64,000 bases of DNA from positions 1 to 64,000 of the forward strand of contig JAVJSW010000065.1 of assembly GCA_040219255.1 (NCBI GenBank). Direction: 5' to 3'. The stretch is from Sumerlaeia bacterium (GTDB lineage Bacteria; Sumerlaeota; Sumerlaeia; SLMS01; JAHLLQ01). Of the stretch, positions 1-64,000 are shown piece by piece. The notes under the pieces were generated by a model. It saw only the letters and a program-made list of their open reading frames with translations, ran no database searches and was not told the DNA's origin. Each line of letters starts with the position of its first letter. Within the stretch, counting starts at the first letter, position 1. A program made the position numbers and the translations under genes.

Positions 1-1311
1 CTGGGCGGGCCGGTCGCCGACGACCCGCACCAGCGAGGGGTCGTAAGGCGAGAGGATCGGGGCGGCGGGCCCAGTGGCGCCTTCCGGGCCCACCCGGAAG
101 CGGTTTCCGCTCAGCCGTTCCAGCGGAATGGTGGAGCCCGCGCCGCCCGTTCTCAGGTTCAAGACTCCGGACGTCTGGTCGAGGCCGATGCCCACCCGCT
201 CCCGTCCACCCCACCGGACATAGGAGCCCTCAATTTGGTGATCGGGATAAACTGGCTCCGCCTCGCGGACGAGCCTCGCCCGGGGGAAACGGGTTTGAAG
301 CAGATGGCCCATGGCCTTTTCGACAAAGGCCGAGTCGAACGCGCCCCTGCCGAGGAGCAGGCAGCCCCAGCCGAGCGGTTCGCAAACGAGCAGGAACGCC
401 ACCGAATCGACGTCCTTGCCTGTCTGGAAGAGTACCGGATATGCCGTGTGATCCGATGGGTTTTCCGGATCGTTGGAAACCCGGAGGGAGGCCGGTTTGC
501 CTGTGGCTCGGACCTGTTCGAAGAGGTGCTCGCCTTCTGGTGTGAGCAGTCGCTGTAGAACGCCGGCCAGATCCGGAGCCGCCATGCGGGCGCCAGCCGC
601 CCCCTCGGGCACCGAGGACTGACGGGAAATCGTGAGGGCCGAGGGTGGGAGATCGAGCGCCCGCCAGAGAAAGGCATCCAGCCCTGGCTCGCCCGAGCGT
701 GCAACCGCCCAGCGGGCAAGTTGGGCGTAGTTCCAATTGCAGTACTCGCGCGTGGCGTCGGGGGGGAAGAGCTGGATATACCGGGGCGGGTCGAGTTGCT
801 CTGAGGACCGGATTTCGAAGACGCCGGATCGGTGCAGGAGAAGCTCAAGCGCCGTCGGCGGGGATTCGATGGCGGCCGGGACCGTGGCGGGTCCGGGTCC
901 GGCGAGGGCGGCTATTTCACCGCAAGCGAGCCGGCCCTGGCGCTCCTCGGCCAGGATCGCCATGGCAAGCAGGGTTTTCGTGAGCGAGGCGAGTTCGTAG
1001 ACTTCGTCTGGAGGAACTCGGTTCCCCGGACCGGAATAGGTTTCCATCGCGCCGGATCGGAAAACCACCGCCACAAAGGAATCGACGTTGTGCTCCCGGG
1101 CGGCGGAGGCGAGGCGCCGGTCGGTCTCCTCCGGCGTGGCGAGGTCCCAGTCGGGGGAGGATTTTCCGGAACAACCTAGAGCAAAGAAAATAAAAACCAA
1201 AACCAAAGAGATGGCACAATGGCGCCGGGCCGAAAGACTCGGCGCGGGTCTGGCGCCTGGGGAAAAGTCCCCATCGGGCAGGCCCTCAAAGAGCCAAACT
1301 GTTTGACTCAT
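1..1311 (-). CDS. Beta-lactamase class C-like serine hydrolase, probable lipoprotein (runs off the left edge)
   Basis: Absent from the ORF track because it has no stop inside the window. Manual translation shows lipobox-like FFALGC, SxxK (ELASLTK), LLLHRSG, YxN (EYCNWNY) and AAGARMAAPDLA. Start codon is uncertain. Confidence 0.8.
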   Translation of the reverse strand, partial: MSQTVWLFEGLPDGDFSPGARPAPSLSARRHCAISLVLVFIFFALGCSGKSSPDWDLATPEETDRRLASAAREHNVDSFVAVVFRSGAMETYSGPGNRVPPDEVYELASLTKTLLAMAILAEERQGRLACGEIAALAGPGPATVPAAIESPPTALELLLHRSGVFEIRSSEQLDPPRYIQLFPPDATREYCNWNYAQLARWAVARSGEPGLDAFLWRALDLPPSALTISRQSSVPEGAAGARMAAPDLAGVLQRLLTPEGEHLFEQVRATGKPASLRVSNDPENPSDHTAYPVLFQTGKDVDSVAFLLVCEPLGWGCLLLGRGAFDSAFVEKAMGHLLQTRFPRARLVREAEPVYPDHQIEGSYVRWGGRERVGIGLDQTSGVLNLRTGGAGSTIPLERLSGNRFRVGPEGATGPAAPILSPYDPSLVRVVGDRPAQ

Positions 1312-1366
1312 ACCTGCCGGGTCGCCTAGCAATGGCTGATACTTCGTTTGCAAGTCGACCTTTCGC

Positions 1367-2995
1367 ATGCCACAAGTCCTCATCGCGGCCGTAGACAATT
1401 CCACATTCCTGTACCCTTCGATCGCGATCGGGCTGACCTCGGCCCTGTTTCTGCTCGGACTGCTGATCTGCCTGTTACAGGGCAGGCCTCGCCTTCCGGG
1501 TGGTTTCTCGACCGATACAGGATCTTCACCGGAGAATCCGCGGCCGAATGTGCAGCGCTCCGCCGCCGATCCGCGGGCCGGGTCCGGGGAGCAGCGGCGC
1601 ATCATGGAGGATGAACCGACAGAAGCAAGCGTCAACCAGCGCCCCCCGGTGGAAGACTCGACGGATGCGAAGACCGCGGCGCCGCCGCCCAGTGAATTCG
1701 CCCGCCAGGCGGAAGTGCACGAGAACTGGCTGAAGGCCGCCGATCTCTGGCGAGAGAGCGGAAACTTGCTGGCGGAGCGGGCCGCTCTTCTGAAGACGAA
1801 GAATCGCCAGCGGACAGCGCTGGTCGAGGCCGCCATCGGCCTCAACGACGAAGCGTTCGAGCGCTCGAAGCACCTGCTGGAAAGCAATCCCGCCGATCAT
1901 TCGCTGCGCCTTCGTCTGATTTCGAATTACTTGCAGCGCGGTAACCGCAGCGAAGCGAAAGATTTGGCGGGCGTCCTGATCGAGCCCGGAGGCCCGATCA
2001 AGCCGGACGCGAAGACACTCGGGCGGCTTGGTATGCTGTTCGAGTCTTTCGGCGAATACGACTTCGCCACGTCGATCTACAAAATCGCCCTGGCCAACGA
2101 CGCGATCAACGCCAATCTCTCCATGCGGGTCACCTATCTCCAGCATTTCGAGCGACTCGCAAGAAAGAATGAAGAAGGTGGGATCGCCCCCCCCACTCCC
2201 CTGCTGGGGCACAGCGCTCTGGGCGGCCTGAAATGCCAGACCAAGCTCCCGCAGGCGTTCCCCAAGGATCCTTTCCCTTCCGCTTTCGCCTTCGTCCGCT
2301 TACTGAAGGAAACCGAGCAATCGGTGATGTTCGAGGGCATCGACCGGCACCTGGACTTCCCGGTCGCCGTGAAGTTGCAGGAATTCCCGCTTCCCTCCGG
2401 CGAAATCGAGAACGTCCGCCAGCGGATGCGGGCCCTTTTCGGACTCAACCACCCCAATATTTCCAAGCTGACCTACGCCGATTCCATCGGGGGCTTGATC
2501 CGCGTGGTGTACGAATTCCACGGCGGCGGATCTCTTCCCGAAACGCTGGCGCGCCTCGACAATCTCGGATTCCCGATGGCGATGCGGTTCCTGATCCAGA
2601 TCGCGTCGGCGCTCGACTGGGCTCATCGCAAGGACCTCGCCCACGGGAACCTGAAGGCGGACAACGTCATGTTCGGCCCGGATCAATTGGTGAAACTGGG
2701 CGATTTCCAGATATGGAAAGACCATCCGGCGCCGCTCTACGAAGAATTCCAGCAAGACTTGATCGCCTTCGGCTCCATCATCCGCCTCGTCATCTCGAAG
2801 ATCACCGTGGCGCCCCCGACCCCGAGTTCTGGCGAGCATTTGAACCCGATGGAGGAGGCGGAAGATCTCGCCGGGAAGATCGAACGCCACGAAATCGAAG
2901 ACTTGCAGACGATTCGCACCATACTTGGAAACCTCCTCGACCGCTCGCTTCCCTCGAAGTTCGGAACGAGAAAATCCTGGGAGTCCACCCACTAA
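1367..2995 (+). CDS. Membrane-anchored TPR protein with a degenerate Ser/Thr kinase-like domain (likely pseudokinase)
   Basis: N-terminal TM helix, TPR-like helices, VAVK, HGNLKADNV and VKLGDFQ. Confidence 0.75.
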   Translation: MPQVLIAAVDNSTFLYPSIAIGLTSALFLLGLLICLLQGRPRLPGGFSTDTGSSPENPRPNVQRSAADPRAGSGEQRRIMEDEPTEASVNQRPPVEDSTDAKTAAPPPSEFARQAEVHENWLKAADLWRESGNLLAERAALLKTKNRQRTALVEAAIGLNDEAFERSKHLLESNPADHSLRLRLISNYLQRGNRSEAKDLAGVLIEPGGPIKPDAKTLGRLGMLFESFGEYDFATSIYKIALANDAINANLSMRVTYLQHFERLARKNEEGGIAPPTPLLGHSALGGLKCQTKLPQAFPKDPFPSAFAFVRLLKETEQSVMFEGIDRHLDFPVAVKLQEFPLPSGEIENVRQRMRALFGLNHPNISKLTYADSIGGLIRVVYEFHGGGSLPETLARLDNLGFPMAMRFLIQIASALDWAHRKDLAHGNLKADNVMFGPDQLVKLGDFQIWKDHPAPLYEEFQQDLIAFGSIIRLVISKITVAPPTPSSGEHLNPMEEAEDLAGKIERHEIEDLQTIRTILGNLLDRSLPSKFGTRKSWESTH

Positions 2996-3000
2996 ACGCC

Positions 3001-3042
3001 ACTCACTGATCGCTACTCACTGATCGCCACTTACTCAAATCG
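3001..3042. repeat. Short 14-bp tandem repeat (ACTCACTGATCGCY x2 plus a degenerate third copy)
   Basis: actcactgatcgct actcactgatcgcc acttactcaaatcg in the intergenic gap. Confidence 0.6.
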
Positions 3043-3060
3043 GGAGCCATTGAGTCCGCC

Positions 3061-3828
3061 GTGTTCCGTGGTCTAACGCGAGCCGAACAACTGATCGCCA
3101 TCGCCGTTGCCCTGACGTTAGCGTTGGGGGCCACGTTGTCCCATCTCCAATCGAAGCGCCAGGCCCAGACCCATTCCGTGACCATTGTGTCTGCCCAGCC
3201 CTGGCAGCCAGCTTCGGCGCCTGTTTCCTTGGCGGCCGACGCGCCGCCGGCCGTGGCGAATGTGATCGACATTCCCGCGGCCAGAACGGGCGACCCGCGC
3301 GTCGATCTGAATACGGCGTCCGCCGAGTTGCTGGCGACGTTGCCCGGCATTGGCGAGGTGAAGGCGGAGGCGATCGTGATCGAGCGCGAGCGCAACGGCC
3401 CCTTCCGCAGTGTCGGCGATCTGCAGCGTGTCTCCGGCATTGGCGGGAAAACCGCCGAAGCCCTCGTCCCCCACGCGGTGGCCACGGCGCCGGAAACCGC
3501 TCCCCCGCCGGTTTCCGCGGGGTTCTCGCCGCGGGGCGCCCCTTCGGCCAACTCCGGATTCGCTGTTCAGGGTTCTCCGCCCGCCGAGGCCGGGTTCCGG
3601 GCGCCTGGCCGGGTGACTCCTTCGGCGCCAGCGCTGCCGGTGGTGCGGTTGAATACGGCGTCGCAGGAGGAGCTGATGAGCCTGGATGGGATCGGGGAAA
3701 AGATCGCGACCCGTATTTTGCTCGACCGCGCCGCCAATGGGCCTTACCGCAGTATCGACGATCTGGAACGGGTGCGAGGAATCGGCCCGAAAACGATCGC
3801 CAAGAATCGTCACCGATTGGCCCTTTAG
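3061..3828 (+). CDS. comEA: ComEA-family DNA-binding protein with two helix-hairpin-helix modules
   Basis: N-terminal TM. Two modules: VDLNTASAELLATLPGIG...GPFRSVGDLQRVSGIG and VRLNTASQEELMSLDGIG...LERVRGIGPK. Confidence 0.85.
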   Translation: MFRGLTRAEQLIAIAVALTLALGATLSHLQSKRQAQTHSVTIVSAQPWQPASAPVSLAADAPPAVANVIDIPAARTGDPRVDLNTASAELLATLPGIGEVKAEAIVIERERNGPFRSVGDLQRVSGIGGKTAEALVPHAVATAPETAPPPVSAGFSPRGAPSANSGFAVQGSPPAEAGFRAPGRVTPSAPALPVVRLNTASQEELMSLDGIGEKIATRILLDRAANGPYRSIDDLERVRGIGPKTIAKNRHRLAL

Positions 3829-3844
3829 GTTTCCCCCTGAACTT

Positions 3845-6367
3845 ATGCGTTCCTTTGTTTCCGGCTTCCTTTGCTTGCTCGCGCTGCTGCTCGCCAGTCC
3901 CCTGAATGCGCAGGACTTGACCATCAATGTCACCGCGGGTTTCGGCGGCTATTACCGTCCCGGCCGGTGGTGCCCGGTCACGGTCTCCATCGACAATCGC
4001 CCCAAGAGCGGCAAGCCCGGCGACCGCGATCTGGATTACTCCGGCACGCTGGTAATCGAAAGCGAATCGATGGACCGCGAGCCGATTCGCTTCACACGCC
4101 AGGTGGAAGTGCCGGGGTTTTCGAGCCAACGCTTCACCGTCCTGGCCAAGTTCCCGGAGTCCCCTCTGCCGGCCCAGCCCACGGTGAAGATCCGCAACGA
4201 GAACGGCCGCCTTCTGCAGGAAGTCCCCATCGACATCCAGCCGCTGAAGAAATCGCAGGTGCTTCTGGTCACGATTTCCGAGGAGCTGCGCCGCCTGCGC
4301 TATCCACTGCTGCGCCAGGCGGAACTCTATCCCATTGTGCAGGCCCCCTTGGACCCGCGCGAAATGGCCTCTCATTGGGCAGGCTACGACTCCATCGATG
4401 TGCTGGTGGTGCCAAGCTGGCCCCAGAACCGAATCACTTCGTTTCAGGCCGAAGCGCTCCGCGATTGGGTGGCCATGGGGGGGACGCTGGTCTTCCTGGG
4501 CGGTGCGGGCACTTCGAGCTACGGCGCCACCGTTCCGGAAGGCCTTTTGCCGGTGGAGACGTCGGAGAGCACGCGCTTCCAGGTCGGCGGCCCCCGCGGC
4601 CTGGAGCCGACGGACGATGAGGGCGGCCTGGTCGAGGGCGAGGTGATTCTCGTCAGCAAGGTGGATCGCGTGGCCGAGGCGGCCACCGTGGTTTTTGCCA
4701 GCAACGACGCTCCCATCCTGATCCGCGAAGCCCACGGCAAGGGGCAGATTCTGTTCCTGACGCTGGACCTGGAGACGCTGCCGCGGGAGCTGCGCGAGGC
4801 GTTGACGCCCTACTGGATGGGCATGATGCCGGTGCGCAGCCTCACCGATTGGGAATACGAAGTCCCGGAAACGCTGGCCAAATTCACCACGCTAGAGAAA
4901 GCCCGCCCCCCCAACGTGGTGCTGATTATTCTGATTTGCATCGTGTACACGATTCTGGTTGGACCGGTGAATTTCGTGCTCCTGTCGCGGGCGAACAAGG
5001 TTCAGCTCGCGTGGTTCACGGTGCCGGCGATCGTGCTGACCTTCTCCGTTTTGATTTATGTGGCCGGCATGCTGACGAAAGGCGGCAGCACGGTGGCGCG
5101 CGAGTTGACGCTCCTGGAGAGCGTTTCCGGCGAGGCTGTCTTCGCCGAACGCAGCTTTATCAGCATCTTCGTCCCCAGCGCGGGCGACTACGAGGCCGTA
5201 CCGGTCAAGGAACCGCAGACCGTGGCGGATACCTACGTCTGGCATGATGTGGAGATGTTCCGGGCCGACTCGGTGATCGCGGGCATTTCCCGGGCCGCCT
5301 CGACCGGCGGCGGGGCCCTCGGCCTGACCGACACGACGCCGGAGGTGGATTTCGATGGCTCGGTCGCCGCGGTGGACCGGTGGCCTCTGCGCACCTTCGA
5401 CACGACGCAGTTCGAGGTACGCGGTCCGCGCGAGATGCCAGGAGGCATCAACGGTCAGCTTCGATTCCGCGCCCCGAACTCGCAGTCCGCCGTGCTGTCG
5501 GGCGAAATCGCCAATGCCACGGGATTGAACTTCGTGGGTTCGGCCCTGTTCCTCGGGGGCCGGGGGATCGACCTGGGACCCTGGAAAGCGAGCGAATCGC
5601 GCAGCTTCGCCGAGGGCGACCTGGCCTTCCTCTTCACCGGCGCCCGAAGCACCGCCACCGAGGCGGACGCCCTCACAATGATCGAGAAAATCAGCCCCGC
5701 GGCCCTGCCCGAAACCGACGAGCAGGTCGGCCGCCGCAATGCCAAGGAGCTGCTTCTCAAGATCTTCCGGCCTTATTCCGCCGGAGACATTCTTCCCCCC
5801 ATGAACGGAAAGTGCGTCTTCATCGGCATAGCGGAAGACCCGGAGCTATCGGTCTCCATGAACCTCGAGCGCGATGCCGGAATCCGCACCACCGTGCTGA
5901 TCGTCGAGATGGACCTGGTCCTTTCCGCCGGGCGCCATATCATCCCGTCGGCCATCGTGGACACCAAGCTGGTGGACTATCCGACCGACCGCTCCTTCAC
6001 CATCGAGGGCGAATATGGAAGCCTGATGCGGCTCGACCGCCCGACGGACGTCTTCCTCACCATCGGCCTGCCCTTCAGGCAGCCGGGTCTCGACGTCCGC
6101 ACCGTGATGAACAACGTGCTCAAGACCGATGAGAACAACTACGCGATCGACATCGGCATCTACGATCAATCCGGCAGCCAATTCCTTTCCATGACCAATT
6201 CCAGTTCGATCGGCAACACCGGAGGCCAAGTCATCTCTATGCCCTACAGCGGCCGCTCTTGGATTTTGTTCAAGGGCACCAAAAAGAACGAGGACCAGAA
6301 CACCTTCATCGGCGGCAACGGCACGGTCCAGGACATCCGCTTCCTCCTGGAGGCCTACCGGAATTGA
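3845..6367 (+). CDS. Large exported/membrane hypothetical protein with a glutamine-amidotransferase-like fold segment
   Basis: Signal peptide (MRSFVSG...LNAQ), YRPGRWCPV, ALRDWVAMGGTLV, two central TM helices (LVGPVN...AWFTVP). Confidence 0.7.
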   Translation: MRSFVSGFLCLLALLLASPLNAQDLTINVTAGFGGYYRPGRWCPVTVSIDNRPKSGKPGDRDLDYSGTLVIESESMDREPIRFTRQVEVPGFSSQRFTVLAKFPESPLPAQPTVKIRNENGRLLQEVPIDIQPLKKSQVLLVTISEELRRLRYPLLRQAELYPIVQAPLDPREMASHWAGYDSIDVLVVPSWPQNRITSFQAEALRDWVAMGGTLVFLGGAGTSSYGATVPEGLLPVETSESTRFQVGGPRGLEPTDDEGGLVEGEVILVSKVDRVAEAATVVFASNDAPILIREAHGKGQILFLTLDLETLPRELREALTPYWMGMMPVRSLTDWEYEVPETLAKFTTLEKARPPNVVLIILICIVYTILVGPVNFVLLSRANKVQLAWFTVPAIVLTFSVLIYVAGMLTKGGSTVARELTLLESVSGEAVFAERSFISIFVPSAGDYEAVPVKEPQTVADTYVWHDVEMFRADSVIAGISRAASTGGGALGLTDTTPEVDFDGSVAAVDRWPLRTFDTTQFEVRGPREMPGGINGQLRFRAPNSQSAVLSGEIANATGLNFVGSALFLGGRGIDLGPWKASESRSFAEGDLAFLFTGARSTATEADALTMIEKISPAALPETDEQVGRRNAKELLLKIFRPYSAGDILPPMNGKCVFIGIAEDPELSVSMNLERDAGIRTTVLIVEMDLVLSAGRHIIPSAIVDTKLVDYPTDRSFTIEGEYGSLMRLDRPTDVFLTIGLPFRQPGLDVRTVMNNVLKTDENNYAIDIGIYDQSGSQFLSMTNSSSIGNTGGQVISMPYSGRSWILFKGTKKNEDQNTFIGGNGTVQDIRFLLEAYRN

Positions 6368-6414
6368 AGTTCCTGTCGTTTCTGCGCTCCCTCCCAGGCT
6401 TCATTCCGTCATGG

Positions 6415-7554
6415 ATGAAACCGGCGTTTCTAATGGAGAAGTTCAATCGCCTCCCCAAGCCCGCCCGCATCGGTTTCTGGCTGGCGTTGCTCGTCTTCGC
6501 CCTCGCGATGCCGGTTTTTGGCTTCGACCAGAACGATCTCTACAAGTTCGTCCGCATCGGGATCTTCACTATCGCAGCCCTCGGCTTGAACGTCCAGGTC
6601 GGTTACACCGGCTTGCTCAACCTGGGCTTCGCTGGCTTTATTGCCATTGGGGCTTATACCTGTGGCGTCCTCATCAAGACCTATGAGTGGACCTTCTGGC
6701 TCGCCCTGCCGGCCTCCGTGCTGCACGCGGCTTTGTGGGGAATCCTGTTGGGCCTGCCGACATTGCGGCTGACGGGCGATTATTTCGCCATCGTGACGTT
6801 CGGGTTTTCCGAGCTGGTTCTGCTGGTCGCCAAGAACTGGGGCTCGGTCACCGGCGGCGCCCAGGGTCTCGTCGGCGTGCCCCGGCCGAGCCTCGGCGCC
6901 TTCGGCGAATGGCTTCAGACAATCGGCGTGGACAAGTCGTTGGTGGTTTTTTCTCCCATCGACAACGCACCCTACTGGTTCCTGACGGTCCTCTGCGTGG
7001 CGCTGTCGATCATTGTCCTGTGGAGAGTCACTCATTCCCGGGTGGGTCGCGCGTGGCGCGCCATCCGCGAAGACGAGATCGCGGCGGAAGCCTGTGGGAT
7101 CAACGGCAAGTGGTACAAGACGCTGGCCTTCGCGGTCAGCGCCGGGCTCGGCGGGTTGTCCGGCGGCTTGCTCTGCCTGCTGGTGGGCGGGGTTTACCCG
7201 AACAACTTCCGCTTTCTCGAGAGCGTCATCGTGCTCGTCTACGTCGTATTCGGCGGGATGGGGAGCATTCTCGGCAGCGTGGCGGGAACCGTGGCTCTGA
7301 TGTGGCTCTTGGAAAACCTGCGCGACGTGATCGAGAACTTCAACCGCGAGAGCGAGACCATCACCATCGACGCCGAAGCCCGCTATGTGATCTTCGGTCT
7401 GATCCTGATCGCGGTGATGCGCCTGCGGCCCGAAGGCATTTTTCCCAGCAAGCGCGTCAAGATGGAGCTTCACCCGAGCACATACGAAGAAGCGCGCCGC
7501 GAGGATGCCACGCTCTTCGACTTCGCCCGCGACGGCGAGCGGCCCCTGATATAG
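6415..7554 (+). CDS. livM: Branched-chain amino acid ABC transporter permease (LivM family)
   Basis: GLNVQVGYTGLLNLG, LRLTGDYFAIVTFGF, AIREDEIAA, GGMGS, RPEGI. Confidence 0.9.
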   Translation: MKPAFLMEKFNRLPKPARIGFWLALLVFALAMPVFGFDQNDLYKFVRIGIFTIAALGLNVQVGYTGLLNLGFAGFIAIGAYTCGVLIKTYEWTFWLALPASVLHAALWGILLGLPTLRLTGDYFAIVTFGFSELVLLVAKNWGSVTGGAQGLVGVPRPSLGAFGEWLQTIGVDKSLVVFSPIDNAPYWFLTVLCVALSIIVLWRVTHSRVGRAWRAIREDEIAAEACGINGKWYKTLAFAVSAGLGGLSGGLLCLLVGGVYPNNFRFLESVIVLVYVVFGGMGSILGSVAGTVALMWLLENLRDVIENFNRESETITIDAEARYVIFGLILIAVMRLRPEGIFPSKRVKMELHPSTYEEARREDATLFDFARDGERPLI

Positions 7555-7585
7555 GGTCGCTGGTTTCAGGATCGGCGATTGAGAA

Positions 7586-8776
7586 TCAGTCGCGGCCCCG
7601 ACCGCGACCCCGGCCCCGGCGGTCTTCTTCGGGTTCGGGCTTCTCGACGACCAACGCGGCCCAGCTCTGGCCCGGGGCCAGCGTCTTCGGCGGCGTTATC
7701 GCCGAGTTCTTGTTCCGGTTCTGGAACCGCACGTCCAGCGTCCGCGTCGTGGACGTGTCGAACAGCAGCGGCGCCGTCAGCTCGATCGTCTTATCCAGAG
7801 CCTCCTCCTCCGGGGGCGTGATGTCCTCGCCGTTGACGGTCACGCGCAGCGATCCGGGAAAGTGGCGAAGGACCTCCCTCCCCCACCGTTGCGGCACGGC
7901 GTCGTCCAGTTCGACGGTCAAGCTTTGCGTCGCGCTCGCGTCTTCGGCGGCGGCGGTGATCTCCCATCGCGGGATGCCTGCCCGCGCCCACTCGCAGAGG
8001 CCCAGGAATAACGTGGCGGCCATCCGGTCGTTGTAGGCTTCCATGGCGAGGCGGTCTTCTTCAGGCGGATGCGTGTAGAAGGAACACTCCGCCAGGACAG
8101 CGGTCATTTCCGTCATCCGCAGAACCCCGAAACCCGACTCGTACATCAGGAAATCGCTGTAGATGCCGCTGTGCTGGGGCTCGCCGGGACGCATCCAGGT
8201 CACCAGGCTGGCGGCCATTTCGCGGGCGACGTCGATGCTGGCGGGGCGCTCGGCCCCGGTCCCGTGGTACCATACAGACGAGTAATCCGCGGAGGCCCGC
8301 GCCGACGCATTGTGATGAACGGACACATAGAGGTCCGCCTGCCACTCGTTGGCCATTCTGGCGCGGTCGGCCAGGGAGATGTCGATGTCCTCGGTGCGGA
8401 TCAGGAGCACTTCGGCGCCGGCTTCGCGGAGCAGTTCCGCGAGGCGGTTCGAGGTGTTCTGGTTGATCACGGCTTCGCGCAAGCCGGAGGGACCGCGCTT
8501 GAAGCCCGCCCATTGAGGGCCGATGTCGCCGCCATGGCCGGGATCGATGGCGACGCGAAGTCCTCGCAGATAGCTGGCGGAATGGGGAAGCCCGCGGCCC
8601 ATGTCGGGCAGCAGATCGGCCTCCTCGGGCGCGATGTTCTTCTGCGTCAGGCCGCGAATTTCGGGCGCGAGAGGCGGCGGCGAATCGGCTGTGGGCTTCA
8701 TGTCCTGCGCGAGCAGGAGGACCGGCGCGGCCCATGCCATCAGCACCAGGCCGGTCGTAATCTTGAGGTTCATCAT
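7586..8776 (-). CDS. N-acetylmuramoyl-L-alanine amidase (Amidase_3)
   Basis: Signal peptide plus Zn-ligand motifs IDPGHGG, LREAVIN, SVHHNA and LAECSF. Confidence 0.9.
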   Translation of the reverse strand: MMNLKITTGLVLMAWAAPVLLLAQDMKPTADSPPPLAPEIRGLTQKNIAPEEADLLPDMGRGLPHSASYLRGLRVAIDPGHGGDIGPQWAGFKRGPSGLREAVINQNTSNRLAELLREAGAEVLLIRTEDIDISLADRARMANEWQADLYVSVHHNASARASADYSSVWYHGTGAERPASIDVAREMAASLVTWMRPGEPQHSGIYSDFLMYESGFGVLRMTEMTAVLAECSFYTHPPEEDRLAMEAYNDRMAATLFLGLCEWARAGIPRWEITAAAEDASATQSLTVELDDAVPQRWGREVLRHFPGSLRVTVNGEDITPPEEEALDKTIELTAPLLFDTSTTRTLDVRFQNRNKNSAITPPKTLAPGQSWAALVVEKPEPEEDRRGRGRGRGRD

Positions 8777-8795
8777 GAAAAACTCCTGGAGTACC

Positions 8796-9584
8796 TTACA
8801 AAGAAGAGATCAGCCCGCCGTCGACGAGCCAGTTGCCGCCGTTGAGGTAGGATGCCTGCGGCGAGCAGAGAAAGGCGGCGAGCGAGCCGAGATCACGGGT
8901 CGCCCCAAGGCGTCCGGCGGGGATGGACCGCTCGACCCGCTGGCGCTGCTCGGCGGCGGAAATGCCCGCGGCGGTGGCCTGCTTCTCGAACAGCATCGCC
9001 AGCCGGTCCGTATCGATGCGGCCCGGGGCCAGCGAATGACAGCAAATTCCGTGCGGCGCCAATTCCTGGGACAGCGATTTGATCAGCCCCAGCACGCCAG
9101 GCCGCAAGACGTTCGAGAGCGTCAGGCCCGGGATGGGCGCCTTGGTGGAACTGCTGGTGACGACGAAGAAGCGTCCGGCGGGGCTTTTCCTCAGGTGCGG
9201 CAGGGCCGCCTGCAGCAACGCCACCGGCGAAATCAGGAGCAATTCCGAGGCCCCGCGCCAGGCGTCGAGCCCCAAGTCCGCGAAATTTCCGGGGGGCGGG
9301 CCGCCGCTGTTGCACACGACGATGTCGAGGCGCCCGAAGAGTTTGGCGGCGCGGGCGGCAAGGCTGGCGGACGCGGCGGGGTCACCGCTGTCGCAGACGG
9401 CGTATTCGGCTCGGCCCCGTCCCAAGGCGGCGAGTTCGCCAGCCGCCGAAGCCAGCGGGCCCTCCGTTCGGCCGGTGAGGAGCACGTGGGCGCCTTCCTC
9501 CACGAGCGAGCGCGCGATGCCTAGGCCGATACCTTTGCTGGCGCCCTGAACGATGGCCGCATGACCGGTGATTTCTAGATCCAT
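8796..9584 (-). CDS. SDR family oxidoreductase
   Basis: GASKGIG, NSGGPPPG, PGRIDT, VDGG. SxxxR (SNVLR) stands in place of YxxxK. Confidence 0.9.
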   Translation of the reverse strand: MDLEITGHAAIVQGASKGIGLGIARSLVEEGAHVLLTGRTEGPLASAAGELAALGRGRAEYAVCDSGDPAASASLAARAAKLFGRLDIVVCNSGGPPPGNFADLGLDAWRGASELLLISPVALLQAALPHLRKSPAGRFFVVTSSSTKAPIPGLTLSNVLRPGVLGLIKSLSQELAPHGICCHSLAPGRIDTDRLAMLFEKQATAAGISAAEQRQRVERSIPAGRLGATRDLGSLAAFLCSPQASYLNGGNWLVDGGLISSL

Positions 9585-9618
9585 GGGGGGTGGTCTTTCT
9601 CGAAAGGTGGGATGCCGC

Positions 9619-10341
9619 TCAAGTCAGACGATGCCACTCGCCCTTGGCGTCCGCAATCTCACAGGGGCGGAAATTCGTTTTGTAGTTCATTTTCCGGCAA
9701 TCCGGGATGTAGTAGCCCAGATAGTAATGGCTCAGGCGGCGGCTGCGCGCGAACTGGATCAACCAAAGGATCGCCCACGTCCCCAGGCTCCGCTCCGGCA
9801 TTTCCGGCGCGAAGTAGGTGTACACCGAACTGAGGCAGTCGAAGTCCACATCGACGATCGCGCATCCGATCAATTCGTCGTTGTCCCAGAAACAGACCTC
9901 GAGCGTCTCCAGCGGCGACTCGTAAAGAAAGCCACTGAACTCCTCCCAGGTGCTGCACATATCGCCGACATGGCGGCCGCGCTGATAACGGAGGAAGAGA
10001 TGGAACTTCTCCTCCGTCGGCACGGGGGCGCGAACGTGCGCTTCGAGGTGCCCGTTCCTCTTCAGAAGACGGCGCTGGGTGCGATTGAGCTGGAAATCTT
10101 TGACGGCGATGCGGATCGGGCGGCATTGGCTGCAACCGGCGCAGGACGGCTTGTAGAGGACGCGGCCGCTGCGGCGCCATCCCTGATCCATCAGGCAGCG
10201 GTAGACGCCAAAGGGCAGGCGGTCGGCGGCGAAGGCCCGTTCCCGGGCCATTTGACCCGTCAGGTAAGGGCAGGTGTGCTCGGGTCCGGTGGGGAGGCCG
10301 AGGTCGCTAAAGTCGAGGCCGAAGAGTTTCGGATCGTTCAT
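9619..10341 (-). CDS. Arginyl-tRNA-protein transferase / Asp-Glu leucyltransferase (Ate/Bpt family)
   Basis: HTCPYL, GWRRSG, YKPSCxxCxxC, SSVYTYF, SLGT, YYLGYYI, KMNYK. Confidence 0.9.
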   Translation of the reverse strand: MNDPKLFGLDFSDLGLPTGPEHTCPYLTGQMARERAFAADRLPFGVYRCLMDQGWRRSGRVLYKPSCAGCSQCRPIRIAVKDFQLNRTQRRLLKRNGHLEAHVRAPVPTEEKFHLFLRYQRGRHVGDMCSTWEEFSGFLYESPLETLEVCFWDNDELIGCAIVDVDFDCLSSVYTYFAPEMPERSLGTWAILWLIQFARSRRLSHYYLGYYIPDCRKMNYKTNFRPCEIADAKGEWHRLT

Positions 10342-10373
10342 GGGCCAGCCTCGGGTGGCAGGGGGGAAGGGTT

Positions 10374-10841
10374 CTAGATGCCGTGGCCGTGGACGTAGGA
10401 TTCCATCTCGGGGGGTTGAGCCAGAGAGAAGCCCCGCAAGACGCTTTCCAATGTGGCGTCATCCATCATTCGGTCCACCGTTTCGCCGATTTCCCTGAGG
10501 ATGCGCTGGACGCAGGCGGGGCCTTCGGCGGCGGCGAGTTCCGGCGGCAGGGCGCTGTCTTCATCCGAGTGGTCGCCGATGTGACCGTCGAAGGCCCTCA
10601 GGATTTCCCCAATGGTGATCTCGGCGGGCGATCTTTTCAAGCAATAACCGCCGTTCTTGCCGGCGGTGCTTTCCACCAGGTCCAGTTCGCGCAGGTCCCG
10701 CATGATGGCTTCGAGGAACTTGCGGGGGATGGCGTTCTTCAGGGCCAGTTGGCGCACCGGCACGGGGCCGTCGGCGTCGCGCTCGCGAGCGAGCGTGAAC
10801 AGCACGCGCAGGGCGTAATCGGCTTTCCGGCTCAGTTTCAC
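10374..10841 (-). CDS. Rrf2 family transcriptional regulator lacking the three-Cys Fe-S motif
   Basis: KLSRKADYALR, IPRKFLE, GKNGGY, ITIGEILRAFDG. GTG start inferred. Confidence 0.88.
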   Translation of the reverse strand: MKLSRKADYALRVLFTLARERDADGPVPVRQLALKNAIPRKFLEAIMRDLRELDLVESTAGKNGGYCLKRSPAEITIGEILRAFDGHIGDHSDEDSALPPELAAAEGPACVQRILREIGETVDRMMDDATLESVLRGFSLAQPPEMESYVHGHGI

Positions 10842-10942
10842 GGCGTCGAAGAACCTTTCCTCGCGAGAGCGAAGGAAATTAGACACCGCCGCCCCCGCAT
10901 CGTCAAGGATGGTAAGCGCCCGGGTGGCGCTGGCGGAAGAAG

Positions 10943-10977
10943 AAAAAAAGCCGCCCCGGCAACGAAGCCGGAGCGGC
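10943..10977 (-). terminator. Rho-independent terminator after rpoD
   Basis: On the minus strand: GCCGCTCCGGC-ttcgtt-GCCGGGGCGGC followed by T7. Confidence 0.8.
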
Positions 10978-11013
10978 GGGTCTGATAGGCTCGGGGTTCG
11001 AACGGAGCGGAGC

Positions 11014-12855
11014 TTACTCCATAAACTCGATCAGGGCCTTGCGGCGGCTCGGGTGGCGAAGTTTGTTCAGGGCCTTCGTTTCGATCTGGCGGACGCGCTC
11101 GCGCGTGACATTGAAGATCGTGCCGACTTCTTCCAGAGTTCGGGGGAAGTCGCTGCCGCCGATGCCGAAGCGCAGGCGCAGGACCTTCTGCTCGCGCTCC
11201 GTCAGGGTTTCCAGCACTTCCTCGATCTTCTCCTGCATCAGCTTGTAGGCCGTTGCGGTGACAGGACTTTGGGCGTCCTCGTCAGGGATGAAGTCGCCAA
11301 AGTGGCTGTCGCCGTCTTCGCCGATGGGCGTTTCCAGGCTGATGGGCTGCATCGCGATTTTGAACACGCGGCGGATTTTCTCCACCGGCATGCTCATCTT
11401 CTCGGCGATTTCATCCGGTGTGGGTTCACGGCCGAATTCCTGCACCAGATAGCGCTGCACGCGGCTCAGCTTGTTGATCGTCTCGATCATGTGGACCGGA
11501 ATACGGATCGTGCGGGCTTGATCGGCGATGGCGCGGGTCACCGCCTGGCGGATCCACCAGGTGGCGTAGGTCGAGAATTTGTAACCGCGCTGGTACTCGA
11601 ATTTGTCCACGGCGCGCATCAGACCGATGTTGCCTTCCTGAATCAGGTCCAGGAACTGAAGGCCGCGGTTCGTGTACTTCTTGGCGATCGAAACGACAAG
11701 GCGCAGGTTGGCTTCCACGACCTTCATCTTGGCCTCGTGGGCCTGCTTCTCGCCCTTGCGGATGCGGCCGACGATGTTTTTCAGCTCGTCGTACTTATTG
11801 CCGCTTTCCTTCTCCAGGCGCTTAATATTGCGCTGGGCCATGCGCAGGCTCTTGTCCAGGCGGATGAACTCGTCGAGCGTCTTGCCATACTTCTGGAAGA
11901 GCGCCTTGGCTTCCGGGCTGTTCTTCTTGGTCTTGCGGACCACCCGGCGCAGCTCGTCCTCGCTCATCATGGCTTCCAGGATCGTCTTGCGGATCTGCTG
12001 GTAGGCCTGATCGATCTGCTTGTAGATGTCCTTCACCTGATCGGCGACCATTTCGACGATGGAGAAGTTGAGGTCGATCTTGAGCAGGAGCTGGTAGATT
12101 TCCTCGCGCCGGCGCTCCGTGTCCTTCTCGGCCGCGTCCCGCTCCTCCGCCTCGAGGGTCGGGTCCTCGAGGAGGTCCAGATGATCCGCCACCGCTTCGA
12201 AGTTTTCGAGCACCTTGCGCAGCCGGTCGAGAATGACCTTGATGGCCAGGGCGCGCTGCTCCGGGTCGCTTTCGTCCACGTTGGTGCGCAGAATGTCGTT
12301 CAGGTTCACCTGGCCGACTTCGATGCGGCTGTAGATTTTGCCCAGTTCCTGGGCCGCGATGGAGGCGCGCGAGATGGCGGCGGTGATTTCGTGGCGGCCT
12401 TTTTCGATTTCCTTGGCGAGGAAGACTTCTTCCTCGCGGGTGAGCAGGGGCACCTTGCCCATTTCCATCAGATAGAGACGGACCGGATCGTCGATGCGGG
12501 TGTTTTCCGCGGCGGAGTCGCGGCCCGAGGCGGCCTTCGTTTCGCCCTTGGCGGACTTCTTGGCGGCGCTCTTGGGGGCGGGGGCGGCTTTGGCGGGAGC
12601 CGGCGCCTTGACCACCGGCTTGACTTCGGCCTTCTTCTTTGCGGGCCGCTCGGCGTCATCCTCGTCCACCACGATGTCGATGTCGTGGTTTTCGAGTTGC
12701 TCGATCAGTAGTTCCATCGCACTCGTGTCCGAGCCAAAATCCTCCGGCATGGCGTCGTTGATATCCTGCCAGGTGACTTGGCCTTGGCGCTGGCCGACCT
12801 CGATGAGGGAGTCGAGGGCGGACTCAGACACAGTTGAGGCTTTTTTCTTGGACAT
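11014..12855 (-). CDS. rpoD: RNA polymerase primary sigma factor
   Basis: [51 protein letters not shown]...TRERVRQIE. Start MSKKK chosen. Confidence 0.97.
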
Positions 12856-13185
12856 ATTCGGGGCGAATGCTCCTTGGGCTGTCTGGGGCGCGAACTTCCC
12901 CGCCACCAACACCCGATTTCCGTCGGAGAAAAAGGTTTGGCGACAGGGCATACTTCCCCTTATACAGACTCGTAAGCAAATAAGATACCGCAAACCGGCG
13001 TCAAGCTGAATCGAACCCCGCCCTTGTTGGAAAATCGTGGGCCCAAAATGAGGTCCCGGTCTCTGCCCACGCGGCTTTCGCCGGGGCCGGGACCCTGGCG
13101 AGACGCACACGGGCGAGGCACCCGGCGCTCTCTGACACGGGCGCCGGTCCCGTTCCCCCAAGAAAGCTGGTGGGTAAAAAACGCC

Positions 13186-15858
13186 CTAGAACGGTACGTC
13201 GCCTTCCGTGACGTTGCACTGGCGCAACGCGGCGCGATCTTGCAGAAACTGGCGCAATTCATCCACCAGCTCCTCCCCCCGGCCGACTTGCACCGGAATC
13301 TTCGGCAGCGACCGCAGGAAGCGCTGGCCGTAGTTCATCTTCACCAGCCGCTCGTCGCAGACCAACACGCCGCCTCGGTCCGTGCGCGACCGGATCAGGC
13401 GTCCGAATCCTTGCTTGAATCGGATGATGGCGCGGGGCACGGCGAGATGGACAAAGGGATCGAGACCCAGCTTTTCCAGATACTCCCACTGCGCCTGCTG
13501 CACCGGATCGTCGGGAACGGCGAAGGGCAACTTGACCAGAATCAGCAGTTCCAGACTGCGGCCCTTCACGTCCACGCCTTCCCAGAAAGACGACGTGGCG
13601 AAGAGGACGCTCGTTTCGTCATCGCGGAACCGGCGGAGCAGCAAGTCGCGGTTCTCTGTGCCCTGCTTCAGGACGCGATAGCCCATGCGGTGGATTTCGC
13701 CGCTGCACGCCCGGAAAACGCGGTCCATCTGGGCGTAGCTGGTAAAGAGCACAAAGGCGCGGCCGTCGCTGGCCTCCACGGCGCGGGGGATGAGGGCGGC
13801 GAGGCGGCGTTCGAAGTCGATGTTCTTGGGCACGCCGAGATCGTTCGGCACGCCGAGGAAGACCTGCTGGCTGTAATCGAAGGGGGTGGAAAGCTTGAGG
13901 GTTCTCACCGGACGGGCGAAGGGCAGCCCCGCCCCCGCGTCGTCATCGTCCTCCCCCGGTTCGCGCACGCCGGCCGGCTGCACCGAGGGAGCCCCGACGC
14001 CGGTGCGGCCGGTGAAAAAGCGGAAATCCTCATCGACGGTCAATGTGGCGCTGGTCAGGACCTCGGATTTCATCCGCTGATGCAGCGACTCGCCGAGCAC
14101 TTGGGCAACGCTGACGGGGGCGAGACACAGCCTGACCGACAGGTTGCGGCGCCGGTCCTCGGCCATTTCGACCCAGCGGCACTGGCGCTCGTCGTCCTGC
14201 AGGAAATCCAGAATCAGGCGGCGCTGCGCTTCGAGGCGCTCGACGATCGCGCGCCATTCCAGGATCAGGTTCGTCAATTCGTTGAGCAGTTCCTCCTCCA
14301 GGTCTTCCAGACAGGCCATGGCCTCGCGGTTGATTTCGGTGAATTCGGAGATTTCTTTGCCGATGGCGTGGAGCGCCGGGCGGCAGTTGTTTTGCCACAC
14401 ATCGAGCTTCGTCAGGTCCGGGGTGAGACGGGCTTTGACCTCCCCCTTGCCGTGGGGCGGCTTGAGGCGGGCAGCCTCCAGGAAGTAATAGCCGAAGTCC
14501 TCCATCAGGTGATCGATCTGACCGCGGACGTCGGCGACGCTGGGCAGGATCCGCACCGCCAGGACATTGAGCAGACGTGAATCGGGCGGCAGTTGGGAGC
14601 GCTGGCGCAGGTCCTCGAGTTTGTCCGCCAGCCCCGCATACACGCCCTTGCGCGATCGGCTGTCGCGCCGGTAGAGGCGGTGGAAGAGCCGCGCCAGGTT
14701 CGGCCGCGTGACCCGGAAACCCAGGTGCGACGTGGCGACGTCTTCCAGATGATGCGCTTCGTCCAGCACGACGCGCTGATAGGGCGGAAGGACGGCGGCG
14801 GCGGACCAGTTGTTGGACTCGCGGCGCACGGCGAGATCGCTCATCAGCAGCGAATGGTTCACCACCAGAACATCGGCCCGCGCGGCGCGCCGGCGCGAGT
14901 TGTAGAAAAAGCACTCGTTATAGAACGGGCAGCGCACCCGCAGGCAATTGTCCGCCTCGCTGACGACCCGCTCCCAGACGTCGTGCTGGGGCGGGATGGA
15001 CAACTCGCTCACGTCGCCGGTCGGGCTGGCCGCCGCCCAATCCAGCGTATCGCGCAGCTCGCTGACCTGCTGGTCCTCGATCAAGGTCATCTGGCCACTT
15101 CCCAGCTCATCCCGCGCCATCTGCGCCTTGCGCTTGCACACATAGTTCCCCCGGCCCTTGACCAGTTCCGCCTTGATTTCACGTTCCAAGGCCTGCGCCA
15201 CTAGCGGCAAGTCCTTATGGAGGATCTGCTCCTGGAGGTTGATGGTGCGGGTGCTGACGACGACGCGCTCTTTGTTTTGCAGGGCGTAGAAGACCGCCGG
15301 GATCAAGTACGCGAGGGACTTGCCCGTGCCCGTGCCCGCCTCCACCACCGCGATCCCGTCGGTGTTGAGGGCGTCCACGACCGCGGTGGCCATTTCGCGC
15401 TGCTGGGGGCGGTCTTCGTAATCGCCGAGCATGGTGGCGAGGGCGGATTCGGGGCCCAGCATCTTGCGGATCCTCGCCGGATCGACGGGCGTTTTCTTCT
15501 GCGCGTCGTGCGGTTTGACGACGATTCGGATGCGTTCGCAGCCGTTGTCGCAGATGTAGCTTCCGGCGCCGATTTGCCCGATGCGCGAGGAGACGTCGAG
15601 ATCCGCCTCGCTCGGCGCCAGGTGGCCGCTCGGGTGGTTGTGGATCAAGACCTCGCCCGGCTTGACACGGTCGAGAATGACCGGCACCGCCGACTTCGTC
15701 CCGTAGGCGTAGGACTCGACTTCGTGGACAAGGCCGTCTTCGCCGCGCCGGCCGACAAAGAAGACTTCGGCGCCGTCCGCCTCGGCGATGGTCTCGCGGA
15801 TAGCGGCAGCGGCGTTGGGGGCGATGGTATGTGAGGAGGGGCCTTCGATTGGCGGCAT
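13186..15858 (-). CDS. DinG/YoaA-family Fe-S helicase with an N-terminal RadC-like JAB domain
   Basis: HNHPSG...PSEAD; AGTGTGKS; KGRGNYVC...CxxxxCxxxxxC; DEAH; FTSY; SFWEGVD; QGFGRLIR. Confidence 0.92.
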   Translation of the reverse strand: MPPIEGPSSHTIAPNAAAAIRETIAEADGAEVFFVGRRGEDGLVHEVESYAYGTKSAVPVILDRVKPGEVLIHNHPSGHLAPSEADLDVSSRIGQIGAGSYICDNGCERIRIVVKPHDAQKKTPVDPARIRKMLGPESALATMLGDYEDRPQQREMATAVVDALNTDGIAVVEAGTGTGKSLAYLIPAVFYALQNKERVVVSTRTINLQEQILHKDLPLVAQALEREIKAELVKGRGNYVCKRKAQMARDELGSGQMTLIEDQQVSELRDTLDWAAASPTGDVSELSIPPQHDVWERVVSEADNCLRVRCPFYNECFFYNSRRRAARADVLVVNHSLLMSDLAVRRESNNWSAAAVLPPYQRVVLDEAHHLEDVATSHLGFRVTRPNLARLFHRLYRRDSRSRKGVYAGLADKLEDLRQRSQLPPDSRLLNVLAVRILPSVADVRGQIDHLMEDFGYYFLEAARLKPPHGKGEVKARLTPDLTKLDVWQNNCRPALHAIGKEISEFTEINREAMACLEDLEEELLNELTNLILEWRAIVERLEAQRRLILDFLQDDERQCRWVEMAEDRRRNLSVRLCLAPVSVAQVLGESLHQRMKSEVLTSATLTVDEDFRFFTGRTGVGAPSVQPAGVREPGEDDDDAGAGLPFARPVRTLKLSTPFDYSQQVFLGVPNDLGVPKNIDFERRLAALIPRAVEASDGRAFVLFTSYAQMDRVFRACSGEIHRMGYRVLKQGTENRDLLLRRFRDDETSVLFATSSFWEGVDVKGRSLELLILVKLPFAVPDDPVQQAQWEYLEKLGLDPFVHLAVPRAIIRFKQGFGRLIRSRTDRGGVLVCDERLVKMNYGQRFLRSLPKIPVQVGRGEELVDELRQFLQDRAALRQCNVTEGDVPF

Positions 15859-15898
15859 GGTGGCGCGGGCCTCTTTCCCGGCAAGGCAAAAAGAAAGC

Positions 15899-15930
15899 AA
15901 ATCCCCCGCCGCACGCGCAACGGGGGATTT
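15899..15930 (-). terminator. Hairpin terminator downstream of the carboxyltransferase gene
   Basis: AAATCCCCCG...CGGGGGATTT 10-bp stem with a T-rich tail on the minus strand. Confidence 0.65.
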
Positions 15931-15967
15931 CAGCCTTCCTTGGGTTTTTCGACCGCCGATCGGAGAA

Positions 15968-17524
15968 CTACGTCTGAATGACTTCCACTTCGGCGTCGAA
16001 GGGCTGTCCGTTGATCCGCATGCCGAGTTTCATCCGCGAACCAGCGGCCAGCGGAGCCCCCCCACGAGCCGGTGCCGCGGCGGGCGCCGCTGCCGGCGCG
16101 GCCTGGGGAGCGGCGGCGGGGGCCGGAGCGGGCGCTGGCTTCGACTCCTCCGGCGGCGCGTGGCGTTTGTTCCACCAATCCTCCCAGACCTTCGGGAAGA
16201 GCGCGTAGGACAGCACCTGATCCTCGTCGTCGGTCTTGTCGGCGACCTGCTTCTTCAGATCCTCGAATTCGTTCGGGATGTGATTGGCGGGGCGATCGGT
16301 GATGGGTTGGATATCGCCGAGGACTTTCTTCTGAATCTCGGCGTTCATCGGGGCGGGGGTGGCGCCATACCGCCCGGAGAACACGTCCCGGGTGTTCTGC
16401 GGAACGGTCTTGTAGCGCTCGCTCTGGATCACGTTGAAGACGGCCTGCGTGCCGACGATCTGGCTGGTGGGCGTCACCAGCGGAATGTAACCCATGTCGG
16501 CGCGGACCTTGGGCACTTCCTCCAGCACCTCGTCCATCCGGTCCAAGTGGCCCATCTGCTTGAGCTGCGACTCCATGTTCGACAGCATCCCGCCGGGCAC
16601 CTGGGCCAGGAAAATGCGCGTGTCGGCGCCGGTGAAGGAGGACTCGAACTCCTTGTACTTGGGCCGGATCTGGCGCACGTATTCGGCGATGGGAGCGAGC
16701 TTGTTCTGGTCCAGGCCGGTGTCGCGGAAGGTGCCCTTGAGGGACTCCACCAAGGCCTCCGTCGGCACGTGACCGGCGCCCGTGGACAGCGAACTGATCG
16801 CCGTGTCCAGACCATCGGCCCCGGCGTCCGCCGAACGGATCAGAACCATGTGCGCCACGCCGGTGGTGGCGTGGGTGTGCACGTGGATCGGCACAGTCAG
16901 ATTTTCTTTCAGCGCCTTGACCATCTGGTAGGCCGGAGTCGGGCAAAGCAGCGCGGCCATATCCTTGATGACGACCGACTGGCAGCCCATGTCCTGGAGT
17001 TGCCTGCCGAGTTCGACGAACTTGTCGAGCGTATGCACTGGGGACTGGGTATAGCAGATGGTGCCCTGGGCATGGGCGCCCGAGTCGAGGACGGCCTTGA
17101 CCGCCGTTTCCATGTTCCGGGGGTCGTTCAGGGCATCGAAAACGCGGTAGATGTCCATGCCGTACTCGGTCGATTTATCCACGAAGCGCCGCACCACATC
17201 GTCGGCATAGTGACGGTATCCGAGGATGTTCTGGCCGCGCAGAAGCATTTGCAGAGGCGTCTTGGGGAGCGCCTTCTTTAGCGTGCGCAGCCGCTCCCAG
17301 GGATCCTCGTCGAGATAACGGAGGCAGACGTCGAACGTGGCGCCGCCCCAGACCTCGAGAGAATAATAACCGATGTTGTCGAGCTGCTCGCAGATGGGCA
17401 GCATGTCGTCGATGCGCATGCGCGTGGCGAGAAGCGACTGGTGGGCATCCCGCAGGAGCAGCTCGGTGACCTTGACGGGGTTGGCTGGGGCATCGCTGTC
17501 GGGAAGTGCCGGAATGGGGGCCAT
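15968..17524 (-). CDS. Pyruvate/oxaloacetate carboxyltransferase, transcarboxylase 5S / OadA-like, without a biotinyl domain
   Basis: RDAHQSLLATRM, WGGATFD, EDPWERLR, KDMAALL, HTH, QVPGGMLSN, PLVTPTSQIVGTQA. No AMKM. Confidence 0.92.
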   Translation of the reverse strand: MAPIPALPDSDAPANPVKVTELLLRDAHQSLLATRMRIDDMLPICEQLDNIGYYSLEVWGGATFDVCLRYLDEDPWERLRTLKKALPKTPLQMLLRGQNILGYRHYADDVVRRFVDKSTEYGMDIYRVFDALNDPRNMETAVKAVLDSGAHAQGTICYTQSPVHTLDKFVELGRQLQDMGCQSVVIKDMAALLCPTPAYQMVKALKENLTVPIHVHTHATTGVAHMVLIRSADAGADGLDTAISSLSTGAGHVPTEALVESLKGTFRDTGLDQNKLAPIAEYVRQIRPKYKEFESSFTGADTRIFLAQVPGGMLSNMESQLKQMGHLDRMDEVLEEVPKVRADMGYIPLVTPTSQIVGTQAVFNVIQSERYKTVPQNTRDVFSGRYGATPAPMNAEIQKKVLGDIQPITDRPANHIPNEFEDLKKQVADKTDDEDQVLSYALFPKVWEDWWNKRHAPPEESKPAPAPAPAAAPQAAPAAAPAAAPARGGAPLAAGSRMKLGMRINGQPFDAEVEVIQT

Positions 17525-17643
17525 GGGGGTTCTCCTTAGAGGCTACAAGACAAAAGGCGGGGGCGCCTTTCGGGGGCAAAAGAAACATGGGCCGGTTTGG
17601 GAGAGCAATGCAAACTAAGATGAATGCACCTGGATTTGTCGCA

Positions 17644-17649
17644 TATAAT
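17644..17649 (+). promoter_or_regulatory. Possible sigma70 -10 box upstream of fumC
   Basis: Perfect TATAAT in the divergent intergenic region. No convincing -35 box. Confidence 0.3.
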
Positions 17650-17748
17650 CCGGTTGCCCCCCATCGCGCTCCTGCGATTGCTTCTCCCCGTGCCGCCCGA
17701 TGGACCGCCGCGGCCCTGTATCTTTCACTCTACGCGGGAATGACAACC

Positions 17749-19131
17749 ATGACCGAATTCCGGATCGAAAAAGACTCTATGGGGGAAATCAAAGTCCCCG
17801 CCGACGCCCTCTACAAAGCGCAAACCCAGCGCGCCGTCGATAACTTCCCGGTGTCCGACCTGCGGATGCCCCGTCTGATGATTCGGGCCCTCGGCTTGGT
17901 GAAGCGCTCCGCCGCCGTCGTGAACAAGGACCTGGGGCTGCTCGACGCCGCCCTCGCCGATGCCATCGTGGCCGCCGCCGACGAAGTCATCGCCGGTCAG
18001 TGGGACGCCCAGTTCGTCGTCGATATTTTCCAGACCGGTTCGGGCACCTCGACCAACATGAACACCAACGAGGTCCTCGCCACCCGCGCCTCGAAGATCG
18101 GCGGAATCGCCGTCCACCCCAACGATCACGTGAACATGGGCCAATCCTCGAACGACGTCTTCCCGACGGCGATCCATGTGGCGGCGTACCTGGCGGCGGC
18201 GGAGACGCTGATTCCGGGGCTCAAGCACCTGAAGGGTGCCCTGGAGAAAAAAGCCGGCGAAGTCGCCCACATCACCAAGACCGGCCGCACGCACCTGATG
18301 GACGCGATGCCGCTGACGCTTGGCCAGGAACTCGGCGGCTGGGCGTTTCAGGTCGGCCAGGGCATCGAGCGCGTGGAAGCGACCCTGCCCCGCGTGGCGC
18401 TTCTGCCCCAAGGCGGCACCGCGGTCGGCAGCGGCATCAACGCCCACCCGGAATTCGGCGCCCGCGTCGCCAAAGAGCTGAGCAAGCAGACCGGCCTGCC
18501 CTTCGCCGAGTCACCCAATCACTTCGCGGCCCAGGCCGCCCTCGATGGCCCGACGGAACTGAGCGGCCAACTCAAGGTCACCGCCACGGCGCTGATGAAG
18601 ATCTCCAACGACATGCGGTGGATGAACAGCGGCCCCATCGCCGGCCTTGGCGAAATCGCCCTGCCGAGCCTCCAGCCCGGTTCCTCCATCATGCCGGGCA
18701 AGGTCAACCCGGTCATCTGCGAGTCCATGATGATGGTCGCCGCCCAGGTCATCGGCAACGACCTCTCCGTCGCCATCGGCAACGAACGCGGCAATTTCCA
18801 GCTCAACGTGATGATGCCCATGATGGCCTACAACCTGGTGCAATCGCTGACGATCATGGGCAACGCCTGCGTCATGCTGGCGGACAAGGCGGTGGCGGGC
18901 TTCACGGTGAACGAAGACCGCATCGCCAGCCTGATCGGCAAGAATCCGATCCTGGTGACGACGCTCAATCCGGTCATCGGTTACGAGAAGGCCGCCAAGA
19001 TCGCCAAGACCGCCTACGCCGAAGGCCGCGCCCTGATCGACGTGGCGCTCGAGCTGACGGACCTGAGCCGCGAGGAGCTGGAGAAGCTGCTCGATCCCAA
19101 GCAAATGACCGAAGGCGGCATCATGAGCTGA
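17749..19131 (+). CDS. fumC: Class II fumarate hydratase
   Basis: RIEKDSMG, QTGSGTSTNMN, GQSSND, KTGRTHLMDA, GSSIMPGKVNP. Confidence 0.96.
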   Translation: MTEFRIEKDSMGEIKVPADALYKAQTQRAVDNFPVSDLRMPRLMIRALGLVKRSAAVVNKDLGLLDAALADAIVAAADEVIAGQWDAQFVVDIFQTGSGTSTNMNTNEVLATRASKIGGIAVHPNDHVNMGQSSNDVFPTAIHVAAYLAAAETLIPGLKHLKGALEKKAGEVAHITKTGRTHLMDAMPLTLGQELGGWAFQVGQGIERVEATLPRVALLPQGGTAVGSGINAHPEFGARVAKELSKQTGLPFAESPNHFAAQAALDGPTELSGQLKVTATALMKISNDMRWMNSGPIAGLGEIALPSLQPGSSIMPGKVNPVICESMMMVAAQVIGNDLSVAIGNERGNFQLNVMMPMMAYNLVQSLTIMGNACVMLADKAVAGFTVNEDRIASLIGKNPILVTTLNPVIGYEKAAKIAKTAYAEGRALIDVALELTDLSREELEKLLDPKQMTEGGIMS

Positions 19132-19532
19132 GGAAGACACCGCGGGGGCCCGAAAGGCCTTGAGGCGGGCCGGGATAGGAATTCTTCAGGGATAACTTCA
19201 ATTCCTCGCCCGATGTCTTTTTTGTCTTTCTTGCTCCTTTAGTGTGACATGAGGGGACAAACGACACGCCCTGTGAGAGGGTTCTGACACTTCGCCACGA
19301 AGAGTGGCCCGCAGGACCCTCGATCATGAAAAGCCAAGCCCCCCGCCAAAGCGCGAACCGCCGCCCAGACTCGAACGTTCCTCCGCGTTCCCCGCGGCTC
19401 CGCGGCGATTTTTCCCCAATCCCTCCACCCCCACAACTTCGTCCTGGACAGCCCCGCCGCCCCGCGTGTTGGATGCCCCGTGCGGCGGGACCCTCTCCCA
19501 CGCCCCCCATTTTTCTCCTCCCCATGGGGCTC

Positions 19533-21011
19533 ATGACTCAGCTTTCTTTTCCCTACCCATCCGGCCGTCGTTTTTCGGCGGCGGACTTTGAAAATCGGCC
19601 TCCCGAGGGCTGTGGCGTCGTCGGCGTTTACGGTCATCCGCAGGCGGCGCACCTGGTGCGCATGGGGCTTTACGCGCTCCAGCATCGTGGCCAGGAAAGC
19701 GCCGGCATCGCGGCCTTCAGCGGCGAGCACCTCACCGTCGTCAAGAACCAGGGCCTCGTCAGCGAAGCCCTCCCTCCGGAGGTTCTCGACGAACTGCCCG
19801 GCACCAGCGCTATCGGCCACGTCCGCTACAGCACCACGGGCGCCAGCCGCGCCTGTAACGCGCAACCTCTGCGGGCCAATTACCAGGGCGGAAAGCTGGC
19901 CGTCGCGCACAACGGCAACCTGACGAACTCCGATGAAGTCGCCCGCGCGGTGGAAGCCAACGGCGCCATTTTCCAGTCCACCACCGACAGCGAACTCCTC
20001 CTGCACCTGATCGCGCAGAATCGCTCGACCGATTTCCGCGAAGCGCTCCTCACCAGCCTGCGGCGCCTGCGTGGCGCCTTCAGCATGGTCGTGCTGCGCG
20101 ATGGCGACTTGTACGCCTGCAAGGACCCGAACGGCTTTCGACCACTGTGCGTTGGAAAACTGGAGGGCGGGGGCTGGATCGTGGCGAGCGAGTCCTGCGC
20201 CCTGGACATCGTCGGCGCGCAGTACCTGCGCGAGTTGGACGCGGGCGAAGTGATGTGCTTCAAAGACGGCCTGCCCGACCGGGAAGTGGTCCTGGACGAT
20301 CCGACCGTCGGCGCGCCAAAGCAGACGTTCTGCGTCTTCGAGCTGATCTACTATTCGCGGCCCGACTCCCTGACGGAAGGCAAATCCATTTACCACAACC
20401 GTCAGAAGCTTGGCGACCAATTGGCCCGGGAGGCCCCCACAAATGCCGACGTGGTCGTTCCCATTCCCGACAGCAGCAACCCGGCGGCCATGGGCTACGC
20501 CCGGGCGGCGGGGCTGCCGATGGAGCTGGGCCTGATCCGCAGCCACTACGTGGGCCGGACCTTTATCCAGCCCACCCAGGGCATGCGCGATTTCGGCGCC
20601 AAGGTGAAGTACAACCCGGTGACCGACATCCTCGCCGGGCGCCGCGTCGTCCTAGTGGACGACAGCATCGTGCGCGGCACCACAGCCCGCAAGATCGTCC
20701 GCATGGTCCGCGACGCCGGAGCCACCGAAGTCCACCTGCGCATCACCGCGCCGCCGTGGCGACACCCCTGCTTCTACGGCATCGACACGCCGGACGAAGC
20801 GGGCCTGATCGCGAACCAGTTGTCGGTGGACGAAATGCGCGGACACTTCGGCGTGGATTCGATCGGGTTCCTTTCTCTCGACGGCCTGATGAAGACAGTT
20901 CCCAAAACGCAGTCCTACTGCACGACGTGCTTCACCGGAAAATACCCGTCGGGCCGCCCGAGCGGCGCGGCGGCGAGCAAGCTGAAACTGGAAGGGGCGG
21001 GCGTATCGTGA
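19533..21011 (+). CDS. purF: Amidophosphoribosyltransferase
   Basis: Propeptide followed by CGVVG, QHRGQESAG, HVRYST, HNGNL, VDDSIVRGTT, CFYGID. Confidence 0.96.
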   Translation: MTQLSFPYPSGRRFSAADFENRPPEGCGVVGVYGHPQAAHLVRMGLYALQHRGQESAGIAAFSGEHLTVVKNQGLVSEALPPEVLDELPGTSAIGHVRYSTTGASRACNAQPLRANYQGGKLAVAHNGNLTNSDEVARAVEANGAIFQSTTDSELLLHLIAQNRSTDFREALLTSLRRLRGAFSMVVLRDGDLYACKDPNGFRPLCVGKLEGGGWIVASESCALDIVGAQYLRELDAGEVMCFKDGLPDREVVLDDPTVGAPKQTFCVFELIYYSRPDSLTEGKSIYHNRQKLGDQLAREAPTNADVVVPIPDSSNPAAMGYARAAGLPMELGLIRSHYVGRTFIQPTQGMRDFGAKVKYNPVTDILAGRRVVLVDDSIVRGTTARKIVRMVRDAGATEVHLRITAPPWRHPCFYGIDTPDEAGLIANQLSVDEMRGHFGVDSIGFLSLDGLMKTVPKTQSYCTTCFTGKYPSGRPSGAAASKLKLEGAGVS

Positions 21012-22006
21012 CCGAGTCCGGAAAGAGCCTTACCTACGCGGATGCCGGCGTTTCCATCGAGGAAGGCGATGCCTTCGCGGCGCGCCTGTCCAAACTGAAC
21101 CCCGCCATCGGCGGCTTCAGCGGAGCCTTCCCGCTCAATGTGGCGGGGATGAAAAAGCCTATGCTCGTCGCCGGCACCGATGGCGTCGGGACGAAACTGC
21201 TGCTGGCGCGCAAGATGGGCGTCCTCGACACCATCGGAATCGACCTCGTCGCCATGGTGGTGAACGACCTGCTGGTCTGCGGGGCGAAGCCGTTGTTCTT
21301 CCTCGATTACTACGCCGTGGGGAAACTCGTCGCGGACGAAGCCGACGCCATCGTGCGGGGCATCGTGTCGGGCTGCACGGAAGCGTCGATCCCGCTGATC
21401 GGCGGCGAAACGGCGGAAATGCCCGGGCTCTATGAGGCGGGCGATTTCGACCTCGCCGGCTTCGGTGTGGGCCTGGTCGATGGCGAAGCCATCATCGACG
21501 GCTCCACCGTGACCGAAGGCGACGTGCTGATCGGTCTGCCCAGCAGCGGCGTCCACAGCAACGGCTACACCCTGGTGCGCCGCATCATGGAGCACGCCGG
21601 GCTCGACATGACGACCGAGTACCCGGAAATCCAGGGCGTCCTGGGCGAAGTTCTGCTGCGGCCGACGCGGATTTACGCCCGGGCGGTCGCCGGGCTTCTG
21701 GCTCTCGGCCCGCGCCCCAAAGCCATGTGCCACATCACGGGCGGCGGACTTGTGGGCAATCTGCCGCGGGTTCTGCCGAAGAACCTGAGGGCGGCGGTGG
21801 ACTACGCTTCCTGGAACCGGCCGGCGATTTTCCCGTTCCTGCAACGCCACGGTGGCGTGGCGGAGGAGGAAATGCGGCGCGTGTTCAATCTGGGCATCGG
21901 CTACGTGTTCGTGATGGCGGCGGCGGAGGCGGATGAGGCGATGAGGGTTCTGCGCGAGCGAGGGGAGACGCCGGTGCGAATGGGCCGAATCGAAGCGGCC
22001 GGCTAG
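21008..22006 (+). CDS. purM: Phosphoribosylformylglycinamidine cyclo-ligase
   Basis: GTG start overlaps the purF stop. YADAGV, TDGVGTK, GGETAEMPG, SSGVHSNG, HITGGG, FNLGIG. Confidence 0.96.
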   Translation: MTESGKSLTYADAGVSIEEGDAFAARLSKLNPAIGGFSGAFPLNVAGMKKPMLVAGTDGVGTKLLLARKMGVLDTIGIDLVAMVVNDLLVCGAKPLFFLDYYAVGKLVADEADAIVRGIVSGCTEASIPLIGGETAEMPGLYEAGDFDLAGFGVGLVDGEAIIDGSTVTEGDVLIGLPSSGVHSNGYTLVRRIMEHAGLDMTTEYPEIQGVLGEVLLRPTRIYARAVAGLLALGPRPKAMCHITGGGLVGNLPRVLPKNLRAAVDYASWNRPAIFPFLQRHGGVAEEEMRRVFNLGIGYVFVMAAAEADEAMRVLRERGETPVRMGRIEAAG

Positions 22007-22193
22007 GACATGGGCCAAGGCCAGGATTTTTCTTTGATTTTTCCCAAGGTCGATAATTTTTCATTTCATATCGAAAAGACTCCTTGGCCCTAAGGACGCT
22101 ATGGGTTAATCGGAATGGTCCCGAAAGTGATGCTGGCTCTGCCGAGCAGAACCGCTGACCGGGCCGTCACGAGTCTAACGCGAAGGCGAACGA

Positions 22194-25100
22194 GTGAGCC
22201 CCGACTCCTACTCCGCCAAGCCGGACGATGAAATGCTGCCCCCCGATCCGATGGATTCGATGGGGTTGAAGCAATTCTATGCCGTGTCGGACCCGGAAAA
22301 AACCGTGGTGGACGCGCTCTCGACGCCTCTGCCGCCGCTCGACAGCGGCGAGGCGGAGGAAACGCCGCTGTCGATGTGGCACATCCAGCGCGACTGGGGC
22401 CACGAGCGCGAGGAAACGCCGCTGCCGCCAGACACGACGCTGCCATCGGGGGACTTGAACCCGCAGTACATCCTGGGCCGGATGATTGGCCGGGGCGGAA
22501 TCGGCGAAATTTGGGAAGCGAAGCAGACGTCGCTGGGGCGGATCGTGGCGGTCAAACGATTGCGCCCCGAGGTCCTGAAGCCTTCCGGCAGGAAGACCGA
22601 CGACACCAAAACCCGGGCCTACGAGCAGCTTTTCCGCCTCGAGGCGCTGAACGCGGGACGCCTTGAGCATCCCAACATCGTCCCCGTTTACGACTTGGGC
22701 ATCGACTCGGATGGCAGCCCCCTGATGGCCATGAAGCTGGTCCGGGGGCGATCGTGGCAGCGGATCATCGACGAGGAATTCGGCGAAACGATCGCGACCG
22801 AATTCCTGGCGCGCCATCTGCCCATCCTGGTCGATGTGGCCCACGCGGTGGCTTATGCCCATTCGCGCTGCATTATCCACCGGGACCTGAAACCGAGCCA
22901 GGTGATGATCGGCGATTACGGCGAAGTGATGCTGATGGACTGGGGTCTGGCGATGAAGTTCGACCCGGACCTGAGACGCCGGGCGGATCTGAGTCCTGCC
23001 ACGCCGGAGCCCGAAGCGCGCGCCGCGAGCGCCGCCCAGGGTCAGTCTCTGCCGTCCGGAACGCCCGCCTATATGGCGCCGGAGCAAACCTACCCGGAGA
23101 AAGAGCGGCTCGGGCCCTGGACGGACGTCTATCTGCTGGGCGGCATTCTGTACACGATGCTGACGGGTAAGCCGCCGCACGACGGCAAGAAGACGCGCGA
23201 CGCGTTCCTGCAGGCGCGCCGGGGGATTGTCCGCCCCTTCGCGGAGTCGGCGCCGGACCGCGAAATCCCGCCCGAGTTGGGGCGTCTTTGCCTCGGTGCC
23301 CTCGCCCCCGAACCGATCGACCGGCCGGCGAGCGTCCAGGCCTTCATCGCCGCGCTGCAGGACTATCAGACGGGTGCGTCGCGCCGCCGCGAGTCGCAGG
23401 AACTGGTCGAGGAAGTGCGCCTGGGCATGGACCTGATCACCAGCAGTTACGCCGACGCCGCCACCGCGATCAATCAATTGGAGCAGGCTCGTCTTCTCTG
23501 GCCGGAAAATCCCGGCGTCGAACCCCTCCGCCAGCGCCTCCTGTTCACCTACGCCAACGCGGCGCTGGCGAACGACGATCTGGTGCTGGCTTCGGTGCAG
23601 GCCGAGTCCCTGGCTGACGGCGAGGAGAGGCGGTTCCTTCTGCAGCGGATCGCGAAGCTGGCGAAGGAGAAGGAGGAGCGGGCGGAAATGCTGGAGGGGG
23701 CGCTGCGGCAGGCCCGCGAGGAGCGGGCCCGGGCGGAAGATTTGATGAGTTTCATGATGCGCGATCTGCACAAAGCGCTGAAGACCATGGGCCGGCTCGA
23801 GTTGCTGGAGCAAATCGCCAACAAGTCGGTGGATTACTACGAGTCCCTGCCGAAATCCGGGCCGGATGGCGAGACGCTGGTGAAACGCGCCCAGGCGCTG
23901 GAGAACATCGGCGAAGTTCTGGAGGATCGGGGGAATCTGCGCCAGGCCCTGCGCACCTATCAGGACCTGCGCGATCTGGCGAAGTGTGGCGTGGGAAACA
24001 ACCCCGGGAGCGAAGTCTGGCAGAGCCAGTTGGCCGGCGCCTGCGCCCGCATGGGCCAGGTGCTCTACGAGCAGCGCAATCTCGACGAAGCGCTGACCGC
24101 CCATTGCGAAGCGCTGGCTCTGCGTCAGGCTCTGGCCCACGCCCACCCCGAGGATCCGCGGGCCCACGACGAACTGGCGAGCATCCATTCCAAACTCGGG
24201 TCGGTGTACTGGCGAATCGGCGACCTCCGCAAATCGCTGAATCATCACCGTTCGGCCATCAACCTGCTGGAACGGCTGTCGGAGGAATACCCGGAAGTTC
24301 CCGAATGGAGCGATCACCTGGCGGGGGCCCTGAATGCGATCGCGGTGACCTACACCTCTTCGGAGCTTCTGGAGGAGGCGGCGCAAGCCTACACGCGCAG
24401 CATTCTGCTGCGCCAATCGCTGGCGCGCCGGGAACCGGACAACATGCCGATGCTGCGGGGGCTGGCCTGGTCCTTCAGCAGCCTGGGGCATTTGAAGGCG
24501 CGGCTGGGTGATTACGGCGAGGCGGAGGAATTCTATCAGGCTTCGCGCCGGATCCTGGACGATCTGGTGGAGAAGGATTTACGCAACGACCGGCTTCAAC
24601 GGGAGCTGGCCTGGCTCCTCGGTTCGATGGCGGAAATGCGGCGCTGTCAGGGCAAGACGGCCGAGGGCATTCAGTTGGCTCAGACGGCGGTGGCGATGCA
24701 GCGGCGCCTCGCCCAGGAGCACCCGACATTCATGAGCCTGCGCTACGAACTTGGCTGGGCGACGCATCTGCTAGGGCAATTGCTCACGGAAGAAGGAATC
24801 TACGACGAGGCGCTCAAGACGTTCCAGCAGGCCTGGGTTCTTCGGCTGGAGACGCTGGAGAAGCGGCCCAAGGAGCACCGCAACCGTTACTATGTGCATG
24901 AAACGGAGGTGCAAATGGGGCGGCTGCTGGCCAAGCAGGGCCGCATCGCGGACGCGAGGAACTATTGGCTGCGGGCGGTTCGGGAACTGGCGCCAGAGGT
25001 CCAAAGCCAGGACCCGCCGAACCGCGTGGCGGTGGATGTGCTGATCCAGGCGCACTTGCTCCTGGACCAGATCGGGGAGGCGCAGAAGCTGCTGCGGCCG

Positions 25101-25226
25101 CTTCTGACACTGGGCCACCAAAACCCGGATTTGTGGAATCTGGTGAGCGAGAAGGATGCCATGCCGGCCGACACGGAACCTCCTGGGCCGGACGACGAAC
25201 TTCAGTTTCCCTTCAACAAGTGGTAA
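22194..25226 (+). CDS. Hanks-type Ser/Thr protein kinase with a C-terminal TPR array
   Basis: GRGGIG, VAVK, HPNIV, HRDLKPSQ, DWGLA, GTPAYMAPEQ, DVYLLG, then TPR-like repeats. Confidence 0.92.
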   Translation: MSPDSYSAKPDDEMLPPDPMDSMGLKQFYAVSDPEKTVVDALSTPLPPLDSGEAEETPLSMWHIQRDWGHEREETPLPPDTTLPSGDLNPQYILGRMIGRGGIGEIWEAKQTSLGRIVAVKRLRPEVLKPSGRKTDDTKTRAYEQLFRLEALNAGRLEHPNIVPVYDLGIDSDGSPLMAMKLVRGRSWQRIIDEEFGETIATEFLARHLPILVDVAHAVAYAHSRCIIHRDLKPSQVMIGDYGEVMLMDWGLAMKFDPDLRRRADLSPATPEPEARAASAAQGQSLPSGTPAYMAPEQTYPEKERLGPWTDVYLLGGILYTMLTGKPPHDGKKTRDAFLQARRGIVRPFAESAPDREIPPELGRLCLGALAPEPIDRPASVQAFIAALQDYQTGASRRRESQELVEEVRLGMDLITSSYADAATAINQLEQARLLWPENPGVEPLRQRLLFTYANAALANDDLVLASVQAESLADGEERRFLLQRIAKLAKEKEERAEMLEGALRQAREERARAEDLMSFMMRDLHKALKTMGRLELLEQIANKSVDYYESLPKSGPDGETLVKRAQALENIGEVLEDRGNLRQALRTYQDLRDLAKCGVGNNPGSEVWQSQLAGACARMGQVLYEQRNLDEALTAHCEALALRQALAHAHPEDPRAHDELASIHSKLGSVYWRIGDLRKSLNHHRSAINLLERLSEEYPEVPEWSDHLAGALNAIAVTYTSSELLEEAAQAYTRSILLRQSLARREPDNMPMLRGLAWSFSSLGHLKARLGDYGEAEEFYQASRRILDDLVEKDLRNDRLQRELAWLLGSMAEMRRCQGKTAEGIQLAQTAVAMQRRLAQEHPTFMSLRYELGWATHLLGQLLTEEGIYDEALKTFQQAWVLRLETLEKRPKEHRNRYYVHETEVQMGRLLAKQGRIADARNYWLRAVRELAPEVQSQDPPNRVAVDVLIQAHLLLDQIGEAQKLLRPLLTLGHQNPDLWNLVSEKDAMPADTEPPGPDDELQFPFNKW

Positions 25227-25594
25227 CGGCCGCGAGCGGCTTCCGAGACTTCAACGGATTCCGCCCCGAGACCATATCGCAGAACAGCCAGAGCGTTGCG
25301 CGGTTCGCAGGTTGGGCCGCAGGTGAACAGGTCGGCGGCGGCGAATCGGTGCTCGGGCCAGGTGTGGATGGCGAGATGGCTTTCCGCCAGCAATGCGACA
25401 GCGGTGAGGCCGTGGGGCGAGAAGGCATGGCTCGACACGCTGAGGACGGTGGCTCCGGCGGCGGCGGCGGCCTGGCGGAGGAGAGCCTCGATGGCCGCGG
25501 GATCGTTGAGGCCAGCGGCCGCGCAGCCGTGGAAGTCCATCAGCCAATGATGGCCGAGGGGCGGAATGGCGGTGGCGGTCGGCGAATCTTCCAT
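25202..25594 (-). CDS. speD: S-adenosylmethionine decarboxylase proenzyme
   Basis: LGHH, LLAESHLAIHTWPE, DLFTCG. Confidence 0.9.
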   Translation of the reverse strand: MEDSPTATAIPPLGHHWLMDFHGCAAAGLNDPAAIEALLRQAAAAAGATVLSVSSHAFSPHGLTAVALLAESHLAIHTWPEHRFAAADLFTCGPTCEPRNALAVLRYGLGAESVEVSEAARGRYHLLKGN

Positions 25595-25670
25595 AATGGA
25601 GAAGGCTAGCGCGGGGGCGGCGGGGTCTCAAGCGGCCATTTCGCCCTTATCCCGTCCGCCCCCGGTTGGC

Positions 25671-27536
25671 CTAATAGGTGAAGCATGAGCCGCCGATGAA
25701 CTCGCGGAGGAGTGAGTGGCGGGGGACGAAGTCGGCTTCGACGTCGCGGAAATAACTCAGGAATTTCATGAGGCGGGCCGCTTCGCTGAATTCCGGGTGG
25801 GTGCGCTTCACCTGACGGAGGACGGGGATGGCGAACTGTTTGAGAAGGGCCACTTCGTAGGGCAGGGCGGAGTTGAAAATGTAGTCCGCGTTGCCTTGAT
25901 AGGGGAAGATGTTGACCTCTTCGCCGCGTCGCACGGAGGGCCACCGCTGGAGGGTTTCGACGGCGGCGTAGCCCCGGTAGTGGAAGTCGCGGACGAGGCG
26001 CCGCAGAAGCCGCGAGTCGCCCGAGGAGATGCGATTGTGGTCGTCGATGTTGAGGTGCGTCAGAGGCGAGGCGTAGATCTTGAATTTAAGCCCGTCCGGG
26101 ATGGTCGGCAGGAGGGCGTCGTTGAGGGCGTGGATGCCTTCCATGAGGATGATTTCGTTGGAGCCGAGGCTGATCTGGCGGCCTGGAAAACTGCGGCCTT
26201 TTTGGAAGTTGAACTTCGGCAGCGTGACGGTCTTGCCCTTCAGGAGGTCGCGCACGACGGCCTGGAGGCGGTTGACGTCGATGGCGCCGAGGCTCTCGAA
26301 GTCGTATTCGCCGGCTTCGTCGCGGGGCGTCTCGTCGCGGTCGACGAAGAAGTCGTCGAGGTTGATGACCACCGGGCGGATGCCGATAACGCGCAGTTGG
26401 ATGGCCAGGCGTTTGATGGAGGTGGTCTTACCGGAGGCGGAGGGCCCGGAGAGAAGGACGATTTTGGGGTCTCGGTCGCCGATGAGGTCGGCGACTTCGG
26501 CGAGTTTTTTCTCATGCAGAGCTTCGGCGATCAGCATGTATTCGCGGACTTCACCGTTTTCGATGAGCTTGTTGAGGTCCGGAACGGTGCGCCATTCAAG
26601 GATCTGCTGCCAGGATTCGTATTCTTCGAGGACGGCGAACATTTTGGCCTGGTGTTTGTACGGGGGCATTTCGCGGGGTTTCGTGCGGCTTGGGAATCGC
26701 AGGACGAAACCGGGCTCGAGCGGCTTGAGTTCGAACACGTTGAGCACACCGGTACTGGGCGCCAACTGGCCGTAGAAGTGATTGATCGATTGGCCGCAGG
26801 TGTAGATCGAAACGTTGTCGTCTTCGCTGTACTTCAGGAGCTGGACTTTGTCGAGCATGCCGGCCTTGCGGAAGATCTCCGTGGCCTTCTTGATCGGATA
26901 CTCGGCCCGGGTGATCGGTTCGTCGGCGGCGATGATGGCGCGCATGCGGGCCTCGATCTGGGCGATGTCCTTCTCGTCGGTCTGGACCGGGTCTTCGCCT
27001 GCCATTTCGTGGCAGTACAGTTCGCAGTAATAGCCCTGGTCGATGGAATGGTTGATATAGACGCGCATGTCGGGAAAGAGTTCGGTGACGGCGCGAATCA
27101 GAACGAATGTCAGGGAGCGGCGGTAAATCAGGGCGCCGTCGCGCGTGCCCAGATGGACGGGGGCGAGCAAGCCGCTCTTGTCCAGCGGCCGGTCCAGCGA
27201 GGTGACTTTGTTGCGGAAGCGCGCCGCCACGACGGGATAGGGGGCGGCGATTTCATCCATCAGGACCTTGACCGGCGTGTTCTTGGGAACGCTGCGTTTC
27301 GACCCATCGGGCAGGGTGATGCGCACGGCTTCGGACTTGGGGGCCTTCACGCCGAATTTGCCGGCCGCCTTGCGTTCGACCTTCTTCGCGATGGCCGGTT
27401 TCGCTTCCGGCGGCGGGGTGGGTTCGGCGTCGGCGGTGGCGGTGCCATGGCCGTTGAGCGGCTCTTCGGCCGGGTCGATGGAGTCTGGGGAGTGGGGTTT
27501 CTTCTTTGGCACGGCGGCGTCCTTTGGCCGAAACAT
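25671..27536 (-). CDS. Nucleoside (uridine) kinase fused to ThrRS N-terminal-like domains
   Basis: TGS-like ITLPDGS, YRRSL, P-loop SGPSASGKTT, LDDFF, RRLVRD, WPSVRRGE. Confidence 0.88.
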   Translation of the reverse strand: MFRPKDAAVPKKKPHSPDSIDPAEEPLNGHGTATADAEPTPPPEAKPAIAKKVERKAAGKFGVKAPKSEAVRITLPDGSKRSVPKNTPVKVLMDEIAAPYPVVAARFRNKVTSLDRPLDKSGLLAPVHLGTRDGALIYRRSLTFVLIRAVTELFPDMRVYINHSIDQGYYCELYCHEMAGEDPVQTDEKDIAQIEARMRAIIAADEPITRAEYPIKKATEIFRKAGMLDKVQLLKYSEDDNVSIYTCGQSINHFYGQLAPSTGVLNVFELKPLEPGFVLRFPSRTKPREMPPYKHQAKMFAVLEEYESWQQILEWRTVPDLNKLIENGEVREYMLIAEALHEKKLAEVADLIGDRDPKIVLLSGPSASGKTTSIKRLAIQLRVIGIRPVVINLDDFFVDRDETPRDEAGEYDFESLGAIDVNRLQAVVRDLLKGKTVTLPKFNFQKGRSFPGRQISLGSNEIILMEGIHALNDALLPTIPDGLKFKIYASPLTHLNIDDHNRISSGDSRLLRRLVRDFHYRGYAAVETLQRWPSVRRGEEVNIFPYQGNADYIFNSALPYEVALLKQFAIPVLRQVKRTHPEFSEAARLMKFLSYFRDVEADFVPRHSLLREFIGGSCFTY

Positions 27537-27550
27537 TACATCACATGCGC

Positions 27551-28432
27551 TCAATTGAGCATCGTGAGAAATTGAAGAGAAACCCACGTGCTGTCAATCA
27601 TTTGTGAAACTTCCGCCGGTTCGATGACTTCCGCCCAGATCAAGGCGAAGACCAGCACGCCGACGACGATCCGGTAGGCCCCGAAGGCCTCCAGGCCGAT
27701 CGTCTTGAGGAGGCGCAGGAATCCGGCGATGGCCGCGAGGGCCACGACGAAGCTGACCACGATGCCGACGATCATGACCGTTGGCTCAAAGGCTCCAACG
27801 AGCGCCTCGCGGTCCGAGTAGGCTTTGTAGACCGTTGCCGCACCGAGCGTTGGGATCGCCAGAAGGAAGCTGAAGTCGGCTGCCAGGCTGTTCGTCATGC
27901 CGCGAAGCTGGCCGCCGACGATGGTGCTCATGCTGCGGGACATGCCGGGCCAGAGGGCGAAGCATTGGGCGCACCCGACGACGAAGGCGTCCATCGGTGT
28001 GATGTCTTCGAGGCGCGAGCGGTTGCGCTTCTCGGGGGGCAGCAGGCGCTCGACCACGATCATGACGATTCCGCCGACGATGAGCGCCAGGGCGATCCAG
28101 CCGTCCCAGGACATGAGTGTGTCGATGAAGTCCTCGAAGAGCAAACCGACCACGGCGGCCGGCACGAAGGCGATGAGCAGGTTGAGGATCAGCCGCTGGC
28201 CGTCGCTCTTGGCGACGAAGGCGCCCTTCGCCATTTGCAGCAGCCGCGCATGGTAATAGACCGCCACGGCCATGATCGCGCCGAACTGAATGACGATGGC
28301 GTAAGCGTTGGCGGCTTCGCCGCTGAGGCCCAGCAGGCTGTTGGTGATGAGAAGATGGCCGGTGGAAGAGACGGGCAGGAACTCCGTCAGGCCTTCCACA
28401 ATGCCGAGAATGATCGCGTCGAGGAGAGTCAA
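27551..28432 (-). CDS. uppP: Undecaprenyl-diphosphate phosphatase
   Basis: GIVEGLTEFLPVSSTGH, IQFGA, PGMSRS, FSFLLAIP. Confidence 0.95.
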   Translation of the reverse strand: MTLLDAIILGIVEGLTEFLPVSSTGHLLITNSLLGLSGEAANAYAIVIQFGAIMAVAVYYHARLLQMAKGAFVAKSDGQRLILNLLIAFVPAAVVGLLFEDFIDTLMSWDGWIALALIVGGIVMIVVERLLPPEKRNRSRLEDITPMDAFVVGCAQCFALWPGMSRSMSTIVGGQLRGMTNSLAADFSFLLAIPTLGAATVYKAYSDREALVGAFEPTVMIVGIVVSFVVALAAIAGFLRLLKTIGLEAFGAYRIVVGVLVFALIWAEVIEPAEVSQMIDSTWVSLQFLTMLN

Positions 28433-28544
28433 TGAACCGTTACGTCCCTTTAGAAAATCCGAGTACCGGTGACGTGGGGTGAGGGAGAAGGCACCGCGGG
28501 GTCAAGCGCAAGAGGCGGGGATGACGCGCGGAGGGGCGCGGTTT

Positions 28545-29438
28545 CTAGGCTTCGTGCGTGATCCGTTTGAGCATCTCGACCCGGTTGCCGCAGCCCTCGT
28601 AGTTGAGTTCGTCGAAGAAGGCGCGGGTGAGGAAGATGCCGCGTCCATTGAGGCGGTCGAGGGCTTCGGGGGCGAGCGGGTTGTAATGCTCCTGCCGGCG
28701 GTAGTCGAAGCCTTCCCCTTCGTCCTGCACCACGCATCGAAAGAGATCGCCGGTCAGGGTCAGATCGACGGTGACGCGGCGGGCGGCGAACTGGGGAATG
28801 GCGAGCCGTTCCGCCATCAGCTTTTGCAGGGCGCAATTGGCCAGGGCATCGGACTTTTCTTCGAACCCGATTCCGAGGTTCCCGTGCTCGATCGCGTTGC
28901 GGATCATTTCTTCCAGGCCGAGGTGGAGGCCGCTGATGTCGGCTTCCTGGTGGATTTCCCGGACGGAGCGCAGCAAGTGCTCGACGAGGGGCGTGATAAG
29001 CGGTGTTTCGTTGGGAATGCGGACGGCGACGGAGGTCGAGGTGATGTGGCTGCAAATGCGCTGGGCGTTTTCGCGGCCCTCGACGATGCGATGATAGCGG
29101 TGCAGCAGTTGCTTGAGGTAGTCGGAGTTGATGGGCTTGTTGAGATAGTTGCTGGCGCCATGGCGAAGGGCCTCGACGGCGACTTTCTCACCGCCGTAGC
29201 CGGTGATGAGCACCACCAGAACGTCTCGGTCGATCTTCTTGAGTTCGCACAGAACGCGGATGCCATCGCCCTTGGGGAGGATGAAATCGGTCAGCACCAG
29301 GTGGGGGCGGTATTCCAGGGTTACCTGGACCGCTTCCTCCAGGTGGGAAACGACGCGGGTTCGATGACCTTCGCCCTCGCAAAGAATGCCGAGCATATCG
29401 GCGACGTCTTGAGAATCTTCGACAATCAAAACGCGCAT
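28545..29438 (-). CDS. Response regulator receiver fused to an anti-sigma-type HATPase domain
   Basis: LIVEDS, LTD, TGYG, YLNKP; then EMIRNAIEHGN, DEGEGFD, GRGIFL. Confidence 0.88.
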   Translation of the reverse strand: MRVLIVEDSQDVADMLGILCEGEGHRTRVVSHLEEAVQVTLEYRPHLVLTDFILPKGDGIRVLCELKKIDRDVLVVLITGYGGEKVAVEALRHGASNYLNKPINSDYLKQLLHRYHRIVEGRENAQRICSHITSTSVAVRIPNETPLITPLVEHLLRSVREIHQEADISGLHLGLEEMIRNAIEHGNLGIGFEEKSDALANCALQKLMAERLAIPQFAARRVTVDLTLTGDLFRCVVQDEGEGFDYRRQEHYNPLAPEALDRLNGRGIFLTRAFFDELNYEGCGNRVEMLKRITHEA

Positions 29439-29538
29439 AGGTGGATCGCGGACTCCTGGATACCAGCGAAAGCTTCCTGGGGCATGACGCAGAATAGGCG
29501 TCCGGGCGCTTCCTGGCGCAAGAGAAAGCGAAGTGGAC

Positions 29539-31152
29539 TCAGGGCAGGAATGACTTCAGCAGGAGGGCCAGACCCTGGGCGAAAATCGTCACGGTAATCA
29601 GCGCCACCGGGTAAACGGTGGCGTAGGCGACGGCGGGGACCTGGCTCCTGGCGGTGGAGCTGGCCATGCCGAGGCCGGGGGTGCTGGTCATGGCGCCGCA
29701 AATCAGTCCCATGGTGGTGGCGAGATCGAGCTTCAGCAGGCGTCGCGCGATCAGGTAGGCCGTCATCAGCGGCACGAAGGCCATGATGGCGGCCGCGAGG
29801 AGAAGCAGTGGGCCTTGAGACAGAAGGACTTGCACGAAGTCGGCGCCGGCGCTGGTGCCTGTGGTGGCGAGGAAGAGGAGCAGGCCGGCTTCGCGCAGGA
29901 GAAATTGGGCCGCCGCGGGGACGCGGAAGCTGAGCGGACCGATGCGGCCGACCTTTCCGATGAGCAAGGCGACCAAGAGCGGCCCGCCGGCCGCGCCCAG
30001 CTTGACGGTGATGTCGCCGGGCAAGTGCAACGGAATCAACCCCACGAGAACGCCCGCCAGCAGCCCCATGGCGAGGGTGACGAAGGGCGTTTCGTTGAGC
30101 CGTTCTTCATTGGCGCCGACAATGGGAACAAAGCGATCGCAATCGAGCGGCGCACCGGCGATACGGATCGTGTCCCCAAGTTCGAGCGTCGTGCTGGCGC
30201 GGGGGGCGAATTCCATGTCGTCGCGGAACAGGCGGGTGATGGTGACGCCATAGGTCTGGCGGATCGCCAGTTCGCGCAAGGTCTTGCCCGCCACGGCGTC
30301 CTGGCTGACGACGACGGTGCGGGTCTCGACTTCGCTGGAGGATTCGACGGCGATTTCGACGGGCGGGCCGATGAGGAACTCCATCCGGCCGATTTCTTCC
30401 TGCTTGCCGACGACGCGGAGTTTGTCGCCTAAGGCGAAGACGGTGTCGCTGTGGACCGGTAAGGCGTGATCGCCGCGAAAGAGGCGTGTCAGGTTCACAT
30501 CGGAGCGATTGATTTCGTCGAAGTCGGCGGCGGTCTTGCCGCTGAGCTGAGGATTGCGAAGCTCGAAGTGGGCAATGACCAGTGAGGGCGAGCGCTGGGC
30601 CGCCTCGACGGTTTTGGCTTCGGCGGCGAGGTCTTTCTTGAGAATCTTCGGCACCGCCTGAACGAACAAGACAACGCCGAGAATACCAAAGGGATAGGCA
30701 ATGCCATAGCCCACGGCGACGGAGGGATCGTTGAGGGCTTCCCGGGCCGCGGCGAGGCCCGGCGTGGTGGTCAGGGCTCCGGTGTAGGCGCCGACGGTGA
30801 GGGCGGGACTGATATCGAAGAGCAGTTCGCAGGCGACCGCCGCCACCGCCGCGGAGAAGAGGGTCGCGAGAGCCAGCAGGGCGAAGGAGAGGCCGCGTTT
30901 CTTGAAGGCGTTGAAGAAGCGCGGCCCGGCCTGGATGCCGACGGCGTACACAAACAGGACTACGCCGAGGGTGCTGATGATCGAGGGCAGCCGGACGCCG
31001 AGATGCCCCGCAAGCAAGGCGGCAAAGAGGACGCCGGAAGCACCGAAGGAGATGCCCTTGATCGAGAGACGGCCGAAGAGCAGACCGACGGCGACAATCA
31101 GGAACAGAGCGATGGCGGGCTGGGCGTTGAGGGCTGCGACAAAGGATTCCAA
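29539..31152 (-). CDS. AspT/YidE/YbjL family antiporter with TrkA-C domains
   Basis: LFVYAVG, GALTTTPGL, YPFG, two TrkA-C-like domains, GAMTSTPGL. Confidence 0.9.
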   Translation of the reverse strand: MESFVAALNAQPAIALFLIVAVGLLFGRLSIKGISFGASGVLFAALLAGHLGVRLPSIISTLGVVLFVYAVGIQAGPRFFNAFKKRGLSFALLALATLFSAAVAAVACELLFDISPALTVGAYTGALTTTPGLAAAREALNDPSVAVGYGIAYPFGILGVVLFVQAVPKILKKDLAAEAKTVEAAQRSPSLVIAHFELRNPQLSGKTAADFDEINRSDVNLTRLFRGDHALPVHSDTVFALGDKLRVVGKQEEIGRMEFLIGPPVEIAVESSSEVETRTVVVSQDAVAGKTLRELAIRQTYGVTITRLFRDDMEFAPRASTTLELGDTIRIAGAPLDCDRFVPIVGANEERLNETPFVTLAMGLLAGVLVGLIPLHLPGDITVKLGAAGGPLLVALLIGKVGRIGPLSFRVPAAAQFLLREAGLLLFLATTGTSAGADFVQVLLSQGPLLLLAAAIMAFVPLMTAYLIARRLLKLDLATTMGLICGAMTSTPGLGMASSTARSQVPAVAYATVYPVALITVTIFAQGLALLLKSFLP

Positions 31153-31390
31153 GGGGAAGGGTTGCTCCGGCGGCTCGAATTGAAAAAGGTGATGGCATAG
31201 GCGGCCGAGAGGAGGCTAGGATCAAGGTGTGTCCGAGTTATCCGGTTAGAGCCGGAGTGGCCGGTTTTTAGTAAAGGCGGGGCGGCGATTTTTCCGGCAT
31301 GACCGGAGAAAAGGCTGGCTCCCTGGCTTGAAGTTTGCGCGGTGGGGGCTTTCGCCCCCGAGGCGTGCACGGAAGGACCCTCAGGATTCG

Positions 31391-32128
31391 ATGATCAAAC
31401 TCAGCGTGAATGTGAACAAGATCGCCACGTTGCGAAACTCCCGGGGCGGGAGTGAACCATCCGTGGTGCGCTTCGCTCAACTGGCCATCGACGCCGGCGC
31501 CCACGGCATCACGGTGCATCCCCGCCCGGATCAGCGTCACATCCGCACCCAGGACGTTTACGATCTGAAACCGCTCATCGCCGGCGATCTGGAGTACAAC
31601 ATTGAGGGCTATCCAGACAACCGGCTCCTGACCTTCGCGGAAGAAGTGCGCCCGCATCAACTGACCCTTGTGCCGGACAAGCCGGGGGTGCTGACGAGCA
31701 ACGCGGGTTGGGATGTCGTCCGCAACCGGCGCGACCTGAAAGACACGATCCGGGGCCTGAAGAGTTTCGGATGCCGGGTGTCGCTGTTCCTGGAGACGGA
31801 CCTGAGACAGGTGGAAGCGGCCGCCGAAGTGGGCGCCGACCGCATCGAGTTCTACACCGGTCCCTATGCCGAGGAATTCGCCGCGGGTCAGGGCCAGGCG
31901 GCATTCGAGCGCTACGCGGCTGCAGCCCGCAAAGCCATCGAGGTGGGACTCGGCATCAACGCGGGGCACGATCTGGACCTCGACAATCTGCCGCTGATGG
32001 CGACGCTGCCGGGGCTGGCGGAAGTCAGCATCGGCCATTTCATCACGCGCGACGCCCTGCTTTACGGCTGGGACACCACGATCAAGAAGTACCTGGCGAT
32101 TTTGGAGAATGCGGAAAGCGAGTTGTAA
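31391..32128 (+). CDS. pdxJ: Pyridoxine 5'-phosphate synthase
   Basis: LSVNVNKIATLRN, GITVHPRPDQRHI, NIEG, NAGHDL, SIGH. Confidence 0.96.
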   Translation: MIKLSVNVNKIATLRNSRGGSEPSVVRFAQLAIDAGAHGITVHPRPDQRHIRTQDVYDLKPLIAGDLEYNIEGYPDNRLLTFAEEVRPHQLTLVPDKPGVLTSNAGWDVVRNRRDLKDTIRGLKSFGCRVSLFLETDLRQVEAAAEVGADRIEFYTGPYAEEFAAGQGQAAFERYAAAARKAIEVGLGINAGHDLDLDNLPLMATLPGLAEVSIGHFITRDALLYGWDTTIKKYLAILENAESEL

Positions 32129-32204
32129 GCCCTTGTCTGACAACGTAGGAGAGGAAGGCAGGGAGCCGGTGCGGGCTCCCGTCGCGGGCCGCTACGACGG
32201 CCTG

Positions 32205-33515
32205 ATGCAAGGAGCGCTACTGGGGTTTCGCCGGTGGGGAGGCAGCACCTTCGAGGCGCTCTCCGTGCGCAATTTCCGGATTTTCTACATCGGCCAGGGC
32301 GCGTCCCTGACGGGGTCGTGGATGCGGCGGACGGCGCTGGGCTGGCTGGTGTTCCTGCTGACGGGATCGTATGAGCTGCTGGGGCTGGTGATGGGTTTGA
32401 CGATGCTGCCGTTGTTCCTCTTGGCACCGCTGGCGGGCTCGATCGCGGACCGGGTCGACAAGAGGAAAATGATTATCGCGACTCAGTTGGGGGCGGCGGC
32501 CTGCTCGGCGCTGCTGGCGGTTCTGGTTGCAACGGATAACGCCCAGGTGTGGCAAGTGATGGTGCTAGCGTTTCTGGGCGGTGTGGCGTTCGCGTTCGAA
32601 ATCCCCTCGCGTCAGGCCTTTGTGGCGGAACTGGTGGGGAAAGACCGGCTGATGAACGCCATCGCGTTGAATTCGGCGCTGGTGAATGGAGCGCGGGTGA
32701 TCGGCCCGGCGGTGGCGGGGGTGCTGATGGGATTGGTGGGTGTGGCAGCGTGCTTCGCCATCGACGCAATCACGTACTTGATCGTGACGGGAACGCTGAT
32801 GTCGCTGAAGTTGCCGCGCTTTTTGAAGTCGAGAGAGCCGATCGACCGGATCGCGCATTTGATTGGCGGCCTGCATGAGGTCCGCCGCAACCGGCCAGTG
32901 CGGCTGGTGCTGATTCTGCTCTTCTTCACGGCGTGCTTCGGCTGGTCGTTCATAACGCTGCTGCCGGCGATCGCGCAGGAGGAGCTACACCTGGGGGAAA
33001 CGCAGTATGGTTTTCTGATGGCTGCGTTCGGCGTGGGGGCGGTGGTGTCGGCGTTGATCGTGGCGAGCCAGAAGGGCGGGGGCTGCGCGCGGAGACAGCT
33101 CTTCGTGGGCATCTGGACGATGATGGTGGGGCTGTTCATTTTCTCGGCGGTGCGGGGGTTCGTGCTGCCGATGGGGGCGATGGTGCTGGCCGGAGGGGGC
33201 GCCGTGATGTTCGTCAGCACGGGCAACACGGTGGTACAGATGGCGGTGGCCGACGACATCCGGGGCCGCATCATGGGGATCTGGGCGCTGACATTCGGCG
33301 GTTCGATGCCGCTGGGGGCTTGGCTGTCGGGTCAGTCGGCGGCGCTGATCGATCCGTTTTCGACCATCGCGCTGTTCGCGGTGATCGTGTCGGTGGCCAG
33401 CGTGGTAATCTTCCCGCACTTTCCCGCGGCCCTGGCGCTGAATGGGCAGAGCACATGCGGCGATGGGCGGGCGAAGCCGCCGGTGCCCGCCAAGGAAGAA
33501 GTGCGGGCTGCCTGA
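32205..33515 (+). CDS. MFS transporter
   Basis: About 12 TM helices, GSIADRVDKR, PSRQAF, NAIALNS, RGRIMG. Confidence 0.9.
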   Translation: MQGALLGFRRWGGSTFEALSVRNFRIFYIGQGASLTGSWMRRTALGWLVFLLTGSYELLGLVMGLTMLPLFLLAPLAGSIADRVDKRKMIIATQLGAAACSALLAVLVATDNAQVWQVMVLAFLGGVAFAFEIPSRQAFVAELVGKDRLMNAIALNSALVNGARVIGPAVAGVLMGLVGVAACFAIDAITYLIVTGTLMSLKLPRFLKSREPIDRIAHLIGGLHEVRRNRPVRLVLILLFFTACFGWSFITLLPAIAQEELHLGETQYGFLMAAFGVGAVVSALIVASQKGGGCARRQLFVGIWTMMVGLFIFSAVRGFVLPMGAMVLAGGGAVMFVSTGNTVVQMAVADDIRGRIMGIWALTFGGSMPLGAWLSGQSAALIDPFSTIALFAVIVSVASVVIFPHFPAALALNGQSTCGDGRAKPPVPAKEEVRAA

Positions 33516-33556
33516 GGGAAAACGCCGAATGGTCCCGCCCATAGTCCTTCAAGAAA

Positions 33557-33685
33557 TCACCGCTGAGACGCGGAGAACGCAGAGATGATTGGCGCTTTTG
33601 AACTTGGCGGGGACAACTCAGTTTCCTGACCACACCTTTCAACTGATCTCTGTGGAACCTCTGTCCTCTGCGCCCTCTGTGGTGA
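33557..33685. repeat. REP/MITE-like imperfect inverted repeat element
   Basis: Left arm TCACCGCTGAGACGCGGAGAACGCAGAGA pairs with right arm ...CTCTGTCCTCTGCGCCCTCTGTGGTGA. Confidence 0.65.
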
Positions 33686-33756
33686 TGGAACACGGTCCCG
33701 CCGTCCGGTGATGACTCCGCTTGCTCTTCCGCTGAAGCGATGGAATTGCTTTGGCC

Positions 33757-34005
33757 ATGGATAAAGGGCCCAAGACCTCGAACAAGAAGAAGCCCGACCC
33801 AGTGCTCCGATTCTTCCGGACGTTGGGGTGGTTCTTCGTCTGGATGTCCCTGCTGATTCCGTTGCTGTGGATTTGGATGAGCCGGACCGACGGCGAGACG
33901 CCTTTCGAATTTTACCGCGCGGAAAGCCGGACTGGCCCCCGGACATCGGAGATCCGGGGCGAAACGGCACCCCCCTATCCCGCGGAGGTGCAGGCGCAGC
34001 CATGA
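33757..34005 (+). CDS. Small single-TM hypothetical protein
   Basis: Basic N-terminus plus a hydrophobic helix. Its stop overlaps the next ATG (ATGA). Confidence 0.55.
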   Translation: MDKGPKTSNKKKPDPVLRFFRTLGWFFVWMSLLIPLLWIWMSRTDGETPFEFYRAESRTGPRTSEIRGETAPPYPAEVQAQP

Positions 34006-35192
34006 GCACGGACGTCTCCCCCTCCCCCACTCGGGGCAAAGTTTCGTTACGCCGGCTGCTGGCGCTGCTCAACGTGTTCGTCCTGGCAAGCGTTCTGTTT
34101 CTCGGCATCCCGTTCGTTCATGAGGCCTATCGGGAATTGCCGATCGCGCGGCGCTTTCGGCCGGTGGCGCCGTTGCCATCGATAGCACCGCCATACGCGG
34201 GCGTGATGGAGAAAAGGGGTCAGTGGCCGAGTTCCTGGAATTCCAGCGGAATCGTGGCGGGCGAGTTCGACGAGCAACTGAAGGGAATCGAAGTGGTGCA
34301 GAGTCAGCACTTTGGCCCCGATCTGTCGATGAGCGAGCGGGGAACGGTAACTGTGCGCGACGGCAGAATGGTGAACACGGCGCTGACCTTCAATATCGTG
34401 GAGCAGAATCTGGCGGTGTACCGGCTGGATGGGGCGGATGTGTTGATCCGGTGCGACGCGGCGACCAATCGGATTGTGGCGGAATGCCCGGCCAACGATC
34501 GACTGAGTTGGTCGTACTCGCCGCCCGAGGCGCTTCAGCCGCCGATCGGCATTTCGACCGGCCTCGATCCGAGCGGGGCACCTGTCGTGGTTGTCTGCGA
34601 CATCGACGGTCCAACGCGGCTGCTCTCGGACCGCGGGGAGGTGATTGCGGAGTTGGCCTCCGATCCGCCACAACGTTACCTCGTCGCCGAATTGCACGAG
34701 AACCCTGGCCACGAACTGTTCTTGCTCCCGCGTGATGTCAGTGGGTTCGCGATCTATGCGCTGGATGGCAGCCAACTGACGGCCAAGCCCATCGACCTGC
34801 GGGGCGCGGTTCCGCTTTCGGCGGTGCCATCAAGGCGTGGGAGCAAAGACTTCGGCGTGCGTCTCGACTTTCCATCGGGTTATCCGCTTCGGTTGGCTCT
34901 GGCCGATGGAAGCCTGGAAGACTTGGCTGGAGAGGTGGCCTTCCACCAAAGCCACGGGTGGATTGCCCGGTCGCATTACGCCATTCTGGAAAGCGGCTGG
35001 ACCATCGTGCTGGACTGGTCGACGATTTTTCTGCTCGATGAAGAAGGGCTGGTCGTGGACTACGTCAGCGTGCGGCCGGCGATGGCGACAGCCGTGGCCG
35101 CCGCGCCCCCCGGCTGCGGATTCGACTTTGTCGTTGAAGTGCAGGATCGAAACCAAATGCGCGCGCAACTTCTCAAATACCGCCTCCCCTGA
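34002..35192 (+). CDS. Membrane-anchored hypothetical protein, possibly a beta-propeller
   Basis: N-terminal TM, beta-rich repeats, translational coupling with the upstream ORF. Confidence 0.6.
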   Translation: MSTDVSPSPTRGKVSLRRLLALLNVFVLASVLFLGIPFVHEAYRELPIARRFRPVAPLPSIAPPYAGVMEKRGQWPSSWNSSGIVAGEFDEQLKGIEVVQSQHFGPDLSMSERGTVTVRDGRMVNTALTFNIVEQNLAVYRLDGADVLIRCDAATNRIVAECPANDRLSWSYSPPEALQPPIGISTGLDPSGAPVVVVCDIDGPTRLLSDRGEVIAELASDPPQRYLVAELHENPGHELFLLPRDVSGFAIYALDGSQLTAKPIDLRGAVPLSAVPSRRGSKDFGVRLDFPSGYPLRLALADGSLEDLAGEVAFHQSHGWIARSHYAILESGWTIVLDWSTIFLLDEEGLVVDYVSVRPAMATAVAAAPPGCGFDFVVEVQDRNQMRAQLLKYRLP

Positions 35193-35636
35193 TCAGATCA
35201 AATCGTCGGCGCGGAAGGCGTCGAGGAGGCAGTCGATCTGGGGCTCGTGCGGGTTTTGCGGGTCCGGCGTAATAAGGATCACGTCGAAGCGGACCGGCGG
35301 GTAGGGCCTCGGCAACCGGCGCAGGTAGGCGATGGCGGCGCCTCGGAGGTGGCGCAGGCGCTTGGGATCGCGGACGGCGGAGAGGGGTTCGAGGTCGCGG
35401 GGGTCGCGGGTTTTGACTTCGACGAAGACGAGGGTTTCTCGCTCGCGGACGACGAGGTCCAGCTCTCCCCCGCCGCCGCGCCAGTTGCGGGCGAGAAGGG
35501 CGGCGCCGCGTTCGCGGTGGTAATGGCGAACGGCCCACAGTTCGCCCCAGCGGCCGACGGCGTTGTGGTCCCATTCGGGGTCGAAGTCCGGCAGAAGCCA
35601 GCCGATGCGAACGGCGGCGGCCTTCAGGGGGTTCAT
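35193..35636 (-). CDS. yraN: YraN family endonuclease-like protein
   Basis: GRWGE, RNWR, GELDLV, LVFVEVKTR, RFDVI. Confidence 0.9.
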   Translation of the reverse strand: MNPLKAAAVRIGWLLPDFDPEWDHNAVGRWGELWAVRHYHRERGAALLARNWRGGGGELDLVVRERETLVFVEVKTRDPRDLEPLSAVRDPKRLRHLRGAAIAYLRRLPRPYPPVRFDVILITPDPQNPHEPQIDCLLDAFRADDLI

Positions 35637-35638
35637 TT

Positions 35639-37699
35639 TCAGATCGCCGGTTGCTCGGCGAAAGTGGGTTCCGCCTCGCCCTGCTGGTTTTCGCCCTGCT
35701 CGTTCGCCTTGGGTGCGAAGGCGATTTTGTAGAGTTCGGAGTAGCGGCCCTCGCCCGCCATCAGGACATCGTGCGAACCTTGCTCGATGATCTCGCCGTT
35801 TTGCAGGACTACGATTTCATCGGCGTGGCGGACCGTGGAGAGGCGATGGGCGATGACGAGGCTGGTGCGGTCCTCCATCAGGTGATCGAGAGCATCCTGG
35901 ACGAGGCGCTCGCTCTCGTTGTCGAGGGCGCTGGTGGCTTCGTCGAGGATCAAAATGGGCGCGTTGCGGAGGATGGCCCGGGCGATGGCGAGGCGCTGTT
36001 TCTGGCCGCCGGAGAGGCGGTTGCCCCGTTCGCCGATGCGGGTCTGGTAGCCTTCGGGCAGGGCGGTGATGAAGTCGTGGGCGTTGGCGGCGCGGGCGGC
36101 GGCTTCGATCTGCTCCTGGGTGGCTTTGGGGCAGCCGTAGCCAATGTTGTAGGCGACGGTTTCGTCGAAGAGGATGGTTTCCTGGGTCACGATGGCGATC
36201 TGGTCGCGGATGCTCTTGATGGTGGCGTCGCGCAGGTCCACGCCGTCGAAAAGGATGCGGCCGCCGGTGGGATCGAAGAAGCGGGGAACGAGGCGGATGA
36301 GGGTTGTCTTTCCGGAACCGGCTACGCCGACGAGGGCGATCATTTTGCCCTTGGGGATGCGCAGGTTGAGGTTTTTCAGGACGGGGGGTTCGTCGGGGTT
36401 GTAGGTAAAGGCGACCTCCTCGAATGCGATTTCGCGCTCGAGGGTGGGGAGCGGTTTGGCATCCGGCTTCTCCACGACGCGCATTTCGGTGTCGATGACT
36501 TCAAAGACGCGTTCGGCGCTGGCGAGGCCTCGCTGGACTTTGACCCAGCCATTGGAGAGGCCCTTGAGGGGTTTGTAGAAGCGGGTGAGAGCGGCGAGGT
36601 AGGCGATGAACTCGGCGGTGCCAAGGAGCCGGGCCTTCATGACGACGTAGGTTCCGGCGAGGAGCACGAGGCCCATGGCGGCGGTGGTCATGACCTCGAC
36701 GATGGGGCCGCCGGCGAGGCGGATGCGCATGCGGCGGATCTGGCGTTTGAGCTGACCCTTGCTGACATCGCGAAAGCGGCTGGATTCATGTTTTTCCGTG
36801 CCGTAGGCTTTGACGATCGGCATGCCCTGGAAGGTTTCCTGCATCACGTCGACCAGGTAGGCGTCTTCTTCCGCGTCGGCTTTGCTGAGGCGGCGCAGGG
36901 TGCGGCTGAGAAGGGCGATGGGCAGGATGATGAAGGGAAGGGCGACGATGGTGATGAGGGTGATCTGGACACTGAGATAGAGGAGGGCCGCGAGATAGCC
37001 GACGATCTGGAAGGGGACCAGGATCGATTGGCTGAGGGACTGCTGCATGATCGTGCGGATTTGGCTGACGTCGCTGTTCATGCGGGCGATCAGATTGCCG
37101 GTGGTGCGAGACTGGAAAGCGGCGAGGTCGAGGGCGAGGACGGAGGTGTAGAGGTCGAGGCGGATCTGATGGAGGCCGCGATAGACGACGCTGGTGATCT
37201 GGAGCTTGGCGAAATACTCCATGGCGGCGCGCAGAACGGTGAATAAGATCAGGATTCCGACGATATAGAACATCGCGGTGTCGCGGTTGTCTTTGAGGAA
37301 AAGGTAGGCGCGCTCCTTGAGGCTGGCCTGCCGGGCGTCGACCCAGGCCTGGGCGTCCTCGACCTGGGCGAGGCGTTCTCCGGCGACTTCCTTGAGGCTG
37401 TCGGAAACGGCTCGGGCCTGGGGCGGCAGGGCGGGCGCCGACTGGGGCTCGGGAACGGTTTCGGTCTGGGCGAAGCCGTCGGCGGCGCTCTCGGACAGGA
37501 CGAACTGAATGATGGGAACGAGGGCGACGATGCTGATGGCGGCGAAGGCGGCGGCGATAAAGGAGCCGAGCATGGCTCCGGCTATGTTTTTTTTGAAGGG
37601 AAGGAGGTACGAGAGGATGCGAAAGAGCAGGCCGCGATGGACGATGACGGACTTTCTTCGGCGGGAGCGGCGTTCGGAATTTCGACTGTCCTTGCCCAT
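35639..37699 (-). CDS. ABC exporter ATP-binding/permease (MsbA-like)
   Basis: TM domain, GVAGSGKT, LSGGQKQR, ILDEATSALD, IAHRLST. Confidence 0.92.
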   Translation of the reverse strand: MGKDSRNSERRSRRRKSVIVHRGLLFRILSYLLPFKKNIAGAMLGSFIAAAFAAISIVALVPIIQFVLSESAADGFAQTETVPEPQSAPALPPQARAVSDSLKEVAGERLAQVEDAQAWVDARQASLKERAYLFLKDNRDTAMFYIVGILILFTVLRAAMEYFAKLQITSVVYRGLHQIRLDLYTSVLALDLAAFQSRTTGNLIARMNSDVSQIRTIMQQSLSQSILVPFQIVGYLAALLYLSVQITLITIVALPFIILPIALLSRTLRRLSKADAEEDAYLVDVMQETFQGMPIVKAYGTEKHESSRFRDVSKGQLKRQIRRMRIRLAGGPIVEVMTTAAMGLVLLAGTYVVMKARLLGTAEFIAYLAALTRFYKPLKGLSNGWVKVQRGLASAERVFEVIDTEMRVVEKPDAKPLPTLEREIAFEEVAFTYNPDEPPVLKNLNLRIPKGKMIALVGVAGSGKTTLIRLVPRFFDPTGGRILFDGVDLRDATIKSIRDQIAIVTQETILFDETVAYNIGYGCPKATQEQIEAAARAANAHDFITALPEGYQTRIGERGNRLSGGQKQRLAIARAILRNAPILILDEATSALDNESERLVQDALDHLMEDRTSLVIAHRLSTVRHADEIVVLQNGEIIEQGSHDVLMAGEGRYSELYKIAFAPKANEQGENQQGEAEPTFAEQPAI

Positions 37700-37882
37700 A
37701 AAGCGCGTTGGTGCCTTTTTTCAGAAGGTAAGGAAGGGGAAACGCTCCGCCCTGCCATTGGGAGGCCAAGCCTTTTCCGTTCGCGGCGGGTCGTCAAGGG
37801 GGGAGGGCGGAAGCCGCTTGTCCCGCGGGCGGCGCTGGGTCATAAGCGCCGCCAGATTGCTCCTGGAGATCTCTCACCGTTG

Positions 37883-39982
37883 ATGCTGTTTTCCCTCCGA
37901 TCCTTCCTCAAATCGCTTGTGCTGCCTCTGTGGGCGGCGTTTCTGGCCATCGCGCCGGGCGGGGGGATGGCGGTCGGCCAGGAGCCCAGCCCGGAATACA
38001 GCGACGAGGAATCGACTCCGGCGGCGACGCTCCGCGAGGAAGGGGCGTTGGTATTCGATGGCATTCCCCCTCTGGACGATGAGGTCGAGCGGTCGCTGAT
38101 TCCTTACCAGAACATGCGCAGCGCGGGCTTTCGCGACTGGCTTCCGGGTGGCGAGGGGTTGTTGATCTCGACGCGCTTCGCCAACACGCCTCAGTTCCAT
38201 ACGGTGCGGGCGCCTCTGGGGATGCGCAAGCAGGTGACGTTCTACGAGGAGCCGGTGAGCGGCGGAAGTTTCGGCCGGGAAGGGCCGCGGGATGCGTTTC
38301 TGTTCTCTCTGGACGCGGGCGGCAACGAGCAGTCGCAGTTGTACCTGCATTCGCTGAGCACCGGGCTGCCGCTTGGTTTGACCGATGGAGGGGTGAACCG
38401 GGGGGCGATTTGGGCGAAGACCGAGCCAATGATCGCTTATTCGTCGACATTTCGAAACGGGCAGGATTTCGATGTGACGCTGAAGCGCACGGATTTTCCG
38501 AATTCTCCGACGATCCGGCTGACGGAGAACATGGGCTATTGGTATCCCTATTCGTTTTCGGACGACGATCAGAAGCTGCTGATCGGGCGCTACGTTTCGG
38601 TGAACGAGACGGAGTTGTTCGTGGCGACGCTGGATGAGAAGGGGACCTCGGCGACGCTGCTGGAATTGCACGGGGATGCGGAGGGGCCGGTGGCGTTTGG
38701 GGACGCGGTGTTCGATCATGGCGGCACCGGGATTTTCTATTCGTCGGACCTGGATTCGGAATTCCAGCGGCTGCGGTATTACGACCTGGAGTACAACGTG
38801 TCTCGGGTGGTTCTGAACGAATTGCCATGGGACGTGACGGAGTTGGAGCGGGCGCATAAGAGCCGGACTCTGGCGGTGGTGACGAACGAGAATGGAATCA
38901 GTCATTTGCGTTTGCTCGACATGAAGTCGCTGGAGGCGAAGGAAGTGGAAATCCCGCAAGGGGTGATCGGGACGGTGGCGTTTTCTCCCGACGATTCGAA
39001 GCTGGCGTTTTCGCTGTATTCAACGGTTTCGCCAGGCGATGTGTATGTGCTGGATGTGAGTTCTCATGAGTTGACGCGGTGGACGGAGTCGGAGGTTGGG
39101 GGGTTGCCTCTGGACGGATTTTCGAAGGCGGATTTCTTCACCTATCCAACCTTCGACAAGGCGCCGGACGGGACGCCGCGGCGGATTCCGGCGTTCATCA
39201 TGAAGCCGAAGGGGGAAGGACCGCACCCGGTGCTGATCGCGATTCATGGCGGTCCGGAAAGCCAGTCGCGGCCGTACTTTTCCGGATTCTTCAATTACCT
39301 GGTGAATGAGCTGGGCATCGCGGTGATTCAGCCGAACGTGCGCGGCTCGACGGGTTACGGCAAGACGTGGACGCGGCTGGACAACGGGATGCTGCGCGAG
39401 GACAGCGTTCGCGATATCGGGCAATTGCTGGACTGGATCGCACTGCAACCGGAGCTGGATTCCTCGCGGGTGGGGGTTTACGGGGGCTCCTACGGCGGGT
39501 ACATGGTTCTGGCGAGCATGGCGCTGTTCGCCGAGCGGATCACTTGCGGGGTGGATGTGGTGGGCATTTCGAATTTTGTGACCTTTCTGGAATCGACGAA
39601 GGAGTACCGCCAGGATTTGAGGCGGCAGGAGTACGGGGACGAGCGGGACCCGGAAATGCGGGAGTTTCTGCAGCGGATCTCGCCGACGAACATGGTCGAC
39701 CGGATCAAGAGTCCGCTGTTGGTGGCGCAGGGGGCGAACGACCCGCGGGTGCCGAAGTCGGAGGCGGAGCAGATCGTGGAAGCGGTGCGCGGCCAGGGCT
39801 TGCCGGTGTGGTATTTCCTGGCGACGAACGAGGGCCACGGGTTCCGGAAGAAGGAGAACCGGAACGCTTTCGAGGCGGTTGTCGTGCAGTTCCTGCGTGA
39901 GCATCTGCTGCCGGTGTCGAACGAGCCGATCGGCGGCGAGGGGGTGGAGAGCGCTCCGCCGGCGGAGCTGATGGTTCCGTGA
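37883..39982 (+). CDS. S9 family prolyl oligopeptidase / dipeptidyl aminopeptidase, exported
   Basis: Signal peptide, propeller region, HGGPE, GGSYGG, NDPRV, EGHG. Confidence 0.93.
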   Translation: MLFSLRSFLKSLVLPLWAAFLAIAPGGGMAVGQEPSPEYSDEESTPAATLREEGALVFDGIPPLDDEVERSLIPYQNMRSAGFRDWLPGGEGLLISTRFANTPQFHTVRAPLGMRKQVTFYEEPVSGGSFGREGPRDAFLFSLDAGGNEQSQLYLHSLSTGLPLGLTDGGVNRGAIWAKTEPMIAYSSTFRNGQDFDVTLKRTDFPNSPTIRLTENMGYWYPYSFSDDDQKLLIGRYVSVNETELFVATLDEKGTSATLLELHGDAEGPVAFGDAVFDHGGTGIFYSSDLDSEFQRLRYYDLEYNVSRVVLNELPWDVTELERAHKSRTLAVVTNENGISHLRLLDMKSLEAKEVEIPQGVIGTVAFSPDDSKLAFSLYSTVSPGDVYVLDVSSHELTRWTESEVGGLPLDGFSKADFFTYPTFDKAPDGTPRRIPAFIMKPKGEGPHPVLIAIHGGPESQSRPYFSGFFNYLVNELGIAVIQPNVRGSTGYGKTWTRLDNGMLREDSVRDIGQLLDWIALQPELDSSRVGVYGGSYGGYMVLASMALFAERITCGVDVVGISNFVTFLESTKEYRQDLRRQEYGDERDPEMREFLQRISPTNMVDRIKSPLLVAQGANDPRVPKSEAEQIVEAVRGQGLPVWYFLATNEGHGFRKKENRNAFEAVVVQFLREHLLPVSNEPIGGEGVESAPPAELMVP

Positions 39983-40428
39983 GTTCCGCGAATGACATGG
40001 TTCAACCTTTCTCGGCCGTCCGGCCGGTGCCGCTGGTGTTGGCGTTCTTGTGGGCGGGGGCGGTGCTTCTGGTCAATTCACGGCCCAGCTCGGGTTTGCC
40101 GGACATCAGTTGGTGGATGATTCCGGGCCTGGATAAGGTGATTCATTTCTGCATGTACGGGGGCCTCGCGTTCTGGCTGTGGAAGGCGCTGGTGCCGGAC
40201 CGGAAGACGTTTGTGCCGGCGGTGCCTTACGCGCGGCTGATCGTGGTGCTGGTGCCGGCGTTGCTGGCGGTGGCGGACGAGTGGAATCAGGGCTACGTGC
40301 CAGGGCGGAGCCCTGACTTCTGGGATTTGTGCTTCGATTTCGCTGGGATCGCGGCCGTCGTGATTCTGGGCACGATGACCCGCAATTCCATTCACCGAAG
40401 CAGCTCGCGTTTGACATGGCGTCATTGA
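39979..40428 (+). CDS. VanZ family membrane protein
   Basis: DKVIHF..Y, DEWNQGYVPGR...D. Confidence 0.85.
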   Translation: MSSANDMVQPFSAVRPVPLVLAFLWAGAVLLVNSRPSSGLPDISWWMIPGLDKVIHFCMYGGLAFWLWKALVPDRKTFVPAVPYARLIVVLVPALLAVADEWNQGYVPGRSPDFWDLCFDFAGIAAVVILGTMTRNSIHRSSSRLTWRH

Positions 40429-41879
40429 CCGTTACCTCCGCCGACATTTCAGAAATTGTAGCAGACGCGCTTGTCGTTTGTCCCCTCAACGGGTCACTCG
40501 GGGACAAAAAAGACAAGATACACGTAACAGACAAAACAGACAAGATGCACAAGACAGACATCGGCCCCCACGCGGGAGCTTTCGCCAAGGCGGTGCGGGC
40601 GGGGACGACGGGGCGCGAGTGGTTCTGCACGCTGGCGCCGGATTCGGGGGCACGGACGACGCATTTGCTGCTGGAAGCGGCGGAATTCGACGCGCCGCTG
40701 ACGGGGCTGGCGGCGTTGCGGGCGATGGCGGCGCGGTGCGTGGCAACGTGCCGGGCCTACGACCTGAGGCATCTGGCAGTGGCGGCGGCGGGCGAAGGGG
40801 CGGAGCTGCTGGTGCGTGGTTTCGTGGAGGGGGCGCTGCATGGCGATTGGGTGGACGAGCGGTTCGTGGTGGGCGAAGGGCGTGGGGAGCTGAAGCTGAC
40901 GTTCTGCGTAGCGGCGGAGCGGGTGGCGGAGCTGGAGTCGCTGGCGGAGGCGTGCCGGACGACGATGGGTTCGGTGAACTTGGCACGGCAGATGGCGACT
41001 TCGCCGCCGTCGCTGGCTTCGCCGGGGGATCTGACGGAGCAGATGGGCGAGTTCGCGCGGCGCGAGGGACTCGAGATGACGGTTCTGGACGAGTCTTCGC
41101 TGCTGCGGGCGGGTCACCGTGGGGTGCTGTCGGCGGGGGCGCGGGAGACGCGGGTGGCGGTGCTCAAGTACCGGCCGGCGGAGAGGCGGCTGCACCCGGG
41201 GCTGGGCTTGGCGGCGATGGGGCGGTTGCAGGCGCCGGAGGCTGAGCAGCCGAACGAGTACGCGGCGGCGGCGGTGGCGTTTGGGGCGTTCCACGGGGCC
41301 GTGAAGAGGCGGTTGCCGGTGCGGCTGACGCTGGCGGTGGGGTTTGCGCAGGGGCCGATGCAGGGCCAGGGTTGGATCCCGGGGGAAGTACTGGTGGACG
41401 CGAGGGGCCGGCGGGTGGAGTTGGGCGCGGCGGACCGGGCGGGGTTGCTGGGGCTGGCGGATTTGGCGGCGATGGCGGCGGAGGATGGCCCGGAGGTGGT
41501 GTTGGCGGTGGGAGGCACGACGCCTGGGGACGGCCTGGCGTACGGGGGGCATCTGGGGGCGATCGCGACGCGGAGCGAGGCGCTGGCGGAGCGTCTTCAA
41601 CGGGCGGCGGCGGAGGCGGAGGAGGCGGTTGGGAGGCTGCCGGTGCTGACGGAGGCTCAGTTTTCGACAAAGGGTGAGCGGCTGGAGTGGCGCTTGCCGG
41701 AGGTGAAGGGGCCTGGGGGGCAGCTGAGGGCGGCGGCGTTCCTGGACCGGTTCGCGGGGCCGGATGCGGAGGCGTTCGGCTGGCTGGACCTGAGCGGGGG
41801 GCAGGGCTCGGAGGGCTTTGGAGTGAGGCTGCTGGGGCGATCGATCGAGGCACTGGGCGAGTCGGAAAGGTTGTCCTGA
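40416..41879 (+). CDS. Degenerate M17 leucyl aminopeptidase-like protein (catalytic motifs lost)
   Basis: PepA-like layout (VNLARQMATSP, LKYRP, PGEV...GRRVE, AAAFL..F, WLDLSG, GFGVRLL) without KGITFD or NTDAEGR. Confidence 0.75.
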   Translation: MASLTVTSADISEIVADALVVCPLNGSLGDKKDKIHVTDKTDKMHKTDIGPHAGAFAKAVRAGTTGREWFCTLAPDSGARTTHLLLEAAEFDAPLTGLAALRAMAARCVATCRAYDLRHLAVAAAGEGAELLVRGFVEGALHGDWVDERFVVGEGRGELKLTFCVAAERVAELESLAEACRTTMGSVNLARQMATSPPSLASPGDLTEQMGEFARREGLEMTVLDESSLLRAGHRGVLSAGARETRVAVLKYRPAERRLHPGLGLAAMGRLQAPEAEQPNEYAAAAVAFGAFHGAVKRRLPVRLTLAVGFAQGPMQGQGWIPGEVLVDARGRRVELGAADRAGLLGLADLAAMAAEDGPEVVLAVGGTTPGDGLAYGGHLGAIATRSEALAERLQRAAAEAEEAVGRLPVLTEAQFSTKGERLEWRLPEVKGPGGQLRAAAFLDRFAGPDAEAFGWLDLSGGQGSEGFGVRLLGRSIEALGESERLS

Positions 41880-42002
41880 CGAGGGGCGGAGGCGGGGTCG
41901 AAATTCCGGGCGGACGGGGGCGGAGTTGCTCTTGCTTTGGTGGGGTGGGGCCCCTAGGGTATGACTCCTTTTGAGAACATTGAACTTTCACGAGCGAACC
42001 CC

Positions 42003-42935
42003 ATGACGGATACCAGCCTGAGCGCAACCACCCAGCCCAAACCGGGCGTGCCGACCGATGTGAAGTCGGAAGTCGTCTATATCGACGGCGAGTTTTTTGC
42101 CAAGGCGGACGCGAAGATCAGCGTGTTCGATCACGGCTTCCTGTATGGCGACGGGGTATTCGAGGGGATTCGGCTGTACGGCGGGAACGTGTTCCGGCTG
42201 AAGGAGCACCTGGAGCGGCTGTGGATGTCGGCCCAGGCAATCATGCTGGAAATCCCGATGACGCCGGCGGAAATGGCAGACATCGTGTGCGAGACCTGCC
42301 GGCGCAACGGGCTGGAGGATGGCTACATCCGGTTGGTGGTGTCGCGGGGGGCGGGGACGCTGGGGCTGGACCCGCGGAAGTGCCTGAACCCGAGCGTGAT
42401 CTGTATCGCGTCGACGATTCAGATCTATCCGAAGGAATTGTACGATCAGGGTCTGGCGATCATCACGGCGGCAACGCGGCGTATCGCGCCGGATACGTTC
42501 AGCGCGCGGGTGAAGAGCTTGAACTACCTGAACAACATCATGGCCAAGATCAACGCGAACAACGCGGGGGTCCTGGAGGCGCTGATGCTGAACAGCGAGG
42601 GGCACGTTGTGGAGGCTTCGGCGGACAATGTGTTCCTGGTGAAGAACGGGGTGCTGATCACGCCTCCGACGTTCATCGGTGCGTTGAAGGGCGTGACGCG
42701 CGACGCCGTGATGGAGATTGCCGAGGGCCTGGGCATCGAGGTGCGCGAGGAGCGGTTCGCGCTCTATGAGGTGTATACGGCGGACGAAATGTTCCTGACG
42801 GGGACGGCGGCCGAAGTCATCAGCGTGACGAAGGTGGACGGACGCGTGATCGGCGATGGCGCGCCGGGCCGGGTAACGAAGCGTATCCTGGAGAAGTTCC
42901 GCGCGATGACGACCACCGACGGGGTGCGGATCTGA
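42003..42935 (+). CDS. ilvE: Branched-chain amino acid aminotransferase
   Basis: DHGFLYGDGVFEGIR, KSLNYLN, EASADN, LKGVTR, GTAAEV. Confidence 0.95.
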   Translation: MTDTSLSATTQPKPGVPTDVKSEVVYIDGEFFAKADAKISVFDHGFLYGDGVFEGIRLYGGNVFRLKEHLERLWMSAQAIMLEIPMTPAEMADIVCETCRRNGLEDGYIRLVVSRGAGTLGLDPRKCLNPSVICIASTIQIYPKELYDQGLAIITAATRRIAPDTFSARVKSLNYLNNIMAKINANNAGVLEALMLNSEGHVVEASADNVFLVKNGVLITPPTFIGALKGVTRDAVMEIAEGLGIEVREERFALYEVYTADEMFLTGTAAEVISVTKVDGRVIGDGAPGRVTKRILEKFRAMTTTDGVRI

Positions 42936-43645
42936 GCGCCCTGGACGCGGATTCGGCGCGGGTCTGCGTGATCATTCCAGCCCTGAACGAAGAAGAAAGC
43001 ATCGGTCTGGTGCTGGGGGATTTGCCCTGGGACCGAATCGAGCGCGTTATTGTCGTGGATAACGGTTCGACGGACCGCACCGGCGAGGTGGCGGCCTCGG
43101 CTCATGAAAAGGTTCGCGTGGTGCGCGAGGAGCGGCGCGGGTACGGGCAGGCTTGCCTAACGGGGATCGCGAACCTTCCGGAGTGCGAGGTGGTGGCGTT
43201 TCTGGACGCGGACTACAGCGACCACCCGGAGGAGATCGACCGGGTGCTGGGGCCGATCCTGGCGAACGATGCGGATTTCGTGGTCGGGTCGCGGATGCGT
43301 GGCGAGTCGGAGGAGGGGGCGCTGCTGCCGCAGGCGCGGTTCGGCAATGCGCTGGCGTGTTTTCTGATGCGGGCGATCTGGCGTTACCGGTGGACGGATC
43401 TGGGGCCGTTCCGGGCGATCCGCCGCGATGGGCTGGAGCGTATCGGGATGACGGACACGAATTTTGGCTGGACCGTGGAGATGCAGATCAAGGCGGTACG
43501 GCGGGGCCTGCGATGCGCCGAGGTGCCGGTGAGTTATCGGCGGCGGGTGGGGGTCAGCAAAATCACGGGGACGATCAGCGGGACGTTCCGGGCCGGGTAC
43601 AAGATTCTGTACGTCATCGGAAAGTACGCGATTTCGGGTGACTGA
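42932..43645 (+). CDS. Glycosyltransferase family 2
   Basis: VIIPALNEE, VVDNGSTD, GYG, FLDAD, TDLGPFRAI. Start is either CTG 42932 or GTG 42968. Confidence 0.9.
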   Translation: MSALDADSARVCVIIPALNEEESIGLVLGDLPWDRIERVIVVDNGSTDRTGEVAASAHEKVRVVREERRGYGQACLTGIANLPECEVVAFLDADYSDHPEEIDRVLGPILANDADFVVGSRMRGESEEGALLPQARFGNALACFLMRAIWRYRWTDLGPFRAIRRDGLERIGMTDTNFGWTVEMQIKAVRRGLRCAEVPVSYRRRVGVSKITGTISGTFRAGYKILYVIGKYAISGD

Positions 43646-43674
43646 TGCGGGGATCTGTGCCTAGAATTGACGGC

Positions 43675-44886
43675 ATGATGCGCATTTACTTTAGTCTCTT
43701 CCTTTTGCTATTCTCTCTGGCTCTCCCCCGCCCTGGCGGGGCGCAATCTTGGCTGATGAATGGCCAACCGGCGACGGAGCGGGCCAGGAACGTGATCCTG
43801 ATCATCGCCGACGGGATGTCGCAGACGCATGTGGATTACGCGGCCTATACGATGTTCGGCAGTCAATCGATGACGGGCAACGCGCCGCCGAGGCTGGCGT
43901 TCGAGGAGTTTGGCAGCAACGGGTTGCTGACGACGTATTGCCTGAATTCGTTTGTGAGCGAGTCGGCGAGTTGCGGCACGGCGATGGCCACGGGGCGTAA
44001 GACGAATCTGTGGCATGTGGGGGTGGGGCCGGATTGGGAGCCGATGGACACGATCGCGGAAATTGCCGACCGCCGGGGCAAGGGGGTCGGCATCGTGACG
44101 AACATGGCGGTGAACCACGCGACACCGGCGACGTTCTATGCGAAGGTGATGCACCGGCGATTGGTGAACGAGATCTGGCAGCAGTTCTTCGAGGTGCCGT
44201 TTGTGGATGTGATTCTGGGCGGGGCTGTGTTGCAGCAATACCCCGGCGAGGAGATCCCGGATCACGAGCCGATTCCGGAGTCGGAAATCGTGGCGGCGGC
44301 GCGGGGGGCGGGCTACCTGTACTTTACGCTGGAGAACCTGGAAGAGCTGGATCCGGTGGCGATGAGCGGGCGGAAGGTCTTTGGCACGTTCGATGACACG
44401 CCGGACGACCATATGGTGTTCGCGACGTCGCGGACCTTGGAATCGCGCGAACCGGAATTGGCGGAATTATCGGTGATGGCGCTGGATTTGTTGAGGGCGC
44501 ATGAGGAGGGGTTTTTCCTGATGATCGAGGCGGGGACCATTGACCTGACTGGACATCGGACGGATCCGGAGATTTTGCTGGGGGAAATGAAGACGCTGCA
44601 CGAAACGGTGCTGGCGGTGAGGAAGTGGCTGGAGGAGACGGGCCGGGCTGAGGAGACGCTGGTGATTGTGTGCGCGGACCACGATTGCGGCGGTCCGGCA
44701 ATGGTGGGGCCGATTTTCCGGAATCTGGAACCGGGGCAGACGCCGGAGATCCGGTACGCCGTGGATAACCACACGGCGGTATCCGTTCCCATTTGGGCGA
44801 CGGGGCCGGGGGCCTGGCGAGTGCGGGGCAAGAACGACAATACACATGTGTTCACGGTCATGCTGAACGCCTTTGGCTTCTACTAG
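43675..44886 (+). CDS. Alkaline phosphatase (PhoA-like)
   Basis: Signal peptide, IADGM, SESASCGTAMATG, HATPA, MIEAGTID..GH, ADH. Confidence 0.9.
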   Translation: MMRIYFSLFLLLFSLALPRPGGAQSWLMNGQPATERARNVILIIADGMSQTHVDYAAYTMFGSQSMTGNAPPRLAFEEFGSNGLLTTYCLNSFVSESASCGTAMATGRKTNLWHVGVGPDWEPMDTIAEIADRRGKGVGIVTNMAVNHATPATFYAKVMHRRLVNEIWQQFFEVPFVDVILGGAVLQQYPGEEIPDHEPIPESEIVAAARGAGYLYFTLENLEELDPVAMSGRKVFGTFDDTPDDHMVFATSRTLESREPELAELSVMALDLLRAHEEGFFLMIEAGTIDLTGHRTDPEILLGEMKTLHETVLAVRKWLEETGRAEETLVIVCADHDCGGPAMVGPIFRNLEPGQTPEIRYAVDNHTAVSVPIWATGPGAWRVRGKNDNTHVFTVMLNAFGFY

Positions 44887-44947
44887 GGCAGCTTTGGCAT
44901 CAATGGCGCGTGGCGAAGGAGGAGCCGTTTGGGAGCGGCCCGACGCC

Positions 44948-45694
44948 ATGCAACGTCCAACTTTTCTGAAGCCCTCGCTGTCCATTTTCAAGTTCGCGCT
45001 GAAGGCGCTGTTCTCGCCGACTTACGCGGTGGCGAGGGTGCTGAAGCACCTGACGGCGCGGAGAATCCGCCGGACGCCTTCGGTGAAGAAGTTCTTGCGT
45101 TATCGTTCGGCGAAAGCGAATTTGATGGAGTGGATGGATACGGGCTATTTGATTCTGAGCCTGATATTGTGTATGAGTTTCTTGGTGGTGGACTTTTTCA
45201 TTGGAGAGTCGCCGATCCGCAATTGGAATCGAAGCCTTGGATATTGGCCGATGTTGATCGCGAGCTATCTGTATTTCCAATCGCGCAATAACGAGATCCT
45301 CTTGGCGTTTGTCTCGGACGCGGTGGACAAGGTGCGTATTCCGCACGGTTCCAGCGCGTTGAGACCGTCACAGCGAGTGGCGATGGCGCTGCGGAGTTAC
45401 GGAGAGGCCATCATCAATGCGGCGGCGGTGTTCTATTTTATGCCGCGCGATTGGTTTGGCTCGAACCCGGAGAATCAGATCAAGGATTTTGCCGAGGCCC
45501 TTTATTATAGTGCGGTCACGGTAACGGCGGTGGGCTATGGCAGTATTTCTCCGCAGCACTTTATCGCCCAATGGTTGTCGGTTCTGGAAGTTTTCACCGG
45601 GTTCGGTTTGTTGTTTGTGGCCTTTACGATTTATACGAGCCTGGAGGAAAATCCGATGAAGCCGTTCAATTCCGAGTCTCAGAAATCTTCTTGA
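44948..45694 (+). CDS. Potassium-channel-like membrane protein (Ion_trans_2)
   Basis: TM helices with a pore helix and filter ALYYSAVTVTAVGYGSISP. Confidence 0.75.
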   Translation: MQRPTFLKPSLSIFKFALKALFSPTYAVARVLKHLTARRIRRTPSVKKFLRYRSAKANLMEWMDTGYLILSLILCMSFLVVDFFIGESPIRNWNRSLGYWPMLIASYLYFQSRNNEILLAFVSDAVDKVRIPHGSSALRPSQRVAMALRSYGEAIINAAAVFYFMPRDWFGSNPENQIKDFAEALYYSAVTVTAVGYGSISPQHFIAQWLSVLEVFTGFGLLFVAFTIYTSLEENPMKPFNSESQKSS

Positions 45695-48383
45695 GTTCGG
45701 CGAGGACGGCGAGGGCTTCGAGGGGCGTGAGGCGGTTGGGATCGACGAGTTTGAGGCGCTCGACCGCCGGATTGGGCGGCGCGGTGTCGAACAGGGAGAG
45801 TTGGCGATCGGACCAGGGATCGGCTTTGGGCAGGATCGAGGCCTTCTTCTTGGCCGTCATGGCTTTCGCTTCGGATTCTTCGCCGACTTCGCCGACGCGT
45901 GGGGCGACGGCCTCGCCGGCTTCGAGGCGGCCCAGGATTTCCCAGGCGCGATGGACCACGGGCGCGGGAACCCCAGCGAATTCAGCGGCATGGATACCGT
46001 AGGACTCGTCCGCCGGGCCGGGGATGAGTTTGTAGAGGAAGACGATTCGTTGTTTCTCCTCGAGCACGGCGACGTGGAAGTTACGCAGGCGAGGCATGGC
46101 GGCTTCGAGGGCGGTGAGTTCGTGATAGTGGGTCGCGAAAAGCGTTTTGGCGCGCTGGCCGGGCGTGTTGTAGAGGTACTCGCAGACCGCCCAGGCGATG
46201 GAAAGGCCATCGTAGGTGGAGGTGCCGCGGCCGATTTCGTCGAGGATGACGAGGCTTCGGCTGGTGGCGTTGCGCAAAATATTGGCGGTTTCGGTCATCT
46301 CGACGAGGAAGGTGCTTTGGCCGCGGACGAGGGCATCGTGGGCGCCGACGCGCGTGAAGATGCGATCGACGAGCGCGATGTTGGCCGAGCGCGCGGGGAC
46401 GAAGCTGCCCATGTGGGCCATCAGGGTAAGGAGGGCTGCCTGCCTGATATAGGTGGACTTACCCGCCATGTTGGGGCCGGTAATGAGGGCAACTTGGCAA
46501 TCATCGGGGCTGAGCATTACATCGTTGGCGACAAACGGCGGGTCGGTCTGGATTGCCTCCAGGACGGGGTGGCGGCCGTCGAGAATCTCGATGAGTCCGT
46601 CGTCGTTGATCTGGGGACGGACATAGCGGCCGGAGATGGCAGTTTCAGCGAGGGAGCGGAGGCAATCGATCTGGGCGACGATTTCGGCGTCTCGGAGAAC
46701 ATCGACGGCGCGGTCGGCCACGCGGCGCCGCAGTTCATCGAAGAGCTGGGCCTCGAGGGCGGCGATGCGGTCCTCGGCGTGGAGGATGATGTCTTCCTTT
46801 TCTTTCAGTTCCTGGGTGATGAAGCGCTCGCCGTTGGCGATGGTTTGCTTGCGGATGTAGCCCTCGGGCGGTTCGCCGCCGATGGCGCGGAGCTGGGCTT
46901 TTGTGAGTTCGATGTAGTAGCCGAAGACTTTGTTGAAGCCGACCTTGAGCTTTTCGGCGCCGACGCGCTGGGCCTCGCGGGCGCGGAATTGGGCGATCCA
47001 GTCCTTGCTGTTGCGGGCGGTGAATTTAATTTCGTCGAGGTCGGGCGAGAAGCCTTCGCGGATGACTTGGCCGCCGGAGAGGGTGGTGGGCGGTTCCTCG
47101 ACGAGGGCCTCGGCCAGCGTATCCGCGAGGTCGTCGAGCGGATCGATGCGGCTGCTGAGGTCTTTGAGAAGGTTGGACTTGGAGGAAGCGAGGGCTTGCT
47201 TGAGGGCGGGCAGGCGGCGAAGGCCTTCGCGGAGGGTGCCGAGGTCGCGGGGGCCGGCGTTGCCGATGCTGGCTCGGCCGACGATGCGCTCAAGGTCGCG
47301 GACGCCACGCAGGGCTTCGCCGACGACGGTGCGCAGGTTGAGGTGATCGACAAAATCGCCGACGGCTTCCAGGCGGGACTCGATATCCGATTGATTACAC
47401 AGGGGTTGCAGCAACCAGGCGCGCATCATGCGGCCGCCCATGGGCGTCTGGGTGCGATCGATTACGGAGAGGAGGGTGCCCTCGCGGCTTTCGTGCTGGA
47501 GGCCGCGGACGAGTTCGAGGCTGCGCTGGGTGACGGCGTCGAGGACCATCGAGCCCTGAGCGAAATGCACCCGCAGGTCGGCGATGTGGGCGATGGCGGA
47601 GCGTTGGGTTTGCTTCAGATAGCGCAGCAGCGCGCCAGCCGCGGCGATCCCGGCGGTGAGGTCCTCGGCGCCGTAGCCTTCGAGGCTTTGCACGCGGAAG
47701 TGATCGAGGAGAAGCTGGCGGGCCGGCTCGGGCCGGAAGTCGTCGCGCGGACGATTGGAAACGGTGAGGTTGCGTTCGAGGAAAAGAGGTTCCAGGAAGG
47801 GAGCTTCGGCGTCGTCGGGCAGGAGGATTTCCTTCGCCTCGAGGCGCTCCAGTTCGTTGAGAAGGCGGCCCTGGGCATCGTCGGCCGACGTTTCCGAGAG
47901 GGCGAAAAAGCCGGTCGAAACATCGGCCACGGCGACGCCCCAAACGGGAGTGGATGACCCCTTGGCTTTGATGGGGCAGAGGGCGACGAGGTAGTTGTTG
48001 GCTTTGTCTTCGAGAAGGGCTTCGTCCGTTGCGGTGCCTGGAGTTACGACGCGCATGACCTCGCGCCGGACGAGGCCCTTGGCCTGCTTCGGGTCCTCGG
48101 TCTGCTCGGCGACGGCGACGCGTTTGCCGGCGCGGACGAGTTTGGCGATGTAGCCCTCGGCCGCGTGATACGGCACGCCGGCCATCGCCACATCGCCGTC
48201 CTTGCCCATGCCCTTGCGGGTGACGATAATGTTCAGCAGGCGCCCGGCTTCTTCGGCGTCTTCGGCGTAGGTTTCGTAAAAATCCCCGCAGCGAAAGAAC
48301 AGAATCGCATCCGGATACTCACGCTTCAACCCCGCGTACTGGCGCATCATGGGCGTGGAGAAAGCGTCGAGAGAGGCGGTCAT
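45666..48383 (-). CDS. mutS: DNA mismatch repair protein MutS
   Basis: TPMMRQY, GDFYE, TGPNMAGKST, STFLVEM, DEIGRGTST, FATHYHEL. Confidence 0.97.
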   Translation of the reverse strand: MTASLDAFSTPMMRQYAGLKREYPDAILFFRCGDFYETYAEDAEEAGRLLNIIVTRKGMGKDGDVAMAGVPYHAAEGYIAKLVRAGKRVAVAEQTEDPKQAKGLVRREVMRVVTPGTATDEALLEDKANNYLVALCPIKAKGSSTPVWGVAVADVSTGFFALSETSADDAQGRLLNELERLEAKEILLPDDAEAPFLEPLFLERNLTVSNRPRDDFRPEPARQLLLDHFRVQSLEGYGAEDLTAGIAAAGALLRYLKQTQRSAIAHIADLRVHFAQGSMVLDAVTQRSLELVRGLQHESREGTLLSVIDRTQTPMGGRMMRAWLLQPLCNQSDIESRLEAVGDFVDHLNLRTVVGEALRGVRDLERIVGRASIGNAGPRDLGTLREGLRRLPALKQALASSKSNLLKDLSSRIDPLDDLADTLAEALVEEPPTTLSGGQVIREGFSPDLDEIKFTARNSKDWIAQFRAREAQRVGAEKLKVGFNKVFGYYIELTKAQLRAIGGEPPEGYIRKQTIANGERFITQELKEKEDIILHAEDRIAALEAQLFDELRRRVADRAVDVLRDAEIVAQIDCLRSLAETAISGRYVRPQINDDGLIEILDGRHPVLEAIQTDPPFVANDVMLSPDDCQVALITGPNMAGKSTYIRQAALLTLMAHMGSFVPARSANIALVDRIFTRVGAHDALVRGQSTFLVEMTETANILRNATSRSLVILDEIGRGTSTYDGLSIAWAVCEYLYNTPGQRAKTLFATHYHELTALEAAMPRLRNFHVAVLEEKQRIVFLYKLIPGPADESYGIHAAEFAGVPAPVVHRAWEILGRLEAGEAVAPRVGEVGEESEAKAMTAKKKASILPKADPWSDRQLSLFDTAPPNPAVERLKLVDPNRLTPLEALAVLAELKKISETRN

Positions 48384-48497
48384 GGGAGAGGGAATGGGGT
48401 TGGGGGCGGGAGGTGGTCAAGGGGGGAGTTGAAGACGAGAGCAAGGGAACGTACCAATGCATCACGATAGAGGCATAATTCGAAACGTTGAACAACT

Positions 48498-49262
48498 TTA
48501 TATTACAGTATAATTTTCCGGTATATCCTCGCATTGTTCGCCGACCTTTCCTGGAAACAATGCTTCAATACTCGCCTTCGTCTTGTTGCTGGAATGGCGG
48601 ATTTCAAATTTCGTCAGGCTCTTGCTTTGGGAAAGCGTAGTGAAAGCGTTAAGGCTCAACCCCCTACACATAACACATAAGACTGTGTGGAGATTCGGGG
48701 CTTTGGCCAATCCCTCCAGCGAAGTCAAATCCTTCAACGACTCGAGGTCCACGCGGCGTAAACGAGTGAGGCCGGAGCAGTCAGGAAACGAGGAGACACC
48801 ACTTACGGAGGAAACTTCAAGATACTGCAATTGAGACAGCCCGCTTATAAATTCCAAATTTTGCAGTTTCTTCAGGTCAACAAGCAAGAGTGCCTTTAAC
48901 CTAGACAGTTTTCCGATACTTTGAACATTCTTCGGTACGGAGGAGAACAAGTACAGTATTTCTAGACAGGTGATATCCTTCAGAGGGTCCAGTGTCTCTA
49001 TCTTCGTAGAAGTTAGCGACAAGTCTTCGAGTTGACTAAGCCCTGATATTCCCTCGAAATTCTTCGGGGTACCGATCAGTTGTAAATTCTTGACAAATGC
49101 CATCGCTTCCCACGGCACGTGGGCAAATGCAACGTCGTCCATGTCAAGAGCAAGACTTGTTTCTCCTCGATCCCTAAGCTCTTCACAGAAGCTGACGAAG
49201 CCCTCATCCGATACCCCGGACGGGTGAGTTGGCATTTGCTTGTAATCGCCGTATTCAATCAT
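48498..49262 (-). CDS. Leucine-rich-repeat protein, putative immunity protein
   Basis: Repeated LxxLxxLxL units, low GC, starts 6 bp after the RHS stop with GGAGG overlapping that stop. Confidence 0.8.
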   Translation of the reverse strand: MIEYGDYKQMPTHPSGVSDEGFVSFCEELRDRGETSLALDMDDVAFAHVPWEAMAFVKNLQLIGTPKNFEGISGLSQLEDLSLTSTKIETLDPLKDITCLEILYLFSSVPKNVQSIGKLSRLKALLLVDLKKLQNLEFISGLSQLQYLEVSSVSGVSSFPDCSGLTRLRRVDLESLKDLTSLEGLAKAPNLHTVLCVMCRGLSLNAFTTLSQSKSLTKFEIRHSSNKTKASIEALFPGKVGEQCEDIPENYTVI

Positions 49263-49268
49263 ATGCAG

Positions 49269-52200
49269 CTACCTCCGCAGGGGATTTTTTCCACCACTTC
49301 GATTGATTCTGTCAAGGGCTTCTTTGAAGAGTTCTTCTGTCACGGCCTTGCGGTAATTTTTCGCATTTCCATTTCGATCAGTGAACGAGCGGATTTTATT
49401 CCACAATGGTGTTTTCTTGTTGACAGACTTTGGACCTCCGAATTCATCCATGAGCTTCTGCTCCAACCCGCGTGCTTCCGCTTTTGTGAGGCTGCCCGTC
49501 GTGAATAACGTCACGCCGATGTGCTTTGGCTTTGTCTTCTTATGTGATGCGAGCCGATCATTTACAACACCTATCCCTACATATTTGACATTCCTATTAC
49601 GACTGTCCAGGAGTACATATAGACCGTACTGTTGATTAGACTTCGCACCAAGCGGACGCGCAAGTACCTCGATAAGGCTCCTAGAGAGTGAAGAACTCGA
49701 CGATCTCGATGGCCCCGCTTCTTCCTCTTGCCCTGGCAGAGGTGGCGGTGGCGCACCAACAAAAACTTCATATGCCTCGACTACGGCTATGATAAAGTAA
49801 AAAATTGACTGTGCAAGTTCTATTAAATTCCCCAACGATCTACTTATAGCGAATTCGACTATAGATGTCAAAAGATCAACACCGGATATCGCTAGGACTA
49901 TCAATGATATAGCCTTGCTGATCTGCAGGATAATCTCGTTCGCCTGCTCTTCGCTAACGGACTCCCAATCCTCAACTCCCAATACCGCTTCCATGAAGCG
50001 ATCCATCAATATGTCAAAACCCATAACTTCCATCAGGAAGTCCAGAATTGGGATATATAATATGCTGGCGTCTATTCCTGAAGCGCTCACAATCGTTCTG
50101 AGCAGGAAAGAGGTGATTTCCGGAACTATTACATAGGCTAATAGAGCTTGTATTACGCCCGAAATGGAAATTTCCGCCAGCGAAAACCACCCAGAAGGAT
50201 CAAACATCCCGATAGGATTCGCCCCTACGTAGCCGTAGCTACTAATATGGTTATTGGGGAAATCGACGTAGGTATCGATGGATGCCCACTTCCCAATGTC
50301 AGCGGTCAACCACCTTGCCCGATGATGCTGCAGCTCCGTCGCCCCATCGAGCCGTTGCCCCGTAAACGCATAGGCCGTTTCCTGGGCGCCGGGCTTCATG
50401 TCGTCCGACAGCAGTTCGCCAAACGCGGCGTAGTCGCGTGTGTCCTGGACGTAGCCTTGGGCGTCGGTGGTGGCACGGAGGCTGCCGAGGGCGTCGGCGC
50501 TGACAAAGCGTTCTTCGGCGCCGGTGGGTTCGACTTTGGTGCGGGCCATGAGGGTGTCGGCCCAGGTGTTGAGGGCGCGGACGCGGCCGGTGGTGGCGTC
50601 GATTTCGGCGAGGGTCTGGCTGTAGCCTGTGGGGTTTTCGCGATCGACGACGTAGCGTTCGGAAGTAAGGCGCTGGCCGTTTTCGTCGAAGACGTGGCGG
50701 CCGATGAGGTCGTTGTTGGTGTCGTAGTCGTATTCGACACGGAGCGGATCGGTGCCGGGGATTTCGGCGGCGATCAGGGTTTCTCCGCGGCCCCAGAAAT
50801 AGCGGGTGGTGGCGCCGGTGCGGTCGTTGGTGCGGGTGAGCATCTGGCCGTTGGCGTTGTAGGTGAAGCTCTCGACGGCTGTGTTGGCGGTGGCGCGGGT
50901 GGCGCCTTCGCGGATGGCGGCGAGGCGTTGCGTGCCGGGTTCGTAGAAATAATGGCGGGCGGGCTTGTCGGCGGCGTCTTCGAGGATGCGGTTGCTGTCG
51001 GCGTCGTAGCCGTAGGCGACTTCGCGGACGATCTGGCCGCCCGCTTCGCGGCGTTCGAGGGTCAGCCGGCCGAGACGGTCGTAGTGGTAAGTCCAGACGG
51101 CGGAGTTTTCTCCGCGGCGCTCGACGATGCCGAGGCGGGTGCCATCGGCACCGAGAACGTAGTCGGCGGCGAAGACGACGGTGCCGTCGGCGGCGGTGTG
51201 GGTGATGAGTTCGAGGCGGCCGAGGGCGTCGTAGGCGCGTTCCTCGACAAGGCCGGTGGTCAGGTTTGTGACGCGCTTCTTCAGGCCGGCGCGGTTGTAT
51301 TCGATGCGCCAGGAGGCTTCGGGGGCGAGGACTTCGGAGAGACGGCCGGCGAAGTCGTACTTATAGGACACGGTATGACCGAGTGTCGAAATGGAGGCCA
51401 GCGATCCGAATTGATCGTAGTCGTAATCGATGGGCGCGGGGTCTTTTTCGACGTACTCGAGGCGCCCGGTTTCGCGGTCGAAGGTGCGCGTTTCGGTACG
51501 CACCACATCGCCGACGGTGTGGGTCAGCGAGTCGAGGCGGCCGCGGGCATCGTAGCCGTAGGCGATGGTTTCGGCGATGGCCCCAGCGACGGAGGGGGTG
51601 TAGGTTTCCGAGTCGAGGCGGAAGTCATCGTAGAAGTAGCGGGTCACATCGCCGTTGGCTTTGACGAGGCGATCGCGCTGGCCGTCGGCGTTGTAGTATG
51701 TCGTCTTCCAGGGCAGGCTGGAGAGCGTGGGTTCGCTGGGGGGCGTGGCGAGGGAGGCTTGCGTTTCGACGACGCGTTCGAGGTCGCCTTCGGCGTCGAG
51801 GAAATCGCGCCATTCCTTGACGATGCCGCTGGGATAGATGGCTTTGGTGCGGCTGCCGGATTCGTCGTATTCGAACTGGAACGTGACGTTTTGCGTGGGC
51901 GTCTGGTTGTAATCGCCGGGGACGAGGCCTTCGCAGCCGACGCAATTGAAGATGACCGCTTCGGCCTGACCGTCGTCGTTGTAGCGCGTGTAGGTCTTGA
52001 CCTGGGCGGTGATTTCGTTGGTCAGGGAGCCGTTGGCCGCGATGGTGGCGGAGAGACTGGCGGGTTTAACGACGGCGACCTGGCGGCCTTCGGCGTCGTG
52101 CTCATAGAGTTCCCAGGTGCCGGCGACCACCACGGAGCCATCGGCGGCGAGGTTGTTGGTCGCGACGAGGTCGGTGTCCTGGTGGAACAGACCGACGAGT

Positions 52201-55200
52201 TGGCCATAGGCCGGTTCGGCGACGCTGGCGATGTCGTCGGCAGCAAAGGGTGTCGAACCATCGGTGTCGGTGCGATAGAGATAGGTGCTGCGGACGCCGT
52301 CGCGGGCCTGGAGCGGGGTCTGGGCCCAGGCGAGGCGGCCGAAGCGGTCGTAGCCGCGGCGGGTGGTATTGGTCACGCCGTTGTAGGTTTCGTGGGTCGC
52401 GATTTCGCGACCGGCGGCATCGAACTCGGTTTCGGTGATCAGACCGCGAGGCGAGACGGTCTTGTAACGCCGCCCGAATTCATCGTAGAAATGGCGGGTT
52501 ACGCGGACCGAGCCTTCGGCGCCTTCGAAGCGTTCTTCGACAGTACGACCAGAACCATCGGTCACGGAGATCGTGCGGTTGTTGTCTTGATCGGTGACGA
52601 TTTTCGAGCGGGTGCCGTCGCTGTTGGTCTGATAGTCGGTCTGGGTGGCCGAGCCATCGTCGTAGATGACCTGGTACTGACGGCCGAGGTCGTCGTACTT
52701 GTATTCGGTGCGGCTGGCGCCGTTGGGGCCGGTGCTTTCGCTGACGAGGACGTTGCCGAGGCCATCGTAGGTCGTGCGGGTGGTCGAGAGCGCAGGGCCG
52801 CCATCACTGGTGGCGCTATAGACCGCGCGGCCTTCAGCATCGGCGATTGTGAAAGTCCAGCTTTCTTCCTGCGGATCGTAGCTGGCGAGGTTGTTGCCTT
52901 CGGCGTCGGAGTAGGTGACGGAGATGGTCTCGCCGCTGCTGGGGTTGCTCGTGCTAACGGTTTGCATTTCCAGCCAGACGCCGCTGGGCCAACTGGGCAG
53001 ATGGGCCGAGCGGACGGCGGCGGGGACGGCGGCTTCCAGGGCGGTGCGAAGCGTGGCGAAGGGGCCCTCGTTGGCGTAGCCGGTGGCGTAGGTGTAGGTG
53101 ACGGAGGAGAGAGTTTCCGTGCCGCGCTGGGAGACGGTCTGCTCGATACGGCCGATGAAATCGCCGGCGTTGTAGTAGGTGTTCCGGGTTTCGACTCCGG
53201 GGCCGGAAACGGCGCCGACTTCGTTGCGGGCGCTCTTCTGCACCGGGGTGTCGCCGCCTTCCTGACGGCCATAGTACAGGTTGATGTCGCGGCCTTCGGG
53301 GTCGGAGACGAAGTGGACCTTGCCGGTGCCGTCGGGCATGGTTCCATCGGGGGCCTGGCCGATGTTGAACTTGGATTCGTTGTAGCGAACCAGGACCGAG
53401 TTTTTCTCGCCGTTGTCGATGCCGTCGGGGCCGACGGCAGGGGTCTTGACGTTGGTCGGCTGAACCTGCTGGCTGGTCAGGTAACCGGGGCGCATTCTCC
53501 CGTTGTTATAATCGTCGTAGCCGGGGGCTCTGGCGGTGCGGCCTTGGAAGTGGGCGCTCCAGAAATCGAAGTAGTTTTGGGCCATGCCGTCGATGCCGTA
53601 GTACTGCTCCTGATAGGGTTGGAGGTCGTACTCGAAATCGGTCTTCACGCCGCCAACGGTCTGGGACCTGAGCACTCCGGGAGGGGCGGCGATGTAGTCG
53701 TCGCTGTCGTCGGGATAGTAGTCGTAGGTGGTGACCACGCCCGCGGCGTCGACTTGGCGGGTGACGCGTCCGGCGTCGTCGTATTCGACTTCGGTGCGGC
53801 CGCCAGTGGCTTCGTCGACGACGGTGTGGGTGCCGCCACCTGCTTCGTTGTCTTCGTATTCCATGGCGACATCGCCGGCGCCGGTTTCGATCGTGCTAAG
53901 GCGGGCGTCGTTGTCGTAGTCATAGGCAATTTCCGCGTCGCCCGAGTCCGGCGCGCCATGATTCGGATCGGCGGAGTCCTGGCGATCCACCACCATGCGG
54001 GTCAGGTAATGGGGAAAGTCCTCGTCCTCGTAATAGAGCCAGCGCTTGTTGCCGTTGCGGTCGGTGATTTCCGACAGCTCGCCCTTGTCGTTGTAGGTGT
54101 ACAGGAAGAAGAAGCCACGCGGGTCGGTGATCTTGGAGATGCGGCCCTCGCTGTCGCGCTCGACGGTGATGCGGCGGCCGAGGTTGTCCTCGATCAGGAC
54201 TTCCGTGCCGTTTTCTGTGTCGTTGTAGGAATAGTCCACGGCGACTGGAGCGGGTTGGCCGATTTCGCCGTGGCCGGCGTCCTGGCGCAGGAGCTGGCCC
54301 GACTCCCATTCGTAGATCAGGTAGGAACCGTCTTCCAACTTGAGGCAGGCCAGTGTTCCATCGGGGTTGGATGACCCATCGTGCCAATCGGGCAGAGCGA
54401 TGCCTTGGTTATCGCGGAGCGCGATCAGTTCCTGGCGATAGGCCTGAACGACCCGGTGGCCTTCGTTGTTGTAGTCGTACTGGCTGAAGGGATTGCCGCC
54501 GTCGCCGAAGAGTCCATCGTAGGGCGTCGTGTAACCGGGCAGCCAGAGCATCTGGCCGTAAGGGCGATTGATGAAGGCGCGTTCGACGCCCCAGCTATTG
54601 TCGCCCTCGTCGATGAGGTCGAACTGGACGGGGGCGTTGGCGTAGGTGAAGGTGCGGCCGTCGGGCAGGGTGATTTCCGCTTCGATGCGTTCATCGCCGA
54701 GGCCCGGTTCGACGATGGAGGTCTTCTGGAGAGTGAGGTCCAGGCCTTCGAGCTGCCAGCCCCAGCCGAAGTCGCCTTTGGTGGTGGAGCGGAAAGAGTT
54801 GTACTCGCGGGCGATCTCGATGGAGATCCCTTCGAAATCGGTGGAGAAATCGACCTGTCGCAGTTGCAGGGAACCGGGCGTGCGGTCGTCCGTGTCCTCG
54901 CCGGGCAAGGTCGCGCTGTGCATGACCTTGTAGCCGGGGATGAAGCCCGTGGCGTAGCGCAGACCGTCGGTAACCAGGAGGCGGATGTCGTAGGTACCGA
55001 CGGGGAGCTTTGAAATGTCCCAAGTGCCAAGCGTGGCGGTGGTGTTTTCGTCGCCGCGGTTTTCAAAGCCGTAGTCGATGGTCTTCCAACTGGACTCGAA
55101 ACCGCCGTATACCGACATCAGGTAAGGCGTTTCGGTGCTGTCGATGACCGGTTCGGCGCTGTGGGGTTTGTAGGACAGGAGCCAATAGGGGCGCTCGGCG

Positions 55201-58200
55201 GGGAAGATCTGACCGATTTCCCCGCCGTCGGGCGCACCGACAGCGTCGAAAACAGGATTGAACACGTAGCCGTTGATGGGAACCTGAGGCGTCTTGTCCT
55301 TGAGCAGCAGCGTATTCAAGGGTTCGGAGATATCGAGGGCCGGGTCGGCTCCGCTGAGGAACAGGACCGGGTAAATCTGCGATTGGCCATTGATCGAGAC
55401 GCGAAGCTGGTACTGACGGGCCGATTGGCCGGGAGGCAGCGAGGCGTGCTCGCCGCGCCAGATGTGTTTGGTCAGGAAGGTGTCGGCCTGAACCGGCGCG
55501 GGACCGAAGTCATAGGGCACGGCGCCTACGGGGGCGCCGTTCTGGTCGAGCAGTTCGACTGCCGGTGTGCCGCTGCCGTGAAGGATATCGACGATGATGC
55601 GGTGGGCGGCTGGGTTGCCGGTCCATCTAGCCGGATCGATGACGGAGGAACTGCTGAGTGCGACGCTGTAGAGAGAGCCGGCGAGATTGTATTCGCGCTC
55701 GTCCTTGGTCACGTTGCCAAAGGCGTCTTCCGCGGCGACGCGAATGGTCAGGGGCCGGCCGCTGAGGCCTTTCTTGCCGCGCAGGTCGAGGGCCTTGGCG
55801 AAGGTTTTCGTGAGCTGGGGATTGAATGGCGCGGAGAAATCGAGCAGGTTTTCCGTGCGGTCTTCGACGTCGAGTTGGCCGGAAATGTTGTTCCAGCGCG
55901 CCCACGTGTAGTCCAGGTCCACGCGGAGGGACTTGATGCCGGAGTCTTCGGGCAGTGTGTTATCGAGCGCGTTGACGAGGAGATCAGCCGTGTTGCCAGT
56001 AAGCAGATCACCGGCGGGGGCTGCGAATTCGACACGCGGGAAGAGGCCATCGTTGCGGACGGTCAGGGGGGTCTGGACCTCGGCGAGATTTCCGGCGGCG
56101 TCGGCGGCTTGAAGACGCAGGACATAGTCGCCGTTGGCGCGCATGGCTTCGGCGGCCCAGTTCGCAAGGTTGCCGGAGCCCACTTCGCGGGTGCCAGTGT
56201 TGAGCAGCACCCAATCCTGAGTTCCCGCTTCGGCGAGATGAACGGTATAGGTGGTCAGGTGAATGTCTTCAACCGTGCCCCAAACGGCCACATTGCCGCG
56301 CACTTCGCCCTCGAAGGGCTTGAGCGCGACGTTCGGCGGGGTGACGTCGATGGTGAAGGTCTGGCTGACGGTGCGCGAGCGGCGCTCGTACACTTCGCCG
56401 TCGAGGCGCAGGTCGAGGGGGCCGTTGTAGCCGTCGAGACCCGCGAAGGCGCCGGTGAAGCCGGGGGTGGACTTGAGCTGCCAGAGGGCTTCGCGGACTT
56501 CTCCCGGCGTGTCCGGGTCGGACTTGCTATCGAGGCGGGCCAATTCCCCTCCCCCGCCGTCATAGGCAAAGAAGCGGAAGTCGGTCATGATCTGGTTGAA
56601 AAGGCCCTTGGCCGTGACGCGATCCCAGTGAGCCGGGTTGAAGACCGAGCCCGGGGCGAGTGTTTCTTCGTCACCGCCGTCGCGGGCGAGGAGAAGCTCC
56701 ATGCCGAGGACTTCGGGGCGGGAGAACTCTTCCATCAGGGCGTGGAGGAACACCACGGCAGTGGCGCCATTGGCGGCGAATTCCGCCGGCGAGGCGGGGG
56801 CAGCCAAGGGCGCGCACAGGGCCGCCAGAGGATGGACGGCGGCCACGTAAGCTCGCGCCACGGCGACGGAGGCGCCTTCGTAGGTTTCCGCGCCGGTGAT
56901 GGCGAGTTGGGCCAGGCGCAAGGCCGGACCACCGCCATCGACTGGCCCGAGGCTGGGCGCGACCAAGTGACCCGGGCGCACGATCATGCCGGAGAGGGCT
57001 TCCGTTTGCTGGGCGCTGAAGGCCTGGTGCGGCAAAACCGCCAAGGCATCGGCGGCTAGCGTTTCGGTCTTCCAGGCGGGGCCATCGAGGGCCAACGCGC
57101 CCCAGCCCAGGCCGAGGGCTCCGGCGGGTTCGGCGGGGCTGGCGGCCGCGCGGCCATCGGCCAGCAGCAGGGACGCTCCGGCGTCGGCGCGGGCCTGGAG
57201 GTTCGCGGCGAGGTTGCCAGAATCCGCTGGGACACGGTCGCCCGCGGCGTCGAGGACTTCGGCGTTCTCCGGCGTCACGGCGTATGCGGCCGCGAGGCCG
57301 GCGGAATTCGCGTCGCGCATGAGACGGCCTGCAGTCACGGGCTCGACAGCCTGGCCAAGCACCGTGAAGGGGCCATTGGCGAGGACGGCGGAGCGGGTGA
57401 GTTGGAGGGCCGACTGGACGCTATCGGTCGGGGCGTAGCGCGCGTCGCTCTCGCCCACCACCGGACCGATGGGCAGGGCGCCTTCCGAGAGGGCGAAGCG
57501 CCACTGGGGGGCACCAAAGGTGCCATCGGCGGCGGGGACGGGTTCGAAGCCCGCCAGGGCCCACTGGCCTGCCAGGGCCACGCGATGCCCTGCGGCCAAC
57601 GCGCCCAGATCGATCAGTTGCTCGCTCTGGGACAGAAGGACCTGCGCCGTGAAATCCAGCGTCGGGGCCAGCGCGCGCGTCGGATCGCCGGCGGACGGGT
57701 CCTCCGAGAGACGCGAGAGGGTGGTGGTGAGGCTTTGCTGGCGCTCGCGGTAGTTGGGCAGCGTGCGCTCGTTGAGCGACGGAAGGGCCGCCACCGAGAA
57801 TAAAGCACCAGCGCGGGTGGCGAGGGATTCACGGCGGGCGGCGGGATCGGCGGTGGGCAGGGGCTGGCCTTCGCCGGGGCCCTGGAGCGCGATTTCCACG
57901 CGCACCGGATCGCCGTAGCCGACGGCTTGGGACGCGCGGGCGATTTCGGACTCGCCGAGCGTGACTCGGCCCAGCACCGGCAGGGCACCCTGGGCGAGCG
58001 ATGCCTGGTTGTAGGTCTCCGTCGTGGCGGCGGCGTCGGAGGACACAAAGCCCACAGAGAGCACGTTTTCGAAAAGCGCGGCGCTGGCGAAGTTGGCTTC
58101 GGCGAGGGTTTCGCCGGATTCGCTGATAATCCGCAGGCCGACCTCGTGGCGCATGGGCGCGAGGAAGTCTTCGATGTCGGCGACCTTCAAGACGGCCGGG

Positions 58201-59177
58201 CGACCCAGGATCGAGTAGGGCAGGGATTCGGGCAGCGTGTCGATTTTCTCGACCGTCGGGCGGCGGCGTGTCAGGGCTTCCTCGACCGTCAGGCCTTCCT
58301 CTTCGAGGAAATTGCGGAATACGGCGGCGGCGCTGTCGGCCTGGGTCAGCAGGTAGTCCTCAGGGACGGCGGAGGCGGAGGCTTCGGCTTCATCGACGGA
58401 GAGGAAGCTGAGGGCCTGCTGGACAAAGGCATCGGCGTCGAGGCCGGACAGTTCGAAAGGCGTGGGTACTTCGGCGACTTCTTCCTGGAGGACGAAGCTG
58501 GGGTCGAGGTCTGTTCGGATGCCATCGTTGCCGGCGACGAAGCGGGTGCCGCGCAAGGGGCCATATTCCAGATCGCCGCGGAGCCAGACGTGGTCTTCGA
58601 GCAAGAGGGTCCAGCGTTGGGTGGCGGTGTTGCCCTCGATGCGATGGGGAACGCCCGCCTGGGTCAGATAGGTCTGGATGGCCTGAGGTGTGTCGGCGCC
58701 GATGAAGTCACGGGCCTGACGCGATGTCAGACGCACGTGCCCTCGCACAACCCAAAGGTCCGGTTCGCCCCGGTCCAGGTTTCGCCACGCCGCGCGCAGC
58801 AGGGCCGCGAGAAGCAGAGCCTGATCGGTGTCGTTGCCCTTGCGGCGCTGGAGCGTGCCCAGCGCGCCGAAGCGGGCGCCGCGATAGGGTTCGTAGGCGA
58901 TTTCGTTGCGGACGAATTCGTAGATCAGAACGGGATGGTTCGACAGCCGGCCCGCTTGGGCGACCAGGGGCGGGGTGACGCGCTGGCCGCTGGGAAGCTC
59001 TTCCACGCGGCCCCAATTGATTTCGAGGGGCGCGCTGTCCACCATCTGCAAGCCGTTCTGCGCATAGATGTGGGCGAGCTTGTCGAAGTGCGGAAAATAG
59101 ACCATCATGAAGGCGGTCAAAAACGCCACCGGCCAAGAGAAGTAACGAAGGGTGCGGGGATTTCGGAAGAGCTTCAT
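49269..59177 (-). CDS. 3302-aa RHS/YD-repeat polymorphic toxin: signal-like N-terminus, transglutaminase-like head, Ig-like repeats, RHS core, C-terminal GIY-YIG nuclease
   Basis: Many YD repeats, FTGQRLD...HHRARW...YGYVGANPIGMFDPSG, and tip YGLYVL...KYVGIG...R...E...N. Confidence 0.92.
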   Translation of the reverse strand: MKLFRNPRTLRYFSWPVAFLTAFMMVYFPHFDKLAHIYAQNGLQMVDSAPLEINWGRVEELPSGQRVTPPLVAQAGRLSNHPVLIYEFVRNEIAYEPYRGARFGALGTLQRRKGNDTDQALLLAALLRAAWRNLDRGEPDLWVVRGHVRLTSRQARDFIGADTPQAIQTYLTQAGVPHRIEGNTATQRWTLLLEDHVWLRGDLEYGPLRGTRFVAGNDGIRTDLDPSFVLQEEVAEVPTPFELSGLDADAFVQQALSFLSVDEAEASASAVPEDYLLTQADSAAAVFRNFLEEEGLTVEEALTRRRPTVEKIDTLPESLPYSILGRPAVLKVADIEDFLAPMRHEVGLRIISESGETLAEANFASAALFENVLSVGFVSSDAAATTETYNQASLAQGALPVLGRVTLGESEIARASQAVGYGDPVRVEIALQGPGEGQPLPTADPAARRESLATRAGALFSVAALPSLNERTLPNYRERQQSLTTTLSRLSEDPSAGDPTRALAPTLDFTAQVLLSQSEQLIDLGALAAGHRVALAGQWALAGFEPVPAADGTFGAPQWRFALSEGALPIGPVVGESDARYAPTDSVQSALQLTRSAVLANGPFTVLGQAVEPVTAGRLMRDANSAGLAAAYAVTPENAEVLDAAGDRVPADSGNLAANLQARADAGASLLLADGRAAASPAEPAGALGLGWGALALDGPAWKTETLAADALAVLPHQAFSAQQTEALSGMIVRPGHLVAPSLGPVDGGGPALRLAQLAITGAETYEGASVAVARAYVAAVHPLAALCAPLAAPASPAEFAANGATAVVFLHALMEEFSRPEVLGMELLLARDGGDEETLAPGSVFNPAHWDRVTAKGLFNQIMTDFRFFAYDGGGGELARLDSKSDPDTPGEVREALWQLKSTPGFTGAFAGLDGYNGPLDLRLDGEVYERRSRTVSQTFTIDVTPPNVALKPFEGEVRGNVAVWGTVEDIHLTTYTVHLAEAGTQDWVLLNTGTREVGSGNLANWAAEAMRANGDYVLRLQAADAAGNLAEVQTPLTVRNDGLFPRVEFAAPAGDLLTGNTADLLVNALDNTLPEDSGIKSLRVDLDYTWARWNNISGQLDVEDRTENLLDFSAPFNPQLTKTFAKALDLRGKKGLSGRPLTIRVAAEDAFGNVTKDEREYNLAGSLYSVALSSSSVIDPARWTGNPAAHRIIVDILHGSGTPAVELLDQNGAPVGAVPYDFGPAPVQADTFLTKHIWRGEHASLPPGQSARQYQLRVSINGQSQIYPVLFLSGADPALDISEPLNTLLLKDKTPQVPINGYVFNPVFDAVGAPDGGEIGQIFPAERPYWLLSYKPHSAEPVIDSTETPYLMSVYGGFESSWKTIDYGFENRGDENTTATLGTWDISKLPVGTYDIRLLVTDGLRYATGFIPGYKVMHSATLPGEDTDDRTPGSLQLRQVDFSTDFEGISIEIAREYNSFRSTTKGDFGWGWQLEGLDLTLQKTSIVEPGLGDERIEAEITLPDGRTFTYANAPVQFDLIDEGDNSWGVERAFINRPYGQMLWLPGYTTPYDGLFGDGGNPFSQYDYNNEGHRVVQAYRQELIALRDNQGIALPDWHDGSSNPDGTLACLKLEDGSYLIYEWESGQLLRQDAGHGEIGQPAPVAVDYSYNDTENGTEVLIEDNLGRRITVERDSEGRISKITDPRGFFFLYTYNDKGELSEITDRNGNKRWLYYEDEDFPHYLTRMVVDRQDSADPNHGAPDSGDAEIAYDYDNDARLSTIETGAGDVAMEYEDNEAGGGTHTVVDEATGGRTEVEYDDAGRVTRQVDAAGVVTTYDYYPDDSDDYIAAPPGVLRSQTVGGVKTDFEYDLQPYQEQYYGIDGMAQNYFDFWSAHFQGRTARAPGYDDYNNGRMRPGYLTSQQVQPTNVKTPAVGPDGIDNGEKNSVLVRYNESKFNIGQAPDGTMPDGTGKVHFVSDPEGRDINLYYGRQEGGDTPVQKSARNEVGAVSGPGVETRNTYYNAGDFIGRIEQTVSQRGTETLSSVTYTYATGYANEGPFATLRTALEAAVPAAVRSAHLPSWPSGVWLEMQTVSTSNPSSGETISVTYSDAEGNNLASYDPQEESWTFTIADAEGRAVYSATSDGGPALSTTRTTYDGLGNVLVSESTGPNGASRTEYKYDDLGRQYQVIYDDGSATQTDYQTNSDGTRSKIVTDQDNNRTISVTDGSGRTVEERFEGAEGSVRVTRHFYDEFGRRYKTVSPRGLITETEFDAAGREIATHETYNGVTNTTRRGYDRFGRLAWAQTPLQARDGVRSTYLYRTDTDGSTPFAADDIASVAEPAYGQLVGLFHQDTDLVATNNLAADGSVVVAGTWELYEHDAEGRQVAVVKPASLSATIAANGSLTNEITAQVKTYTRYNDDGQAEAVIFNCVGCEGLVPGDYNQTPTQNVTFQFEYDESGSRTKAIYPSGIVKEWRDFLDAEGDLERVVETQASLATPPSEPTLSSLPWKTTYYNADGQRDRLVKANGDVTRYFYDDFRLDSETYTPSVAGAIAETIAYGYDARGRLDSLTHTVGDVVRTETRTFDRETGRLEYVEKDPAPIDYDYDQFGSLASISTLGHTVSYKYDFAGRLSEVLAPEASWRIEYNRAGLKKRVTNLTTGLVEERAYDALGRLELITHTAADGTVVFAADYVLGADGTRLGIVERRGENSAVWTYHYDRLGRLTLERREAGGQIVREVAYGYDADSNRILEDAADKPARHYFYEPGTQRLAAIREGATRATANTAVESFTYNANGQMLTRTNDRTGATTRYFWGRGETLIAAEIPGTDPLRVEYDYDTNNDLIGRHVFDENGQRLTSERYVVDRENPTGYSQTLAEIDATTGRVRALNTWADTLMARTKVEPTGAEERFVSADALGSLRATTDAQGYVQDTRDYAAFGELLSDDMKPGAQETAYAFTGQRLDGATELQHHRARWLTADIGKWASIDTYVDFPNNHISSYGYVGANPIGMFDPSGWFSLAEISISGVIQALLAYVIVPEITSFLLRTIVSASGIDASILYIPILDFLMEVMGFDILMDRFMEAVLGVEDWESVSEEQANEIILQISKAISLIVLAISGVDLLTSIVEFAISRSLGNLIELAQSIFYFIIAVVEAYEVFVGAPPPPLPGQEEEAGPSRSSSSSLSRSLIEVLARPLGAKSNQQYGLYVLLDSRNRNVKYVGIGVVNDRLASHKKTKPKHIGVTLFTTGSLTKAEARGLEQKLMDEFGGPKSVNKKTPLWNKIRSFTDRNGNAKNYRKAVTEELFKEALDRINRSGGKNPLRR

Positions 59178-59256
59178 GGGAGGTTATCCGTGGGTCACTC
59201 GGGAGAGGGGTCGTTCGGGTCGCGGTCAATGTGGTCTAGGGGTTCTGATAAAGAAA

Positions 59257-62200
59257 TCAGGGAGTCCGGCCAAAAAGGAGCAGGTCGTCCTGATAGAGCG
59301 GTATGTCCGGCGTATCGACCCATTGGCTGGAGATGCCCTCGCGGCTGGGATCGTTGGCACCGTCCCAGTTCGCTTTCCAGTCGGCCAATCGAAGCCGCAT
59401 CTTCAGGTCGCAGACTTCGCCGGCGGGGATTGGCGTCTCCCATCGCAGGTCGACAAAGGCCAGCGACCCACCGCCATAGCGCTGGAGAGTGGCGGGCAAG
59501 ACGGTTCCGCACTTGCTCCAGAAAATGTCGACGGTGACCTGAGACGTATCGATACCGGAAGCGGTCACTTCGCTGGTGTCGATGAAGAAGCGGGCGGTGA
59601 TGTTCTCCGCCGCCATCGCGCTCTCGTTGTGGACGCGCAGGTGATAGCTGGTTTGCTGCGCGTTCTCGCCGGTCACTTTCGCGGTCACGCGCAGGGCGTC
59701 CTCCGGCAGTTCCGGGGTGGGTGGCGGAGGGACCTGGTGCGGCGTGTTCGACGAAGTTGTGCCCGGTTGGGTGCCAAAAACCAATTGGCCCTCCACATAC
59801 ACCGGAATGTTCGGGGCTGGCGCGAACGAAGTCGTCAGGTCCTGGAATGCCGGGTCGTTGGCGCCGTTCCAGGACTGCTGCCAGCCGGACAGACGGGGGC
59901 GGAGCTGCAGTTCACACGTCTGGCCCGCGCCGATGTCTTGGTTCCAGTCCACCTGCACGTAATAGATGTCGCCGCTCCAGGGCTGCGGCGGGGAGAGGCT
60001 GACGCTGCCACATTGGCTCCAGAACACGTCGGTGACGACGTGGCTGGCGGAGAGTCCGGCGGCGATGACTTCGCTGAGGTCGAAGTAGAGCCGCGCAGAG
60101 ACGTTCGCATAAGGCGAAGCGCCGGTGTTGCGCAGACGCAGCTTGTACTGCGTTTCCTGCTTGCTGCCAGTCCAACCCTGAAGTGCCGCCTGCATTTCGA
60201 GGGACGCGGAAATCGGCGTCGGCGATGGTGAAGGCGTGGGCGTGTCCGTCGGCGTCGGGCTTGGAGTCACGGTCGCCGATGGTGTTGGGGTCGGCGTCGG
60301 AGTCGCGGTTGGGGTCGGCGTTCCGCCGCCGGGCAGCGGATTGCAGAGGCTGCTGGGGTGGTGGTTCGACTGACCGTAGCCGGTCAGCGAGGCGCCGACC
60401 AGTGTGCCGTAGATCACGCCGTTATCGAAGGCCATGTCGGCGTGAGGAGCGAGGAGGGCTCCCTGGATGCCGACCCCGTCGAGCGAAACGTGTGTCGCGT
60501 CGGGGAAGTTATAGACGATGCGTTCACGGGTGGCCCCGTTGCGGAGGTCGAAACCGAATTGGCGCATGCGGGCGTTGGCCGCTCCGCGCACGTTCAGAAT
60601 CGCCGAGGCCCCGGCGGGGACGTCGATGGCGAGCGTGTTGGCGCTCCACAGATCGTTGCTCGGCACGTCGAATACGTTGGTGTTCGGGTCCGTACCGGTC
60701 AGGACGATCTGGGCCGTGGAACCGCCCCAGTAGTTGATCTCGACCTGGCCGTTGGCGGGCAGGGCCGCCCAGGCGTCGGAAAGGGCGAGCATTTGGGCCT
60801 CGGCGGCGGCGAAATCGAAGGGCGTGGCCTGGCGGACGTCGCCGCCGAAGCTGGTGTTGCCGGCGATCTGGGCGCTGAGGCCATAGGCCAAGGCGCCGTT
60901 GGGCACGGCTCCGTTCGAGAAGGTCAGATGGCCGCCCACGATCAGGTCGTCTCGGGCATTGCCTGCGAAGGGCAATCGGTCGCCGACGGAGTAGCTCGAC
61001 AGCGTGGCATTGCCGCCGATGGCGAAGCGGCCTTCGACGTCGGTGCCGTTCTGCACGACATCACCGAAGATCAGCACGTTGAAATCCGTGGCGATGTCGA
61101 GCGGGTTCGCTGAGCAGGGGCTGGGCGTCCCCGTGGGTGTAGGTGTGGGTGTCGCCGTCGGCGTCGGGGTCGAAGTCGCTGTGGGAGTCGGCGTTTCCGT
61201 GGGCGTTGGGGTCGGCGTGGGTGTCGGCTCGGTACAGCCTTCGAACTCGTTGGGGCCGTTGGCTCCGACCCAGAAGGCGTTCTTTGCCTCGATGTTGCGG
61301 ACGACGAGGGCCCCGCCGTCGAAGCGGCCGGAGCCGTCGAAGTCGAGGTCCGCGCCGGGGGCGTAGAGCACCATGCTGGCAGTCACCGCGCCCTTGAAGT
61401 GGATCAGGGCGCCGTCGCCGACGTAGATCGAGAGGCGGTCGCTGTCGTCCCAAATGCCGGTGGCATTGAAGGACGAGGCGCCCTTTGTGCTGAGGCCGTC
61501 GCGGGCGAAGAGGTGAGCGGTACCTGTGGCTCCGGCGATGTGCACCGAGGCGCTGCTCTCAAAGGCGAGTTTGCGGAAGGCATAGATGCCGGGTTCGAGC
61601 GTCAGGCGGCCGTTCTTCTTCACCGTGACGTCGCGATAGACGCCTGGGGCCAGGGTTGAGGTGCCCTGGAGCGTGCGATCCGCCGCCGAATCGACCGCGA
61701 AGGCTGAGAAGTCGGCGGAGGGCAGATCGAGGGCGGCGATGGCCGGATCGTAGGCGACATTGGTCGCGGTGGTCGAGCCGCGCTGGTCGATCTCGCCGCC
61801 AGCGCGAACCAACCCGGCCTGCATCGTGCCGCGAATCAAGGCGTCGCCACGGACCAGAAGGGTGCCTTCGTACCAGCCATCGAAGCCGTCGTTCAGCACC
61901 GTGGACCCGCGCAGATCCACATCGCCGAGAGCGACCACGGCGGCGTCACCGATGAGGCCGGTGGGCCATTCGCATGGAGCGGGTGTCGGCGTCGGAGTGG
62001 GCGTCTCCGTCGGAGTTGGGGTCGGCGTATCAGTCGGGGTTGGCGTAGGAGTGGGTGTCTCCGTCGGAGTCGGAGTCGGGGTAGGCGTATCCGTCGGCGT
62101 AGGCGTCGGGGTTGGCGTGGGAGTAGGCGTCTCCGTCGGGGTTGGCGTCGGGGTCGGAGTCGGCGTGTCCGTGGGTGTAGGCGTCGAGGTTGGCGTAGGC

Positions 62201-64000
62201 GTCTCCGTCGGCGTGGGCGTGGGTGTCTCCGTCGAAGTTGGGGTCGGGGTCGGAGTCGGAGTCGGTGTGTCCGTCGGCGTAGGCGTCGGGGTAGGCGTTG
62301 GCGTATCCGTCGGCGTGGGCGTGGGAGTCGGCGTCTCCGTTGCCGTCGGCGTAGGCGTCGGAGTAGGAGTCGGCGTAGGCGTCGGAGTAGGGGTCGGCGT
62401 GGGAGTCGGCGTGGGGGTCACTTCGAGTACCGTGATCGTCTCCGAGGCGAGCGCCGACGGGTTGCCGGCGATGTCGAAGGCCTGGATTTCGATGGTGTGG
62501 ACGCCGATTTGCAGATCGAGCGGCAGCGTCCAGTCGGCATGGTCGGCTCCGTCGGCGGTGAGGAGCCATTGCCAGGCGCCGCCGTCGATGCGGGCGAAGA
62601 CTTCCATCAGGCCTGAGCCCGGCGTGACCTCGTCGGCCGTGCCGGACAGCGTGACCGCGCCATCGTAGGCCGATGGCTGATCGACAGCTGTGATCGCCAC
62701 CACAGGTGCCACGGTATCGATAGCGAAGAGGGTCGAGGTGGTCGGGGCGACGTTGCCGGCGAAATCGCGCCCGTTGACTTCGAGGAAATAAACACCGTCT
62801 TCTATAGCATAATCGCCGGAGGAAACCGTGCGTAGCGGGTCGTCGCCGCCCTCGAATTCTGTGCGGGCGAGGAGGCCTTCGCTCGTGGCGACGTCGTCGT
62901 CGGCCGATGTCCAGGTCAGCGCCACCGGTGCCGTGGCGGCATTGAACCAATAGTCGACGGCGGCCGGGTGTGTGATGGAAATCAAAGGCGGCGTGCGATC
63001 GATAGCAAAGGTGATGGTGCGCGGCCCAGCGGTGTTCTGGGCGTGGTCGGTGGACTGGACCTCGAGGGAGTAAATGCCCTCGGGATAGAAGCCCACGGGC
63101 ACGGCGAAGGGTCCGTCGGCGGTGGCGACTTCGGTCCAGGTGGGGCCGTCTTCGAGGACGCGGCGCTCGACCGAGGCCACGCCGGAGAGCGAATCGCTGG
63201 TGAAGCCGGTGAAGCCCAGGTCGGTGCTGTTCGTGAGGATATACTCCGGTTTATCGAGGGTCAGGAACGGAGGTGTGCGGTCGACGAGCACAAACGCCGT
63301 GGCGGAGTTCGTGTTTCCGGCCGCATCGGTGGCGGAGAAGATCAGGGATTGGTCGCCCTCGGGCAGCGGCAGCGAGAGGTCCAGGCTGGCCGGATCGGGA
63401 CCGTATGGCGTGATGCCCAGCAGCGATTGGAGGCTGCGGCTTTCGACGCCCGAGAGGTTGTCCGAAGTGGTGGCACGGAAGGCGACTTCGCCCGCGTTGG
63501 TGGGGCTGGGGGTCAGGCGCTGGAGCGCCACCGCGGGCGGCGTGCGATCCACGATAACGGTGTCGGCGTTCGGGCGGGCGAGGCCGCGGAAGCTGAGTTC
63601 CGTGGCGGCGCCATCATAGCCCAGCGCTTCGACGCGCCAGAAACGCCACGTGCCCGAAGCGTCGAAGGTCCAGGAGCCAATGCCCGGCGCATCGTCAGCG
63701 AAGTAGTAGGACACGGGGAAGTAAATGCGGCCATCGAGGGAGCCCTCGACGCGGACTTCATAGATCAGCGACTGGGCGGTGCTCCAGAGGGCGAGGCTGT
63801 CCGCCGTGACAACGTCCGGGAATTCGAGATCGAGGACGAAATCGCGATGCGCCAGGGGCGTCGTCATATTGCCATCGAAAAGTACAGCGGGATCGGCCAG
63901 CTGGCCATTGACCGCCAGCGTGACGGTGGCGGGGCTGTCGCCCGCGAGGAGGTCGATGACGGGTTCGGGCGAGACCACCTCGAACCGCGTCCGGGTGCGG
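59257..64000 (-). CDS. Giant modular surface/adhesin protein (5' end beyond the window): discoidin-like, Ig-like, PT linkers, choice-of-anchor A-like, two CBM3-like modules
   Basis: Frame stays open to the edge. DRTPP repeats; [10 protein letters not shown]; [13 protein letters not shown]...YYVQVDW...WNGANDP present twice. Confidence 0.85.
60213..60325 (-). repeat. Pro-Thr linker repeat 3
   Basis: Encodes [10 protein letters not shown]...SPTP. Confidence 0.8.
61125..61230 (-). repeat. Pro-Thr linker repeat 2
   Basis: Encodes EPTPTPTP...GTPSP. Confidence 0.8.
61978..62420 (-). repeat. Long Pro-Thr linker repeat (about 145 codons)
   Basis: Hexamer-periodic ACN-CCN array with varied synonymous codons. 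Confidence 0.9.

Follow-up and report, generated by a model that had tools for sequence, protein, structure and literature searches.

A hydrophobic module with a pilin-like N-terminus, and a possible role in membrane entry, ahead of the nuclease in a putatively autocleaving RHS toxin

An RHS toxin encoded in the window (the whole 64,000-nucleotide stretch of Sumerlaeia bacterium DNA that was analysed) carries, between its predicted self-cleavage point and a nuclease, what we consider, at a probability of roughly one half, to be a portable unit for the entry of nucleases into membranes (a translocation module), its N-terminus being pilin-like. The module is a separate unit that recombines with different toxins, and its start resembles mature type IV pilins residue for residue in register. 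It is rare and probably helps DNA-cutting toxins into rival cells, and we infer that it would do so by membrane insertion, pairing of Phe1 with Glu5 and translocation of the nuclease.

The toxin gene, its predicted cleavage point and its tip

The gene, its parts and its neighbour are laid out as follows.

49269 to 59177, minus strand: RHS polymorphic toxin gene, 3302 aa (ORF list and translation)
50187 to 50432, minus strand: RHS repeat-associated core (aspartyl autoprotease plug), ending in FDPSGW (TIGR03696, residues 2916-2996)
49677 to 49754, minus strand: Pro/Ser/Glu-rich linker (APPPPLPGQEEEAGPSRSSSSSLSRS), tip residues 145-170 (sequence; pLDDT <50 in both models)
49296 to 49637, minus strand: GIY-YIG (URI-type) nuclease toxin domain, tip residues ~184-297 (homologues, motifs, fold)
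48498 to 49262, minus strand: leucine-rich-repeat (LRR) protein, 254 aa, without a signal peptide (Pfam LRR_4, E 4.4e-7)
48400 to 50250, no strand assigned: low-GC cassette that takes in the final codons of the core together with tip and LRR gene (composition profiles)

RHS/YD repeats were found in the 3302-aa protein with Pfam (RHS_repeat PF05593, E 1e-26, 6 stretches) and with NCBIfam (YD_repeat TIGR01643). Its N-terminus has a signal-like hydrophobic segment and there is a weak Pfam match to Transglut_core (E 0.0034, under the family cut-off), both of which agree with the Sec-type RHS architecture given in part of PMC3482391. Delivery by a T6SS is unlikely, as the T6SS sheath family (VipB) had no match in the 92%-complete genome, and so the protein is best explained as a Sec-type rather than a T6SS RHS polymorphic toxin.

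The NCBIfam model Rhs_assc_core (TIGR03696) matched residues 2916-2996 with an E-value of 6.8e-12, and a second match to the core lies at G000:C65:50190-50432. As the match stops at residue 2996, which is profile position 75 of 76, W2997 is the final core position. D2968 (50274-50276) and D2993 (50199-50201) occupy the positions of the catalytic Asp pair of Tse5 and are thus the putative catalytic residues of this core. In Tse5, as reported in part of PMC10684867, these are D1141 and D1164 and the cut falls between Leu1168 and Ile1169, four residues past Asp1164, so by analogy the core is predicted to cleave between W2997 and F2998, releasing a 305-aa tip that starts at F2998 (50186-50184). 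Wherever other proteins show homology to the tip, it begins exactly at F2998, and this, together with the Tse5 analogy, upholds the cleavage point proposed in the earlier note. That note had also read a core ending PIGMFDPSGW followed directly by FSLAEISISGVIQALLAYVIVP, and this is what the minus-strand ORF translation contains, FSLAEISISGVIQALLAYVIVP being the first 22 tip residues (50186-50121). Phe directly after the cut was found in 1 of 19 RHS cores of the genome and in 2 of 26 tips lacking the module (incomplete HMM matches having been extended to place some of these cuts), and a requirement of the protease for Phe after an RHS cut was therefore rejected.

The tip has three parts, a hydrophobic all-helical module of ~145 aa, the Pro/Ser linker and the GIY-YIG (URI-type) nuclease, as the earlier note had anticipated in describing further hydrophobic helices, the linker and a GIY-YIG-type domain. 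The nuclease part was matched by 79 database proteins (phmmer), and in an alignment of 40 sequences Y40, G42, R49, H53 and N101 were nearly invariant and E80 was invariant, giving a motif (Y / YxG / R / [RK]xxE / N) which agrees with the pattern in part of PMC3482391. PF01541 matched 4 of the 40 aligned relatives (best E 6.1e-5) and left the window's own domain unmatched, and the nuclease profile matched UvrC (1yd6) at E 0.041. The AF2 model of the domain (pLDDT 84.3) was aligned by VIA-align with I-TevI (Z 7.1, rmsd 2.5, 76 residues aligned) and UvrC (Z 5.0-5.5), and T4 EndoII and Slx1 were also among its fold matches, with a Foldseek E of just 0.18. The toxin domain is a GIY-YIG fold nuclease, the earlier call to that effect being borne out by the motifs, the family matches of the relatives and the fold comparison. 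The same domain was found in 26 other RHS proteins that lack the hydrophobic module and have a short linker between the cut and the nuclease.

The GC content of the cassette is 0.40-0.55, compared to 0.65-0.67 across the RHS body, and this low GC appears to be the signature of a toxin/immunity cassette that was swapped in. The LRR start codon lies 6 nt past the RHS stop, and LRR proteins are listed among immunity proteins in part of PMC3482391. There is no membrane-protein gene beside the LRR gene at this locus, and the LRR protein is the single immunity candidate downstream and is cytoplasmic. Prediction of a complex between the toxin and the LRR protein gave a weak pass (median 0.45 from runs of 0.45, 0.65 and 0.02, the best of 3 controls scoring 0.01), against a pass mark that 58 of 80 solved complexes attained, as did 2 of 110 mismatched pairs; scores of 0.60 or less were held by just 7 of the 80 solved complexes and by both mismatches that passed. 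Contact agreement between the runs was at least 0% and the partner pLDDT at least 81. The cytoplasmic LRR protein probably neutralises the nuclease in the producer.

The hydrophobic module and its likeness to mature pilins

The module and its start lie at the front of the tip.

49755 to 50186, minus strand: hydrophobic all-helical pre-toxin module, tip residues 1-144 (phmmer, alignment, AF2)
50070 to 50186, minus strand: pilin alpha1N-like start of the tip, tip residues 1-39 (conservation, HMM search, hhalign)

Seven copies of the module were found in protein libraries, all of them beginning exactly at the RHS cleavage point. Five of the 85 phmmer matches to the tip (P0027, P0053, P0064, P0065 and P0074) covered only tip residues 1 to ~140, from residue 1 onwards, and in all five the module sits directly behind a core ending in G-L; P0086 is the seventh copy. 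The toxins behind the module are an AHH nuclease in three cases (with Imm11 downstream of one of them), GIY-YIG in the window and a domain without an assigned family in one, the two further copies being truncated, so that all of the identifiable partners are nucleases requiring access to the cytoplasm. The module is therefore a portable unit. F1, S2, E5, I12, Q13, P22 and R30 are invariant in all seven copies, ahead of these differing toxins, and the lack of conservation of F1, E5 and P22 (a generic TM helix) that the earlier note had named as a ground for refuting its proposal was not what was found. Ten invariant columns of the alignment fall in columns 1-46 compared to 3 in columns 47-150, and as the seven copies have one origin, this conservation counts as a single evolutionary event.

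The GRAVY of the module is 0.58-1.06, and a more strongly hydrophobic hairpin lies at about residues 79-143. An AF2 model was all-helical with a low mean pLDDT of 59.9, and of less than 50 in helix 1. Pfam and NCBIfam searches of the tip returned no informative family for the module, an ESM Atlas search gave unnamed clusters with a best score of 0.78 and no lead, and a fold search of the low-confidence model returned only generic helical hairpins (RF2 and designed bundles, for example). The module profile found nothing related above noise among PDB sequences; a de novo designed helical protein matched another part of the module at E 0.0033, which indicates that HMMER E-values are optimistic for such a helical profile.

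Profile searches for further members, with about 8000 candidates scored in each, brought back the four already known and no others from proteins of 320-2000 aa, and a single new fragment from those of 39-319 aa. A comparison of the P0053 module with genome contigs gave 314 pattern matches, none of which was confirmed, and a phylum-wide search found the module in 2 of 75 genomes (G000 and G012). In the same 75 genomes a weak match with stop codons was seen in G045 (L023).

Pilins of the same genome were used as the reference for the likeness at the start of the module, and its first ~37 residues align with their mature forms ungapped, residue 1 on residue 1. When the first 45 columns of the module were made into a profile and run against all 54,783 six-frame ORFs (of at least 50 aa) of the genome, ranks 2-33 were pilin-like ORFs, with a best E of 0.0058 and with F1 of the module on F1 of the mature pilin; the ORF at rank 26 scored 60.2 bits with a pilin HMM. 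Comparison of the module with 51 pilins of the genome by hhalign gave probabilities of 85-95% and P-values of 5e-6 to 5e-8, with columns 1-39 on columns 1-39. The observed score of 34.6 was reached by none of 200 pilin-column shuffles (mean 9.5, maximum 15.8) and by none of 200 module-column shuffles (mean 10.1, maximum 24.0). Each member aligns singly, 1 to 1, with the pilin profile (scores 19.2-27.9), compared to control scores of 9.5-12.5 for the rest of the module and of 9.6 and 11.1 for the hydrophobic RHS tips P0081 and P0002. The start of the module is identical to the genome's own pilin consensus at 13 of 40 positions, and one helical face holds F1, E5, V8, I12, L16, V19, N23 and R30. 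Genuine pilins from two further genomes of the phylum were also retrieved by the module profile, over model positions 1-45, at E 0.0065 and 0.0080, and among PDB sequences the profile matched 2m7g, a Geobacter pilin, at E 0.62 with 1-41 on 1-41. The tip therefore starts with an in-register likeness to mature pilins, and the resemblance claimed in the earlier note goes beyond chance and composition by the genome search, hhalign and the shuffles, with pilins of the same genome as the reference.

That the tip is itself a pilin was rejected. The N_methyl model PF07963, which the earlier note had suggested as a test, did not match the 36-aa or the 305-aa tip piece at E<=10, and the tip is absent from the genome's 60 N_methyl matches (E<=0.01); the reverse search, with a pilin HMM on the module tips, gave insignificant scores of 2.1-10.7 bits (E 1.1-550 in a genome-sized database). 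There is no leader and no Gly or Ala at position -1, as the segment starts at residue 2998 of 3302 and is preceded by Trp (Leu in the homologues). Averaged across residues 1-19, the Kyte-Doolittle value of the window's tip is 1.60 and those of 5 homologues are 0.66-0.96, compared to 2.97 for the genome's pilin, and helix 1, which is interrupted by the polar residues N7, S/T9, Q13 and T17/Q18, falls short of the threshold for a transmembrane segment in 5 of 6 copies. No likeness to pilins was found by hhalign beyond column ~39, nor was the globular alpha-beta head of pilins seen, residues 1-143 being predicted as all helix in the low-confidence model. Thus the in-register N-terminal part of the pilin-like helix originally proposed stands, but its hydrophobicity is far lower than that of a pilin and nothing past residue ~40 is pilin-like.

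What the module may do

In the membrane-entry reading, the aspartyl-protease core would cut after W2997 and free the two-part tip within the RHS shell. The rear of the tip would be a GIY-YIG DNase that must get to the cytoplasm of the rival cell, and the front ~145 aa would be the module by which the nuclease enters the membrane. RHS autoproteolysis would expose Phe1, which in pilins is the task of prepilin peptidase, and the tip would thereby copy the pilin pattern, in which a free Phe1 is combined with Glu5, Pro22, Arg30 and a hydrophobic stripe. If Glu5 pairs with the new N-terminal amine, the helix end would be left uncharged and so could dip N-terminus-first into the target cytoplasmic membrane, in a manner resembling a pilin during pilus retraction, and the more hydrophobic hairpin may then follow helix 1 into the membrane. 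The use made of the pilin-like pattern is most likely a physical one, through the pairing of Phe1 and Glu5. Counting against entry are the only mild hydrophobicity of helix 1 and the poor model of the module, and a pilin-style insertion with the N-terminus inwards is topologically awkward, as the nuclease would then end up on the far side of the membrane from the cytoplasm that it must reach.

Three other explanations were weighed. The one that survives best, although it is unlikely, is that the module is a second toxin, a membrane-depolarising pore-former like the Tse5 tip, with the pilin-like start incidental to its first helix. Its length of ~145 aa, its strong hydrophobicity and its hairpin would suit such a role, the C-terminal tip of Tse5 is a 16-kDa membrane-inserting RHS tip (PMC10684867, in part), and a purely hydrophobic RHS tip encoded in the same genome (P0088, contig C3) starts similarly; searches of the 75 genomes and of proteins 329-2000 aa long found no relatives of the P0088 tip. 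However, a further toxin domain lies behind the module in all five complete copies, the single immunity candidate is cytoplasmic with no adjoining membrane protein, and the profile found no PDB relative above noise.

Marginally less likely is a role in the producer, in which the module would keep the tip unfolded or anchored in the shell, or would shield the nuclease, the pilin pattern being convergence on a generic amphipathic helix. This would accord with a module that begins exactly at the autoprotease site and with a helix 1 that is amphipathic rather than transmembrane, and RHS shells are described as holding unfolded tips in part of PMC11461821. Against it, the 26 RHS proteins with the same nuclease manage without the module, the rarity of Phe after the cut elsewhere means that it is not imposed by the protease, and the shuffle and real-sequence controls speak against a generic helix.

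The least probable, by a small margin, is mimicry, in which RHS autoproteolysis would make a counterfeit mature pilin that the inner-membrane machinery of the target T4P or T2SS (platform, alignment complex, retraction) takes as its own, the platform of the rival thus acting as receptor or translocon and as the doorway for the nuclease along the route by which pilins re-enter on retraction. Such machinery is put to heavy use in this pilin-rich lineage. F1, E5, P22 and R30 are both invariant and in register with pilins, and CdiA toxin tips, which use specific inner-membrane proteins for entry, offer a precedent. Pilin-like genes are exceptionally numerous in both module-bearing genomes (N_methyl matches: 60 and 31), and the genome of the window additionally encodes a prepilin peptidase and 8 secretins and gives 16 matches to the T2SSF domain. 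Since the two genomes are related and their entire lineage shares this abundance of pilins, it is no proof of mimicry. The tip fails every pilin family test, its hydrophobic run is broken, it lacks the globular domain, and N-in insertion would again place the nuclease outside the cytoplasm.

How the nuclease tips of RHS toxins outside the T6SS pass membranes is poorly understood, and this locus supplies a discrete, portable and sequence-defined module ahead of nucleases, the most conserved part of which copies the business end of a pilin. It raises the ideas that a protease besides prepilin peptidase can generate a pilin-type N-terminus, and that toxin entry may make new use of the Phe1/Glu5 charge pairing or of a captured pilin helix; any involvement of pilus machinery would mean a toxin receptor of a new class. 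No paper describing such a system was found among the open-access papers searched, and in the first 300,000 characters of PMC3482391 the word "pilin" does not occur.

Comparison with known systems

The toxin shares with the Tox-URI1 RHS toxins (Zhang et al. 2012, PMC3482391, in part) its RHS repeats, predicted core autoprotease, C-terminal GIY-YIG nuclease, adjacent candidate immunity gene and Sec-type N-terminus with a weak transglutaminase-like match, but differs from them in having the 145-aa hydrophobic module between the cut and the nuclease. In Tse5 of Pseudomonas aeruginosa a hydrophobic helical tip of ~16 kDa is freed by the same core protease, and stays in the shell until a membrane is met (PMC10684867, in part); the Tse5 tip, carried by a T6SS, itself acts as the toxin, whereas in the window the hydrophobic part stands ahead of a nuclease and the genome yielded no T6SS sheath gene. 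Type IV pilins and pseudopilins share with the tip, in register over ~37 residues, Ser/Thr2, Leu3, Glu5, Pro22, Arg30 and a hydrophobic stripe, together with a Phe1 that proteolysis exposes (as predicted for the tip), but the RHS tip has no leader, has Trp or Leu at -1, would be cut by the RHS aspartyl protease instead of prepilin peptidase, has a run broken by polar residues, has no head domain and lies within a 3302-aa protein. The comparison with the cytoplasm-entry domains of CdiA-CT toxins draws partly on general knowledge of the field. There, too, the released tip begins with an exchangeable sub-domain that is joined to different nucleases, whereas the carrier in the window is an RHS protein rather than a two-partner secretion filament and the module is far more hydrophobic.

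RHS core, predicted cleavage point and neighbouring genes

The features discussed here lie on the window as follows:
45666-48383: MutS gene (Pfam), after the leucine-rich-repeat (LRR) gene
48498-49262, reverse strand: LRR gene, 254 aa, without a signal peptide
49269-59177, reverse strand: RHS toxin ORF, 3302 aa, with the feature under study at its 3' end
50186-50184, reverse strand: codon of F2998, directly after W2997 (translation)
59257-63999, reverse strand, continuing past the window end: adhesin-like giant ORF (pAdhesive_15 E 3.7e-55, Big_13, DUF7305)

RHS repeats were found in the 3302-aa protein by Pfam (E 1e-26), and the NCBIfam Rhs_assc_core match stops at residue 2996, which is profile position 75 of 76. 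The last core residues are PIGMFDPSGW (ending at W2997), and F2998 follows as residue 1 (F1) of a 305-aa tip. In PMC10684867, N-terminal sequencing put the C-terminal cut of Tse5 between Leu1168 and Ile1169, 4 residues past the catalytic Asp1164, with Asp1141 as second catalytic residue; by comparison, D2968 and D2993 would be the catalytic pair here and the tip would be cut between W2997 and F2998. Phenylalanine directly follows only 1 of the 19 RHS cores of the window's genome (G000), namely the window's own, and is the first residue of 2 of 26 non-module tips in the database set (some cut positions in these counts are extrapolated from partial matches), and so the idea that the RHS protease demands Phe was rejected. 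Many of the 19 core domains (L009-L020 and others) lie at contig ends or in short open frames, and these look like orphan or displaced toxin cassettes.

The protein begins with a basic and then a hydrophobic segment which reads like a Sec signal, and it has a weak transglutaminase-like match (Pfam, E 0.0034, under the family cut-off). The genome, 92% complete, gave no match to a T6SS sheath family. The adhesin-like ORF sits directly upstream of the RHS gene and may work together with its product.

GC content is 0.40-0.55 over approximately 48400-50250 compared to 0.65-0.67 in the RHS body, a drop which marks the final core codons, the tip and the downstream gene as a swapped cassette. That downstream LRR gene starts 6 nt beyond the RHS stop, and LRR proteins are among the immunity proteins listed in PMC3482391. 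Complex prediction for the nuclease and LRR protein gave a median of 0.45 (runs 0.45, 0.65 and 0.02; contact agreement at least 0%, partner pLDDT at least 81) with a top value of 0.01 for 3 controls. Of 80 solved complexes 58 cleared the pass mark, and of 110 mismatched pairs 2 did; scores of 0.60 or less account for just 7 of the 80 and for both of those mismatches. The prediction weakly supports the LRR protein as a putative immunity protein of the nuclease.

A tip of two modules

The tip is made of two modules. A phmmer search with all 305 residues against 1.84 billion representatives gave 85 proteins at E<=0.001, one being the protein itself, 79 matching the rear part only (tip residues ~152-301) and 5 the front only (P0027, P0053, P0064, P0065 and P0074, covering tip residues 1 to ~140). 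All 5 front-only matches begin at query residue 1, right behind a core ending in G-L, and P0086 was added as the sixth relative by a profile search, which with the window's own makes 7 copies in total. A search of proteins of 320-2000 aa, in which about 8000 candidates were scored, gave no more. The relatives are 22-32% identical to the window's module, which in the phylum-wide set of 75 genomes occurs in G000 and G012 only. What lies behind each copy is as follows:
Window copy: GIY-YIG nuclease
P0053, P0065, P0074: AHH nuclease; behind P0074, in locus L021, comes an Imm11 gene
P0027: unassigned C-terminus
P0064, P0086: truncated copies

Ten residues are invariant in 7/7 copies (F1, S2, E5, I12, Q13, P22, R30, A35, D39 and P46), and F1, E5 and P22, whose lack of conservation would by the earlier note have refuted its reading, are conserved ahead of differing toxins. 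Columns 1-46 hold 10 invariant positions compared to 3 in columns 47-150. The module is hydrophobic (GRAVY 0.58-1.06) and predicted to be all-helical (residues 3-35, 41-54, 57-69, 79-115 and 118-143; mean pLDDT 59.9, helix 1 <50), and Pfam, NCBIfam, Atlas and fold searches gave no family for it. A weak module-profile match (E 0.0014, model positions 14-79) was seen in another genome of the phylum, at L023 (G045:C2:265137-268343), where two stop codons interrupt the frame.

As the earlier note had proposed, the rear domain is a nuclease of the GIY-YIG type: an alignment of 40 sequences conserves Y, YxG, R, H, E and N, and the AF2 model (pLDDT 84.3) aligns to I-TevI over 76 residues (Z 7.1, rmsd 2.5) and to UvrC (Z 5.0-5.5), with T4 EndoII and Slx1 lower in the structural list and a weak Foldseek E of 0.18. 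Pfam GIY-YIG matched 4 of the 40 (best E 6.1e-5) and gave no match to the window's own domain; the top hit of the nuclease profile among PDB sequences was the UvrC GIY-YIG domain (E 0.041). A recognisable RHS core end is present in 31 of the 85 tip matches. The front module is missing from 26 of these, and in them the nuclease mostly lies ~20-30 residues past the cut, or there are other inserts. P0081 and P0002 carry the same nuclease domain with different hydrophobic segments right behind the cleavage point; at hhalign scores of 9.6 and 11.1 these do not resemble pilins. Hydrophobic inserts have thus arisen repeatedly ahead of this nuclease.

Likeness of the module to pilins

G000 has 60 N_methyl matches, and 51 ORFs share a nearly uniform mature start. 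With every filter off, a search of the complete set of 54,783 six-frame ORFs of G000 by a profile built on module columns 1-45 ranked the RHS tip 1, and pilin-like ORFs took ranks 2-33 (31 flagged by motif and rank 26 confirmed by the pilin HMM at 60.2 bits), the best pilin E being 0.0058 and the alignments ungapped, module F1 on pilin F1, up to position 33-38. Aligned to the 51 pilins with hhalign, the module gave a probability of 85-95% (P 5e-6 to 5e-8), columns 1-39 on 1-39 with 36% identity, and the observed score of 34.6 was reached by 0/200 pilin-column shuffles (mean 9.5, max 15.8) and 0/200 module-column shuffles (mean 10.1, max 24.0). Each copy singly scored 19.2-27.9, aligned 1 to 1 every time, compared to 9.5-12.5 for the remainder of the module. 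In two other genomes the full profile also retrieved genuine pilins over model positions 1-45 (per-genome E 0.0065 and 0.0080), and among PDB entries it matched 2m7g, the Geobacter pilin, with 1-41 on 1-41 (E 0.62). Thirteen of 40 positions equal the G000 pilin consensus, including F1, L3, E5, I12, L16, P22 and R30; one helical face carries F1, E5, V8, I12, L16, V19, N23 and R30, and the other N7, S10, Q13, T17 and Q18.

Against this, Pfam N_methyl, with which the earlier note had proposed to score the segment, did not match the tip even at E<=10, a pilin HMM gave module tips just 2.1-10.7 bits (E 1.1-550 at the size of a genome database), and helix 1 is far below a pilin helix in hydrophobicity. 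HMMER is also optimistic in its E-values for this profile, as a match to a designed helical protein at E 0.0033 shows. Being near-copies, the 51 pilins amount to a single family, and the 7 modules go back to one origin. We read the pattern match as real and selected, and the segment as pilin-like and not a pilin. The earlier note's observation is confirmed, a pilin-like segment standing right behind the core, in register by hhalign and beyond the shuffle controls; its interpretation is upheld in part.

Tandem pilin-like gene arrays with near-identical N-termini, L025 (G002:C100:1-2837) and L024 (G013:C158:1-1906), surfaced in further genomes of the phylum as weak module-profile matches. A second hydrophobic RHS tip was also seen in G000:
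L026:2769-3329 (G000:C3:13768-14328), forward strand: P0088 tip, 187 aa, behind a degenerate core end
The P0088 tip is hydrophobic throughout, with F-S-L one residue past the inferred cut, Pro at the pilin-22 position and Gly at that of Glu5. Against pilins it scored 19.5 by hhalign (probability 22.8%, columns 2-23 on 1-22), and no relatives were found among proteins of 329-2000 aa or in the 75 genomes.

Possible roles of the module and known systems

The best-supported reading is that this is a membrane-entry module, as it is portable, has as identifiable partners only nucleases that need the cytoplasm, is hydrophobic and is most conserved at the new N-terminus. In pilins, Glu5 can neutralise the free Phe1 amine one helical turn off, and there is a kink at Pro22. 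Such a device fits membrane entry: with the Phe1 amine neutralised by Glu5, the helix end would enter the bilayer without net charge, and a more hydrophobic hairpin at approximately residues 79-143 could come next. N-in insertion in the manner of pilins would, alone, leave the nuclease outside the membrane, and so does not account for its crossing.

The earlier note's stronger idea, that the tip uses the pilus or T2SS machinery of the target, we consider improbable, and it meets the same topological difficulty. G000 encodes a prepilin peptidase along with 8 secretins and 16 matches to the T2SSF domain, and N_methyl matches number 31 in the second genome that bears the module, but this richness is a lineage trait and hence no test of that idea. 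The pilin/pseudopilin repertoire of G000 is unusually large, with N_methyl genes spread over many contigs (e.g. L001-L008).

In the main texts of the open-access literature searched, no paper was found that connects the tips of RHS or polymorphic toxins with a pilin-like start, and the word "pilin" has 0 occurrences in the accessible text of PMC3482391; PMC8460266 describes a killing apparatus of Tad-like type whose toxin is unknown. The pilin-like start of an RHS nuclease tip deserves experiment. URI/GIY-YIG tips with an immunity gene alongside are already known from RHS toxins; for the inserted module, the libraries searched yield no family. In PMC3482391, Sec-type RHS toxins with inactive transglutaminase domains are described, which the N-terminal architecture here fits, and the nuclease motif pattern is identical to that given there for Tox-URI1.
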